IMG/VR virus record: IMGVR_UViG_3300020442_000146
Span: 1-50,498 of that record
Length of the DNA: 50,498 bases
Source of the DNA: a virus
Lineage: Duplodnaviria; Caudoviricetes
Reading direction: 5' to 3' (one strand)
Below are positions 1 through 50,498 of this stretch, one piece after another (positions within the stretch are counted from its first letter, which is position 1; each line of letters opens with the position of its first letter). The notes beneath the pieces were generated by a model. It was given only the letters and a program-made list of their open reading frames with translations, did not search any database and had not been told where the DNA came from. Made by a program: the position numbers and the translations under genes.

Positions 1-398
1 ATTCCATCGTTTTTAGTAAACTGTAAGGTTTTTTCTATCACGGCTATGCGTGATTGTAGCTTAATGATCTCCATCATGTGAGCAGCCATACCGCCCAAAT
101 CTTCGTTGATCATGTCAACATCTTCCCAAAGCTCATCGTCAGCATCTTCCATGTCTTCATAGAACTCTGCAAGTATGTCGATTATTTCCTGTAAATCTTC
201 TTGGTTTTTCTGCACATCCCTAATTAAATTAGTTCTGTCAGTTGCATTATTTTCAATAGTAAGAACATTTACTTGCTCTGTTAAGCTTTCAATAACAGAC
301 GCTTGCTGAGAGGCGTACCATATACCACCGCCCACGGTACTGACTATCGCCACCACTGCACTTGCAGCGACAGCTATATTTACCTTGGGCAAGTCCAT
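1..398 (-). CDS. Membrane-anchored coiled-coil protein, copy A (3' end runs off the window)
   Basis: Not in the ORF track. Read manually from ATG at 398 (MDLPKVNIAVAASAVVAIVSTVGGGIWY...). Homologous to 36736..37137. Confidence 0.75.
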   Translation of the reverse strand, partial: MDLPKVNIAVAASAVVAIVSTVGGGIWYASQQASVIESLTEQVNVLTIENNATDRTNLIRDVQKNQEDLQEIIDILAEFYEDMEDADDELWEDVDMINEDLGGMAAHMMEIIKLQSRIAVIEKTLQFTKNDG

Positions 399-399
399 G

Positions 400-702
400 C
401 TAGTAACTTCCTTCCCAAACTCTAAGCTTGTTAAACTCGTTACTCATTAACTTACGTTTTAACACATCTTTGACTGCTTGGGTATCCGTCCATTGTACGC
501 CAGCTTCTTTTAGCCACACGTTGAGCAATGCCATATCGACGTTGCCAACGTGCTTATAATCTGAACCAAAACCATTGCCAGTTACTTCTCTTGCCTGCTC
601 TGCATCTTTTAACATATGCGTTGCGTCAAAAGTATTCTTGATGATCATCTTGTCATCATCAAAGGTAACTGTCTCTTTGATTTTAGTAGAGTGACTAGGC
701 AT
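400..702 (-). CDS. Hypothetical virion-module protein, copy A
   Basis: ORF 400..738, likely start MPSHSTK at 702. Homolog at 37139..37429. Confidence 0.7.
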   Translation of the reverse strand: MPSHSTKIKETVTFDDDKMIIKNTFDATHMLKDAEQAREVTGNGFGSDYKHVGNVDMALLNVWLKEAGVQWTDTQAVKDVLKRKLMSNEFNKLRVWEGSY

Positions 703-955
703 CTTCCCAAGCCTCATTCTCTGGCGTGCTAGGATCATCCGCTTTTAAAGTGCCGTCTTTATTTCTTGCTCTCTTTTTTTTTGCGGTAGTTTTTTTAGCA
801 GGTTTTGGTTTAGTTTCTGCTTTTAATATTTCGAATGCAGATGGCTTCATAACCATAATCTTTTTAACTTCTGCATCTGGCAACTCAACCTCATCACCAT
901 TTCTAAAGATACCTTGAGATGTTGAGATGCTTCTATCTTTTACTAAAACTTTCAT
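695..955 (-). CDS. Small basic protein downstream of capsid gene, copy A
   Basis: 86 aa with RARNKDGTLKADDPSTPENEAW motif and GGAG RBS. Homolog at 37422..37673. Confidence 0.75.
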   Translation of the reverse strand: MKVLVKDRSISTSQGIFRNGDEVELPDAEVKKIMVMKPSAFEILKAETKPKPAKKTTAKKKRARNKDGTLKADDPSTPENEAWEDA

Positions 956-969
956 TTTAATCTCCTGTT

Positions 970-994
970 AAAGTAGGGGCAAAACTGCCCCTAC
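970..994 (-). terminator. Hairpin / intrinsic terminator after major capsid gene
   Basis: GTAGGGGCA-AAAC-TGCCCCTAC 9-bp stem (973-994) followed by TTT on the minus strand. Stem is identical in copy B. Confidence 0.65.
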
Positions 995-1005
995 CTACTA
1001 TCTTA

Positions 1006-1962
1006 TTATGAAGTTGTATTATCAGCAATAATACCGTTTGCTTTCTCATTTTTAGCGCAAAGTGTAAGCTCTGTTACGACTTGACGCTTGCTTGAGTCGC
1101 CAGTTTTGGCAAGTTCTACGTTCTTAGTTGGACGTAGTACAGCAACTTCCCACATATCATCTTGCATGATGAACACGTCACGAGAACGGTTCTCGCGGCT
1201 TGGTACGAACTCTACAGTTCCCCAAGGTGTAACATATACTGCAAGTGACTTGATGACACGCTCATCGCCGCCTTGTACGTTTGAACGCTGGTTGTTGTTA
1301 CCAGTAAACGCCAATGCTTTGTTCATCTGAAATGCAGATAGATACACTGTGTCTGGGTTTCCGCCATTCTCCCAAATTGACTGCATAACTGTGTCAAATT
1401 TAGTTTGTGAGAATGCTGTTGGAGTACCATCGTCTGTACGAGCGTCAGTACCATCACCAGTTGGATTTGCACCAGAGTTACCTGATTGGAAGTCTACGTT
1501 TGTAATCATCCAAGAAGGCGCACCAGCTAGTTCACGCGCAACACTGGCCGATCCTGTTACTTTTGCGTTATTGTCAAATAGCGCTTTTTCGATGTCTAAT
1601 TTTTGCTCTTTAGCAATCTTTAGCACCTGGTAAGCCATCTCACGTTGACGACCCGCTTTATCAAGACCTTCATCCGTATCTGGAACAGTCACAGCATTTT
1701 TGAAAATCTGTGTTCTGTTGTTTAGACGGCTTGTTGCAGTCATTGCGTTAGCAGTAGTCTCGTCACCTTCGATGTGAGCATTTGCTGCGCTTGAACGTAA
1801 CGCATCTGTTTGCCATTCTACCAAAGTGTTCCTTGCAGTAGTCTTGCGAGACTTTGTGTGGAAGGGTGTTTCTTCTGGCGAAACGTTTGTGATAATATCA
1901 GAAAGGTCCTCTCTGATCCCGACAGCATCATAACTGTCAAATGTGTTGGTTGGTTGTGCCAT
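1006..1962 (-). CDS. Major capsid protein (DUF5309/SU10-like), copy A
   Basis: 318 aa. N-terminal GIREDLSDIITNVSPEETPF, EWQTD, N.TQIF and ELAKTGDS motifs. Follows the scaffold gene. Confidence 0.9.
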   Translation of the reverse strand: MAQPTNTFDSYDAVGIREDLSDIITNVSPEETPFHTKSRKTTARNTLVEWQTDALRSSAANAHIEGDETTANAMTATSRLNNRTQIFKNAVTVPDTDEGLDKAGRQREMAYQVLKIAKEQKLDIEKALFDNNAKVTGSASVARELAGAPSWMITNVDFQSGNSGANPTGDGTDARTDDGTPTAFSQTKFDTVMQSIWENGGNPDTVYLSAFQMNKALAFTGNNNQRSNVQGGDERVIKSLAVYVTPWGTVEFVPSRENRSRDVFIMQDDMWEVAVLRPTKNVELAKTGDSSKRQVVTELTLCAKNEKANGIIADNTTS

Positions 1963-1992
1963 ATCTCTTTCCTTTTCAACGGCTTACAAGGA

Positions 1993-2973
1993 TTATCCTT
2001 GTGGGTTCATAATTAAGTCGATTGCATCTTCAATACGACCACTCTTTTGCAACCTTTGTTGCTGCTTTCGGCGAGTAGAACCTACAGGATCGGCAACCTT
2101 CTTTGCGCCAGCCTTGACAACAGGTTTGGCTTTCTTGCTCTTAGCTTCTGCCTTTTTCCTGTTTGCCACAATACGTTTATACTTCATCGCATCATTAGCC
2201 ATCTCTATGTAGCGTGCATCTGCGGTTAGAGCGATTTCTTCATCACTAAACCCATACTCACGCCCAACGCCCATCAACGCATCCCAGTGAGCTTTGCTCT
2301 TGCTAGTGTCTGCGAGTTCAGGAATTTTAGCTTTGATTATCTCAGCTTGCTCTGCAAGATATACCCGATGTTCTTCATCGGCTTGCTTTTGCTGCTGTGC
2401 TTGCAATTGTTGCATTTGGTATTGCTGTTGTTGGTACTGTTGCAAATCGGCGTCGTACTTAGCTCTTTGCTCCATATAAGCTATAGGGTCACTCTCAGCC
2501 AAAGTGTGGTCTGGCATTTTGGGTGGTGCCGCAAAACCTTGCTGGGCTTGAGCGTACATTTGTGCGATCTGTTGTTCTCTCTGTGCTATTTCGGCCTGTT
2601 TCTCTTCCAGTTGCTTACGTGTCTGGGCGATCTCCTGAAACCGATTGTTAATTGCACCTTGGCCTGCCGCAGATTGCTTAAGCTGATCTAGTGTCCAATG
2701 CTCTTCTTTGCCGTCAATTTTTACGGGGATGAGATTGTTTTCCTCAGTAGCCTCTACTTCGTCCTCGGTCTCTATATCCACATCTTCGTAATCTTCTTCA
2801 GATGCTTCTAGTTCATCTAACGTATCGCCTTCATCAATTACCTCGTCATCAGTTTCTTCAACTTCTGGTTCAATAATTTCTTCAACTGCTTCTGTTAGAT
2901 TTTCTTCGCCTGTTTCTTCTTGCGCTGGCGCTATGAGTTTTTCTACTGCGCTGTGTAGGTCAGTCGCTTCCAC
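1993..2973 (-). CDS. Capsid scaffolding protein, copy A
   Basis: Acidic N-terminus, VKIDGKEE...LDQLK motif, Q-rich coiled coil, basic C-terminus. Lies between portal and capsid. Confidence 0.85.
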   Translation of the reverse strand: MEATDLHSAVEKLIAPAQEETGEENLTEAVEEIIEPEVEETDDEVIDEGDTLDELEASEEDYEDVDIETEDEVEATEENNLIPVKIDGKEEHWTLDQLKQSAAGQGAINNRFQEIAQTRKQLEEKQAEIAQREQQIAQMYAQAQQGFAAPPKMPDHTLAESDPIAYMEQRAKYDADLQQYQQQQYQMQQLQAQQQKQADEEHRVYLAEQAEIIKAKIPELADTSKSKAHWDALMGVGREYGFSDEEIALTADARYIEMANDAMKYKRIVANRKKAEAKSKKAKPVVKAGAKKVADPVGSTRRKQQQRLQKSGRIEDAIDLIMNPQG

Positions 2974-2984
2974 GGTACTGCTCC

Positions 2985-3221
2985 TTATTGTTTACGATCT
3001 AAAAGTGTCTCTGCCATTATAGCGGCGTCAAGTTCCACTTCGATCTTGGTTAATGCACGCAATATTGCGTGCGCCTCTTCGCGTTGCTCAATGTCTTGAG
3101 CGCCGCTAGTCGTAAAAAGCCTGATTTGCTCATTACGAACATCCTGTATGAAATCGCTAAAAGCGGTATCACTTTTTAACCGCTTTGCGTCTTCTGCCTT
3201 TATTCTTGTTTCTACTGTCAA
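2985..3221 (-). CDS. Small portal-adjacent protein, copy A
   Basis: 78 aa helical protein coupled to the portal stop. Homolog at 39709..39945. Confidence 0.7.
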   Translation of the reverse strand: MTVETRIKAEDAKRLKSDTAFSDFIQDVRNEQIRLFTTSGAQDIEQREEAHAILRALTKIEVELDAAIMAETLLDRKQ

Positions 3222-5317
3222 ATGCCTGCCATTCTCATCATAGATTCATTGTGCATACGTTCTTTATCTTGCTCTGCTTTTATCTTAGCTAAATCAACAG
3301 CTTGCCCGTACTGACCTGCAAGCGTTGCTGCATCTACATATAGGTCTTGCGCCATCTGATCTCTAGCTAGGTCATCTTTCATCGCCATCTCATGCATTTT
3401 ACGCTGATTTTCCATCTGAGCCTTAGTCATATCAACCTGTGCTTTTGTCTGCGCTTTCATTGCTTCTGCCTGCACCATAGCTTGCGCTGGGTCAGATGGT
3501 TGCTGACCTGCTAATGCTGCTTGTTGCTGTTGCTGCATCTGCAAGAGTTGCATTTCTATCTCTGGCGTAATTGGTGCAAAGTAACGATCTGCGTTTCTAA
3601 TGCCGCTCGATGCTAATATGTCTGCAAGAGTATTGCGGATGTTTGTGAGCGACACTAAACCATTCATAGGGCCATATGTCTGATAGACCATAGTTTGTTG
3701 TTGTAGAGCTAACGACAGAGCGCCCATTTTGTCCTCTTCTCTGCCAGTGCCAAGACCTACGTTAATGCTAACGTCCATATCTATGTCAAACGCTTTTGGG
3801 TCAACAGGTTGGAAGCGCCCGTTCATACGCATCATTGCGCCGTTTTCCATGTTCTTTTGCAGTAATCTTAGCATTAAGCCAAACAAGTCTCTTGCGCCAT
3901 CTGCTAGGTTACGCACCATCACCTCTACTTGCCCTGCTGCGGCTTGCACAGTGGCCTGCACAGCAGCTTTAGTTGTAGACTGCATTGCATCAGGGTCTAG
4001 CCCCATAGACGCTCTGGTAACGCCTGTCTTGCCCTCTACAAGCTGATCTAGGTATGTAAGTGCGCTTAGTGTTTGCCCTGCGGTAAATGGCACAGCTAAA
4101 TCCTGTACTGCTCCAGGTTGCCTCATACGCACAATCGCGCCAATCTCATTATTTAGCACATCGTCTATGTTAACTGAGCCATCAACTATACCAACGCGAG
4201 GATTGTTTGTCATAGCTACGTTATCGAGTATGCCACGCAATATGCTTGTTGCTGCATCTTGATCATCAATCACAATGTCTGCAATGCTTCTGCCATAAAA
4301 AGTGTGCGGCTCTGGATCAACTTCAAATTTTGCAAAAGGTATTTCGTCTGCGAGTTCGTAATCTAGCAGTCTGTACTTTGTCCCGCCGCACAAGAACTTG
4401 TGTAACACAGCTACGCCTGTGCCGTCCACATCCATACGCATATATGCTTCTGTTACAGTAACCTGACGCATAGATGGGTCAGAGCTTGTTTCGTTAAAAT
4501 CATCTTCATAACCTTGTCGCTCAATACGTTCTGCCTCAGTCATCTCTGTGCCTGCGTCAAAGCTATCTAGGTCAAGCACTATCTCTGGATCAAAGCCCAT
4601 TGCAATCAAATCACCTGCACGCATTTCTGTGCGGTGAGCAATAACATGAGCATCTTCTAGCGTTCTACAGTTTCTATCTACAAAGAACTCTTCTGGCGGT
4701 ACGCTTTCTATACGAAGCCTGCCTGTTGTTTCTCTGCGCGATACTTTAGCAGAATGAACAGGCGTTTGCACCTCAACGCCTTGCTCATCCATGCTCATTT
4801 CCTGCTCTACTGTATGCTCAAGAACCGTTACGTCATCGTCCTGCACTAAAAACGTGTATTCATCATCGTCTAGATTAGTGTAAGTATATATCTCTGCGGT
4901 AGGCATTTCTTCCCAATATGCTTTTACTATGCCTTGCTTTTTAATTAACGCATCGTGAAAAGCATCGTTTAGCACTCTGTAGCCGTTGCTTCTCTGAAAC
5001 TCATAATGCACATAATCTGTGGCTTGCTCTGCCATATTCACATCTTCTGGGCCATGCGGCATAAACTCTACAGGCTTTGCAGTGCTTAGAAACACACGCA
5101 TCAATGATGGTTTAATCGCACGCACCGTATCTCGAACCTTAGTAGCGACTACTTTGCTTCGACCGTCCTCGTAGCCTATATCTACTTCGCCATCGTAGTA
5201 ACGCTGCGATCTAATGCGATCTTCTGATATTTCGCTTTCTACAAAGTCTACCGCATCGTCTATAGCGTTCTGAACAATAGTTTCTATCTCGCGTTCTGTT
5301 TTAGCTTTGAGTTCCAT
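3218..5317 (-). CDS. Portal protein (P22-like), copy A
   Basis: About 700 aa from MELKAK. RYYDG, GRSKVV, GIVKAYW, VPPEEF, PHTFYGRS motifs and a Q-rich C-terminal barrel. Confidence 0.9.
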   Translation of the reverse strand: MELKAKTEREIETIVQNAIDDAVDFVESEISEDRIRSQRYYDGEVDIGYEDGRSKVVATKVRDTVRAIKPSLMRVFLSTAKPVEFMPHGPEDVNMAEQATDYVHYEFQRSNGYRVLNDAFHDALIKKQGIVKAYWEEMPTAEIYTYTNLDDDEYTFLVQDDDVTVLEHTVEQEMSMDEQGVEVQTPVHSAKVSRRETTGRLRIESVPPEEFFVDRNCRTLEDAHVIAHRTEMRAGDLIAMGFDPEIVLDLDSFDAGTEMTEAERIERQGYEDDFNETSSDPSMRQVTVTEAYMRMDVDGTGVAVLHKFLCGGTKYRLLDYELADEIPFAKFEVDPEPHTFYGRSIADIVIDDQDAATSILRGILDNVAMTNNPRVGIVDGSVNIDDVLNNEIGAIVRMRQPGAVQDLAVPFTAGQTLSALTYLDQLVEGKTGVTRASMGLDPDAMQSTTKAAVQATVQAAAGQVEVMVRNLADGARDLFGLMLRLLQKNMENGAMMRMNGRFQPVDPKAFDIDMDVSINVGLGTGREEDKMGALSLALQQQTMVYQTYGPMNGLVSLTNIRNTLADILASSGIRNADRYFAPITPEIEMQLLQMQQQQQAALAGQQPSDPAQAMVQAEAMKAQTKAQVDMTKAQMENQRKMHEMAMKDDLARDQMAQDLYVDAATLAGQYGQAVDLAKIKAEQDKERMHNESMMRMAGI

Positions 5318-5318
5318 T

Positions 5319-6944
5319 CTATTGCTCCTGTCTAAAATCTTGTGCAGCACCTAGCGCTGGCGCTACTCTTGTAGGTCTAAATCTCATTGGGGCCTGACCT
5401 GTTGCAAGCAATCTATCCAAATCGCGTAATTGCATTTTTACCCCAGTGTCAGATGCAAATTTAGACACTAATCCAAGACCAGATATTGCTAAAGTTGTAG
5501 GCTCTATAAAAGCAGCAACACCTGCTATAGACCTTTGAAGACCATTTGTAGTTGGGGATAGCGTTCCTAATCTTTTTAAAACATCATCAGAAACAGTTCC
5601 GTCTAATATTGCGCTCATTGCGTCAAGCTCAGATTTATCAAAAAAGTTACGTTGCTTTTTGTTATTTAATATACGACCCACAGCCCTTCTATAACCAGCA
5701 ATAACATCTCCAGATGTTGTGGTTTTTGCTGTAACTTCTGCGCTGTCTAAAGCATCTCGTAAAAGTTCAGATTTTTTGTATCTTTTATTTGCAACTCTTG
5801 CAGCGTTTAAAAGCCTACTTCCTTGCAAATTTGTGTCTATTAAATCATCGATCTCATCAATAACTGATCTTAATCTTGGATCGTAAGCGTTTACACCAGA
5901 ACCCTTACCAACTCTATACACATTGTATATTTCAGTTCTTAGAGTGTCTAATTCTCTTAAAGTTGTTCCACTAGCAACATCATCAACCCTAGCAAGAGCT
6001 TGTGTAATGTGAGTATCAATCTGTGGATTATACTTAGTTAAGCCCTCTCCTCCAGCAAAAAGCTTTGCTCTGGAGTTTTCAGCTATTCCTACCATTTGAT
6101 CTGAGCTAAAAGAAACACCTGCGTCATCAGCAGCCTTATATCCCGCATTTTTAGCTGATCTTAAATTTTCACTTGAAGGCTTGATTATTGATGTTGCAAG
6201 GGCCGTGTCGAGAGTTCTGTTTCCTGTATTCATTTGTTTAGATAATATTCCAGGCCGTACATAAGCATCAATTGCACGAGCAGGCATATTAACAAATTTA
6301 GAAGCTGCTGCTGGACTTGCTAATGCCCCAATAAATCTAGCAGCGCCTTCTGCCTTTGTACCTTCAGCCACCTGCCCTGCTGCTTCACTGCCTAAACCAG
6401 CAACTGTTGCTGTTCCTAAGGCTTGTTTGGATAAACCAGCCGATTCTACTGCTTGCGCTGCTTTTTGCGCTCTTGTTAAATTAGCAGCCCTTGAGCCTAC
6501 TTTCGCCAACTTTCCTGCTGCGCCTAAAGTTCCGCCACCACCCACAAATTCTGCTGCTGTGCCTGCAAATTTTCCTGCTCTTGTTTGGGCTTCATAATCA
6601 TCAAGTGGGCTAAGACCTCTGAGAAACTCTCCTGTTTTTGTCTGAAACACAGGAATGTCTTCGCCAACATCATATCCTAAATATTGAAGTGCTTCCTGAC
6701 CACCTCTTGCTATGCCTCTCGCCGCCATAAAGGGCAGTTCTGCTGTTCCTATAGCGCCTCTAACAAGGCCACTTGTTAATGATCTACCAACATCTTCAAC
6801 TACGCCAATTTCTCTTTGTGTTTCCTCTTTCGGTGCAGCTTGAGTTACACCAAGACGCTCCTTAACAACACGCTGGATCACAGAGCGGTCTGTGCCATCA
6901 GGAAACTGTAAAATTGTGCCATCTGGAAGTTCAGCCTCAATCAT
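5319..6944 (-). CDS. Putative DNA-ejection (internal virion) protein, 541 aa
   Basis: N-terminal ELPDGTILQFPDGT motif and G/A-rich hydrophobic segments. Last gene of the ejection cluster. Confidence 0.65.
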   Translation of the reverse strand: MIEAELPDGTILQFPDGTDRSVIQRVVKERLGVTQAAPKEETQREIGVVEDVGRSLTSGLVRGAIGTAELPFMAARGIARGGQEALQYLGYDVGEDIPVFQTKTGEFLRGLSPLDDYEAQTRAGKFAGTAAEFVGGGGTLGAAGKLAKVGSRAANLTRAQKAAQAVESAGLSKQALGTATVAGLGSEAAGQVAEGTKAEGAARFIGALASPAAASKFVNMPARAIDAYVRPGILSKQMNTGNRTLDTALATSIIKPSSENLRSAKNAGYKAADDAGVSFSSDQMVGIAENSRAKLFAGGEGLTKYNPQIDTHITQALARVDDVASGTTLRELDTLRTEIYNVYRVGKGSGVNAYDPRLRSVIDEIDDLIDTNLQGSRLLNAARVANKRYKKSELLRDALDSAEVTAKTTTSGDVIAGYRRAVGRILNNKKQRNFFDKSELDAMSAILDGTVSDDVLKRLGTLSPTTNGLQRSIAGVAAFIEPTTLAISGLGLVSKFASDTGVKMQLRDLDRLLATGQAPMRFRPTRVAPALGAAQDFRQEQ

Positions 6945-8058
6945 TTATTTCTTCTCCTTGAGCATTGAACTTGATGCGGTTAGAGCTTTTTGGAGGGCTA
7001 ACTTCTAAATATCTCCCAACACCTATAAGTCTTGGACCACCTTCCTCAGTAAATGGATTTATGCCTAATGTCATTGCCTCAAGCTCTTCCTCTGTTGCAT
7101 TTCTGTAGGTGTTTGTTTCTGGATCGAGCAAGCCATTTTCAAAATAAGCCCTCATTAGCATAGCTGATCTAATATTTCTCTTAATAGCCTCTTCGCCTTG
7201 CAGAGCGTCAAAGTTGTATTTAATTTTACCTAATGCTCTACGTTCACTATCAGTAAGCTGCCCCAAACCAGAAGCACCAGAAGGACTTTGCGCCTTTAAT
7301 TGAGCTAATGTTTCAAATTGCATTTGAGCTTCCATAATAGCCAAATCTTCAGCAACATTTTTTTGCTGCTGACCAAAAACAGTGTCTCTTATCAACCCTG
7401 CAAGAACTCCTGTTTTGGGTATTAAGGTATCATCTTTATTTATGGCATCTATCACTCTTTTTCCAGCAGAGTAAAAAGATAAAGTAGAACCAATCTTTCC
7501 TTGCTTTGCCATCTCTTCTTGTTTTATTCTTTTTTGTTCATCAATATAATCTGGGCTTCCCTTCACTGGCGTCATTCTGTAAACATTTTGACCTTGATCA
7601 TTAGTTTCCTCTATAAGCTGATACCCAGCAGGAATTGTTCCAAATTCAGCGCTTCTTTTGTCTGATTTTTCCCAATCTTCAAAAGTGCCTTTATACCCTT
7701 GAGATACAGCCAAATTATACTCCTGAATAGATGTAGGAGTCTTTGCTGCCGTTAAACCAACTTTGTATTGCTCAAGCTCTTTCTGCCTGTTAAAAGAGCG
7801 CTCCTCACTCTGCAACTGCAATATCTGTGCATAAGCTTGCTGTCCAGTTAACGCGCCACTCTCAACCATGCTTGCAAGTTGGTTTGCCATGTCAGTGCCT
7901 AACCCACGCAAATACTCAACAGTTTTGTTTTTCGCTCGATTAGCAGTGCGCTGCTGCTGTATTGTTTGCAGCCTAGCGTCTAATCCAGGGTCTGGCCTTA
8001 ACCTCATTTGGTTAAAACCTGATGCTAATGCTCCTGCTACGTCACGAAAATCTACCAT
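6937..8058 (-). CDS. Putative DNA-ejection protein, 373 aa
   Basis: PTSIQEYNLAVSQGYKGTFEDW and SGLGQLTDSE motifs, position in the ejection cluster. Confidence 0.65.
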   Translation of the reverse strand: MVDFRDVAGALASGFNQMRLRPDPGLDARLQTIQQQRTANRAKNKTVEYLRGLGTDMANQLASMVESGALTGQQAYAQILQLQSEERSFNRQKELEQYKVGLTAAKTPTSIQEYNLAVSQGYKGTFEDWEKSDKRSAEFGTIPAGYQLIEETNDQGQNVYRMTPVKGSPDYIDEQKRIKQEEMAKQGKIGSTLSFYSAGKRVIDAINKDDTLIPKTGVLAGLIRDTVFGQQQKNVAEDLAIMEAQMQFETLAQLKAQSPSGASGLGQLTDSERRALGKIKYNFDALQGEEAIKRNIRSAMLMRAYFENGLLDPETNTYRNATEEELEAMTLGINPFTEEGGPRLIGVGRYLEVSPPKSSNRIKFNAQGEEIND

Positions 8059-8068
8059 CTTATTACCC

Positions 8069-8701
8069 TTACATACCTGCGTAAGTTTGTGCGCCCAAAG
8101 TTAAGTAATCAAACAATCCAGGCTGATATGTTTGGCTTGTGCCTTGAGTGCCTTGCGTTAATCCTGCTCCGCCAAACATAGCCGCTAAACCTTGCTGCGG
8201 TGCGCCTGTGTAACCTGAGTACTGCCTTCTCGCCGCATCAATTAAACTCTGCATTGCCGCTTGCTGCATAGCGCCTTGTCTCATTTGTTGCTGCTGTATG
8301 GCCTGACCATAACCAAATGCTTGCTGACCTGCACCCTGCAAGCCTTGTGCAGCTTGTAACGCTGTTTGCATAGCTTGACCGTAACCTTGCTGTCTCATAC
8401 GCGCAGCTTGGTCTGCCATTTGCTGTGTATAGCCTTTCGCCATCTCAGCCTCTGCAATACCATGCCTAGAGCCGCCAAACGCACCTGCCGCTTCAGCTTG
8501 TGCGCCCAACACGTTCTGAGCCTTCAAAGCTTGCTGCCCAACATCACGCAAAGTTTGCTGAACAACCTGACTTTCATATGGGTTCATCAAGTTAGCAGCA
8601 GCAGCACCTGGATCTGCGTATGTTCGCATTGCGCCTTGCTGCGCCTGCGCTGCGGCTTGATATGGATTTGTTGTCATTGCTGGATTTGCTGCGCCTGCCA
8701 T
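8069..8701 (-). CDS. Putative ejection/pilot protein (Q/A/G-rich), copy A
   Basis: MNPYESQVV...GAFGGSRHGIAEAE motif. Homolog at 46156..46833. Confidence 0.7.
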   Translation of the reverse strand: MAGAANPAMTTNPYQAAAQAQQGAMRTYADPGAAAANLMNPYESQVVQQTLRDVGQQALKAQNVLGAQAEAAGAFGGSRHGIAEAEMAKGYTQQMADQAARMRQQGYGQAMQTALQAAQGLQGAGQQAFGYGQAIQQQQMRQGAMQQAAMQSLIDAARRQYSGYTGAPQQGLAAMFGGAGLTQGTQGTSQTYQPGLFDYLTLGAQTYAGM

Positions 8702-8702
8702 G

Positions 8703-9149
8703 TTACTTACCTCTTCTTCCGCCTTGCATTTCTAATGCAACTGGCTGTCTGGCTGCTGATCTTGCTCCAGCGCGTCCAGTCATTGGATCTACTGTAAAGC
8801 TTTCTAAGTATTGCGCTTGCCCTGGTCTTTGCGCGGCAAGCTCCCCTCTAGCTTGCTCAAAGGTAGGTGCAGCAGCATAACCTCTCACCCCACCTTCATA
8901 CGTTTCAGCTTGCGGCATGTATTGCGCTCTGCCTGTTGTTGGCATACCAAAAGCTTCAGCCATAACGTCAGTTCCTCTAAACGCAGCCTCTTGCTGCGGA
9001 GAAAATGCTGCAACATCAGGGCCATAATATGGAACATAACCCATGCCAGATACATCTCTTGCTAATCCAATACCTTGCTGTACAGCCGTTTCTGCAAATC
9101 TTGGCATTGTTTTTTCTGTATTTTGACGACCGCCTTTACCACCGCTCAT
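8703..9149 (-). CDS. Putative internal virion protein, copy A
   Basis: Likely start MSGGKGG at 9149, PYYGPDVAAF motif. Homolog at 46835..47329. Confidence 0.65.
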   Translation of the reverse strand: MSGGKGGRQNTEKTMPRFAETAVQQGIGLARDVSGMGYVPYYGPDVAAFSPQQEAAFRGTDVMAEAFGMPTTGRAQYMPQAETYEGGVRGYAAAPTFEQARGELAAQRPGQAQYLESFTVDPMTGRAGARSAARQPVALEMQGGRRGK

Positions 9150-9150
9150 C

Positions 9151-9525
9151 TTATATCTCCTTTTGATATGAGGCGTGTAGCGGTTCCCAACCATGCGCCT
9201 TCAAGGGTTTCTTCCATCCAAAACGACCTGTAATCGTTAATGCTTCACATCCATAGCTTTTAGCCCAATCAGTAACATCGTTATGCATATCTAACAACTG
9301 ATCTAGCTCACCACCGCCTAAAAACACGTTTAGCACCTTTTTTCTTGGATATACCACAATTTCAGTAACAATGCACCCCCTTGGACTAGGCCACAATTGC
9401 ATACGCCCATCTATAATACCTTCTGCTATATCCTCAAAAACATGCGTACCGCCACAATACTCTAAAGCCGCCTCTATCCAAGGGCGGCAACGTTCTAGCT
9501 CATTTACTTGCGTATCTTTAGGCAT
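9151..9525 (-). CDS. Putative GNAT-like virion assembly protein, copy A
   Basis: 124 aa between tail and ejection genes. Near-identical copy at 47331..47705. Confidence 0.55.
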   Translation of the reverse strand: MPKDTQVNELERCRPWIEAALEYCGGTHVFEDIAEGIIDGRMQLWPSPRGCIVTEIVVYPRKKVLNVFLGGGELDQLLDMHNDVTDWAKSYGCEALTITGRFGWKKPLKAHGWEPLHASYQKEI

Positions 9526-10177
9526 GTATCCTCGTTATAGCTAATGTTGATGCAGGGGAAGCAGGGCTAAACGCTGTTGCTGCTGTCGCATTTAAACTAC
9601 CGCTCGTACTATCTACAGCCCATTTCATCTCAATATAATCATTCGCAGCAAGCTCAAGTAAAAACGATCTTGATGCTGTCATAATACCACCGTTGTTATG
9701 AATAGTTTTTATTACAGTCATATTAGCTATATTTGTGCCGTTCTTAGCGGGCCAAAAATAAAACTTAACGTCACTTGCGGTGCTTGAAGTTATTTCTGCG
9801 GTAAAGCTAAGTAGATATTCACCTTTTTCTTCAAACACAATACGCTCTGGATTTGTGCCATCACGATCTATTTTATACTTATTTGTCGGCGCATCATAAG
9901 TAATAGAATAAGCTGTATCTGCTGATGCAGCCGTTTGGCTTGCTGTTCTCATAAGCTTAACGTGACCGCCTTCCATGACAATCTGCCTAAACTCATTATC
10001 ATAACTTACGACAGGCCACTCATTTACGTCATCCCAAAGAATAACGCCATTTTCACTTGGATTATCTTGAGATGTTTTAAAGTATAACTTGCCTAAATTT
10101 CTTTGCAGATATGCGTTTAACTGCCTACCCCACTGAGCAAGGTCAGGGCCAATAGTAGGTAAAATAGGAACCGACAT
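9518..10177 (-). CDS. Tail-associated protein (needle/knob-like), copy A
   Basis: 219 aa with beta-rich C-terminal domain. Follows the 629-aa tail protein. Confidence 0.55.
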   Translation of the reverse strand: MSVPILPTIGPDLAQWGRQLNAYLQRNLGKLYFKTSQDNPSENGVILWDDVNEWPVVSYDNEFRQIVMEGGHVKLMRTASQTAASADTAYSITYDAPTNKYKIDRDGTNPERIVFEEKGEYLLSFTAEITSSTASDVKFYFWPAKNGTNIANMTVIKTIHNNGGIMTASRSFLLELAANDYIEMKWAVDSTSGSLNATAATAFSPASPASTLAITRIHA

Positions 10178-12066
10178 TATCTAGTTCCCCCTGCAACAGT
10201 TTCTAACCTCATAACGCCCACACGCCAATCGGCAAGCTTTGCACCCTCTACCTTCATGCGTATCTGCCTACCGCTAAATCTAGCGTCCGTAGGATTATTA
10301 GGCGCAAATGGGCCATGCGTTGTTTCTGTATCGTTTGGATGAAAACGTGTTTTGAACGTCATATTCACATCGCCCTGCGTTTTTTCGTCAGGAATAACAG
10401 ATGTAACCTTGGCTATGTTTTCGCCAGTGCCGATAGATATTGGCCCAGTTTCTGCAAAAACAGAGCCGCTATCTACGTTTAAACCAACCTCATGCTCTTT
10501 TATGTTTGCATGTGTTGTATCCCAATCAGCCATGAATGGGTATCTAAATACGCCCCTCGGAACACCTGATGTTCTTGATAACTCGCCAATCATCCAATGA
10601 TTTTCGTTGTAATCATAAGCAACGTAACGATCTATTTCTGAACTGCTCGATGATGGGTAAAACCACCAAACCTCGCCATATTGCGGTATGCCCATCGCCC
10701 ATATTTTAGATTGCTGCGCTACGTTTATATCATCAAAAATATAATCATGCACATCACACTTAATAGGCTGCACTGTGTTACCATTGAATAGAAAAAAGTT
10801 TTCCTGCCCAATAAAAAATACACCGCTATCTGTATCTACAGCCGCACGACTTGTTACAACGCCGCATGACGCGCCAACACGCTCAAAGCCATATACATAG
10901 GGCGGTCCTGTATATCGAGCTGTGTGAGCGTCTGTATCTGTTAGTATTAACGTCTGGCCTCTCGTTCTTATAGCTTGCATGATCTGCCCAGATGTTTGTA
11001 GCTCTATGTCTCCTGCTTCATTTGTTGCGGCAGCAGTCCATGTATTTCTGTCTTCTCGGTCACACCAAGCGATCTTACGTCCGTTGCCGCCAGACCCTAA
11101 CGCAAAAATAAAACGCTCTTCTGTCACGATTAAGCCAAGATTATTTGTTGGCGCGTTTGTAATTGGCGTTGCTACCACAGCTAATTTTAAAGATGTGTCT
11201 GTCACATTTACATTAGGCTCTGCACCTGACGCTGGGTAAATTTGTATCGTAACGCCCGTATCGTCTGTATCAAATCTATAAAAACTATTGCCAACTGGCA
11301 AAGTTTCATCAAGCAAAACAGTTGTTGTCGTTGTGCCAACAACCTTAACTTTTAATGAAGGTATCGTATCTGGGTCTGCGTCATTGTCTGGGTCAACAAC
11401 TGAGATAGTAAAATGATACTTAGCGCCGCTCGTTAAACCAGTAATTGCTTGCTCTAGATTAGCAGCCGTTGTGCCTGTCCACTCTGCTTGACCAGAGTTA
11501 ATAGCCCAACCAGTGCCTAGCGTCCAACCTGTGCCTACAGTAAAGCTATTGTTTGTGATTAGCTCAGAGCCGCTAACAATATCTAAACCCCACTCAACAA
11601 GCCTACCATCATCATAATGACAGCCAACCAATATCTCGCCAAAATTATCTAATGTCCAATACGTTGCAGGATCAGGTATCGCGTTTGATAATTGCTGTAT
11701 AGGTGTTCCCCAGAAGCCAGTGCCAAAAGTGCCTTTACCGTAACCTGATGAAACTGCCGCATCCACCCTGCCTGTTGCCAAACTTGCAGGAGTTATATCG
11801 TACACATTTCCCCCGCCTGTCATTGCGATTAATGCTTCGTGAGAACCGCCAGACAACCATGTGCTTTGGTTAAGAGCTTCCCAAGTGTGCATACCCCTAA
11901 TCGGCTGCGTGGTAAAATCTTGCTTGCGATCACGCCAACCACCAATAGGTCTAAGCGAACCATCAAGCCATCTTACTAGGCTTCCCTCGCGCCACCTACC
12001 AGATTGCTCATAGTCCGTACCTATTCTGTAAAATCCTGATGGTATATCTAGAGGTACTAAAGCCAT
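10177..12066 (-). CDS. Tail hub/stabilisation protein (P22 gp10-like nozzle), copy A
   Basis: 629 aa beta-rich protein with EVWWFYPS and GRQIRMKV motifs. Confidence 0.75.
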   Translation of the reverse strand: MALVPLDIPSGFYRIGTDYEQSGRWREGSLVRWLDGSLRPIGGWRDRKQDFTTQPIRGMHTWEALNQSTWLSGGSHEALIAMTGGGNVYDITPASLATGRVDAAVSSGYGKGTFGTGFWGTPIQQLSNAIPDPATYWTLDNFGEILVGCHYDDGRLVEWGLDIVSGSELITNNSFTVGTGWTLGTGWAINSGQAEWTGTTAANLEQAITGLTSGAKYHFTISVVDPDNDADPDTIPSLKVKVVGTTTTTVLLDETLPVGNSFYRFDTDDTGVTIQIYPASGAEPNVNVTDTSLKLAVVATPITNAPTNNLGLIVTEERFIFALGSGGNGRKIAWCDREDRNTWTAAATNEAGDIELQTSGQIMQAIRTRGQTLILTDTDAHTARYTGPPYVYGFERVGASCGVVTSRAAVDTDSGVFFIGQENFFLFNGNTVQPIKCDVHDYIFDDINVAQQSKIWAMGIPQYGEVWWFYPSSSSSEIDRYVAYDYNENHWMIGELSRTSGVPRGVFRYPFMADWDTTHANIKEHEVGLNVDSGSVFAETGPISIGTGENIAKVTSVIPDEKTQGDVNMTFKTRFHPNDTETTHGPFAPNNPTDARFSGRQIRMKVEGAKLADWRVGVMRLETVAGGTR

Positions 12067-12068
12067 TT

Positions 12069-12725
12069 TTATGTCTTCATAATGTAAGCCAAAGCATAGT
12101 ATGGCGGTCTGTTTTCGTGAGAGCTACCACTACCAGTGGAGCCAGTTGTTTTACTAAGAGATCCATTTGGGTTGTAAGTATTTGAGTTATAGTCAATATC
12201 AATACCAGCAGATGGAAAAGCACTCTGTAAAACATAACTATCTGTATAGCTGTGTGTGTGAGATGGTATCTGACTGGTTGTCAATGTTACGCTATCTGCA
12301 CCGCCAGTGTCGCCAACATTATAAGTTCCTGAACTATCGGCGTCTGCATGTACAACAAATTTAGCTGTTAAGTTAGGTGTTCCATTTGTACCATCACATA
12401 AAGCCCAACCAGTAGGTATTGTTGCGACTGTACCGCTCCATAAAATTATACCGCCAACAGGAAATAATAATGATGAGGACGTTTGACCTGCTAAGAGGTT
12501 TATTTCTGTTGCCGTTGCTGTAACGCCATCCATAATGTTTAGCTCAGCCGCCGTTGATGTAACCGCAGCGCCGCCAATCTTCCAAGAGCCAGCCGTTAGA
12601 TCTGGCTCTATTGTGCCGCTCGTTCCGTTTACAGCGTCCGTTATTGTATCTAAAGCCGTGTTGAGCGTTGTACCCCAAGTATTCTCGCTCGATCCCACGA
12701 CTGGCTTGGTAACTGAGATTGCCAT
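12069..12725 (-). CDS. Tail fibre protein with collar domain, copy A
   Basis: PVGGIILWSG...IPTGWALCDGTNGTPNL collar motif and HENRPPYYALAYIMK C-terminus. Confidence 0.85.
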   Translation of the reverse strand: MAISVTKPVVGSSENTWGTTLNTALDTITDAVNGTSGTIEPDLTAGSWKIGGAAVTSTAAELNIMDGVTATATEINLLAGQTSSSLLFPVGGIILWSGTVATIPTGWALCDGTNGTPNLTAKFVVHADADSSGTYNVGDTGGADSVTLTTSQIPSHTHSYTDSYVLQSAFPSAGIDIDYNSNTYNPNGSLSKTTGSTGSGSSHENRPPYYALAYIMKT

Positions 12726-12763
12726 CTTATAATCCTCGTTGTTTATGCCAACTTAGCATTTTT

Positions 12764-12979
12764 CTAATCGTCCGTCCATGTTCCAGTAGCCGCCGCATCG
12801 TCTACCCATATACCTGTCGCAACGCTGTCATCTGTCCATGTGTTAGATACCGCCGCATCGTCACTCCATATGTGATCACCTTCGCAATACCCAAAAAGCC
12901 AGTAACGCCTACCGCCAAACACAACACCTGCGCCAGACGCCGTTCCATCTTTCTCAACATATGGCTCAATAACACTCAT
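12764..12979 (-). CDS. Small virion-associated hypothetical protein
   Basis: 71 aa with W-x-D-D repeats, coupled to the upstream ORF by ATGA. Confidence 0.55.
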   Translation of the reverse strand: MSVIEPYVEKDGTASGAGVVFGGRRYWLFGYCEGDHIWSDDAAVSNTWTDDSVATGIWVDDAAATGTWTDD

Positions 12980-13146
12980 TCAGCCTCCGCTATGGTGTTG
13001 CCATCTGCAACCCATTCAAGGATAGCGGCGTAATGGCGGTTTTTTAGGTCTAAAGGAACATTAACTTCAGTTTCATCAATAGTAACTTTAATTGCAATAT
13101 TTTTATTATCTAAATCTTTAAGATATTGTGCATTTCTAATATTCAT
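12976..13146 (-). CDS. Small fibre chaperone-like protein (56 aa, not in ORF track)
   Basis: Read manually: MNIRNAQYLKD...VPLDLKNRHYAAILEWVADGNTIAEAE. Follows the fibre gene. Confidence 0.7.
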   Translation of the reverse strand: MNIRNAQYLKDLDNKNIAIKVTIDETEVNVPLDLKNRHYAAILEWVADGNTIAEAE

Positions 13147-13147
13147 T

Positions 13148-14062
13148 TTACAATTCCGCTTCTGCTGTAAATACTGTATTAGTGTCTGAGTAAAATGATG
13201 AACTAGCGTGTTGAAAAGTAATATCTCTGGGGTTTGAGTTATAAAATGTTGGCTGCACGTTTTGCCAAGAACTACTTGTAACCGTTGGTGCAGCTCTCAT
13301 TTCAGGGTCTAGCAAAATAGTAAGCCAATGCCCATTATTACCACTATATTTTGGCGGCATATGAGCAACAGCAGAAGAGTCAGAACCTATAAAATTTCTA
13401 AAATACCTTTGACACCTAGCCAACTCATCCCCAAAGCTCCTACGCTCAAAGTCAGTAGCTTTGTTGCCTGCTTCTAGCTGAACTCCTGTTATATTTAAGT
13501 CGTAAGCAGTTGTGCCAGTATTAGAGTATTGACCAATGTTAAACTTAACAAAACTACCATCATTAATAGTTTTTCCATCTATTGATGGAATTGTTATTTG
13601 CGCCGTATATCTAACCCAACTACTGGTCAGACTAGCCGTTATTAAGACAGGGGTTATGTCAACATCAGACGAACCACTAGTGCCAAAGTCTTGCGTTCCC
13701 CAAATATACAGACCACCTGTCGGTGCAGTACCTTTTGCATAAAAAGAAATAGTAACCGTTCCTGCAGGAACAGATGTTACATCTTCTATTGGCTGTCGAA
13801 TGCTTGTAAAATCACTTGATGTAGAAACATTGAGCCTAGCGTACTTTTGTAAACCCCCTGTTTCGCTTGGGTTGCTATTGGTTTCTTGGCTAAAAGTTGT
13901 TGAGCCACCTGACTGATTTACATACCAACGATCTAAAGAAACGTAACCGCTTGAAGTGCTAGAAGTGCCACGTTGAGCTACTTCCATAGACCCATTAATT
14001 ATAAGGTTAGATGCGCCACCGCCCTGGCCTGCGCTGTCTGCTATGTCTCTGGCTCTAGACAT
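13148..14062 (-). CDS. Fibre/receptor-binding protein with carbohydrate-binding-like domain
   Basis: NLIINGSMEVAQRG...DRW, GVQLEAG..AT.FE.R..GDELARCQRYF and C-terminal AEAEL. Confidence 0.75.
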   Translation of the reverse strand: MSRARDIADSAGQGGGASNLIINGSMEVAQRGTSSTSSGYVSLDRWYVNQSGGSTTFSQETNSNPSETGGLQKYARLNVSTSSDFTSIRQPIEDVTSVPAGTVTISFYAKGTAPTGGLYIWGTQDFGTSGSSDVDITPVLITASLTSSWVRYTAQITIPSIDGKTINDGSFVKFNIGQYSNTGTTAYDLNITGVQLEAGNKATDFERRSFGDELARCQRYFRNFIGSDSSAVAHMPPKYSGNNGHWLTILLDPEMRAAPTVTSSSWQNVQPTFYNSNPRDITFQHASSSFYSDTNTVFTAEAEL

Positions 14063-14063
14063 A

Positions 14064-14414
14064 TTACTCTCCTAAGAGTGTAGCCAAATCCAACGCTTTG
14101 AGTGCATCAGCATCTGCTGCATTAGCAATCTTAGCATCTGCTGTAATGTCTCGCAGTGTTTTCTTCTGAGCAGCTATTGCATCTGCACCTGAGCCAGCTT
14201 CAAGAGCTTTCATATAGTCAACATCTAAAGCCTCAAGTCTTGGCGCACGTTCTGCTCTAAGATTATCCTTGTGAATATCTCTAGCCTTAGCCATGTCTAT
14301 TTCAACGACATCACCGTTGAATGTCCAAGCACCTCGAAAGGTTCTATCGCTAGGTACTGTTAAAGAAGATGCATCTCTGACATCTCCATTTATATTGATG
14401 TAAGTTTTAGTCAT
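14064..14414 (-). CDS. Fibre assembly chaperone-like protein
   Basis: Likely start MTKTYIN at 14414. DRTFRGAW and LRAERAP.L..LD motifs. Confidence 0.6.
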   Translation of the reverse strand: MTKTYININGDVRDASSLTVPSDRTFRGAWTFNGDVVEIDMAKARDIHKDNLRAERAPRLEALDVDYMKALEAGSGADAIAAQKKTLRDITADAKIANAADADALKALDLATLLGE

Positions 14415-14824
14415 TGTGCAATTCTCCATGCATTTCTAAATGAGCGATCCGTAGGGATCAGTTCAACAGGTACAATCTTCATGATTGTTCTGTTACCTTT
14501 ATAGTCTCGCCATACTGACGGATCTATATCCTTTTGAATTAAGTATTCTATTGCTTCTTCTTCTGTCATAGCATCGACAGGTGCAGCGTATGGGTGTTCC
14601 TTTGGCTGTCCATCAGGAACTAAACGGTCACGCTGGTAGGTTTCTATAGGTGGCAGTATTCCACCCTCTAACGCACAAGCCATCCAGTTAGGATCTGGGC
14701 ATAGAACCTTGGCTGGTTCGTCTGGTGTGTCAGGGTCTTCGAACAGCACACGATACTTAGACTGTACAGGTTTTAGTCTTGTCTTAGCTTCTGCTAATCT
14801 ATCCCATAAATGTCCGTGGGTCAT
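14411..14824 (-). CDS. Fibre-associated hypothetical protein
   Basis: 137 aa, MTEEEAIEYLIQKD...DRSFRNAW. ATGA-coupled. Confidence 0.6.
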   Translation of the reverse strand: MTHGHLWDRLAEAKTRLKPVQSKYRVLFEDPDTPDEPAKVLCPDPNWMACALEGGILPPIETYQRDRLVPDGQPKEHPYAAPVDAMTEEEAIEYLIQKDIDPSVWRDYKGNRTIMKIVPVELIPTDRSFRNAWRIAQ

Positions 14825-15198
14825 GCTAAGTCTCCAAATATTGCACTACAAGCTCTAAAGATAACATTAGTAGTATATGAAGAAGAATTTGTACTTCTCA
14901 TTCTTACAACAGTAGAAGTAGATCCATGATGTGAAGTTATTCTACTATAAAAAGTGCTTAAATTACCACCAGCTTCGCCAGAGGTAATATAATTAGCATC
15001 GCTCATAGCACTTGTTAGTGTGTAAGATACATCGCCATTTCCATTATCTACTTCGCTTGCTACATTAAAAGACTTTGCAACAGAGAAAGAGCCACTTTCT
15101 GTATAATTAAATAAAGCCTTTGCAGACCCATTGGTAATATAAGTAGTCGCTACAGTTGTTGTGCCATCGTTGAGGTTGGAGACATTAATTGTACTCAT
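14821..15198 (-). CDS. GDLA-ending small fibre-domain paralog 5
   Basis: SAKA..SFNV.S..D.G.G...AMSDANY...GDLA. Confidence 0.7.
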   Translation of the reverse strand: MSTINVSNLNDGTTTVATTYITNGSAKALFNYTESGSFSVAKSFNVASEVDNGNGDVSYTLTSAMSDANYITSGEAGGNLSTFYSRITSHHGSTSTVVRMRSTNSSSYTTNVIFRACSAIFGDLA

Positions 15199-15599
15199 GC
15201 TAGGTCTCCGTGAATTAAATGCGAAATATAAGGCCCATCGGATGCGGAATTTGCACTATTAGACACCTGACTCCTAACTGTTGTTGTTGATGGATTAACA
15301 CCGTGAGGAATAGTTAAATTACTATCAAAATTAGCAATGCCACCATGATTACATGCACCACTAGAGGCAAAGTTTGCGTTACCCATAGCATTTGTAAATG
15401 TTTGCGTTGTGTCACCCGTTGCATTATCTGTTAAACTAGCAGTATTAAAACTGTCATGAATAGATGTTGAGGTGTTTGTATTAAAGTTTACCCACGCTTT
15501 AGAATGTCCTTGGTTTATATTAGCAAACGTAGAAGTCGTACCAGCACCATCAGTGAGATTAGTAGCTGTCAGATTGGTGACTGTTAGAGTACTGCTCAT
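15195..15599 (-). CDS. GDLA-ending small fibre-domain paralog 4
   Basis: SKAWVNFN...DSFN..SLTD..TG...AMGNANF...HGDLA. Confidence 0.7.
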   Translation of the reverse strand: MSSTLTVTNLTATNLTDGAGTTSTFANINQGHSKAWVNFNTNTSTSIHDSFNTASLTDNATGDTTQTFTNAMGNANFASSGACNHGGIANFDSNLTIPHGVNPSTTTVRSQVSNSANSASDGPYISHLIHGDLA

Positions 15600-15988
15600 G
15601 CTAAGTCTCCATGAACTGCAAGGTTATAAAGGCCAGCCGACTCAATACCACCAGTGTAATAACTTGTGGTGCTAAGGTAATCATATTTTAAATTAACTTC
15701 TGTGGTTGTTTTACTATGAACACCCATAATTCTGCTTCTAGCTGCCGTGTTGTGTAAGTTAGTAGTTTGCAAACCTACAGTTGTTGTATAATTAGCTGAT
15801 GACATAGCAGAAGTAAGGTTTACACCTTGCTCACCTGTTCCATCATCATCAATACTAGATACACCAAAGCTGTCAGATATGCTTGCTGAAGTAGCTGGCG
15901 CATGCAACCAAGCAGCAGCAACCCCTGACACTGGACGACTAGCTGTCTCACCTGTAGCTTGGATGTTGGTGACCGTTATAGTACTCAT
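15596..15988 (-). CDS. GDLA-ending small fibre-domain paralog 3
   Basis: AAAW...DSFGVSSIDDDGTG...AMSSANY...HGDLA. Confidence 0.7.
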   Translation of the reverse strand: MSTITVTNIQATGETASRPVSGVAAAWLHAPATSASISDSFGVSSIDDDGTGEQGVNLTSAMSSANYTTTVGLQTTNLHNTAARSRIMGVHSKTTTEVNLKYDYLSTTSYYTGGIESAGLYNLAVHGDLA

Positions 15989-16362
15989 GCTAAGTCTCCG
16001 TGAACAGTGCCTACATAATGATAAGGATCTACCAGTGTGCCACCACTTTCAAAAAAAGAAAATCTAACCTGAGATGCAGTTGAGCCAGTATAAAAGAAAA
16101 CTTGAGCAGCATTATTATTAACAGAATTTTGTTTTGCACTTATTGCGCTATAATTTACATCTGACATAGATGAACTTAAATTAAGTGTTCCGTATCCTGT
16201 ACCAAGATCTACTGTGCTAGAAATATTAAAGCTACCAGCTAAAACATGAGATCCCGTATTTGTTTGTACAGCAGCCCAAGCCTTAGCAGCACTCTGCTTA
16301 GTCAAAGCAATAGGGCCGCTACCTGTCTCGTCACTAATTGTTGTTGCTCGTATCTCAGACAA
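15985..16362 (-). CDS. GDLA-ending small fibre-domain paralog 2
   Basis: AAKAW...SFNISSTVDLGTG...SMSDVNY...HGDLA. Confidence 0.7.
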   Translation of the reverse strand: MSEIRATTISDETGSGPIALTKQSAAKAWAAVQTNTGSHVLAGSFNISSTVDLGTGYGTLNLSSSMSDVNYSAISAKQNSVNNNAAQVFFYTGSTASQVRFSFFESGGTLVDPYHYVGTVHGDLA

Positions 16363-16813
16363 TGCTCAAGTTCCCTCCTGTTGTGACAGTAAGAGTAACA
16401 CCACTAGCTACAGTCAAAGGACCACTAGCTAATGCATTCTCAGTAGCGTCTATGGTTACATCAGTGTTTAGCTCTTGCTCATGCACCCTGAATATATCAG
16501 CACCACCAGAACCAAATGTGCCTCTGTCACCTTTGAACTTGCCACCACCCATGCTCGAAGCAGTGTCATCAGCAGTAAAAGCTATAACGTGAAGAAGATC
16601 TCCAACAGCAGCACCAGTAGTCAAAACAACCTCACTACCATTTGTAGCTGTGTAGTCAGTGCTATCTATTAGCTTGACACCATTTAGAAACACATCAATG
16701 AAACCTACAGTATAACCAGCAGTACCAAACGTTGTTTGAGAAGCAGTTGCTGTAAACGTCTGCCTAATCTGGGTAGCTTGAGGTGCTGGAACTGTACCTA
16801 TATATCCTGCCAT
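16355..16813 (-). CDS. Fibre connector protein (MAGYIG type)
   Basis: FTATASQTTF...VFLNGVKL...DYTATNG motif and GPLTV...VTLTV C-terminus. Paralogous ends with 17946..18158. Confidence 0.65.
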   Translation of the reverse strand: MAGYIGTVPAPQATQIRQTFTATASQTTFGTAGYTVGFIDVFLNGVKLIDSTDYTATNGSEVVLTTGAAVGDLLHVIAFTADDTASSMGGGKFKGDRGTFGSGGADIFRVHEQELNTDVTIDATENALASGPLTVASGVTLTVTTGGNLSIV

Positions 16814-17211
16814 TACGCTAGGTCTCCGTTAACTTGTATCATAACAAGGTCACTATCTAGAAAAGAACCATTATAGGAACTATGAGCTATATAAGCTACG
16901 TTTAAATCATGACCTCCTTGCCAATTATTGTTAAAAGAATTCATAGCCGAACCATTCATAGCAGTATGATAAAACGAACAGGCATAATCGTCATTAACCA
17001 TGTTGTTTGTAAAATTACTTCTATATTGACCTGTGCTAATATCAGTTAAACTAGAAACATTAAAACTGTCTCGTGTAGCAATTGTCCCAGTCCCATTAAA
17101 GTTAACCCAAGACTTTGTAGAACCACTAAGCATATCAGGAAGTTTATTAGCTGCTAAACTCGTAGACCCAGCTTTGTTTTGTATCTCATCAACTTTTATT
17201 ATGGAGGTCAT
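16813..17211 (-). CDS. GDLA-ending small fibre-domain paralog 1
   Basis: Likely start MTSIIKVD at 17211. KSWVNFNGTG...DSFNVSSLTD...GDLA. Confidence 0.7.
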   Translation of the reverse strand: MTSIIKVDEIQNKAGSTSLAANKLPDMLSGSTKSWVNFNGTGTIATRDSFNVSSLTDISTGQYRSNFTNNMVNDDYACSFYHTAMNGSAMNSFNNNWQGGHDLNVAYIAHSSYNGSFLDSDLVMIQVNGDLA

Positions 17212-17438
17212 GACCACTCCTCTGTAGGTGCATCAGGCCAAGTTGGGTTATCTGGGTTATTTTTTCTAATAGTTCTTATGCTTGCTCTATAGGTAGCAAA
17301 AGCTGCTACACAATCAGATGTTAATCCACTGTCTGATAATTGTGTCCAATCTGTTGCAACCAGAATAGCCTCTGCTGTTGACTCGTTAAAAACAGAACCA
17401 GATGGATTTGTTATAGATATGTTCTTATAATTTGCCAT
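17208..17438 (-). CDS. Phage tail assembly chaperone
   Basis: L..TDWTQL.D...ATYR..IR...WP..P motif. Confidence 0.7.
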   Translation of the reverse strand: MANYKNISITNPSGSVFNESTAEAILVATDWTQLSDSGLTSDCVAAFATYRASIRTIRKNNPDNPTWPDAPTEEWS

Positions 17439-17439
17439 A

Positions 17440-17949
17440 TTAACCCACTAAATAACCTGAAAATGTGAGATAAAGATCAGTTGCATCGCTGTAAACATAT
17501 TGACCGCCTACATCGAGTCTAACCACATCATTAGCAGCTAAAGAAACCATGTTTGAAAATGATACATTAGGGTAACTAGCTGAGCTTACAGACAACACAT
17601 ATGTCCTTGCAAGATCTGTACTTGTAGTCTCATTAATAAGAGTAACATATATAGACGCATTAGCAGCTATAACGGTTGCAGCAGAATTAACGCCAAAACC
17701 AACAAAATTAAATTGATATAAACCAGCAATAGGAGCTGTAAATTTACCTGTTGATGTGTTGTAGTGGTTGCCTACATTACTTCTAGTCCCATTAAAAACA
17801 AGAGTACCAGTGAGAGCTTCTACTGTAGAACTATCTCTATATGCGCTAAAAGCTGGCCTAGCTGGAGTAGCTACAACACCATTAGTATCAATGGTCATAG
17901 CTGAAGTTCCAGCTTGATTGCTAATGTTATCTACAAATACAGTACTCAT
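17440..17949 (-). CDS. C1q-domain fibre protein
   Basis: PAFSA, NVGNHYNTSTGKFTAPIAGLYQF and FSGYLVG C1q signature. Confidence 0.8.
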   Translation of the reverse strand: MSTVFVDNISNQAGTSAMTIDTNGVVATPARPAFSAYRDSSTVEALTGTLVFNGTRSNVGNHYNTSTGKFTAPIAGLYQFNFVGFGVNSAATVIAANASIYVTLINETTSTDLARTYVLSVSSASYPNVSFSNMVSLAANDVVRLDVGGQYVYSDATDLYLTFSGYLVG

Positions 17950-18158
17950 AGTATAGTCAAAGTCCCTGTGACTGTTACGTTAGCGTTTATTGTTACTGGT
18001 CCAATCACTGCTGCGTTTCTGCCTGACAACACAGTTACATCTTCGTCAATTGAGTCATCGTTGCTCAGCACCCCATCATATGTAACGTCACCTGTTACTG
18101 TAATGCTGTCAGTGTTTGACACTGAGGTAACTGCTCGACTACCAATGTATCCAGCCAT
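17946..18158 (-). CDS. Short fibre connector protein (MAGYIG type)
   Basis: 70 aa with GPVTINANVTVTGTLTIL C-terminus. Confidence 0.6.
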   Translation of the reverse strand: MAGYIGSRAVTSVSNTDSITVTGDVTYDGVLSNDDSIDEDVTVLSGRNAAVIGPVTINANVTVTGTLTIL

Positions 18159-18466
18159 TACGTTTGCTCCAATACGCTAACTAGTACGTCAACGCTTTCA
18201 TCAACGTCACTTTCAATTGTAATAGTGTTACCTTGTTGTAATATTACTTTTCCGTCAAGGACTGACAAGGCCGAACCACTTGGAATAACTGCATCTTTAA
18301 TCATGTGAACATAAGCGGCCTTGACAGAAGCTTTTACTTGAGCGGTATGCACATTGGCTAAGTTACATCCAATCACCACTGAAGTTGTACCCTCTGGCAC
18401 AGTGTAAACAGTTTCCTCAGACTTACCGACTGAAGACGCTGTGTAGTTTTTAAATGTATTAGCCAT
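18158..18466 (-). CDS. Virion structural protein (MANTFKN type)
   Basis: 102 aa beta-rich protein in the fibre cluster. Confidence 0.6.
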   Translation of the reverse strand: MANTFKNYTASSVGKSEETVYTVPEGTTSVVIGCNLANVHTAQVKASVKAAYVHMIKDAVIPSGSALSVLDGKVILQQGNTITIESDVDESVDVLVSVLEQT

Positions 18467-18483
18467 ATGCGCTTACCTCTTAC

Positions 18484-18933
18484 TTAGATGTCATCTAACA
18501 ACGCACAAACAATGCATTCAACAGTCGAAGCTGATGAAATAGCATGAATGTCTGCCACAGTTGCATTTGGTAAACGAGCAGCAAAACTCTCGTTCGGCCC
18601 TAACACAATTGCGTCGCCAGTTGTAGATGTCACCGTTCCACCATCAAAAGCAACGTAAATAGAGCCACTGTTTCCGTCTACATTTTTAATAAAAAGAAAC
18701 TTAACTGTATCGGTAGTCGCTACGGCTGTGGGAGCCGTCGAACTGTCTACTGCGGTGTAATCAACAAACGAGCCTGCAATAAGGTCAGAGCTTGTGTTGT
18801 TGACTGAAGATAACTTGTAGTACCACTTATCGTTTGCATCTTCAGGTGTAACAGTCATAGTCGCTGAGAATGTTTTTGCAATCTCATCTGGAAGGACTGT
18901 AACTTCCATTGTAGCTTTCGCTGCGTCAGCCAT
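18484..18933 (-). CDS. Virion structural protein
   Basis: 149 aa beta-rich protein, AGGAG RBS. Confidence 0.55.
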   Translation of the reverse strand: MADAAKATMEVTVLPDEIAKTFSATMTVTPEDANDKWYYKLSSVNNTSSDLIAGSFVDYTAVDSSTAPTAVATTDTVKFLFIKNVDGNSGSIYVAFDGGTVTSTTGDAIVLGPNESFAARLPNATVADIHAISSASTVECIVCALLDDI

Positions 18934-18950
18934 GATTTTCTCCTTTTCGT

Positions 18951-19709
18951 TTAACCCAAGGCTATAGCAAAGGCCAATGCCTCTCCTGCCCTATCGACAT
19001 CGAGGTTGACCCTAGTTTGTTCTGCATCTGTCACGCTTAACGCTCCAGTTACAGTTACATCACCAACAGAATTAATACCGCCACCTGACGTTATCGCACC
19101 TGTTGACGTTATAGCCCCACCAGAGATGGAACCATTTACTGTTACGCTATCAGAGGTAATACCCCCAGTAACCGTAACATCTGCACTAGACGTAAGCCCA
19201 GCACAGGAAATCGCGCCGCTTGCCGTAATCAAACCAGTTACAACAGAGCTAGACGTTATTTGATTTGTAATCGCAAGACTGTCAGCAGCAAGCTCGCCAG
19301 AAACCGTCAAGCTCGCTGTCGTAAAACCACCAGTAACAGTTAAGTCACCATTAACAGTAACGCCATCTGTCGTTGTTTCTAACTTCTTGCTATTGTTAAA
19401 GAATAACTCAACTGCGCCATTCTCATCCATTGTAATAAACGTAGGACTAGACGCATCAACAGCGCCCAACGTAATATTATCGCCGCGAATGTATAACTCG
19501 CCAGTGTTGTTTAATATATATGCGTCGCTTGCCGTAGAGTTGTGATAAATCTGTAAGTCACTATCGTCGCCAAAATTAACAATGGCATCATCGTCAACAG
19601 TGCCGCCAGTCTTGCCAATCTTGTCGTTGTTTAGATTGTCAAAATTAGCGTCAACTTCATCATGTGTAAGCGGAGCGCCCTTGACTGCACGTTTTACAAT
19701 AGTTGCCAT
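18951..19709 (-). CDS. Tail fibre protein (proximal)
   Basis: KGAPLTHDEVDANF N-terminus, FGDDSDLQIYH, G.LTVTG repeats, ALAFAIALG end. Confidence 0.75.
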   Translation of the reverse strand: MATIVKRAVKGAPLTHDEVDANFDNLNNDKIGKTGGTVDDDAIVNFGDDSDLQIYHNSTASDAYILNNTGELYIRGDNITLGAVDASSPTFITMDENGAVELFFNNSKKLETTTDGVTVNGDLTVTGGFTTASLTVSGELAADSLAITNQITSSSVVTGLITASGAISCAGLTSSADVTVTGGITSDSVTVNGSISGGAITSTGAITSGGGINSVGDVTVTGALSVTDAEQTRVNLDVDRAGEALAFAIALG

Positions 19710-20329
19710 TAGTACGCCCTCACCCTCATGCGCCGACCAGTACCGCCAAACTTAGCTTGGTCACTTTCACGATTTATACCATCAATTGAAGATTGATACA
19801 ACGCAGCCCATGTTGTTGTGCGATTATCTTCCTGCAAATAAGGCGCAGAATGAACAAGTGACCCATATAAATAAACATCAGGAAAATTAGTAAGAATAGC
19901 ATTGGTTGTCTGTGACGCGCTCAAAGACGGTATCTTTGCATAATAATTTAACTCTATGCCGTAACTACCATCTGGCGTTGGGTATATTTCTATCTCACCC
20001 TGCGTAATAGAATAAAAACTAGGCTTGCCAGATGTATCCAGGTTATCCCTGCGGCGCTGCTGCATCTCAAACTGAGAAATAAGCTCAATTGGCCTATAGT
20101 CACCTGTCTCAATATGCGCCCTAATTGGCTCAAGAAAATCAGTCGGTAAAGCATTATATTGAGAACTAATCGTAGCAGACGCCCTGTTCTCCATGCGCCA
20201 ATGCCTAACCTTACGGTTCATGTCAGTTTCAGCCATCTTAATAAAATCAGGTATAACTGAGGTTAAGTCACTGCGATTTAAAAAATCCGCAACACTAGCT
20301 TTTAGTTCGTCATAAGTTGATAACGCCAT
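19709..20329 (-). CDS. Head-tail adaptor protein
   Basis: TYDELKASVADFLNRSDLT..IPDFI..AE, YPTPD and PDVYLYGSL motifs. Confidence 0.75.
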   Translation of the reverse strand: MALSTYDELKASVADFLNRSDLTSVIPDFIKMAETDMNRKVRHWRMENRASATISSQYNALPTDFLEPIRAHIETGDYRPIELISQFEMQQRRRDNLDTSGKPSFYSITQGEIEIYPTPDGSYGIELNYYAKIPSLSASQTTNAILTNFPDVYLYGSLVHSAPYLQEDNRTTTWAALYQSSIDGINRESDQAKFGGTGRRMRVRAY

Positions 20330-20596
20330 CTAACAATTCCATCTTCTACGCGCAGCCTTACCACGCTCACCTGTCCAGCCTCTAGACCTAGCGCAAAAAG
20401 ACTTCTTACGAGCCTTCTCTTTTGCAGTTAAATTTTTCTTTTTCGTTACAGCCGTTTTAAGCTTTGATCCAGGGTTAGCACGCCTATGCGCCGCTACACC
20501 CTTTGCAGTCATACCAGCGCCCTCTTTTACAGAGCGGTAATTACGACCCTTGCCTTTGGTCGTCTTCCGTATAGCTTTCTCAGGCTTTCGTGGCAT
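20330..20596 (-). CDS. Basic hypothetical protein (DUF6321-like)
   Basis: GMTAKGVAAHRRANPGSKLKTAVT...RKKSFCAR...WNC. Confidence 0.7.
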   Translation of the reverse strand: MPRKPEKAIRKTTKGKGRNYRSVKEGAGMTAKGVAAHRRANPGSKLKTAVTKKKNLTAKEKARKKSFCARSRGWTGERGKAARRRWNC

Positions 20597-21441
20597 TAGG
20601 GGCGAAAACCTTTATACATAGGCCCATCAAGTGTTGTTGGCGGCAATAAGTAATTATATACTTGATTCATTGCTGACGGTCCTAACCTAGCCTCATTTGC
20701 GTTAGGCCCATACATAGCTGGATCAAGCAAAGCAATTCTCTCAGAATATAAACGTAAGAGGGGGGCCATGTCCTCTTCAGTTCCGCCAGCTTGCCTAACA
20801 GCGTCTATGCGCCTCTGAAGATCAGCTAACGCCATATCTTGGGTTGTAACTCCAGATGGATCAGCAGGCATAGAGCCAGCAGGCTGCTGACCAAAACTCA
20901 TACTTGGCATTGACCCTGCTGGCTGTTGACCAAACTGCATACTATTATCAGATCTAGCCATAGGCATATCATAAGTTGGCCCAGCAAATGGGTTTGGAGT
21001 GTTATTAAAAGGCACGCCACTAACCTCATCTGGCATAACTGGTGGCGTATTGTTAAATGGAACACCACTCACTTCATCTGGCATGGTTTGCGTTGGCCTA
21101 ATTCTTGGCCTCACTGGGCCACCAGCCACTGCTTGCTGAATAGGGGATGTTGTAGGCCCACCAAAAGCACGCTCACGCTGAGAGCCATACGGACTAATAC
21201 CAATGTTATTCAATATCTGGCTAAGAGGTCCACCAGCAAACTCATCACCACGACCATCACGGTCTCCACCGTCAATCATATCTATAAAGGCAGGAACGTA
21301 ACGCCTGTTTGCCTCATCGAAATACCCAAACTTACCATCAGCATTGGCCTTCTTACGATCAGCAGCAGACGTATTTTCAAACTTACGGCTACCCTTGTCC
21401 TTGCCCATACCCTTCTTTTTAATCTCTTTAGGTTCAGCCAT
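20596..21441 (-). CDS. Pro/Gly/Met-rich hypothetical protein with internal repeats
   Basis: 281 aa with MPDEVSGVPFNNTP x2 and FGQQPAGSMP x2. TAATG-coupled on both sides. Confidence 0.65.
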   Translation of the reverse strand: MAEPKEIKKKGMGKDKGSRKFENTSAADRKKANADGKFGYFDEANRRYVPAFIDMIDGGDRDGRGDEFAGGPLSQILNNIGISPYGSQRERAFGGPTTSPIQQAVAGGPVRPRIRPTQTMPDEVSGVPFNNTPPVMPDEVSGVPFNNTPNPFAGPTYDMPMARSDNSMQFGQQPAGSMPSMSFGQQPAGSMPADPSGVTTQDMALADLQRRIDAVRQAGGTEEDMAPLLRLYSERIALLDPAMYGPNANEARLGPSAMNQVYNYLLPPTTLDGPMYKGFRP

Positions 21442-21560
21442 TACTTCTTACCCTTCTTTTTTCTGCTCAATTTTCTTAAATCTGCACCTGTGATCTTCTT
21501 ACGTGGCGGAGCTACGGCTGCAAGCTTTTTTTGCTTTGGGCTATATTTTTTATACGGCAT
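21441..21560 (-). CDS. Basic micro-protein (39 aa, not in ORF track)
   Basis: MPYKKYSPKQKKLAAVAPPRKKITGADLRKLSRKKKGKK, TAATG overlaps at both ends. Confidence 0.65.
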   Translation of the reverse strand: MPYKKYSPKQKKLAAVAPPRKKITGADLRKLSRKKKGKK

Positions 21561-21790
21561 TACTTTTTACCCCTCTTACTCTTCGTTTTCCAACTTATCC
21601 TAGCTGGACCTGTCTTACGTTTAGCCGCCCTCTTAGCAGAGGCGGAACTTGCCTTACTTTTAGGACGGCAAGCAGGGTAAGGTCTACCTTTATCTTTCTT
21701 GCCGCTCCTACCGCACTTTTTGCCAGTTTTAACATCGCGCCAATCTTCCTTAAACCACTTGGTCAAACCACCTTTTGGCTTTCTAGCCAT
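21560..21790 (-). CDS. Basic hypothetical protein
   Basis: GLTKWFKEDW.DVKTGK.CGR...YPACRP. Confidence 0.7.
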   Translation of the reverse strand: MARKPKGGLTKWFKEDWRDVKTGKKCGRSGKKDKGRPYPACRPKSKASSASAKRAAKRKTGPARISWKTKSKRGKK

Positions 21791-21951
21791 TAGTACCTAC
21801 CACCGCGCTTCTTATATTCTCTCACCAACCATGCATTCGCATACGCAGAAGGATAAACCTTAAACTTACGCTTTGCCGCAGCCTTTACCCTAGCGTAAAG
21901 AGCAGGGTTTTTTGGCGTTGGGCTAGACGATTTTTTAGCTTTTTTTGCCAT
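21790..21951 (-). CDS. Basic micro-protein (53 aa, DUF5872-like, not in ORF track)
   Basis: PKNPALYARVKAAAKRKFKVYPSAYANAWLVREYKKRGGRY, TAATG-coupled. Confidence 0.7.
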   Translation of the reverse strand: MAKKAKKSSSPTPKNPALYARVKAAAKRKFKVYPSAYANAWLVREYKKRGGRY

Positions 21952-22046
21952 TATTTACCAAACTTTTTAGCTAAACACTGACCTGCTCTTTTGCACCCCT
22001 CTTTTGTGGGGCAACCAGGGCATGGTTTAAACTTGTTTCCATGCAT
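21951..22046 (-). CDS. Cys-containing basic micro-protein (31 aa, not in ORF track)
   Basis: MHGNKFKPCPGCPTKEGCKRAGQCLAKKFGK, TAATG-coupled. Confidence 0.55.
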   Translation of the reverse strand: MHGNKFKPCPGCPTKEGCKRAGQCLAKKFGK

Positions 22047-22084
22047 TACTTTTTCCTTCCGCCTTTTTTCTTTCCATAGCCCAT
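22046..22084 (-). CDS. 12-aa basic peptide (not in ORF track)
   Basis: MGYGKKKGGRKK preceded by AAGGAGATAGTC RBS, TAATG-coupled to the next ORF. Confidence 0.45.
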   Translation of the reverse strand: MGYGKKKGGRKK

Positions 22085-22115
22085 GACTATCTCCTTTTTT
22101 ATGCAACGTAACACA

Positions 22116-23531
22116 TTATGCGATCCCACGCAAATTGCGTTTTATCTCCCCTCGCCAACTATTAAACGCACCAGATAACGCCGTTGCAGCGTCACTCGCC
22201 ATCGTCAAACACAAAGCATCCGCTAAATCAGGCGACTGCAAACCACGCTTACGCATCTCATCCTTACTCTCAGCCTTCATCTTGCCTGACGATGTAAAAC
22301 TATACCTAATACCCGTTAACTCAGCCAGCAACTGATCATCTTTCGGTAACTTACACGCACGATCCTCAAACCAAGCTTTCGTCTTAAACCACAACTCACT
22401 CCGCAAATTTAAATATGTGCCACCCATACTAGGCGCTTCTGCAACGTTTACGCCGCGCACTGGCAAGCCTAACTCGCGCAACCTATCAACCACACCAGAA
22501 CCTATACCAATGCTATCCACAAGTATCTCTCTGGGCTGCTTAGACGGCGCTAAAGCCTCATATTCAGCCACAACCCTACCCACAGTCTGCATCAAGTCCA
22601 ACCCAGACCAAGACCTAATCTCAGTCACAACAGAACCTTGACGCTTACACAGCGCCGTTTTGTCATTACCAAACCGACTAACGTCCAAACCCCACACACT
22701 TGGCAGGTCTTCATCACCCTTAATATCACGATGTATTGCAGTCTCTACTAAATGAAACGGTATAATCGTGTCATCATCTGCTTGAGGAAACTCGCCTAAC
22801 ACTCTGATCCTAAACGCATTACTGTCTTCGCCATAGCGCAACTTCATCTCTTCAACAAACTCGTCACTCACCAAAGGACTATCCACACATGACCAACGCC
22901 TTGTCCACCAGCTACCAGCCATGCGCGTTTGACTCTCAAAAAACGTGCCACTAGACCTAGTGGGGTTACTCAACATAATCGTGGTCGCATTATGACCAGA
23001 CATAGAACCAGCAGCAGCCTCAAACACCTGCTCTGGCACACCAGATGCCTCATCAACAATCAACATAACATGCTCAGAGTGTACACCAGCTAACGCCTCT
23101 GGTGTCTCTGCACGACTTGTCCTAGCAGAAATAAACATCTCACTCGGCGCAGCAGTATGCTCAACACGGTCAGACTTCACGTTTAACACCTCGTGAAACG
23201 CTTTAGGCAACTCATTGATCCACCGCTTCATCTCAGCAAACAATGCATCAAACAACTGGCTAGACGTAGGGGCAGTCACCACAACCTTATTCGGATAATG
23301 CATCAAAAAATACCACAACATAGCCCAAGACGCCGCCGTAGACTTACCCGTACCATGCCCAGAACGAATGCTAATCTTACGCTCACCAGACGCTATGGCT
23401 TCCAAAAACTCAGCCTGGTAATCCAAAGGCTCAACACCTAACACCTCACGCACAAACAATGTAGGCTTCCTAGCGTAACGCTGGGTAAACTCTATCATCG
23501 TGTTCTGCGATAAATCATTCATGCTCAACAA
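22116..23531 (-). CDS. terL: Terminase large subunit
   Basis: Walker A SGHGTGKS, Walker B LIVDEASG, nuclease motifs GLDVSRFGND and SPDLADAL. Confidence 0.95.
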   Translation of the reverse strand: MLSMNDLSQNTMIEFTQRYARKPTLFVREVLGVEPLDYQAEFLEAIASGERKISIRSGHGTGKSTAASWAMLWYFLMHYPNKVVVTAPTSSQLFDALFAEMKRWINELPKAFHEVLNVKSDRVEHTAAPSEMFISARTSRAETPEALAGVHSEHVMLIVDEASGVPEQVFEAAAGSMSGHNATTIMLSNPTRSSGTFFESQTRMAGSWWTRRWSCVDSPLVSDEFVEEMKLRYGEDSNAFRIRVLGEFPQADDDTIIPFHLVETAIHRDIKGDEDLPSVWGLDVSRFGNDKTALCKRQGSVVTEIRSWSGLDLMQTVGRVVAEYEALAPSKQPREILVDSIGIGSGVVDRLRELGLPVRGVNVAEAPSMGGTYLNLRSELWFKTKAWFEDRACKLPKDDQLLAELTGIRYSFTSSGKMKAESKDEMRKRGLQSPDLADALCLTMASDAATALSGAFNSWRGEIKRNLRGIA

Positions 23532-24003
23532 CCTTCATCTTGCGCAAAGCATCTAAATGCAAATCACCAATGTTAATATTAATCTGCTGCTGGTTGCGCC
23601 CACCATACTTCTCAGGGTTCCAATTAGACGCCGCTAAATTGTGCTGACCAACCTTTTGCTTGAGTAAACCCAAGTCAACCTGACTAACGTTAGCCTCACT
23701 AATGTCACGATCCCCATTCAAGGCTTCCATAATCTCGCGCTGCCTGCGCTCACTAACCTCAGAGATAACCTCAAAGCCAGCCTCAAAATGAGCATCAGCC
23801 GCCGCACGCCTAGCCTCGTCTATCGCAGCCGTTAACTCAGGATCACGCAAAATCATATTACGCAAAGAGCCAGCATGAACATCCAAATCTTTCGCTAAAC
23901 TAGAAATAGAGTTACCTTCTAACACCCACTCACGAAGATACTCACCGCCACCCCTGCGCTTAATCTCAGCAAGCGTTCTTTTTACCATCGGCCTACCAGC
24001 CAT
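23515..24003 (-). CDS. terS: Terminase small subunit
   Basis: Directly upstream of terL. MAGRP start, HTH-like N-terminus, NPEKYG motif. Confidence 0.75.
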   Translation of the reverse strand: MAGRPMVKRTLAEIKRRGGGEYLREWVLEGNSISSLAKDLDVHAGSLRNMILRDPELTAAIDEARRAAADAHFEAGFEVISEVSERRQREIMEALNGDRDISEANVSQVDLGLLKQKVGQHNLAASNWNPEKYGGRNQQQININIGDLHLDALRKMKVVEHE

Positions 24004-24250
24004 ACTGCACCTCATTTTTGCAGGATTTTAGCATGATAGTTTGCAAAAGCAATACGGGGGGTGGGGTGGGGTTGCTGGGAGGTAAAATTTGTCTGCAATG
24101 GGAAAATACTTCGAAATTAGAACGCAACCCCTACCAAACACTGTAACACAAAATTTTATGTGTGGGAATGTATAATAATAATAGGGGTAGGCAGGGGGTC
24201 AGACGGGGGGGTCAAAGCAAAAAACAAGCCAAAAACGGTGGAGCTATGCA

Positions 24251-24278
24251 TATTCCGATAATAAATATTATGTTAATT
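24251..24278 (+). promoter_or_regulatory. dif-like XerC/XerD recombination site
   Basis: TATTCCGATAA-TAAATA-TTATGTTAATT. 11-6-11 layout with XerD arm TTATGTTAA as in E. coli dif. Confidence 0.7.
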
Positions 24279-24512
24279 AATTTAGCGCTATCTTGCTAAG
24301 TGTTTGATATTGTTTAACTAATTTGGATTTTGTAAAATTATGCTGCGCTGCAAATACTATGCACTGAGCGAATACCACAACATGTTGTGTTTGCAAACGC
24401 AGCAAAAAGCTTGACTTTTGCGCCGCAATGCAGCACGCGCACGCACGCACGCGACCGATTCATTTAATGTCTGATTTGTTCGTTTTTCTTTTTATTTATC
24501 TCTAAATATTTC

Positions 24513-24541
24513 TTTACAATATCTTTGTAATATATTAGAGT
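24513..24541 (+). promoter_or_regulatory. Putative sigma70 promoter for early genes
   Basis: TTTACA-N17-TAGAGT upstream of the first plus-strand gene. Confidence 0.45.
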
Positions 24542-24573
24542 GATTCGTATAAAGACAAACAAACGAGGACAAA

Positions 24574-24792
24574 ATGAAATATAAATCTGGTCAATTAACA
24601 AATGGTAAGTATGCCGTATTCGCTGGCTCTAAGTATTTTACAGACACAATTACAGACACCAAAGACAAGGCAGATAAGCTTGCAATTGTTGAATCTTTAC
24701 TTTGGCATCAACGACAAATGGACAAGCTTAAATTAGTAGCTGACAAATCAGGACACTTTAAAGGCGAAAATATAGATGACTGGCTTGCCTGA
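24574..24792 (+). CDS. Early hypothetical protein
   Basis: 72 aa, GAGG RBS. Confidence 0.65.
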   Translation: MKYKSGQLTNGKYAVFAGSKYFTDTITDTKDKADKLAIVESLLWHQRQMDKLKLVADKSGHFKGENIDDWLA

Positions 24793-24874
24793 TGTATCGC
24801 TTAGAAGCGCGGCAACGCGCTTCCTTGCCATGCATCAAAGCATGAACAACCAAAACAAACGAGGATTAGACAAA

Positions 24875-25336
24875 ATGACAAACTTATTACAAATAGCACA
24901 CGAAATAAAAAACACATGTGAAGCAAGTGACCCTGTAGAAATACGGGAAGCTGTAACGATGATTGCACCCTGCAAAATGTCGCAAGGTGATGATGATGTG
25001 AGAGTGACACTTGACGGTTGCGAATGGCGTTTTATTCGAGAGGATGCGATTGACAGCATCATGCAAGATGAACTGGCTAGTGATGAATATATTCTAGGCT
25101 GTTTTACTGACTGGTTTTTAGCTGACGTTTTAGACATTGATATTGATGTTATTCAGGCAATGCAAAAAGCTGAGGCTTTCGAGGCACTAGGTAAGCTTGT
25201 AATAAGCAATGGTAAACTTGAAGAACTGCAAGAAAAGTATGTAAGCACTGACGGTTACGGTCATCATTTTGGACATTATGACGGTTACGAGTACGAGCTT
25301 AAGAGTCAGCCTTATTACGCTTTTAAGTTGGGTTGA
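24875..25336 (+). CDS. Early acidic hypothetical protein
   Basis: Likely start MTNLLQ at 24875 after GAGGATTAGACAAA. DGYGHHFGHYDG motif. Confidence 0.7.
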   Translation: MTNLLQIAHEIKNTCEASDPVEIREAVTMIAPCKMSQGDDDVRVTLDGCEWRFIREDAIDSIMQDELASDEYILGCFTDWFLADVLDIDIDVIQAMQKAEAFEALGKLVISNGKLEELQEKYVSTDGYGHHFGHYDGYEYELKSQPYYAFKLG

Positions 25337-25545
25337 TAGCTATGGACTACACAACAGATAAATTTGAAGTGGATTACTGGCAAGGCGTGTTAGTGTTCAC
25401 TAACAAAGAGACAACAGAAACTAGGGTTTTAAAGCTTTATAAGAACAACAGACTTGCAACCCTAAACGAGTTTAAAAGCGGTATTAAATCGCATGGTTTA
25501 GAAAGAGCTTGTGAAACGTTCTTTAAAATAGCCGCAACACAATAG
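25333..25545 (+). CDS. Early hypothetical protein
   Basis: About 70 aa, co-directional in the cluster. Confidence 0.55.
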   Translation: MIAMDYTTDKFEVDYWQGVLVFTNKETTETRVLKLYKNNRLATLNEFKSGIKSHGLERACETFFKIAATQ

Positions 25546-25556
25546 GAGTTTAGACA

Positions 25557-25898
25557 ATGAAAGACCTTGTTCGAATACCGCAACGCTTCAGCATTGATTG
25601 TGCAGAGTGTGATTGTGAAACACCAGAACCAGTGAAGACAACGAAAACGCATTACTGGATAAGCACAGAACGCAACGAGCAAATGAACGAATTAATAAGT
25701 AGGGCGTTGTTTTACGCCAATTCGTCAATGTTTGATAATTACTACATAGGGCTTTGTAATTCAGCAAAAGCAACACTCAAAGCACTACACAAAGCAAATG
25801 TTTTAAATGATCAAGAAATAGCCATGTGCCGTCGTGAGTTTAGCTATCCACCATATGACATGAGCAACGCAAAAGACCGCGCCGCATTAGGAACATAG
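25557..25898 (+). CDS. Early hypothetical protein
   Basis: 113 aa, AGGAG RBS. Confidence 0.6.
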   Translation: MKDLVRIPQRFSIDCAECDCETPEPVKTTKTHYWISTERNEQMNELISRALFYANSSMFDNYYIGLCNSAKATLKALHKANVLNDQEIAMCRREFSYPPYDMSNAKDRAALGT

Positions 25899-25903
25899 AC
25901 AAA

Positions 25904-26038
25904 ATGAAACATTATCTAAAAGAGTTAAAGCATGAGCGCTGGACAATAGTAGCTTTTTTACTGGCCGTAGCTCTTATCTTATACGCGCCAACACTAAGTA
26001 AATACTTTGCAGAATTTATGCTTAACATATTGTATTGA
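25904..26038 (+). CDS. Small membrane protein (44 aa, not in ORF track)
   Basis: MKHYLKELKHERWTIVAFLLAVALILYAPTL..., preceded by the TAGACAAAATG leader. Confidence 0.5.
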   Translation: MKHYLKELKHERWTIVAFLLAVALILYAPTLSKYFAEFMLNILY

Positions 26039-26097
26039 TATTATGTCAATAATATGTTTACAATATTACATAACGAATCAAACGAGGATTAGACAAA

Positions 26098-26361
26098 ATG
26101 AGAATTAAACTAGATCAATGGGAATTAATGAAAGCTTTAGAAGGATACTTTAGCGAGAAGAATATTAATTTTGACTTAACCAACACTTATACAGAAATGC
26201 ACGCCCAAGTTACTGAAGACATAAGGCAGCACAAAAAACATAAGAACGGTAAAGTTGTGAAAAACCAATACGGCTATCCAGAATGGGAAACAGTAGGACA
26301 AGAAACAAAGTCTGTTCACATTAAAGAATATGACGAAATAGAGATTTTTGTGGAGTGCTAG
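26098..26361 (+). CDS. Early hypothetical protein
   Basis: 87 aa, preceded by the 22-nt repeated leader. Confidence 0.65.
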   Translation: MRIKLDQWELMKALEGYFSEKNINFDLTNTYTEMHAQVTEDIRQHKKHKNGKVVKNQYGYPEWETVGQETKSVHIKEYDEIEIFVEC

Positions 26362-26363
26362 TT

Positions 26364-26504
26364 ATGACTAAGCAAGAACTAATTTCAATCATTCACGACG
26401 CCTTGAGAAAGACCGATGTAGATTGCGAACGGCTAACCGACTTTGAGCAAGATACAGATGAAATCGTAATGCGCTTTTTTCACGTCGATGAAGAAGAAGA
26501 ATAA
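26364..26504 (+). CDS. Small acidic protein (46 aa, not in ORF track)
   Basis: MTKQELISIIHDALRKTDVD...EEEE, GGAG RBS. Confidence 0.5.
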   Translation: MTKQELISIIHDALRKTDVDCERLTDFEQDTDEIVMRFFHVDEEEE

Positions 26505-26534
26505 AATTTCCTCGTAGCTGTAAAGCTAACAACT

Positions 26535-26562
26535 AAGCCCGATTAATCGTCGGGCTTTTTTT
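26535..26562 (+). terminator. Intrinsic terminator ending the early cluster
   Basis: AAGCCCGA-TTAATCG-TCGGGCTT followed by a T run, at the convergence point. Confidence 0.75.
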
Positions 26563-26767
26563 CTGCGCCGCTACCGTAGACTCTACGTAACAAACTCAAA
26601 GCTTCATAGCTTACGTGTAATAAATCTTTAGGCGGTATAGTTCCTAGGTGTTTGCCATCTAACCACAAGCGCAAGCCATCGCTATAAACGCTCCACCTTA
26701 TTTCGCTTGTTTTTTTAATATCTCTGCTTTTCTCCACAGTATCGCCTTTTTTTGTTCTTCGCTCCAT
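26543..26767 (-). CDS. Hypothetical protein
   Basis: 74 aa, last gene of the replication operon. Confidence 0.5.
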   Translation of the reverse strand: MERRTKKGDTVEKSRDIKKTSEIRWSVYSDGLRLWLDGKHLGTIPPKDLLHVSYEALSLLRRVYGSGAEKKPDD

Positions 26768-26955
26768 TTGGGTAAATCAACCTGAAGGACTGAGCGACGA
26801 TTGGCAAAGCCGCGCAATTCTTCGAGATCATCAATTGAGTTTAATTTGTCGGCAAACATTAGTAACGGTTTTATTTGGCTATCACCATGAGGATAAGCTT
26901 TTGCTTTGCCCTCATTTATTTTTGTCTGCAAACTCTTAGGAAATTCTTTTTTCAT
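26698..26955 (-). CDS. Hypothetical protein
   Basis: Part of ORF 26698..27033, likely start MKKEFPK at 26955. Confidence 0.55.
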   Translation of the reverse strand: MKKEFPKSLQTKINEGKAKAYPHGDSQIKPLLMFADKLNSIDDLEELRGFANRRSVLQVDLPKWSEEQKKAILWRKAEILKKQAK

Positions 26956-27112
26956 TTTTTCGCTAATATTTATACTACTAATACTAAACCTAGGGTGTTT
27001 AGTATAGTAGTAGTCATTAATATTTATATTCATTATTACTACTATTATATACTAAAACTACTTTTTTTATACCGTAACCCTTTGTTTTTATTACATTTGC
27101 ATTTTAGTATGT

Positions 27113-29002
27113 CTAAAACGCTTCCTTTGCTCTGCCGTCTTTATCAGTAAACCAGATTTTACCCTCATTTATGGCAATATGACCGCCGCCTAGCAGCCCA
27201 TCCACAGCCTGCTTATATGTTTGTGAAGGATTAGCCACGCCAGCCAACTTACCTTTAAAGTGATCTTTGATTGTTTCTTCATCTATGCACCAATACTTGC
27301 CGCCTGAAGGCCACCCTGCGCCGCTTGGGTTTGGCTTACCTATGTCTTCGCCGCGCAACTGGTAGAACACCTCTTTAAACAGCTTTTGATTTTTGCCAGT
27401 TATGCGAGACTTGATGTTTTCTTCCATTTCTTCTGGTGTCGCTTCACGAATAACGCATGTTGTAACCTGATCGCCGTCTGCGTCTTCTCCAAGCTCAATC
27501 ACTTGCAGAATAAAATTTATTTCTGCGCCTGTTTCTATGTCACGTTGTTTTGTGGCTCTTGCGGTTCTAATGCGCGTTTCATCGTCGAATGAAAGCTCAA
27601 TTTCAGTATCGCAGGCGGCGCGTAAAGAGCTTGCTCCACGAGCGCCGCGAGATGTGTCTTTGCCTGAGTGGTGAACAAGCATAATGTGAATACCTGTTTT
27701 TTCTCTAATTAGGTCTAATCCTGCAATTAGTTTTGACATTGCTGAGTTGTCATTTTCGTCCATGTTACCCAGAGCCGTAGCCCTGGATAGTGTGTCAATC
27801 ACCATCATAGACACTTGCCCACGTTTTTTACTGATTTCTTTGATGATAGCTTCGACTTTTGCAATGTCTTCTTCAGCATCATATAGATTGATTGGGCTTG
27901 GTCTGACCGCTAGATCAACGTCTGTATAATCTGGATATTTTTCTCGCAGTGCTACTAGTCTATTTTGAAACGCTGCGCCGCCTTCAGTAGCGAGATATAG
28001 CACGCTACCTTTGTTGATTCTATTGCCCATCCATTCCCTGCCTGCGGCTATGTGATAAGCTAAACTCATGCAGAAAAAAGATTTACCTACGTTAGATGGC
28101 CCAAACACCACGCTAATTGAGTTTTCTGCAAGCCAACCTTTAGCAATGTATTTGTTATCTAATTGCGGCTTGGCTTGATCTGGAAAGATAACTTCGTCTA
28201 ATAGATTGCGCGGCTTGAGTGCTTTACGAGTAAACTCGATGCCACGAGCAAGCCAGACATCATTCCAGTCATAGCCTTCTGTGTCTGGCAGTATGCTTTC
28301 AACGCCATGATCTGTAAAAGCTTTTTGACATGCTGCCCTGCCTGCTTCGTCGTTATCGCCTGCAATAATGAGTGTGACTTCTGGTTTAACTTCTTTTATT
28401 TCTTGAATAACGTTTGTGATATTGCTTGCGTTGAGTGCGTGAATAACGGGTTTACCTGTTGCTTCTGTGCATACGCAAGCATTTGCCCAACCTTCAGTTA
28501 TGTAGGCAAAGTCTTTAATTGGCCCATTTACGACTGAAAAACAGCCTTTGTATTGCAGACCAAAATTGAATTTTTTCCCGCCGTCTTCATCAATAAACTG
28601 GCTGCCTTGCCTTTTGCCTGTTTTGTCTATGATGGGTATGACTAAATCACCTTCATCTATTTCTGCGTTATGTTGTTTGATTTTTTTTCGCGTTAGATAT
28701 GGGTGAAGCTCTTCCTGTTCTGGAAAGTGTACCACTGTTGTTGCCTCTGTTTTGTCTGGGTAAATTTTCATATCTCTAAGTATTTCTATTATTCTTTTCC
28801 AATCACCGCATTTTCTGCAATTAACCTTAAGTAACCCTTGGTACTCACTAATCCAAAACCGATCAACACCGCCGCAGTTTGGGCAAGCTCCTTTATGCTC
28901 GTTGCCATGTCGTTTTAAATTAAGTGAGCTTATGACTTGCGGCGCGTACTCACTATATATGGGGTCTGGATACTTGCCTTTATCAATACTTTGCGTTACC
29001 AT
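27113..29002 (-). CDS. Primase-helicase (Zn finger + TOPRIM + RepA-like AAA_25 helicase)
   Basis: CPNCGGVDRF...CRKC, TEGWA, IIAGDND, Walker A GPSNVGKS, VIDTL, HHSGKD...ARGASSL. Confidence 0.9.
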   Translation of the reverse strand: MVTQSIDKGKYPDPIYSEYAPQVISSLNLKRHGNEHKGACPNCGGVDRFWISEYQGLLKVNCRKCGDWKRIIEILRDMKIYPDKTEATTVVHFPEQEELHPYLTRKKIKQHNAEIDEGDLVIPIIDKTGKRQGSQFIDEDGGKKFNFGLQYKGCFSVVNGPIKDFAYITEGWANACVCTEATGKPVIHALNASNITNVIQEIKEVKPEVTLIIAGDNDEAGRAACQKAFTDHGVESILPDTEGYDWNDVWLARGIEFTRKALKPRNLLDEVIFPDQAKPQLDNKYIAKGWLAENSISVVFGPSNVGKSFFCMSLAYHIAAGREWMGNRINKGSVLYLATEGGAAFQNRLVALREKYPDYTDVDLAVRPSPINLYDAEEDIAKVEAIIKEISKKRGQVSMMVIDTLSRATALGNMDENDNSAMSKLIAGLDLIREKTGIHIMLVHHSGKDTSRGARGASSLRAACDTEIELSFDDETRIRTARATKQRDIETGAEINFILQVIELGEDADGDQVTTCVIREATPEEMEENIKSRITGKNQKLFKEVFYQLRGEDIGKPNPSGAGWPSGGKYWCIDEETIKDHFKGKLAGVANPSQTYKQAVDGLLGGGHIAINEGKIWFTDKDGRAKEAF

Positions 29003-29052
29003 TGGTTCAGTATTCCTTTGTTTGAATATGTTATGTTTTGTCTAATTAAGAC

Positions 29053-29082
29053 TGCCCCAGATTTAGGTCTGGGGCATTTTTT
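29053..29082 (+). terminator. Hairpin with T tract between ssb and primase-helicase
   Basis: TGCCCCAGA-TTTAGG-TCTGGGGCA-TTTTTT. T tract is on the plus strand. Confidence 0.55.
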
Positions 29083-29085
29083 AGG

Positions 29086-29718
29086 TTAAAACGGTATCTC
29101 ATCATCAAAGAAATCATTATTTGATTCGGACTTTGCAGGTGCAGCATCTTGTTTTGCAGGTGCAGCATCAGCAGCTTTATATCCGTCTGTGCTTTCAAAT
29201 GGATCATTCTCTACACGATCTGCAAGTTCTTTGACTTGAACACCTTTGAGGCGCAGTCCAACGCCAGACACAGCGCCTGTATTATATGCAAACAGTTGAC
29301 CCCAAACATTAACCTTACTGCCTGTTGTAAGCTCAAAGTCTTCAGGTAATTTATTGCTGTCTGCATCTTTCTGTACAGGTGGCCTTGTTTTTTCGCCTGA
29401 GTACGCACCTTTTAGCTTTGCTTTACCTTGCGGCACACCGTCTATTTCTTTGTATGGTGTGTAGGTTGGTTCTGGCTTCCATTTGCGTTTTGTGTCAGCC
29501 TTTGCAGCTTCTTTGTAAACTTCTTTAATTTTATCAAGAAACTCTTGAGCGTCTTGATTGCTCATTTCGAAGTCTAGCGTGTAAGCTGCGCCGTCATCTA
29601 ATGGGCTACATGGCGTGGTTTTGTTTTCCATTGTGTCAAACTTGTAAGTTTGATTTAGTCTTGGATATTTTGCCGTAACGTTTTCAAATACGACTTGATT
29701 TGTATTAAGCATTTTCAT
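29086..29718 (-). CDS. Single-stranded DNA-binding protein (T7 gp2.5-like)
   Basis: GVGLRLKGVQV motif and acidic DDEIPF tail. Confidence 0.8.
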   Translation of the reverse strand: MKMLNTNQVVFENVTAKYPRLNQTYKFDTMENKTTPCSPLDDGAAYTLDFEMSNQDAQEFLDKIKEVYKEAAKADTKRKWKPEPTYTPYKEIDGVPQGKAKLKGAYSGEKTRPPVQKDADSNKLPEDFELTTGSKVNVWGQLFAYNTGAVSGVGLRLKGVQVKELADRVENDPFESTDGYKAADAAPAKQDAAPAKSESNNDFFDDEIPF

Positions 29719-29738
29719 TTTTATACTCCTTTGTCTAA

Positions 29739-30569
29739 TTAAAATGCTGCATCTTCCATGTCATCTTCTAGCCATGCAGGAAGATGTACTTGGTTGATTT
29801 CGGGCCAACCTGTAGAAAAGTCTTGCGACGCTTCGGCGTGCTTCATCTTTTCTAAAGTTTGGATCATTCTTTTTTCTGCGTGCTTTATGTATATTTCTGA
29901 CAGCACATGAACGCCAACTGCATATGGCGGCGTTTTTTCTATTGCGACTAGGTACATCTCTGAGCATGGCAGGGAAGCACAGCGCATGGTATGTAAGTAG
30001 AACGCAATTTGCAAATCATAATTATACTTGCGTAGCTCTCGCTGAAAGCCATTAGGCGAAGCATCATGCGTTGTTTTGATGTCAAGTATTTCGCCTTTGC
30101 CTTTGTCACTCTCTGGTATAATAAGCCCATCTGGTCTGCACTTAATAAGCATTCCTGTCTTTTTGCAGCGCGTAAATATACTAGCTTCTGATATAAAATT
30201 TTTGTTGCTGATTTTGCTGCGTAAAAACTCTGAGTTAAACAGTGCGCTTTCTGCTATTTCCAAAGCTGTGTCATAGTCGCGCTCTGTTAATAATATTTTG
30301 CCTTGCTGCTCTGCTTGCTGCTTAGCTTCTTTCCACTTATTGCCGCGCCTGTCTGATGGACCACGCACAACGGCTTGCTTTTCGTATTCTAGGATAAGCG
30401 AATGCACAGCTTTACCCATTTCCAGGGTTGGGCTTTCTTTATATTCTTGGCCTACCCAGTGAAGCAGGGATTTGCCATAAACTGTTTTAACATCACTGCT
30501 TGATATGTGCGGATGCTTTTTCTTATCGTGATACTCGTAGTCGGGCATCTCGTAATCAATGTTTGTCAT
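29739..30569 (-). CDS. PD-(D/E)XK exonuclease (RecE/ExoVIII, DUF3799-like)
   Basis: ISSSDVK, GKAVHSLILE, KCRPDG...DIKT, YDLQIAFY. Likely start MTNIDY at 30569. Confidence 0.85.
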   Translation of the reverse strand: MTNIDYEMPDYEYHDKKKHPHISSSDVKTVYGKSLLHWVGQEYKESPTLEMGKAVHSLILEYEKQAVVRGPSDRRGNKWKEAKQQAEQQGKILLTERDYDTALEIAESALFNSEFLRSKISNKNFISEASIFTRCKKTGMLIKCRPDGLIIPESDKGKGEILDIKTTHDASPNGFQRELRKYNYDLQIAFYLHTMRCASLPCSEMYLVAIEKTPPYAVGVHVLSEIYIKHAEKRMIQTLEKMKHAEASQDFSTGWPEINQVHLPAWLEDDMEDAAF

Positions 30570-30960
30570 TCCAGTGTTCCCTTGCAACATAGACGAAGCC
30601 TTCCCAGTCCATCCTAATTTTTTCATCATGTAAAGCGCCGTCTTTCATTAAATGCTCCAGACGCATAACCACTGTTATGGGTTGCCTGTCGTACTTATAG
30701 ATAAGCACTGGCTCTTTACTTGCTGCGTTTGCAGCTTTCTCTACTTGATCCCACCAAGCTTTTTGATAGGTGTGACCTTTGCCTGCATAGCGTTTGCATT
30801 CGATAACATAAGGCCAACTTTCGTCGCTAACCAATATGTCTCCATGATCTGCTGCACGATACTGCTCTATATCGCGTTTTGCTTTTATGCCTAGATCAAG
30901 TTCCAATGCTCTACAAATATCTCGCTCGAAGCCTGCCCCTTTGTTACGACTGTTGACCAT
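30556..30960 (-). CDS. Holliday junction resolvase-like PD-(D/E)XK nuclease
   Basis: SRNKGAGFER...GDI...IECKR. Likely start MVNSRNK at 30960. Confidence 0.75.
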   Translation of the reverse strand: MVNSRNKGAGFERDICRALELDLGIKAKRDIEQYRAADHGDILVSDESWPYVIECKRYAGKGHTYQKAWWDQVEKAANAASKEPVLIYKYDRQPITVVMRLEHLMKDGALHDEKIRMDWEGFVYVAREHWNDKH

Positions 30961-31111
30961 CAACACGTTCGCCATGTTCTTGCAGATGTAAAACAATCGC
31001 GTCTTCTATTGCTTTTGATTTGCTCAGTCGATTCGCCTTTGCAAAATCTTTAATCGCCTCGTTAACATCATCTCGCAGATGTATCAGAACGGGCTTTATT
31101 TCATTACTCAT
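30944..31111 (-). CDS. Ribbon-helix-helix (Arc/CopG-like) regulator (55 aa, not in ORF track)
   Basis: MSNEIKPVLIHLRDDVNEAIKDFAKANRLSKSKAIEDAIVLHL..., GGAG RBS, first gene of the replication operon. Confidence 0.6.
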   Translation of the reverse strand: MSNEIKPVLIHLRDDVNEAIKDFAKANRLSKSKAIEDAIVLHLQEHGERVDGQQS

Positions 31112-31132
31112 TTTGTTCTCCGTAAAAATAGT

Positions 31133-31172
31133 TTGACAATATCTAGCTAATATAATATCAATATCGTGTCAA
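31133..31172. promoter_or_regulatory. Overlapping divergent promoters
   Basis: TTGACA on plus (31133-38) and on minus (31172-67) flanking an AT-rich core, between divergent operons. Confidence 0.55.
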
Positions 31173-31189
31173 TAGCAATGGGAGTTATT

Positions 31190-31372
31190 ATGACAAAACT
31201 AGAAAAATACTCAAAGGCGTATTATTGCGCCGCTTCGAATGCGGAGGCGCTTCGTGCTTTTGCAGAAACTTTTGGATCGAAAAACCCTGCACTTCTACAT
31301 GTTGTGGAGGATGTTTGTAGATCAATAGACTTAATGGACAAATACATAATGGAGAATAGAAATGGCTATTAA
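31190..31372 (+). CDS. Hypothetical protein upstream of Cas7-like gene
   Basis: Likely start MTKLEK at 31190 after GGAG. Overlaps the next gene. Confidence 0.6.
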   Translation: MTKLEKYSKAYYCAASNAEALRAFAETFGSKNPALLHVVEDVCRSIDLMDKYIMENRNGY

Positions 31373-32144
31373 AAAAGCACCATCATCAACTACACTAGAA
31401 ATTCAACCACTCAAGCAAGGTCGCGTTAAATTACGCATGATGGGTACAACCCCATTGTATTTTAACAGCATGAGCAGCAAAGCCATGCGTGACTTGTTGG
31501 TTGGTGCAGGCAAGAAGACGGCTGCACAAAAGAAAGAAATTAAGCACAATCCAGAACAAGAGTTTCGTGAGAGTGTTTATAAAAAACAGCATGGCGAGAC
31601 ATTGCTATGCTTTCCTGCACCTGGAGTAAAAGGTGCAATGGCAACAGCGGCATTAGAGACAGACGGTATTACCAAGTCTAGTGTGCAACGTCTTATCTTT
31701 TTGCCAGAAACACATATTCAGATTTGGGGTAAGCCTCAGTTAAAGATTGATGTTGTTAGGTCTGCTGACATGAACAAGACGCCAGACATGCGTACAAGAG
31801 CATACTTGCCGCGCTGGTGTGCAGAGGTAGATATAGCCTTTGTGCAGCCCACGTTGTCTGTGTATTCTATTGCGTCACTGTTAACCAATGCAGGATCAGT
31901 GGTCGGCATAGGTGACTTTAGACAAGAGAAGGGTCGTGGCTCATTTGGTTGTTTTCATGTTTTGACAGAAGACAGTATGGGCGACTACCAAGAGGATTGG
32001 GATAGTCTGATGCTTGAAGCTCGTGATGTCCAACAAGAGGCATTAGACAATCCTGAGTACGCTGATCCAGACACAGAAAGTCTAATGCAGTTTATGCAGG
32101 AAGAGCGTGCAAGGCGTGACATTACACTTGTTGCGGCAGAATAA
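31362..32144 (+). CDS. Stand-alone Cas7/RAMP-like RNA-binding protein (Vipr-like)
   Basis: RAMP-type motifs in order: first strand ending GTTPL, FPAPGVKGAM (cf. IPGSSLKGA), and C-terminal G-rich loop GIGDFRQEKGRGSFGCF. Adjacent to a repeat array. Confidence 0.75.
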   Translation: MAIKKAPSSTTLEIQPLKQGRVKLRMMGTTPLYFNSMSSKAMRDLLVGAGKKTAAQKKEIKHNPEQEFRESVYKKQHGETLLCFPAPGVKGAMATAALETDGITKSSVQRLIFLPETHIQIWGKPQLKIDVVRSADMNKTPDMRTRAYLPRWCAEVDIAFVQPTLSVYSIASLLTNAGSVVGIGDFRQEKGRGSFGCFHVLTEDSMGDYQEDWDSLMLEARDVQQEALDNPEYADPDTESLMQFMQEERARRDITLVAAE

Positions 32145-32145
32145 A

Positions 32146-32169
32146 GAGTGGGGCAGCAATGCCCCATTC
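32146..32169 (+). promoter_or_regulatory. GNRA-capped hairpin at the 5' end of the array
   Basis: GAGTGGGGCA-GCAA-TGCCCCATTC immediately after the stop codon. Confidence 0.6.
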
Positions 32170-32173
32170 ATTT

Positions 32174-32574
32174 GGTCAAGGTTAGTCGGTCGAGGCGGGG
32201 ATCGCAAGTTCTGTTAAGTTCGGGTACGGACGGGCGTGTTATGGCGGTCGAGTCATGTTAAGTTCGGGTCTGTTTAGTTGCGTTCGGTTAAGGCGGTCAA
32301 GTCGGGGCGGGGTGATGTACGGTACGGCGTGTTACGTTAAGTCGGGTTCAGGCGGTCGAGTTTAGGTTGGTTGAGGTTTAGCGAGTTGTGGCCTGATAAG
32401 GCGGTCCCGTTCGGGTTTGTTCTGGTACGCTTGGTTAGGTTTGGTCAGATCTGGCGGTTTAGGTGCGGTCGGTCTCGTTACGGCTTTGTGTGGTCCGTTA
32501 CGTTTTGGCTGGGCGCGGCAAGGCGGTCGACACAAGTCAAGTCAGGGTTAGATGAGGCACGTTAAGGCGGTCAA
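32174..32574 (+). repeat. Non-coding G(G/T)Y-NN pentamer array, 7 units delimited by GGCGGT(C/T) (putative guide-RNA array)
   Basis: Delimiters at 32185 (GTCGGTC), 32243, 32292, 32351, 32400, 32453, 32522, 32566. In units 2-7, 46 of 54 pentamers begin G(G/T)Y and all 54 have a pyrimidine at position 3. Confidence 0.85.
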
Positions 32575-32592
32575 ATTAAAAGGAGTAAAATT

Positions 32593-33090
32593 ATGGCTGG
32601 ATTTAAAAAGAAAGATAGACAGAGAATAATAGATGAATACTTAGCGGCAACGGGTAAAAACATGTTTCACCCTGCCGAGTTTGTAGACTGGTTAAAAGAC
32701 AAGCCAGAGCATGAAGCGTATGATTTATTTTATTCTATGAACGATGAAGACGCAGCTAGGCAATGGCGTGTGCAGATGGCAAGGCAAATGGCAAGCGGTT
32801 TGCGTATTGTTGTGAATCATTCTGATCCAGATCAAAAGACTGTTAACATAACGGTACGAGAGTATCCTGCATTTGTTAGTCCTGCGAAAGATCGTAGGCA
32901 GGGCGGTGGTTATCATGCTTTTGATCCAGATGATGAAATATTGCAGCAAGAGTTGCGTAGACAAGCTGCGGTAGGATTGGCATCATGGCTAAACCGATAC
33001 CGTGGTTGCGCTGAAAATATTGGCTTGGATATGCAGCCAATTGAAAGTATTGCAGAGGTCTTACGAGGTGTAGAAGAAGACGCCGCTTAA
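32593..33090 (+). CDS. Hypothetical protein downstream of the array (candidate accessory protein)
   Basis: 165 aa, AAGGAG RBS directly after the last delimiter. H..YDLF...DEDAARQWR..MARQM motif. Confidence 0.7.
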   Translation: MAGFKKKDRQRIIDEYLAATGKNMFHPAEFVDWLKDKPEHEAYDLFYSMNDEDAARQWRVQMARQMASGLRIVVNHSDPDQKTVNITVREYPAFVSPAKDRRQGGGYHAFDPDDEILQQELRRQAAVGLASWLNRYRGCAENIGLDMQPIESIAEVLRGVEEDAA

Positions 33091-33225
33091 ATAGGTATTA
33101 TGTAATGAAGTGCAAAACGTGTAATAATAAAAAATATATTGAGGTAGAAGTAACGTATCCAGTGTCGTTCTTACCAGGTGTTGGTTACGTTTCTAAGGAA
33201 AGACAACCATGTAAGGAGTGTAGTA

Positions 33226-33408
33226 ATGGCAGAGATTACTCCAGCAGATCAAGCAATGCTGAAGCACCTACGTCAGATGGTGGATCGATTGCAGGACGAA
33301 GAGTTTAGACTAGACGCGCATCCAAACGTAAAACAGGATTTATTTAGAGCGCGACAAGAGCTTAAACAGTTTACGTCTGATCTAAGACAAAAAGGTGTAA
33401 ACATATGA
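33226..33408 (+). CDS. Hypothetical protein
   Basis: Likely start MAEITP at 33226 after AAGGAG. Confidence 0.6.
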   Translation: MAEITPADQAMLKHLRQMVDRLQDEEFRLDAHPNVKQDLFRARQELKQFTSDLRQKGVNI

Positions 33409-33650
33409 GTACGCACACGCTTAAGGCAAAGCGTAGGCATCCAGACGTTATGCGTCAGCATATACAGGTTGGACATATAACCTTTGAGTTTTGCAGAAAA
33501 AACAAAACCTTTGCTTTGATTGCAGGTGATGCAGAGCAAGCAAAAGATAGACGCCCGTTGTTCACAGGCTTTATAGAGCAGGGCATGGACGTAGAGCTAA
33601 GACGGCTTGCGTCTGTTTTTAAACAAATATTGGAGCAAGATAATGACTGA
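33405..33650 (+). CDS. Hypothetical protein
   Basis: 81 aa, ATGA-coupled. Confidence 0.6.
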   Translation: MSTHTLKAKRRHPDVMRQHIQVGHITFEFCRKNKTFALIAGDAEQAKDRRPLFTGFIEQGMDVELRRLASVFKQILEQDND

Positions 33651-33804
33651 AGAAGAGATAGCGAAAATCTGGAAAGACATGGTTAAAGATGAGAAAGACA
33701 AACATCGCAAAGCTTTGCATGGTTCTGCAAAAAGTATCACTCAGGAAAATAAGTTTAAGTTGTTGAAAAACAATAGAAAAAGAAATCGTGAGGAAGCTCA
33801 GTAA
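33643..33804 (+). CDS. Hypothetical basic protein
   Basis: Likely start MTEEEIAK at 33643. Confidence 0.5.
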   Translation: MTEEEIAKIWKDMVKDEKDKHRKALHGSAKSITQENKFKLLKNNRKRNREEAQ

Positions 33805-33887
33805 CAAAAACTTATTATGAGAGCAGGAAAAGTATAACGCTAAAGGCTTCCTCTGCAAACATAATAACATATTAGAAAGTACAGGCA

Positions 33888-34553
33888 ATGTTGTTTTTAA
33901 ATAAAATTAAACCAATTTTGTTAGATGTATATATGCCTGAAGAGCTTGAGGGGTATGATTTTGTTTGCAAAACAGGCAACGATAAAAAGCCTTTTATGAA
34001 ACCAAATAAAAATAAATTTGGTGACATATCGTCTTGCTTTGGATTAGTCGAAATGCAGAAGCGTTCGCTAACTATAAAAGCATGGCAACAGATAGACGTT
34101 ATACAAGACGATAATCAAATTAAGTTTGAGCCTGCTAACGATCAATACTTTGGTAGCGAATTGCACACGCATCAGACGTGTGGTTTTGCAGAAAAAGAAA
34201 ACATCGAGGTTATTAAGATAGCGCCGCCCATAGCTATAACGTGTAATGAAAGTATGAACTTTTTATATACAGCAAGTCCTTTTGCGTATCATCCGCTTAA
34301 CATTATTAGTGGCATTAATAATTTAAAGTATAACTGCCAGACAAATGTTTTTATTTATTTTGAAAAAGGCAAAAAACTTAATTACACAATAAAACCTTTG
34401 TCACCGCTCATGCACATAGTTCCACTGAGCAACAGACCTATAAAGCTAAACTATATTTATGATTGGCAAAAAACTGTGAAAATGTTGAGCGTTAAAAAAT
34501 ATCAAATGTTTAAGAAAAACAAAATGTATAGAAGAATGAAACTGTTAGGATAG
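33888..34553 (+). CDS. Hypothetical protein, AT-rich
   Basis: 221-aa ORF with composition visibly more AT-rich than its neighbours. Confidence 0.6.
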   Translation: MLFLNKIKPILLDVYMPEELEGYDFVCKTGNDKKPFMKPNKNKFGDISSCFGLVEMQKRSLTIKAWQQIDVIQDDNQIKFEPANDQYFGSELHTHQTCGFAEKENIEVIKIAPPIAITCNESMNFLYTASPFAYHPLNIISGINNLKYNCQTNVFIYFEKGKKLNYTIKPLSPLMHIVPLSNRPIKLNYIYDWQKTVKMLSVKKYQMFKKNKMYRRMKLLG

Positions 34554-34557
34554 TAAC

Positions 34558-34761
34558 ATGGATTATTATACCCTATTAACCATATTCTACACAGTCGCTG
34601 AACATGAGGTACATTTAAGAATTTGGTTTACAAGTGAAGACGATTGTTGGCGTGTATTATTAGAGAGCGGATTGTACGAAGAAGTAAAAGCAACATCAGG
34701 TCATTGTGACGTAAGCGAGGTCGTGTCACGAATAGTTAAACCAAAACTTAGGCCGTGGTAA
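34558..34761 (+). CDS. Hypothetical protein
   Basis: 67 aa ending VKPKLRPW. Confidence 0.55.
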   Translation: MDYYTLLTIFYTVAEHEVHLRIWFTSEDDCWRVLLESGLYEEVKATSGHCDVSEVVSRIVKPKLRPW

Positions 34762-35377
34762 GCCACTCGTAAATCTTTTTAGTTTGTTCTATACGATCCT
34801 TTAGACCATGCGTGCCGCCATTTACACGCTTGGTCACAGCTTTAATCGTATCATCATCAATGCCTTTATCACATATAGTAAACAGCTTGTTAGACCTGAA
34901 GAACCACAAAGCCGACTCAAAGGCATACTCAGTTTCAACAAAGCTTGGATGCTGCATAACTTCTGGTAAGCGCATATCACTGCTAAATGATCTATAGTTA
35001 GATCGTCCTGTTAGCTGGATAAAACCTTTTCCTGCAAACTTAAAACCATCGCCAGACGCTTCATCACCATTACCCATACGATCACTATAAACATTGTTTG
35101 CTAGTGCCTCTGGGTTTTTAGTGTATGGCTGTGCAGCTTCTACAGATTTAAATCGGCTAGGCCACACAGCCATCAGTCGTTCAGGGGTGCTATAATACAA
35201 ACCCTCTTTGGTGCGCTTGAAGCCACCACTTTCATGGTGAGCTTGCCCTAGCAAGTGCGCCCCTCTTTTATCTGATAGTTCGTAATGCTTTGCAATAGCT
35301 CTAGCTGTGTTAGGGCCAAATGATCCGTCAGCCGTTACACCACATCGAGCTTGTAATATCTTTAATGCGTCACTCAT
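34748..35377 (-). CDS. Endolysin, GH19 family with N-terminal peptidoglycan-binding motif
   Basis: GVTADGSFGPNT, LGQAHHESGGF, GKGFIQLTGRSNY, TKRVNGGTHGLKDR. Confidence 0.9.
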   Translation of the reverse strand: MSDALKILQARCGVTADGSFGPNTARAIAKHYELSDKRGAHLLGQAHHESGGFKRTKEGLYYSTPERLMAVWPSRFKSVEAAQPYTKNPEALANNVYSDRMGNGDEASGDGFKFAGKGFIQLTGRSNYRSFSSDMRLPEVMQHPSFVETEYAFESALWFFRSNKLFTICDKGIDDDTIKAVTKRVNGGTHGLKDRIEQTKKIYEWLTTA

Positions 35378-35760
35378 TACTTTCTCCTTACAAACTGCTT
35401 ATAGCCCTTCACACCGAAAGATGCTGATATTGCTATACCCAAGCTGTAAAAATACCAGTCTGGCGCTTTGTGAAGCTGCTCAAAACCTCTATCTACAATA
35501 CCCTCTGCCCCTGGTACAAAGGCTAAGATTAATGGAATACTTAGCACAATTACGAAAAATTCGTCCTTCCAAGATGACCCACTATTCTCTGCCATAATGC
35601 GTTCCCAGTCAGCAACGCTTGTCTTTTCTGATAGCAGTATCTTTGCCTTTGCTTCAGCTTCAGTCAGCTTCAGTTTAGCTTCTGCTGCTTGTTTTGTAGT
35701 TTTTGCATCTAGCCAGCTACTTGCTAAACCTGCGACTGGCCCAAGAATTTGCCCTATCAT
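35377..35760 (-). CDS. Holin-like membrane protein
   Basis: SSWKDEFFVIVLSIPLIL plus a second TM segment, directly upstream of the endolysin. Confidence 0.7.
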   Translation of the reverse strand: MIGQILGPVAGLASSWLDAKTTKQAAEAKLKLTEAEAKAKILLSEKTSVADWERIMAENSGSSWKDEFFVIVLSIPLILAFVPGAEGIVDRGFEQLHKAPDWYFYSLGIAISASFGVKGYKQFVRRK

Positions 35761-35876
35761 TTCTTTTTCCCTAAAACTTTTTTAAGCTTCTTTGCTTGGC
35801 TAGCGTGAGCTTTAGACGCTTTATTCAAGCTTTTTATAACCTTTTTAACTGTTCTTGTTTTTGCTTTACCTATCAT
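35757..35876 (-). CDS. Basic micro-protein (39 aa, not in ORF track)
   Basis: MIGKAKTRTVKKVIKSLNKASKAHASQAKKLKKVLGKKK, ATGA-coupled on both sides. Confidence 0.55.
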   Translation of the reverse strand: MIGKAKTRTVKKVIKSLNKASKAHASQAKKLKKVLGKKK

Positions 35877-36178
35877 TGCCCTTTACCCATGTTTGTAAAT
35901 CCATAGTAAGCAGCAACAATAGCTGCAATACTTACATAGTATATGTTGCTCATGCTGCTTAACATTTCTGATGCTCTAGGTAGCTCCATCCACTCTGTAA
36001 AGACTACGCCAAACGGAAACAAAAGCATACCTGTTAAGCTGAACCATGCCATTCTGCGCTGTGCATCCCTCTTCGCATCAGCATCAATCATGATTCTCCG
36101 ACGATCTTCAAGCATGATGGCACGCTCATCTGGATCAATTTTGCCGTTATCATTAAGATCATACTTAGCTTTTGGCAT
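35873..36178 (-). CDS. Membrane protein with EF-hand-like N-terminus
   Basis: DLNDNGKIDPDE followed by two TM helices. Confidence 0.65.
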   Translation of the reverse strand: MPKAKYDLNDNGKIDPDERAIMLEDRRRIMIDADAKRDAQRRMAWFSLTGMLLFPFGVVFTEWMELPRASEMLSSMSNIYYVSIAAIVAAYYGFTNMGKGQ

Positions 36179-36281
36179 TTAAAAAACTCCTTGCAACTTT
36201 TAGGTCACTTGTCTGTATAACAACCTTACCATTTTCTGCATATACGACAAACCTATTTCTCTTAACTTCAACAAGCCTCAC
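36165..36281 (-). CDS. Small hypothetical protein (38 aa, not in ORF track)
   Basis: GTG start overlapping the upstream stop, MRLVEVKRNRFVVYAENGKVVIQTSD... Confidence 0.45.
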   Translation of the reverse strand: MRLVEVKRNRFVVYAENGKVVIQTSDLKVARSFLNAKS

Positions 36282-36733
36282 CTAAACCAATCTCTAATAT
36301 CAATCCACTGCATGTAATGCAAATAAGTAGCAGAGCCTACAGCAGCAAACGTGAGAAGCACAACTATTCCGACTATGGTAATCATCATCTCTTGCCGTTC
36401 TATAGCCTCACGCCTCGCCTGAGCCTCTGCCTCGCGCTTTTCTTGCAAAACTTCCCTGCGTATCTTTAGAAGCTCTAACCATTTTGATCTGCCATAAGTT
36501 TGCGTAATCCATTCCTGAAGTTCACGCTCTGCTTCTGCATTGGCTCTAAGTTTAGCCCACCGATCCATTGCTGTAGCGTTTACGCTTTTTTCGGATACAC
36601 CTTTTTTTTGTAATTGTTTTTTAGCAGCATCAGTTGCGTCAAAGAAGTTGCCAATTTCTTTACTTAGGCCAGCAATGGTTTTGCCTGCCGCCATTCCTGT
36701 TTTGATGCCAGCGAGAATTGTTATTGGGTCCAT
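36278..36733 (-). CDS. Membrane-anchored hypothetical protein
   Basis: MDPITILAG N-terminus, coiled coil, C-terminal TM. Confidence 0.65.
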   Translation of the reverse strand: MDPITILAGIKTGMAAGKTIAGLSKEIGNFFDATDAAKKQLQKKGVSEKSVNATAMDRWAKLRANAEAERELQEWITQTYGRSKWLELLKIRREVLQEKREAEAQARREAIERQEMMITIVGIVVLLTFAAVGSATYLHYMQWIDIRDWFR

Positions 36734-36735
36734 CG

Positions 36736-37137
36736 CTACATTCCATCGTTTTTAGTAAACTGTAAGGTTTTTTCTATCACGGCTATGCGTGATTGTAGCT
36801 TAATGATCTCCATCATATGAGCAGCCATGCCGCCCAAATCTTCGTTGATCATCTCAACATCTTCCCAAAGCTCATCGTCAGCCTCTTCCATATCGTCATA
36901 GAACTCTGCAAGAATGTCTATTATTTCTTGTAAATCCTCTTGGTTTTTCTGCACATCCCTAATTAAATTAGTTCTGTCAGTTGCATTATTCTCAATAGTA
37001 AGAACATTTACCTGCTCTGTTAGGCTTTCAATAACAGAAGCTTGCTGAGAGGCATACCATATGCCACCGCCCACGGTACTGACTATCGCCACTACTGCAC
37101 TTGCAGCAACAGCTATATTTACCTTGGGCAAGTCCAC
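36736..37137 (-). CDS. Membrane-anchored coiled-coil protein, copy B
   Basis: 133 aa with N-terminal TM. Homolog of 1..398. Confidence 0.7.
   Translation of the reverse strand: MDLPKVNIAVAASAVVAIVSTVGGGIWYASQQASVIESLTEQVNVLTIENNATDRTNLIRDVQKNQEDLQEIIDILAEFYDDMEEADDELWEDVEMINEDLGGMAAHMMEIIKLQSRIAVIEKTLQFTKNDGM
36740..36816 (+). repeat. Exact 77-nt repeat of window positions 1-77
   Basis: ATTCCATCG...CTCCATCAT identical. First mismatch is at base 78 (G) versus 36817 (A). Confidence 0.9.
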
Positions 37138-37138
37138 G

Positions 37139-37429
37139 CTAGTAACTACCTTCCCAAACCCTTAGTTTAGCAAACTCATTACTCATAAGTTTTCTTTTTA
37201 GCACTTCTTTAACTGCACCTGTATCTGACCAGCTAACGCCAGCCTCTTTTAGCCACACGCCAAGTAATGCCATATCGACATTACCAACGTGCTTATAATC
37301 AGAACCAAAGCTATTATCAGAATGTTGCCTTGCGTGTTCAACATCCTTCAGCATTTCGTTAGCGTCATGCGTTTTCTTGATGATTAATTTATCATCTTCA
37401 AACTTATATGACTCGCTAATCTTAGCCAT
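37139..37429 (-). CDS. Hypothetical virion-module protein, copy B
   Basis: Likely start MAKISES at 37429. Homolog of 400..702. Confidence 0.7.
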   Translation of the reverse strand: MAKISESYKFEDDKLIIKKTHDANEMLKDVEHARQHSDNSFGSDYKHVGNVDMALLGVWLKEAGVSWSDTGAVKEVLKRKLMSNEFAKLRVWEGSY

Positions 37430-37673
37430 CTTCCCAAGCCTCATTCTCTGGTGTGCTAGGATCATCAGCTTTTAGTGTGCCATCATCGTTTCTAGCACGC
37501 TTCTTTTTTGCTGTTTTCTTTGCAGGCTTTGGGTCTGCTTTTAATATTTCAAAAGCTGTGGGCTTTAACACCATAATCTTTTTTACTTCAGCTTCAGGCA
37601 AATCAACTTCATCACCGCCCTTAACGATACCTTTAGATGTTGAGATGCTTCTATCTTTTACTAATACCTTCAT
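37422..37673 (-). CDS. Small basic protein, copy B
   Basis: Homolog of 695..955. Confidence 0.75.
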   Translation of the reverse strand: MKVLVKDRSISTSKGIVKGGDEVDLPEAEVKKIMVLKPTAFEILKADPKPAKKTAKKKRARNDDGTLKADDPSTPENEAWEDG

Positions 37674-37691
37674 TTCTTTCTCCTTTTAACA

Positions 37692-37713
37692 GTAGGGGCA
37701 AAACTGCCCCTAC
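37692..37713 (-). terminator. Hairpin after capsid gene, copy B
   Basis: GTAGGGGCA-AAAC-TGCCCCTAC. Confidence 0.55.
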
Positions 37714-37724
37714 CTAATATCTTA

Positions 37725-38681
37725 TTATGAAGTTGTGTTATCAGCAATGATGCCGTTTGCAGCTTCATTTTTAGCGCAAAGTGTAAGCTCAGTAACGATT
37801 TGTCTCTGAGTGTTATCACCAGTTTTTGCAAGCTCAGTGTTTTTAGTTGGACGTAGTGTCGCAACTTCCCACTTATCATCTTGCATGATGAAAACGTCAC
37901 GGCTTCTGTTCTCGCGGCTAGGCATGAACTCAATGGTTCCCCACGGAGTTGTGTACACTGCCAAGCTTTTGATAACACGCTCGTCAGATGCTTGCACTTG
38001 TGAACGCTGGTTGTTGTTACCAGTAAAGCCGAGTGCCACGTTCATTTGAAACGCAGACAGATACACAGTGTCAGGCTCCCCACCGTTCTCCCAAATTGAT
38101 TGCATAACTGTGTCAAATTTGGTTTGTGAAAACGCTGTTGGAGTACCATCGTCTGTTCGAGCGTCAGTGCCGTCACCAGTTGGATTTGCACCAGAGTTAC
38201 CTGATTGAAAATCAACATTTGTTTTAATCCAAGACGGTGCGCCTGCCAACTCTCTAGCAGTCGATGCGTTACCAGCCACTTTTGCATTATTGTCAAATAG
38301 CGCTTTCTCTATATCGAGTTTTTGCTCTTTGGCAATTTTTACAATTTGGTAGGCCATCTCACGCTGTCTTCCAGCCTTGTTAAGACCTTCGTCAGTGTCA
38401 GATACGATTACCGCATTTTTGAAGATTTGTGTTCGGTTGTTAAGACGAACAGTTGCAACAGCCGCTTGAGCAGTAGTTGCGTCACCTTCAATATGTGCGT
38501 TTGCAGCACTGTTACGAAGTGTATCAGTCTGCCATTCTACCAATGTATTATTGGCTGTTGTTTTACCACACTTAGAAAAAAATGGTGTGGCCTCTGGAGT
38601 AATATTAGTAATAATATCGCTCAAGTCTTCTCTGATACCTACCTGATCATAGCTATCAAAGGTATTTGCTGGTTGTGCCAT
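37725..38681 (-). CDS. Major capsid protein, copy B
   Basis: 318 aa, colinear diverged homolog of 1006..1962. Confidence 0.9.
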   Translation of the reverse strand: MAQPANTFDSYDQVGIREDLSDIITNITPEATPFFSKCGKTTANNTLVEWQTDTLRNSAANAHIEGDATTAQAAVATVRLNNRTQIFKNAVIVSDTDEGLNKAGRQREMAYQIVKIAKEQKLDIEKALFDNNAKVAGNASTARELAGAPSWIKTNVDFQSGNSGANPTGDGTDARTDDGTPTAFSQTKFDTVMQSIWENGGEPDTVYLSAFQMNVALGFTGNNNQRSQVQASDERVIKSLAVYTTPWGTIEFMPSRENRSRDVFIMQDDKWEVATLRPTKNTELAKTGDNTQRQIVTELTLCAKNEAANGIIADNTTS

Positions 38682-38720
38682 TATCTTGTCCTTTCAACGG
38701 CTTATAGCATTTTGTTAATG

Positions 38721-39698
38721 CTAAGTTTTCATAATTAAGTCGATTGCATCTTCCATTCGACCTGTCTTTTGCAATTTTTGAAATTGCTTACGCTTTAGTG
38801 AGCCTTCTGGATCAGCTACTTTCTTAGCACCAGCTTTTACAACAGGTTTGGCTTTCTTGCTTTTAGCTTCTGCCTTTTTGCGATTTGCAACAATACGTCT
38901 AAACTTCATAGCATCGTTAGCCATTTGGATATAACGTGCATCGGCGGTGGCTGCGATCTCTTCATCACTAAAGCCATATTCTTTGGCGCTATTCATAAGT
39001 GACTGCCAGTGAGCTTGACTCTTTTCTGGATCAGCCAGTTCAGGAATTTTACCTCTGATTATTTCGCCTTGTTCTCTAACAAAAGCTTGGTGCTGCTCAT
39101 CAGCTTGCTGCTGTTGTTGTTGTTGTAGTTGTTGCATTTGCACTTGCTGCTGCTGGTAACTCTGCATATCAGCATCATATTTTGCCCTTTGCTCCATATA
39201 AGCAATGGGGTCACTCTCTGCCAGAGTATGATCTGGTAACTGAGGTTGTGACATAAAACCTTGCTGCTGTGCCTGATTGTACATCTGAGTTATCATTTGC
39301 TCACGTTGAGAGATTTCAGCAGCTTTTTGCTCAACTTGTTTTCGAGCTTCTGCCACTTCTTGAAACCTCTTGTTTATTGCGCTTTGACCTGAATAACTTT
39401 GCTTTAACTGGTCTATTGTTACCGTTTCTTCCTTGCCGTCAGACTTGACAGTGTAATACTCTGGCTCGACAGTTTCTTCTTCAATGTCAGTTGCTTCAAT
39501 ATCAGTATCTAATAATTCTTCATCAGATACCTCTAGCTCATCAAGCTCATCAGTTTCCTCAACTGCTTCCACTTCAACCTCTTCGACCTCTGGAGCTACA
39601 GTTGTTTCTTCCTCAACTTGATTAGTTTCGCCTGTTTGTTCTTGCGCTGGCGCTATGATTTGTTCAATCGCGCTTTCTATACTGTCAGTCGTTTGCAC
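38721..39698 (-). CDS. Scaffolding protein, copy B
   Basis: Homolog of 1993..2973. Confidence 0.85.
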   Translation of the reverse strand: MQTTDSIESAIEQIIAPAQEQTGETNQVEEETTVAPEVEEVEVEAVEETDELDELEVSDEELLDTDIEATDIEEETVEPEYYTVKSDGKEETVTIDQLKQSYSGQSAINKRFQEVAEARKQVEQKAAEISQREQMITQMYNQAQQQGFMSQPQLPDHTLAESDPIAYMEQRAKYDADMQSYQQQQVQMQQLQQQQQQQADEQHQAFVREQGEIIRGKIPELADPEKSQAHWQSLMNSAKEYGFSDEEIAATADARYIQMANDAMKFRRIVANRKKAEAKSKKAKPVVKAGAKKVADPEGSLKRKQFQKLQKTGRMEDAIDLIMKT

Positions 39699-39708
39699 GG
39701 TACTGCTC

Positions 39709-39945
39709 CTATTGTTTACGATCTAATAATGTCTCTGCCGCAATAGCGGCGTCAAGCTGCACTTCGATCTTGTTTAATGCACGCAAAATAGCGTGCGCCT
39801 CTTCACGTTGCTCAACGTCTTGAACACCGCTAGTCGTAAAAAGCCTAATTTGCTCATTACGAACATCCTCAACAAACTGCTTAAAAGCAGTATCGTTTTT
39901 TAACCTTTTGGCATCTTCTGCCTGTATTCTTATTTCTGTTGTCAT
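39709..39945 (-). CDS. Small portal-adjacent protein, copy B
   Basis: Homolog of 2985..3221. Confidence 0.7.
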   Translation of the reverse strand: MTTEIRIQAEDAKRLKNDTAFKQFVEDVRNEQIRLFTTSGVQDVEQREEAHAILRALNKIEVQLDAAIAAETLLDRKQ

Positions 39946-42044
39946 AAGCCTGCTGCTTTAGCGGTCATATCGTTTATTTGCCGCTCTCTTTCTTGCTCTG
40001 CTTTAATTCTAGCTACATCAACCGTTGAGCCATATTGACCTAACGTCCTAGCTGCATCAACATATAAATTTTGTGCCATTTGATCTCTTTTTAGATCATC
40101 CTCCATAGCCATCTCTTCACGCTTTCTAGCATCATCCATCTGCGCTTTTTGCATATCAACTTGCGCTTTAGTTTGAGCCTTCATTGCTTCAGCCTGCACC
40201 ATCATTGACGCTGGGTCTTGCCCCTGACCCTGCTGAGCTAACATAGCTTGTTGCTGTTGCTGCATCTGCAAGAGTTGCATTTCTATCTCTGGTGTAATTG
40301 GTGCAAAGTAACGATCTGCGTTTCTAATACCGCTAGAGGCTAATATATCTGCAAGAGTGTTACGAATGTTTGTAAGAGATACTAAACCATTCATAGGGCC
40401 ATATGTTTGATAAACCATAGTTTGTTGTTGTAGAGCCATAGCTAAAGCATTTGTCTTCTCTTCCTCTCTACCAGTGCCAAGCCCTACATTAATGCTAATA
40501 TCCATATCTATGTCAAAAGCTTTTGGATCAACAGGCTGGAAGCGTCCATTCATACGCATCATAGCTCCGTCTTCCATATTCTTTTGCAGCAATCTTAGCA
40601 TTAAGCCAAACAAGTCTCTTGCACCGTCAGCTAAGTTTCGCACCATCACTTCTACCTGACCTGCTGCGGCCTGCACAGTAGCCTGTACAGCAGCTTTAGT
40701 TGTAGACTGCATAGCATCAGGGTCTAGCCCCATAGAGGCCTTAGTTACGCCTGTCTTGCCTTCTACAAGCTGATCTAGGTACGTTAATGCGCTTAGTGTC
40801 TGTCCAGCAGTAAATGGCACAGCTAAATCTTGCACTGCGCCAGCCTGACGCATACGAACAATAGCACCTATTTCGTTGTTTAGAACATCATCTATATTTA
40901 CTGCACCATCAACTATACCAACTCTAGGATTGTTAGTCATAGCTACGTTATCTAGTATGCCTCTTAAAATAGAGGTTGCTGCGTCCTGATCATCTAAAAC
41001 TAAATCGGCAATACTTCTGCCATAGAATGTGTGGGGTTCAGGGTCTACTTCAAATTTTGCAAAAGGTAATTCGTCTGCTAACTCATAATCTAGCAGCTTG
41101 TACTTCGTTCCACCGCATAGAAACCTATGCAACACAGCAACCCCTGTTCCGTCTATGTCCATCCTCATGTAAGCCTCAGTCACAGTAACTTGCTTCATAG
41201 ATGGATCAGAGCTTGTTTCACTAAAGTTATCTTCATAGCCTTGACGCTCATAACGCTCTGCTTCAGTCATTTCTGAACCTGCATCAAAGCTATCCAACTT
41301 TAAAACATCATCAGGATCATATCCCATAGATATAAGGTCACTAGCTCTCATCTCTGACCTATGAACAACAACATGGGCGTCTTCTAATGTCCTACAGTTT
41401 CTATCTACAAAAAACTCCTCTGGCGGTACGCTTTCTATTTTTAAGCAACCAGCATATGCCTTTCTAGAAACCTTTGCAGAATGAACAGGCGTTTTCATTT
41501 CAGCGCCATCTTCATCTATACTCATCTCCTGCTCGACAGTATGCTCTAAAACAGTTACATCATCGTCCTGCACTAAAAATGTGTACTCATCATCGGATAG
41601 ATTCGTGTAAGTATAAATCTCTGCTTCTGGCATTTCTTCCCAATAAGCTTTGACTATACCCTGTTTTTTAATTAGCGCATCGTGAAATGCATCGTTCAAC
41701 ACCCTATAACCATTGCTACGCTGAAACTCATAATGAACGTAATCAGTCGCCTGCTCTGCCATTGCCACATCTTCAGGGCCATGCGGCATAAACTCAACTG
41801 GTCTTGCAGTGCTTAGAAACACACGCATCAATGAAGGTTTAATAGCGCGAACCGTATCCCTAACTTTAGTAGCAACTACTTTACTGCGCCCATCTTCATA
41901 GCCTATATCTACCTCGCCATCATAATAGCGCTGAGCAACTATTCTATCTTCAGATATTTCACTCTCAACAAAATCTACTGCATCATCTATAGCGTTCTGA
42001 ACAATAGTTTCTATTTCGCGTTCTGTTTTAGCTTTTAGTTCCAT
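39942..42044 (-). CDS. Portal protein, copy B
   Basis: 700 aa homolog of 3218..5317. Confidence 0.9.
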   Translation of the reverse strand: MELKAKTEREIETIVQNAIDDAVDFVESEISEDRIVAQRYYDGEVDIGYEDGRSKVVATKVRDTVRAIKPSLMRVFLSTARPVEFMPHGPEDVAMAEQATDYVHYEFQRSNGYRVLNDAFHDALIKKQGIVKAYWEEMPEAEIYTYTNLSDDEYTFLVQDDDVTVLEHTVEQEMSIDEDGAEMKTPVHSAKVSRKAYAGCLKIESVPPEEFFVDRNCRTLEDAHVVVHRSEMRASDLISMGYDPDDVLKLDSFDAGSEMTEAERYERQGYEDNFSETSSDPSMKQVTVTEAYMRMDIDGTGVAVLHRFLCGGTKYKLLDYELADELPFAKFEVDPEPHTFYGRSIADLVLDDQDAATSILRGILDNVAMTNNPRVGIVDGAVNIDDVLNNEIGAIVRMRQAGAVQDLAVPFTAGQTLSALTYLDQLVEGKTGVTKASMGLDPDAMQSTTKAAVQATVQAAAGQVEVMVRNLADGARDLFGLMLRLLQKNMEDGAMMRMNGRFQPVDPKAFDIDMDISINVGLGTGREEEKTNALAMALQQQTMVYQTYGPMNGLVSLTNIRNTLADILASSGIRNADRYFAPITPEIEMQLLQMQQQQQAMLAQQGQGQDPASMMVQAEAMKAQTKAQVDMQKAQMDDARKREEMAMEDDLKRDQMAQNLYVDAARTLGQYGSTVDVARIKAEQERERQINDMTAKAAGL

Positions 42045-44693
42045 CTATTGCTCCTGTAGTGTTGCCGAAGCTCCAACCAAGTAAGGCGCTATGCTTCTTT
42101 CTATTCTTGCAAAGTTTTTAGGGTTTTTAACATCTAAAAGTAAACTTTTAAATAACTCTTCATCCTCGACCGCACGCATCATTAGTTGTTCAGCTTTATT
42201 TGTTGTTAATCTGCTTAATAAAGCTTTCATTCTTTCTGAAAGAATTTGAGCAGTTTGCAAGCTTCCTCCTGCACTTCCACCACCCATAGCGCCACCTTGT
42301 CGCGCTGCATATATTCTACCGACAATTTCTACAAGTTTGTTTGTTGGGAATGGACTAATTGCGCCTTTTGTAGAACGCCCCACTCTTGCTAAATCTAATT
42401 TTTTTACTTCTTTTGTAATTAAATTTAATCTATTTAGTTCTGCACTTGTATAAACCTGATTAGCTACAGACTTAAATGTTTCATCATTAAGTTGGCTTTC
42501 TAATCTAGTTCCCCTTACTTGTGACGCAGGCAAATCTACATTAGCTGCAACTTGTGGTGTATCTATAGAATTGTTTAAAACTCTTTGAGACAATGCGGAT
42601 TTTATTCCATTTAAAGCCTGACCTGTCGTATCTTTCTTTGCAGTCCTAACTAGGTTAGCCATCTCTATTTGCGGATTTTGAGAATTAAAAATGTTATCTA
42701 AAGCTTGTCTTGTATTTGATTGAGAAAATCTTGCTAAAGTACCAGCTTCTACATTTGCTACCAAGTTTTGCCCTGTTTGAGTAATATCTTCTATTTTTTG
42801 CTTAGTATTTAAAGCGTTCTCTACATCTGTTTTTATAGAAGCAAACTCTGGAGAGTCTAAAACTCTATTATATTTTTGTAAAAAATTATCAGCTTTGCTT
42901 TGATTAAATTTACCATTAGGAAAAACATCTTTATCAAACCTTACTCTTAAAAAGTTTGTTATAGCTCCTATACCTTCATCTCTACCAGCTTCAGAAACTT
43001 CATCGCCAGACAGAGCAGCTTTAAAATCTTTAGTTGATAATAAATTCTCTACATCACTACTTTTAGTTAAGGATTTCTCCAAAGTAAGCTCATCTCTTAC
43101 ATTCGGATCACCTGTTGCTTTTTTAGCAAGCAAACTTCCCACAGTTCCACGAGAAAATTTATCGTGATATATTCTAGTAAAGTCTCTAGCTTCAGCTATT
43201 GCCCTTCCAACATCAGTGGCTAAATCAACATTATTTAAATCTTCTAAAATGTCATTAGCTATTTCATTAGCCAATCTAGCCATATTGCTGTTTGGGGTTG
43301 CGCCAGATGAAGCATCTCTAGACCTTGATCTAAGTTTAGAATATAAATCAAGTAAATCTTTAACTTTTATATCTTTGTTCTTTTTCGCATATTTTTTACG
43401 AAATTGATTAATTTCTGGCGGCATATCTGCTTTAGAAAATTCACCTAAATTTTTCTTTTGAGTAATAACAGCCTGATTAGTTAACGGTGAGCTTATTGTT
43501 TGATTTTTTGGAATACGATTCCACAGTCTATTTCTTTCTACTCTTGCAGCATTTTTAGCTCTTAAAAGCTCTGCGCTTAGTATAACGCTAGACTGCATAT
43601 CATCTGCACCCTCATCTGCTATTTTAGTCGTTGCAGATTGTTGTGCAGCCTTTACATATTGATTAACCCTGTCAGTAAATGCTTTTACTCTTTGCGCCAT
43701 AAAAGCTTGAGTGTCTTGCACATTTCCTTCAGGAGTAAATTCTTTTCTAGCAATTTCATCTGACTCTGCCCTTCTAGCTTCAATTCTTTCTCTTACTAGA
43801 GGGTCTCTTTCCATCGCTTCACGCTCAACCCTTGCAAAATATTCTTCACCTGTTTTTTGCATTGGAGTTAAGTTTAATGGGCTTTCTCCCATTCTGTTCT
43901 CAGCTATGTTTATGGCTGCTTGCCTACCCCCTGCGCCACGCACAAGCTCATCTGAAACAAGTCTTTCTGCACCTGCTTCAGTAAACGGCGCAAGAGCTTT
44001 TTTTGTTCCTTGATACGCATTTGCAATAGGTCTAGCCACATATGCAGCAGGTGGTAAATTTAAAGCAAGATCACCTACTTGCTTTGCCTGATCTACTACA
44101 ATCCTTCCCCCTGCTGGTAATACACCAGTAGCCATACCGCCTGTAAGAGCAGCAATATCTTGAACAGGTTTGCTATAACCTCTGTCAGCAGCCTCACCTT
44201 GAGCAACCCTACCGCCTCCACCAGCTAAAAGCTCTGCTAAAAATCCACTTTTAGTTGCCATCGTGGGATAAATTGTATCAGCAATAGCTCCTGTTATACC
44301 TTGTGCGCCCCTTAAAGCCTTTACACCAGCCGTAAATGGTAAAGCATATGATGCAGCCTCACCTATACCCTTGCCAGTTCTTTCACCAAGATTTTGAGCT
44401 TCGCCTTCTGCGACACTTATATTTGACATATCCATAAGGTTTTTAAGACCAGTTTCAGCCGAACCCGTGTATTGGTCAAATGGATTTATCAAATCCACCA
44501 TGCCACCTATATTCTCTGCAATCTCTTTATTAATTTGCCCCATAATATTACGAAAAGTAGATTTTTTAGGCTCAGCGCTTTCCTGACTATTTGCTAATCT
44601 ATTAGCAATTACAGCTAATTTTGCAGCGTCCTCTTTTCTTCCAGCCGCTTCTGCGTTTCTAAGAGCTTCTAGTGTTTGTTCTAATTGAGACAT
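42045..44693 (-). CDS. Putative large DNA-ejection protein, 882 aa
   Basis: Occupies the slot of the 541-aa gene in copy A. ALRNAEAAGRKEDAAKLA N-terminus. Confidence 0.65.
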   Translation of the reverse strand: MSQLEQTLEALRNAEAAGRKEDAAKLAVIANRLANSQESAEPKKSTFRNIMGQINKEIAENIGGMVDLINPFDQYTGSAETGLKNLMDMSNISVAEGEAQNLGERTGKGIGEAASYALPFTAGVKALRGAQGITGAIADTIYPTMATKSGFLAELLAGGGGRVAQGEAADRGYSKPVQDIAALTGGMATGVLPAGGRIVVDQAKQVGDLALNLPPAAYVARPIANAYQGTKKALAPFTEAGAERLVSDELVRGAGGRQAAINIAENRMGESPLNLTPMQKTGEEYFARVEREAMERDPLVRERIEARRAESDEIARKEFTPEGNVQDTQAFMAQRVKAFTDRVNQYVKAAQQSATTKIADEGADDMQSSVILSAELLRAKNAARVERNRLWNRIPKNQTISSPLTNQAVITQKKNLGEFSKADMPPEINQFRKKYAKKNKDIKVKDLLDLYSKLRSRSRDASSGATPNSNMARLANEIANDILEDLNNVDLATDVGRAIAEARDFTRIYHDKFSRGTVGSLLAKKATGDPNVRDELTLEKSLTKSSDVENLLSTKDFKAALSGDEVSEAGRDEGIGAITNFLRVRFDKDVFPNGKFNQSKADNFLQKYNRVLDSPEFASIKTDVENALNTKQKIEDITQTGQNLVANVEAGTLARFSQSNTRQALDNIFNSQNPQIEMANLVRTAKKDTTGQALNGIKSALSQRVLNNSIDTPQVAANVDLPASQVRGTRLESQLNDETFKSVANQVYTSAELNRLNLITKEVKKLDLARVGRSTKGAISPFPTNKLVEIVGRIYAARQGGAMGGGSAGGSLQTAQILSERMKALLSRLTTNKAEQLMMRAVEDEELFKSLLLDVKNPKNFARIERSIAPYLVGASATLQEQ

Positions 44694-44704
44694 ATTAATA
44701 AACC

Positions 44705-46147
44705 TTAATCGGCTGTTGGAACAAATTGCGGTGTAGTTACGTTAAGCTTTTGCTCATTAGGCAAATTTCTATTAATTAAATTTATTTCATCTGAAGAAAG
44801 ATTTGGCGCTGATTGTATTGTTGCCCTACCCTGCAAAGATTTAAGAAGAGATTTGTAATCTTCTAAATATCGTTTTACTTTAGGTAACTCTTCTGTTGCT
44901 AAACTAATTGATTCAGGTTTTACTCTTGTTTTTCCACTAACAATGTTTTGGTAATGCATCACAGTATCCTCTAAAGCTTTAACCATAAGCTTTGATTTTT
45001 CTATGGCATCAGCAACACCAGTTCTAGTTGAGCTAGGATCAATAGTGTAGTTATCTAAAACCATTTGTCTGGTAAAGTTTGAAGGCCTTCCTTCAACTTC
45101 AACAGTAGCAGCAAGAACAGTATCAGCTTGTAGCTTTCTTAAAGCTGCATTTGCTTCACCAGCTTCATCAAAAATAAATTGTCCTGAAATAGCGTCTGAT
45201 ATTTTATTAACAATATTTTTACCAAAACCAGTAAGTCCTAACGCTTCTGTAGCATCCTTGCCAGCAAATGATCCATCTGACCCATCACCTGCTTTATCGC
45301 TTTGTATATTTAATTTTTCTTCTAAATCCTCAATATTGGCTGGTTTAAATTCAGTTCTTTCATTAGTAGCTATATTATATTTTTCAGCTATACCTGTAAC
45401 TGGATTAGGTACTATTTTAATTACACCATCAACTATACCTACGGCGTCAGCCCTAGATAAATTAAAATTCTTTTCTATTCTAGCAATTTCAGCTTCTTTT
45501 GCGCTTGGAGTAAGCGCAGCTTTTGCAGCATCTCTTTCCATACCGTATTGGTTTGAAAGACCTAAAAGTTTTTTCTTAAAATTAAAATTATAATCAGCTA
45601 AAAATGTTGCTTCCTCTAAACTTAATTGACTTTTGATTTTAGCAAGGTCTATTCCTAATGAATTTTGCAACTCCATTAACTTTACTCTATTGTCAAAATC
45701 AGCGCCTCTACTTAATTCCTGCCTTTGTCTTAATAATTCTTCCTGTTGCAGCATTTTTTTCAATTCAAATTGTTGATTTGCAAGATTTTGACTTGATGTA
45801 AAATCTCTTCCTGCGTCAGCTAATTGCATTTGCCTTTGAAACGCTAAATCAGCCGCAGAAGAAGCTCTAGCCGCAGCCCTTTGCTCACTTTCTATGTCAA
45901 ACATTAATTTGTAAGCATCAGCGCCTTTTAATTGACCTGTACCAACCATAGCAGCAAGCCTATTACCCATAGGCGTACCTAAACCTTTTAAATATTCAAC
46001 AGTTTTATTTTTTGCTCTGTTAGCTGTGCGCTGCTGCTGTATTGTTTGCAGCGCTTGATTAAGACCTCTATCAGGTTCAAATCTTAATGTATTAAATGCT
46101 CTTGCTGCTGCGCCTGCAAAGTCTCTAAAATCATAATCTTTAACCAT
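44705..46147 (-). CDS. Putative DNA-ejection protein, 480 aa
   Basis: Shares only its N-terminus (LQTIQQQRTANRAKNKTVEYL) with 6937..8058. Confidence 0.65.
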   Translation of the reverse strand: MVKDYDFRDFAGAAARAFNTLRFEPDRGLNQALQTIQQQRTANRAKNKTVEYLKGLGTPMGNRLAAMVGTGQLKGADAYKLMFDIESEQRAAARASSAADLAFQRQMQLADAGRDFTSSQNLANQQFELKKMLQQEELLRQRQELSRGADFDNRVKLMELQNSLGIDLAKIKSQLSLEEATFLADYNFNFKKKLLGLSNQYGMERDAAKAALTPSAKEAEIARIEKNFNLSRADAVGIVDGVIKIVPNPVTGIAEKYNIATNERTEFKPANIEDLEEKLNIQSDKAGDGSDGSFAGKDATEALGLTGFGKNIVNKISDAISGQFIFDEAGEANAALRKLQADTVLAATVEVEGRPSNFTRQMVLDNYTIDPSSTRTGVADAIEKSKLMVKALEDTVMHYQNIVSGKTRVKPESISLATEELPKVKRYLEDYKSLLKSLQGRATIQSAPNLSSDEINLINRNLPNEQKLNVTTPQFVPTAD

Positions 46148-46155
46148 GTTTCACC

Positions 46156-46833
46156 TTAAAATGATGGCATACCAGTTGCAGCAGAAGCGGCTGCTGTTAA
46201 ATAATCCATAATACCTAATTGTCTTGTTTGTGTTTGCGTTGTTGGTACTGGTGACGCACCTAATGCAGCTAAAGGTAACTGTAGCTTATTCATTGGTGCG
46301 TTGGCATAGTTGTTGTATTGATTTCTAGCAGAATCAATTAGAGCTTGCATGGCTTGCTGCTGCATTTGCCCTTGACGCATTTGTTGATCACCTAAAGCTT
46401 GACCATAGTTAAAAGATTGTGCGCCCATCCCTGCTAACTGCCCAGCCGCACCTAACTGCCTGCCTAAATCTGCCTGAGATGCGCTTAATGCAGTATTAAA
46501 ACCTTGCTGTCTCATTCTGTTTGCTTGATCAAACATTTGCTGAGTGTAGTTTTTTGCCATCTCAGCTTCAGCTATTCCGTGCCTAGAGCCACCAAACGCA
46601 TTTGCCGCAGTTGCTTGTGCGCCTAGCATATTTTGTGCATTTAATGCCTGACTACCTACATCCCTAAGTGTTTGCTGAACAACTTGGTTTTCATATGGGT
46701 TTTGGTAATTTGCCATTCCTTGCGCAGCAGTTTCATTTAAACCTTGCGCCGTTCTTCCCATAGCACCCATTTGCGCCTGAGATGCTTGATTGTATGGATT
46801 TGCCGTCATTGCTGGGTTTGCTGCGCCTGCCAT
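46156..46833 (-). CDS. Putative ejection/pilot protein, copy B
   Basis: Homolog of 8069..8701. Confidence 0.7.
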   Translation of the reverse strand: MAGAANPAMTANPYNQASQAQMGAMGRTAQGLNETAAQGMANYQNPYENQVVQQTLRDVGSQALNAQNMLGAQATAANAFGGSRHGIAEAEMAKNYTQQMFDQANRMRQQGFNTALSASQADLGRQLGAAGQLAGMGAQSFNYGQALGDQQMRQGQMQQQAMQALIDSARNQYNNYANAPMNKLQLPLAALGASPVPTTQTQTRQLGIMDYLTAAASAATGMPSF

Positions 46834-46834
46834 G

Positions 46835-47329
46835 TTACTTACCCCTTGCCATTGTGCTTCTTGATATAGGTTGCACCCCTATAGGTGAATTATTTGTATA
46901 GCCTGTTGGCGTAAAACTTTCTGCACTTCCCATTGGGGCAGCATTACTGCCTGCTTGACCTGTTTGTGGATTCATAAAAAATGTATCCATATATTGACTT
47001 TGCGCTGGTCTAAGTTGAGCTAAATTTTCTACAGATTGCTCATAAGTTGGCGCAGATGAGTACCCCATAACGCCGCCAGCAAACTCTGTTGCTTCAGGCA
47101 TATATTGACCAGCGCCGCTTTCCATTCCAAAAGCTGTGGCTGCATTTTGCGTGTTTTGAAACGCTGCATCCTGCATTGGCGTAAAAGCAGCTACATCAGG
47201 TCCGTAATAAGGTGTGTAACCTATATTAGATATTTTATCTGCAAGAGCTAAATTAGATTTAGCAGCATCCTCAATGTATGCTGGTATTTCTGTTTTTGTG
47301 GTTTTACCACCACCCTTATTACCGCTCAT
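46835..47329 (-). CDS. Putative internal virion protein, copy B
   Basis: Likely start MSGNKGG at 47329, PYYGPDVAAF motif. Confidence 0.65.
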   Translation of the reverse strand: MSGNKGGGKTTKTEIPAYIEDAAKSNLALADKISNIGYTPYYGPDVAAFTPMQDAAFQNTQNAATAFGMESGAGQYMPEATEFAGGVMGYSSAPTYEQSVENLAQLRPAQSQYMDTFFMNPQTGQAGSNAAPMGSAESFTPTGYTNNSPIGVQPISRSTMARGK

Positions 47330-47330
47330 C

Positions 47331-47705
47331 CTATATCTCCTTTTGAAATGAGGCGTGTAATGGTTTCCAGCCATGCGCCTTTAAAGGTTTCTTCCATCCA
47401 AAACGACCTGTAATCGTCAACGCCTCACACCCATAATGCTTTGCCCAACTTGTAACATCACTGTGCATATCTAACAACTGATCTAGCTCACCACCGCCTA
47501 AAAACACGTTTAGCACCTTTTTTCTAGGATATATCACAATTTCAGTAACAATGCACCCCCTTGGACTAGGCCATAATTGCATATTACCCTCAACAATACC
47601 TTTTGCCACATCCTTAAAATTATGCGTACCACCTGAATACTCTAAAGCCGCCTCAATCCAAGGGCGGCATCTTTCCAGTTCGTTAACTTGCGTATCTTTA
47701 GGCAT
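47331..47705 (-). CDS. Putative GNAT-like virion assembly protein, copy B
   Basis: Homolog of 9151..9525. Confidence 0.55.
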   Translation of the reverse strand: MPKDTQVNELERCRPWIEAALEYSGGTHNFKDVAKGIVEGNMQLWPSPRGCIVTEIVIYPRKKVLNVFLGGGELDQLLDMHSDVTSWAKHYGCEALTITGRFGWKKPLKAHGWKPLHASFQKEI

Positions 47706-48056
47706 TTACCATGTAGCTAGTGCTACCCTCTTCCAAATTGCACTACTTCCATCATAATCGGCAACACAAATATAAATATAATTTGTATCCCAAGCTATCA
47801 TTCCAGTTACATCGCCTACACTACCAGTGTTTGCACTAGGAGTAGGTTGTTTTGTTGCAAGCTGTCGAAAAGCATTATCGCTAGAAACAACTGCATATTT
47901 TTTAGTTTCATCCCACAATATAACGCCATTTTCTGATGGGTTATCGTCTGCGGATTTAAAATATAATTTACCTAAATTACGCTGCAAATAGTTAGTAAGT
48001 TGCCTACCCCATTGCGATAGGTCTTGGCTTATAACTGGCAAAATAGGAGCAGGCAT
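47706..48056 (-). CDS. Tail-associated protein, copy B (short variant)
   Basis: N-terminal ~65 aa homologous to 9518..10177, different C-terminus (WDTNYIYICVA...WKRVALATW). Confidence 0.6.
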   Translation of the reverse strand: MPAPILPVISQDLSQWGRQLTNYLQRNLGKLYFKSADDNPSENGVILWDETKKYAVVSSDNAFRQLATKQPTPSANTGSVGDVTGMIAWDTNYIYICVADYDGSSAIWKRVALATW

Positions 48057-49945
48057 TAACGTGTACCCCCTATTGTAGCCTCAAGTCGCATAATACCTAC
48101 ACGCCAATCAGCAGGCCGCACACCTGTTACCCTCATGCGAACTTGCCTGCCACTAAACCTAGCATCTGTTGGGTTAGCAGGCGTAAATGGGCCATGTGAT
48201 GTTTCTGTATCGTTAGGATGATACCTTGTTTTGAAGGTCATGCTTACATCACCTTGTGTAACCTCATCAGGTATAACTGACGTAACGTACATAATGTTTT
48301 CACCAGTACCAGCCGATACTGGCCCTGTTTCTGCAAAGATTGCACCGTTATCTACGTTATAGCCAACCTCATGCTCTTTTATATTAGCGTGTGTCGTATC
48401 CCAATCAGCCATCATAGGATACCTAAACACGCCACGTTGAACGCCAGACGTTCTTGATAGCTCACCAATCATCCAATGATTTTCATTGTAATCATAGGCA
48501 ACATAACGGTCTATTTCTATGCTGTTAGATGATGGGTAAAACCACCACACTTCGCCATATTGCGGTATGCCCATCGCCCATATTTTGGTTTGCTGAGAAG
48601 TATTAATATCACCAAAGATATAATCATGAACATCGCATTTTATGGTTTGCACTGTGTTACCATTGAACAAAAAGAAGTTTTCTTGCCCAATAAAAAACAC
48701 ACCTCGATCTGTGTCTACCGCTCCACGGCTCGTCACAGTGCCGCAGGAAGTGCCAACTCGCTCGAAGCCATAAACGTAGGGTGGCCCTTGATAACGCGCT
48801 GTGTGGGCGTCTACGTCAGTCAGAATAAGCGTTTGGCCTCTAGTTCTAACCGCTTGCATAATCTGCCCTGCGGTTTGTAACTCTATATCGCCTGCCTCGT
48901 TTGTTGCCGCAGGCGTCCATTGGTTTCGATCTTCTCTGTCACACCAAGATATTTTACGGCTATTACCACCAGAACCTAATGCAAAGATAAAACGCTCTTC
49001 AGTCACAACTAACCCAAGATTAGATAGTGGTGCATTTGTTATGGGTGTAGCTACTACAGCTAATTTAAGAGATGTTTCTGTAACGTTAACATTTTGCTCT
49101 GCATTAGTCGCAGGATAAATTTGTATTGTGACGCCAGTATCGTCTGTGTCAAATCTAAAAAAGCTATTACCAATAGGCAATGTCTTATCAAGTAAAACAG
49201 TCGTTGTTGTCGTGCCGATAATCTTAACTTTTAGTGACGGTATGGTTGTGGCGTCTGCATCTGCGTCAGGGTCAGTTACATTTATAGTAAAGTGATATTT
49301 CTTACCGCTTGTTAAGCCTGTTATAGCTTGCTCTAAGTTTGCAGCCGTTGTGCCTGTCCATTTAGCCTCACCGCCACTTATAGCCCAACCAGTGCCTAGC
49401 GTCCAATCTGTGCCTACGCTAAAGCTGTTGTTTGTTATTAGCTCTGAGCCGCTAACAATATTTAAATCCCACTCGACAAGTCTACCGTCATCATAATGGC
49501 AACCAACCATTAATTCGCCAAAGTTGTCTAATTGCCAAAATGTGGCAGGCTCTGGAATAGCGTTGGAAAGTTGCTGTCTTGGTGTACCCCAAAAACCTAC
49601 ACCATAAGCACCTTTACCAAATCCTGCGCTTACAGCCGCATCTATACGTCCAGTTGCTAAGTTATCTGGCGTAATGTCATAGCACAATCCACCGCCTGTC
49701 ATTGCAACTAATGAATTATGTGAACCGCCTGCTAACCATGTGCTTTGGTTAAGAGCTTCCCAAGCGTGCATACCTCTTATTGGCTGCAATGCAAAATCTT
49801 CTTTTCTGTTTTGCCAACCACCAATCGGACGCAATGAACCGTCTAGCCATCTAACTAAGCTACCCTCACGCCATCTGCCAGATTGCTCGTAGTCTGTTCC
49901 TATTCGGTAAAATCCAGATGGTATATCTAAAGGTACTAAAGTCAT
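48056..49945 (-). CDS. Tail hub/stabilisation protein, copy B
   Basis: 629 aa homolog of 10177..12066. Confidence 0.75.
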   Translation of the reverse strand: MTLVPLDIPSGFYRIGTDYEQSGRWREGSLVRWLDGSLRPIGGWQNRKEDFALQPIRGMHAWEALNQSTWLAGGSHNSLVAMTGGGLCYDITPDNLATGRIDAAVSAGFGKGAYGVGFWGTPRQQLSNAIPEPATFWQLDNFGELMVGCHYDDGRLVEWDLNIVSGSELITNNSFSVGTDWTLGTGWAISGGEAKWTGTTAANLEQAITGLTSGKKYHFTINVTDPDADADATTIPSLKVKIIGTTTTTVLLDKTLPIGNSFFRFDTDDTGVTIQIYPATNAEQNVNVTETSLKLAVVATPITNAPLSNLGLVVTEERFIFALGSGGNSRKISWCDREDRNQWTPAATNEAGDIELQTAGQIMQAVRTRGQTLILTDVDAHTARYQGPPYVYGFERVGTSCGTVTSRGAVDTDRGVFFIGQENFFLFNGNTVQTIKCDVHDYIFGDINTSQQTKIWAMGIPQYGEVWWFYPSSNSIEIDRYVAYDYNENHWMIGELSRTSGVQRGVFRYPMMADWDTTHANIKEHEVGYNVDNGAIFAETGPVSAGTGENIMYVTSVIPDEVTQGDVSMTFKTRYHPNDTETSHGPFTPANPTDARFSGRQVRMRVTGVRPADWRVGIMRLEATIGGTR

Positions 49946-49947
49946 GT

Positions 49948-50498
49948 TTACGTTTTCATAATATAAGCAAGTGCATAATAAGGTGGTCTGTTTTCGTGTG
50001 CGCCACCGCCGCCTGCGTTATCGACAGACAATGTGTGAGTATGTGCGCCGCCACTAGCAATGGTTACAGTGTGAGAGTGTGACCCTGCCGAAGATGTAGT
50101 GCCAGTTTGTGAGCCATTTGGATTATAAGTATTTGAATTGTAATCAATATCTATTCCCGGAACGAGAGCGCTTTGCAGGACATAACTATCAGTATAAGTA
50201 TGCGTGTGCGCTCCTGCACTGTTTGTCGTTCCAGTGTGCGTGTGTGCGCCGCCGCTTGCCGCCGTACCTGTGTGGCTGTGAGCAGGCAGTTCGCTAGTTG
50301 CTAGTGTCACATCATTTGCACCGCCTGTCGCACCTACTGCATACGTTCCGCTACTGTCTGAGTCGGCGTGAACAATAAATTTACCTGTTAAGTTAGGTGT
50401 GCCGTTTGTGCCATCGCATAATGCCCACCCTGTCGGTATCGTTGCAATCGTACCAGACCACATAATAATGCCCCCAGTAGGCATTGCCTTGTTAATAG
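49948..50498 (-). CDS. Tail fibre with collar domain, copy B (5' end off the window)
   Basis: Collar motif, five HxH motifs, HENRPPYYALAYIMKT. Frame is open to the window edge. Confidence 0.8.
   Translation of the reverse strand, partial: INKAMPTGGIIMWSGTIATIPTGWALCDGTNGTPNLTGKFIVHADSDSSGTYAVGATGGANDVTLATSELPAHSHTGTAASGGAHTHTGTTNSAGAHTHTYTDSYVLQSALVPGIDIDYNSNTYNPNGSQTGTTSSAGSHSHTVTIASGGAHTHTLSVDNAGGGGAHENRPPYYALAYIMKT

Follow-up and report, generated by a model that had tools for sequence, protein, structure and literature searches.

A probable VIPR locus of a putative marine podophage, with G-K-Y pentamer guides, one of which matches an integrase of Roseobacter-group islands

The window, i.e. 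the whole stretch of 50,498 nucleotides that was analysed (record IMGVR_UViG_3300020442_000146), carries on its plus strand, in this order, a vipr gene, a hairpin, an array of pentamers and a gene encoding a protein of 165 amino acids (Table 1). The original prediction, made from the sequence alone, had described a 260-aa ORF containing GTTPL, FPAPGVKGAM and GIGDFRQEKGRGSFGCF, a GNRA hairpin on its 3' side and a co-directional 165-aa ORF; all of them are present as described. The 448-nt spacer between the two genes is made up of the hairpin, which is conserved, and of seven head-to-tail tracts, each composed of 8-14 pentamers of the form G-[G/T]-[C/T]-N-N. A conserved leader (..TTTGGTCAAGG) is located 3' of the stem-loop. 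Junctions between tracts consist of the invariant heptamer GGCGGTC and, since one G is common to the adjoining tracts, the register shifts by -1 at each tract.

Table 1. Features of the locus; positions are numbered from the first nucleotide of the window.
Feature	Position	Strand	Description and basis
vipr gene	31362..32144	+	260 aa, single-RRM RAMP/Cas7-like (predicted); ORF listing, AF2, Foldseek, profile, hhalign
Stem-loop	32146..32169	+	10 bp, GC-rich, GCAA loop; directly 3' of the vipr stop codon
Leader	32173..32207	+	short degenerate pentamer units and first junction-like GTCGGTCGA; sequence; repeat family D7/D8
Guide tract 1	32208..32247	+	8 units; ends in GGC-GG
Guide tract 2	32247..32296	+	10 units; also in relative L001, with 2 changes
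Guide tract 3	32296..32355	+	12 units; L001 copy identical
Guide tract 4	32355..32404	+	10 units
Guide tract 5	32404..32456	+	9 regular units up to 32448, then an irregular 4-nt ATCT; junction GGCGG at 32453-32457
Guide tract 6	32457..32526	+	14 units, 13 variable; integrase match at 26/26 variable positions, 1-nt skip
Guide tract 7 and final junction	32526..32572	+	9 units; junction GGCGGTC at 32566-32572
Ribosome-binding site of partner gene	32580..32585	+	AAGGAG, 8 nt past the final junction
Accessory (vap-like) gene	32593..33090	+	165 aa, helical; GGGY motif at 104-107 invariant

By its portal protein, the closest isolated phage infects Octadecabacter, a genus of the Roseobacter group (49% identity); a bacterium of this group is therefore the presumed host of the virus, a marine podophage. 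Genes related to replication and recombination (primase-helicase, SSB, exonuclease, resolvase) are found nearby, at 27-31 kb. As had been predicted, no cas gene accompanies the locus: the 43 ORFs scanned against PADLOC include no Cas-like protein, and no CRISPR-like tandem array was found in the phage. A megablast search of the locus against the phage collection returned no match, and scans for promoter and terminator consensus sequences gave nothing decisive. Marine RNA libraries of three studies yielded short contigs over the 3' end of vipr and the hairpin (31941-32186), and one run gave a variant array that spans most of the array (32245-32657); contigs of this kind are uninformative on transcription, strand and ends, and parts left uncovered carry no meaning. 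In a related RNA-library contig, guide tract 5 carries a 5-nt insertion.

The periodicity of the array was evaluated by several approaches. When both strands of the 50,498-base window were scanned, all the 44 positions at which at least 6 of 8 in-register pentamers fit G[GT][CT] were found at 32203-32536 on the plus strand, and none on the minus strand. A motif-free test gave an equivalent localization, since all five 60-nt segments with a period-5 power of at least 4 lie at 32231-32396; the median power is 2.90 in the array, against 0.64 for the whole window. Over the entire 448 nt the Fourier signal is weak (period-5 power 1.95, against a mean of 0.75 and a maximum of 2.79 for shuffled sequences), because the register shifts at each junction, while local tests succeed. 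Tandem Repeats Finder reported no repeat in the array. The array predicted at this place, about 400 nt long, is thus confirmed as a pentamer array, the sole one in the record, whereas its description as structured did not hold: apart from the 5' hairpin, folding of the array RNA shows no meaningful gain over shuffled sequences (z -1.83), and no Rfam family is matched. Nor is there any 3' tail or pseudoknot capping the tracts, which are separated by the 7-nt GGCGGTC only, with no structure between them.

In the family, 377 unique tracts served to derive the unit composition. G occupies position 1 in 94% of units, and position 2 is filled by G (53%) or T (41%), in keeping with the earlier remark that GTY often replaces GGY as the constant triplet. 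At position 3, T (58%) and C (37%) prevail, and the composition of positions 4-5 is close to uniform. An agreeing composition was obtained from a junction-anchored matrix, independent of the tract caller.

The layout had been likened to that of VIPR (Viral Interference Programmable Repeat) loci. VIPR is indeed a system in print, published in April 2026 and described as a CRISPR-like RNA-guided DNA silencer (PMC13142463), in which the protein holds the constant triplet of each 5-nt unit and presents the NN dinucleotide (PMC13142463; 10.64898/2026.04.26.720927). The AF2 model of the 260-aa protein has a mean pLDDT of 95.8 and a pTM of 0.88. A Foldseek search against PDB, in a fold library older than the VIPR structures, revealed 74 matches at E<=0.001, the best of which are Csm3/Cas7 proteins from type III-A and type VII complexes (E 1.6e-6, prob 1.0, TM 0.38-0.51). 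The model thus assigns the protein with high confidence to the RAMP/Cas7 fold with one RRM, as anticipated; its features include a G-loop (G182-I-G-D185-F186-R187), a thumb arginine (R146) and extra C-terminal helices (209-259).

At the sequence level, a search of PDB sequences with the single protein gave as top match 36pp_D, 'SUSP1 Vipr protein', at E 0.052; with a profile of 86 sequences the same protein was matched at E 4.3e-8, the sole match below 0.5. Alignment by hhalign to the SUSP1 gene product (97.2%, E 3.3e-11) spans 53 columns of the C-terminal part only, so that the SUSP1 contacts H17, K33, R39 and K82 are outside it. Within the alignment, R138, D177, W178 and R179 of SUSP1, reported as contacts to G1, G2 and Y3 (10.64898/2026.04.26.720927), correspond to R146, D185, F186 and R187, and of these R146, D185 and R187 are invariant or almost so among the 86 relatives. 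These comparisons identify Vipr as a sequence homologue of SUSP1 Vipr, in which the residues predicted to contact the triplet are conserved. The replacement of W178 by F186 was considered as the cause of the G/T alternation at position 2 but is not supported, as relatives retaining W (L070-L073) still have T in 41-62% of units. Relatives with N at this place have T in 80-93%, which is a hint only.

The marine clade to which the protein belongs is very large, with 1,647 close relatives and 2,107 representatives at 50% identity. A same-strand array was found downstream of the gene in 71 of 75 viral loci, the remaining 4 having at most 33 nt of downstream DNA, so that 5-nt-periodic DNA, the expected neighbour of homologues, was detected in 71/71 testable loci; minus-strand arrays are absent from all 75. 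The partner gene follows the array in 52 loci (vipr-array-vap) and precedes it in 9 (vipr-vap-array), while 10 are cut before vap and 4 are without downstream DNA. The partner gene is present in 61/61 related loci with enough DNA. Vipr, array and partner gene are therefore coupled throughout the family. A stable hairpin (mfe <= -10) is located 3' of vipr in 41 of 49 distinct relatives, with differing stem sequences.

Comparison of the arrays revealed that pairs of tracts of the same length are either near-identical or unrelated. The window and the L001 locus, whose Vipr proteins are 99% identical, have three tracts in common and no more. In 118 near-identical pairs, position 1 changes at a rate of 0.007 per unit and positions 2-5 at 0.064-0.096, and the changes at positions 2 and 3 stay within K and Y, respectively. 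This pattern indicates that arrays turn over tract by tract, in a guide-like mode of evolution. A very improbable alternative is that the periodic stretch is a DNA element, such as origin iterons, a packaging site or a protein-binding array, and that the neighbouring protein is not RNA-guided. Short G/T-rich repeats beside replication and recombination genes would fit such an element, and the RNA-library contigs give no direct proof of transcription. However, the strict strand asymmetry, with no minus-strand array in the window or in the 75 loci, the constant co-direction of the array with a RAMP-fold Vipr homologue, the variable NN positions with their turnover as cassettes, and the 26/26 gapped match of one tract to a foreign gene, reported below, are not expected of iterons and disfavour this explanation.

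The partner protein has 164 homologues and its AF2 model has a pLDDT of 82. It matches no Pfam family and no PDB sequence, and gives a weak match (E 0.0022) to a PHROG whose function is unassigned in PHROG. Searches with the model produced a best Foldseek E of 1.5 and a best VIA-align Z of 4.4, limited to a helical hairpin; in the ESM Atlas unnamed viral clusters only were matched. By profile comparison (hhalign 0.3%) the protein is unrelated to SUSP1 vap1.

No nuclease partner is present, which bears on the possibility that the ribonucleoprotein acts on RNA, binding or cutting transcripts of rivals rather than silencing double-stranded DNA. The nearest solved folds are indeed Csm3/Cas7 proteins from RNA-targeting complexes, and SUSP1 VIPR is reported to be able to pair with single-stranded RNA (10.64898/2026.04.26.720927). 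According to the published accounts, however, DNA is the functional target of the characterised VIPRs, with both strands working, and RNA yields incomplete filaments (PMC13142463; 10.64898/2026.04.26.720927). An RNA target is therefore judged improbable, and silencing of DNA is preferred.

A target was found for one of the seven guides. The 8-unit seed of guide 6 has matches in 45 viral loci; one of them, L101, also fits 10/10 of the remaining variable positions, for a total of 26/26, or 27/28 including the constant GG, while the second-best locus reaches 21/28. The chance of such a full extension is about 45 x 4^-10 = 4e-5. Scanned against 88 kb of Roseobacter-group DNA, guide 6 reaches 26/26 when one base is skipped, versus 17/26 when 0 or 2 are; among 200 shuffled guides the highest score is 19. 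The site is contained within a tyrosine integrase (Arm-DNA-bind_3 + Phage_int_M + Phage_integrase), at SLAHNVGTKVERAYNRGD, and the skipped bases coincide with codon third positions. Guide 6 thus covers the first two bases of each codon for the peptide LAHNVGTKVERAY, in the catalytic-tyrosine region of a P4-type integrase. It corresponds to the antisense strand of the integrase and could pair with the coding DNA strand or the mRNA, so that its orientation does not discriminate between DNA and RNA as the target.

The island that carries this integrase, a tRNA-Ser island, comes from a provirus record of the Roseobacter group. Homologues have 23/26 (Phaeobacter), 24/26 (Ruegeria) and 22/26 (Aliiroseovarius) matches at the same site, and genomes of Phaeobacter, Ruegeria and Aliiroseovarius-like bacteria contain small islands with such integrases, inserted at tRNA-Ser(GCT); of 5 loci checked, 4 have the tRNA gene immediately upstream of the integrase. 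When the variant of guide 6 carried by L001 is decoded, another peptide resembling an integrase is obtained, LA[HQ][KN]VGA[KN]VV[HQ]AY.

Searches with other guides gave negative results. No self-target was found in the phage, none of the other six guides matches the element carrying the guide 6 site, and 317 family guides showed no enrichment against 455 kb of related loci. For guides 1, 4, 5 and 7 the comparison covered the phage and the Roseobacter-group sequences only. The full pattern of guide 3 has 0 matches in viral and metagenome contigs; its 8-unit seed has two, neither of which extends (19/24 and 17/24), and both were rejected. Also rejected was an 18/18 match of guide 2 in an unrelated 486-aa ORF, with skips at codon position 2, taken as chance because about one such match is expected by chance.

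These data may also be read as a VIPR system for which the integrase is not the natural target, the guides acting on other phages, VIPR systems or host genes, and guide 6 just resembling a common integrase motif. The perfect match is known from one provirus record only, the exact pattern having 0 matches in genome_contigs and 0 in metagenome_contigs; the Ruegeria island is matched imperfectly; the remaining guides find nothing in the same element; and the G+C content of the target record is 61.5%, versus 42.2% for the phage. Against this reading, the estimated chance of the extension is low, the match is in codon phase within the most conserved motif of the enzyme, the guide of the sister phage points to another integrase-like peptide, and a published VIPR likewise targets a recombinase (10.64898/2026.10.15.759431). 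Moreover, a guide reading codon positions 1-2 only is unaffected by the G+C content of wobble positions. A different natural target is thus considered unlikely, though it carries more weight than the alternatives discussed above.

The preferred interpretation, to which a probability of roughly 0.88 is assigned, takes the locus as a VIPR system belonging to a marine podophage that probably infects a bacterium of the Roseobacter group. The predicted RAMP fold, the homology to SUSP1 Vipr, the adjacent arrays and the perfect guide target with 1-nt skips all support the VIPR reading of the original prediction. By extension from the published mechanism, vipr, array and partner gene would be read as a single plus-strand unit, and Vipr protomers would assemble on the array RNA, one per 5-nt unit, each burying the constant G-K-Y triplet and displaying NN. 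The dinucleotides would then pair with double-stranded DNA, every third target base being skipped, and the bound filament would block transcription. During infection the phage may in this way silence the island integrase, leaving a resident island, satellite-like or mobilisable, unable to excise. Such a role, inferred by analogy, would parallel that of the SUSP1 VIPR, which is reported to silence the excision recombinase of a satellite with skips at wobble positions (10.64898/2026.10.15.759431).

More tentatively, with odds put somewhat below even, the clade could represent a distinct VIPR type. In such a type G1 and the base classes K2 and Y3 alone would be read, and guides would be delimited by the 7-nt GGCGGUC junction instead of a folded tail; the -1 register shift would end one filament and seed the next, possibly without RNA cleavage. 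The partner protein, of no known fold, would take the place of the known vaps, and roseophage-like podoviruses would pin small tRNA-Ser islands, some with Abi-type defence, via their integrases.

The locus extends a class only months old into abundant marine phages, and the pair formed by guide 6 and the P4-type integrase of Roseobacter-group islands is a concrete guide-target pair outside E. coli and Pseudomonas; silencing of the recombinase of a rival element is thereby suggested as a strategy of VIPR systems in general. Two compact design rules, a GGCGGTC junction without tail and a relaxed G-K-Y scaffold, may be of use in multiplexed guide arrays. The published picture is not overturned by the locus, which is a solid further example. 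VIPR has been in print since April 2026, and a report of October 2026 added non-canonical triplets that a genomic language model had detected (10.64898/2026.10.21.760802), so that the system is not an unknown one; the locus adds an example, possibly a sub-type, to the published class, and is not a new kind of system.

Among known systems, the type II VIPR of Escherichia phage SUSP1, whose locus is described as Vipr, Vap1 and four vrRNAs (PMC13142463; 10.64898/2026.04.26.720927; 10.64898/2026.10.15.759431), offers the closest parallels: a small single-RRM RAMP protein with a thumb Arg and a GxGD-aromatic-R G-loop, guides of 5-nt units combining a constant triplet with NN, a two-gene phage locus without cas genes, and a 1-nt-skip guide that skips wobble positions in the recombinase of an integrated element. 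Several traits differ. The triplet is G-K-Y here and GGY in SUSP1; guides abut via GGCGGTC in -1 register, without 3' tail or pseudoknot, the tail being described as a feature of type II vrRNAs and not of every VIPR type (PMC13142463); the array separates vipr from the partner gene, which is unrelated to vap1; Vipr is longer (260 aa, with additional helices at the C-terminus, versus 195 aa) and has F186 in place of W178. The similarity to SUSP1 Vipr is at the profile level only, and tblastn against the phage collection gave no SUSP1-like match.

VIPR systems are divided into seven types (PMC13142463). Overlapping guides and triplets other than GGY are shared with other VIPR types, compared by text alone, for which 'staggered arrays with overlapping vrRNAs' and 'a related consensus' are described (PMC13142463); the G-K-Y triplet is a departure from GGY that this related consensus allows. 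In the same source, confirmation by sRNA-seq is given for the hammerhead-interspersed and single-guide architectures only. The arrays detected by the language model likewise combine 5-nt periodicity beside Vipr-like folds with triplets off GGY, some of them degenerate at one position, but the motifs named in the passages compared are GAC, CAC, WGT and TGH, and not G-K-Y or GGCGGTC (10.64898/2026.10.21.760802). Finally, the Cas7/Csm3 backbones of type III-A and type VII complexes, the best solved structural match, share the RRM core, the thumb and the glycine-rich loop. They differ in sequence (10-16% identity) and in context, the locus having no CRISPR array, no Cas5/6/10/11 and no other cas gene, and also in step, which is described as 5 nt with three bases buried for VIPR and 6 nt with one base flipped for Cas7/Csm3 (PMC13142463).

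The product of the vipr gene was modelled with AlphaFold on an alignment of 86 sequences (mean pLDDT 95.8). In the model, beta1 is followed by a small bundle of helices, helix 1, a thumb formed by a long beta-hairpin, a further helix, the glycine-rich loop, the final strand and an additional helical portion at the C terminus. When it was compared by Foldseek with a PDB library reaching to 2026-04-08, and holding no VIPR (Viral Interference Programmable Repeat) structure, the top matches were Csm3/Cas7 subunits of type III-A and type VII complexes (E 1.6e-6, probability 1.0, TM 0.38-0.51), among 74 matches at E<=0.001, which bears out the RAMP/Cas7 fold of the original prediction. No Pfam family was found for the protein, and the PHROGs match was phrog_4652 (annotated as function unknown, E 7.5e-13).

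Among PDB sequences, the best match of a single-sequence search was 36pp_D, 'SUSP1 Vipr protein', from the characterised Escherichia phage carrying a type II VIPR (E 0.052), and the same chain was the sole significant match of a profile search (E 4.3e-8). The SUSP1 gene was located in KT454805, which we take to be the accession of that phage, and hhalign aligned its product to the Vipr of the window with 97.2% probability over 53 columns, while the N-terminal half gave no alignment by sequence. The cryo-EM study of SUSP1 VIPR (10.64898/2026.04.26.720927) names R138, D177, W178 and R179 as triplet contacts. In the alignment these map to R146, D185, F186 and R187, of which all but F186 show no or almost no variation among the 86 sequences.

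Features of the locus and of the surrounding record
Feature	Position	Strand	Remark
Vipr ORF, 260 aa	31362-32144	+	all three originally quoted motifs present
Hairpin, 10-bp stem, GCAA loop	32146-32169	+	GNRA hairpin as originally noted, directly after vipr
G/T-rich spacer (pentamer array)	to 32592	+	between hairpin and partner ORF
In-register G[GT][CT] pentamers	32203-32536	+	44 of 44 positions with at least 6 of 8 pentamers, both strands of the window scanned
Motif-free period-5 signal	32231-32396		5 of 5 windows with power at least 4
Irregular 4-nt piece of tract 5	32449-32456		ahead of the tract's junction
Partner ORF, 165 aa	32593-33090	+	AAGGAG precedes start
Primase-helicase	27113-29002		Zn ribbon, Toprim, AAA_25
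Duplicated structural module	1-12456 and 36740-50476		71-90% nucleotide identity

The median period-5 power is 2.90 within the array, against 0.64 in the window overall, and the known guide RNA (vrRNA) regions of SUSP1, used as positive control, were detected by the same test. Neither Tandem Repeats Finder nor a Fourier test across the entire spacer picked up the array, because its register changes seven times. Base use was evaluated on 377 unique tracts from 72 sources: position 1 of the unit is G in 94% of cases, position 2 is G (53%) or T (41%), position 3 is T (58%) or C (37%), and positions 4-5 are near uniform; the tract caller favours the G-K-Y pattern, and a junction-anchored matrix, free of that selection, gave the same outcome. 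The constant triplet had indeed been noted to read often GTY in place of GGY. Of the structured array also proposed, only the 5' hairpin stands, as folding of the array RNA overall does not notably exceed that of shuffled sequences (z -1.83).

The array parses into seven tracts of 8-14 units each. In 385 distinct junction contexts collected from relatives and aligned on GGCGGT, G recurs on the 5' side at 5-nt intervals (80-100%), with G/T as the next base and T/C after it. The final unit of a tract is GGC-GG and the following tract begins at its last G, reading GTC-NN; therefore an invariant heptamer, GGCGGTC, is common to two guides and, one G belonging to both tracts, the register is displaced by -1. 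Between tracts there is neither a hairpin nor any other tail. Other junction words, GTCGG|TT and GGCAG|TT, are used by the divergent relatives L065-L067 and L070-L073, GGCAGTT being observed in L070-L072. An RNA-library contig from a relative carries 5-nt insertions at 32406 and 32449.

Tracts of the same length, compared in pairs, are either near-identical or unrelated. The window and L001, whose Vipr is 99% identical, have only tracts 2, 3 and 6 in common; arrays are thus remodelled one whole tract at a time. Contigs of relatives from RNA libraries carry a deletion between two junction repeats, as well as two exact 5-nt insertions. In 118 near-identical pairs, the change per unit is 0.007 at position 1 and 0.064-0.096 at positions 2-5: only G1 is fixed, position 2 drifting within K and position 3 within Y. 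Both keto bases, G and U, would be admitted at position 2 by a contact from arginine to the carbonyl. A relaxing effect of F186 on this position was also considered and is unsupported, because relatives bearing W use T too. L065-L067 have N in place of the F of the glycine-rich loop, and T occupies position 2 in 80-93% of their units.

A word-indexed search detected 1,647 Vipr relatives at E<=0.001, and the family counts 2,107 representatives at 50% identity, many from marine sources. As anticipated, homologues are accompanied by adjacent 5-nt arrays: a same-strand array lies downstream in 71 of 75 related viral loci, the other 4 having at most 33 nt of downstream DNA, too short for the array test, and no minus-strand array was called. 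The order is vipr-array-partner in 52 loci and vipr-partner-array in 9, the most divergent (45-67% identity); in 10 the contig ends before the partner gene and 4 have no downstream DNA. The genes on either side are not conserved; vipr, array and partner gene therefore move as one module.

A GC-rich hairpin, of varying stem sequence, follows vipr in 41 of 49 distinct relatives. In RNA libraries of three studies, contigs over the 3' end of vipr (within 31941-32186) terminate at 32165, 32181 or 32186, right behind the hairpin, which hints only weakly at an RNA end.

The partner protein has 164 homologues; its GGGY motif is invariant, and its model is helical (pLDDT 82, pTM 0.41). Searches returned no family, solved relative or fold match, and no likeness to SUSP1 vap1. 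In several public gene calls for relatives of the partner (P0271, P0273-P0276 and P0286) the gene starts upstream, inside the array, giving 181-228 aa against about 165; part of the array is therefore annotated as coding in databases.

Among isolated phages, tblastn revealed 30 distant Vipr homologues (27-31% identity), 25 in Mycobacterium and 5 in Gordonia phages. In Gordonia phage Ecliptus, a GGY-NN array with GGCAGG junction words (2116-2376 of locus L137) fills the gap behind gene 19, the Vipr homologue, with the tail assembly chaperone gene on one side and the tape measure gene on the other. In Mycobacterium phage Donkeykong a strong period-5 signal (991-1290 of locus L138), just 5' of the homologue gp49, overlaps the annotated CDS gp48; this CDS could be a guide array mistaken for a gene.

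Targets were sought on both strands by the published rule, in which the NN dinucleotides are joined by one skipped base. The guides match nothing in the phage itself, and nothing above null in related loci. The 8-unit seed of guide 6 (32457-32526) matched 45 viral loci; in one of them, within a 41-kb provirus record, the ten remaining variable positions also match, for a total of 26/26, or 27/28 counting the constant GG (next-best locus 21/28). The chance of this extension is about 45 x 4^-10 = 4e-5. The site falls inside a tyrosine integrase gene (Arm-DNA-bind_3, Phage_int_M and Phage_integrase domains), encodes the peptide SLAHNVGTKVERAYNRGD, and has its skipped bases at codon third positions. 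A scan of guide 6 over 88 kb of DNA from the Roseobacter group gave 26/26 at a 1-nt skip and 17/26 at 0 or 2; 200 shuffled guides reached at most 19. Equivalent sites of homologous integrases score 23/26 in Phaeobacter, 24/26 in Ruegeria and 22/26 in Aliiroseovarius, and the L001 variant of guide 6 decodes to another integrase-like peptide. The perfect match occurs in one record only (G+C 61.5%, against 42.2% for the phage), exact-pattern scans of genome and metagenome collections giving none. Guides 2 and 3 have no credible target under the 1-nt-skip rule; guides 1, 4, 5 and 7, scanned only against the phage, the target record and the Roseobacter-group DNA, have no match there. On sequence grounds, the integrase is one strong predicted target, for guide 6.

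In 4 of the 5 loci checked, a tRNA-Ser(GCT) lies just 5' of the integrase. This tRNA is the site of an island in a Ruegeria genome (L141, 211-7078). The island measures about 6.9 kb, has at its borders a 20-nt direct repeat corresponding to the tRNA end, shows a G+C below that of its flanks, and encodes a P4-type integrase, a Mob_Pre relaxase, a DUF3987 primase-like protein and AbiEii. In the perfect-match record, an AAA_25 helicase gene (37799-38926) adjoins the targeted integrase, and its product is 28% identical over 290 aa to the phage primase-helicase. Judged by portal protein, the nearest phage isolate is one that infects the Roseobacter-group genus Octadecabacter. The duplicated structural module includes major head, scaffold, portal, virion and tail-fibre genes, and the window, a complete IMG/VR virus record of 50,498 bases, may join two related strains, with a genome of about 36.7 kb, instead of being one genome of 50.5 kb.

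VIPR was published in April 2026 with seven types (PMC13142463), the main text describing 'a related consensus' to GGY and 'staggered arrays with overlapping vrRNAs'; a report of October 2026 describes non-canonical triplets (10.64898/2026.10.21.760802). Both main-text descriptions in PMC13142463 fit the overlapping guides and the G-K-Y triplet of this locus. Marine or Roseobacter systems are not named in the available text of the VIPR literature, the word 'marine' having 0 occurrences in that main text. With a SUSP1 Vipr homologue and an adjacent pentamer array, the locus is, as the original prediction had suggested, a real VIPR system and a further member of the published class, having a well-defined tail-less array grammar and a partner protein lacking a known family. 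The SUSP1 VIPR is reported (10.64898/2026.10.15.759431) to silence the excision recombinase of its satellite, reading codon positions and skipping wobble bases; the predicted targeting of an integrase by guide 6, likewise with skips at wobble positions, mirrors this report.
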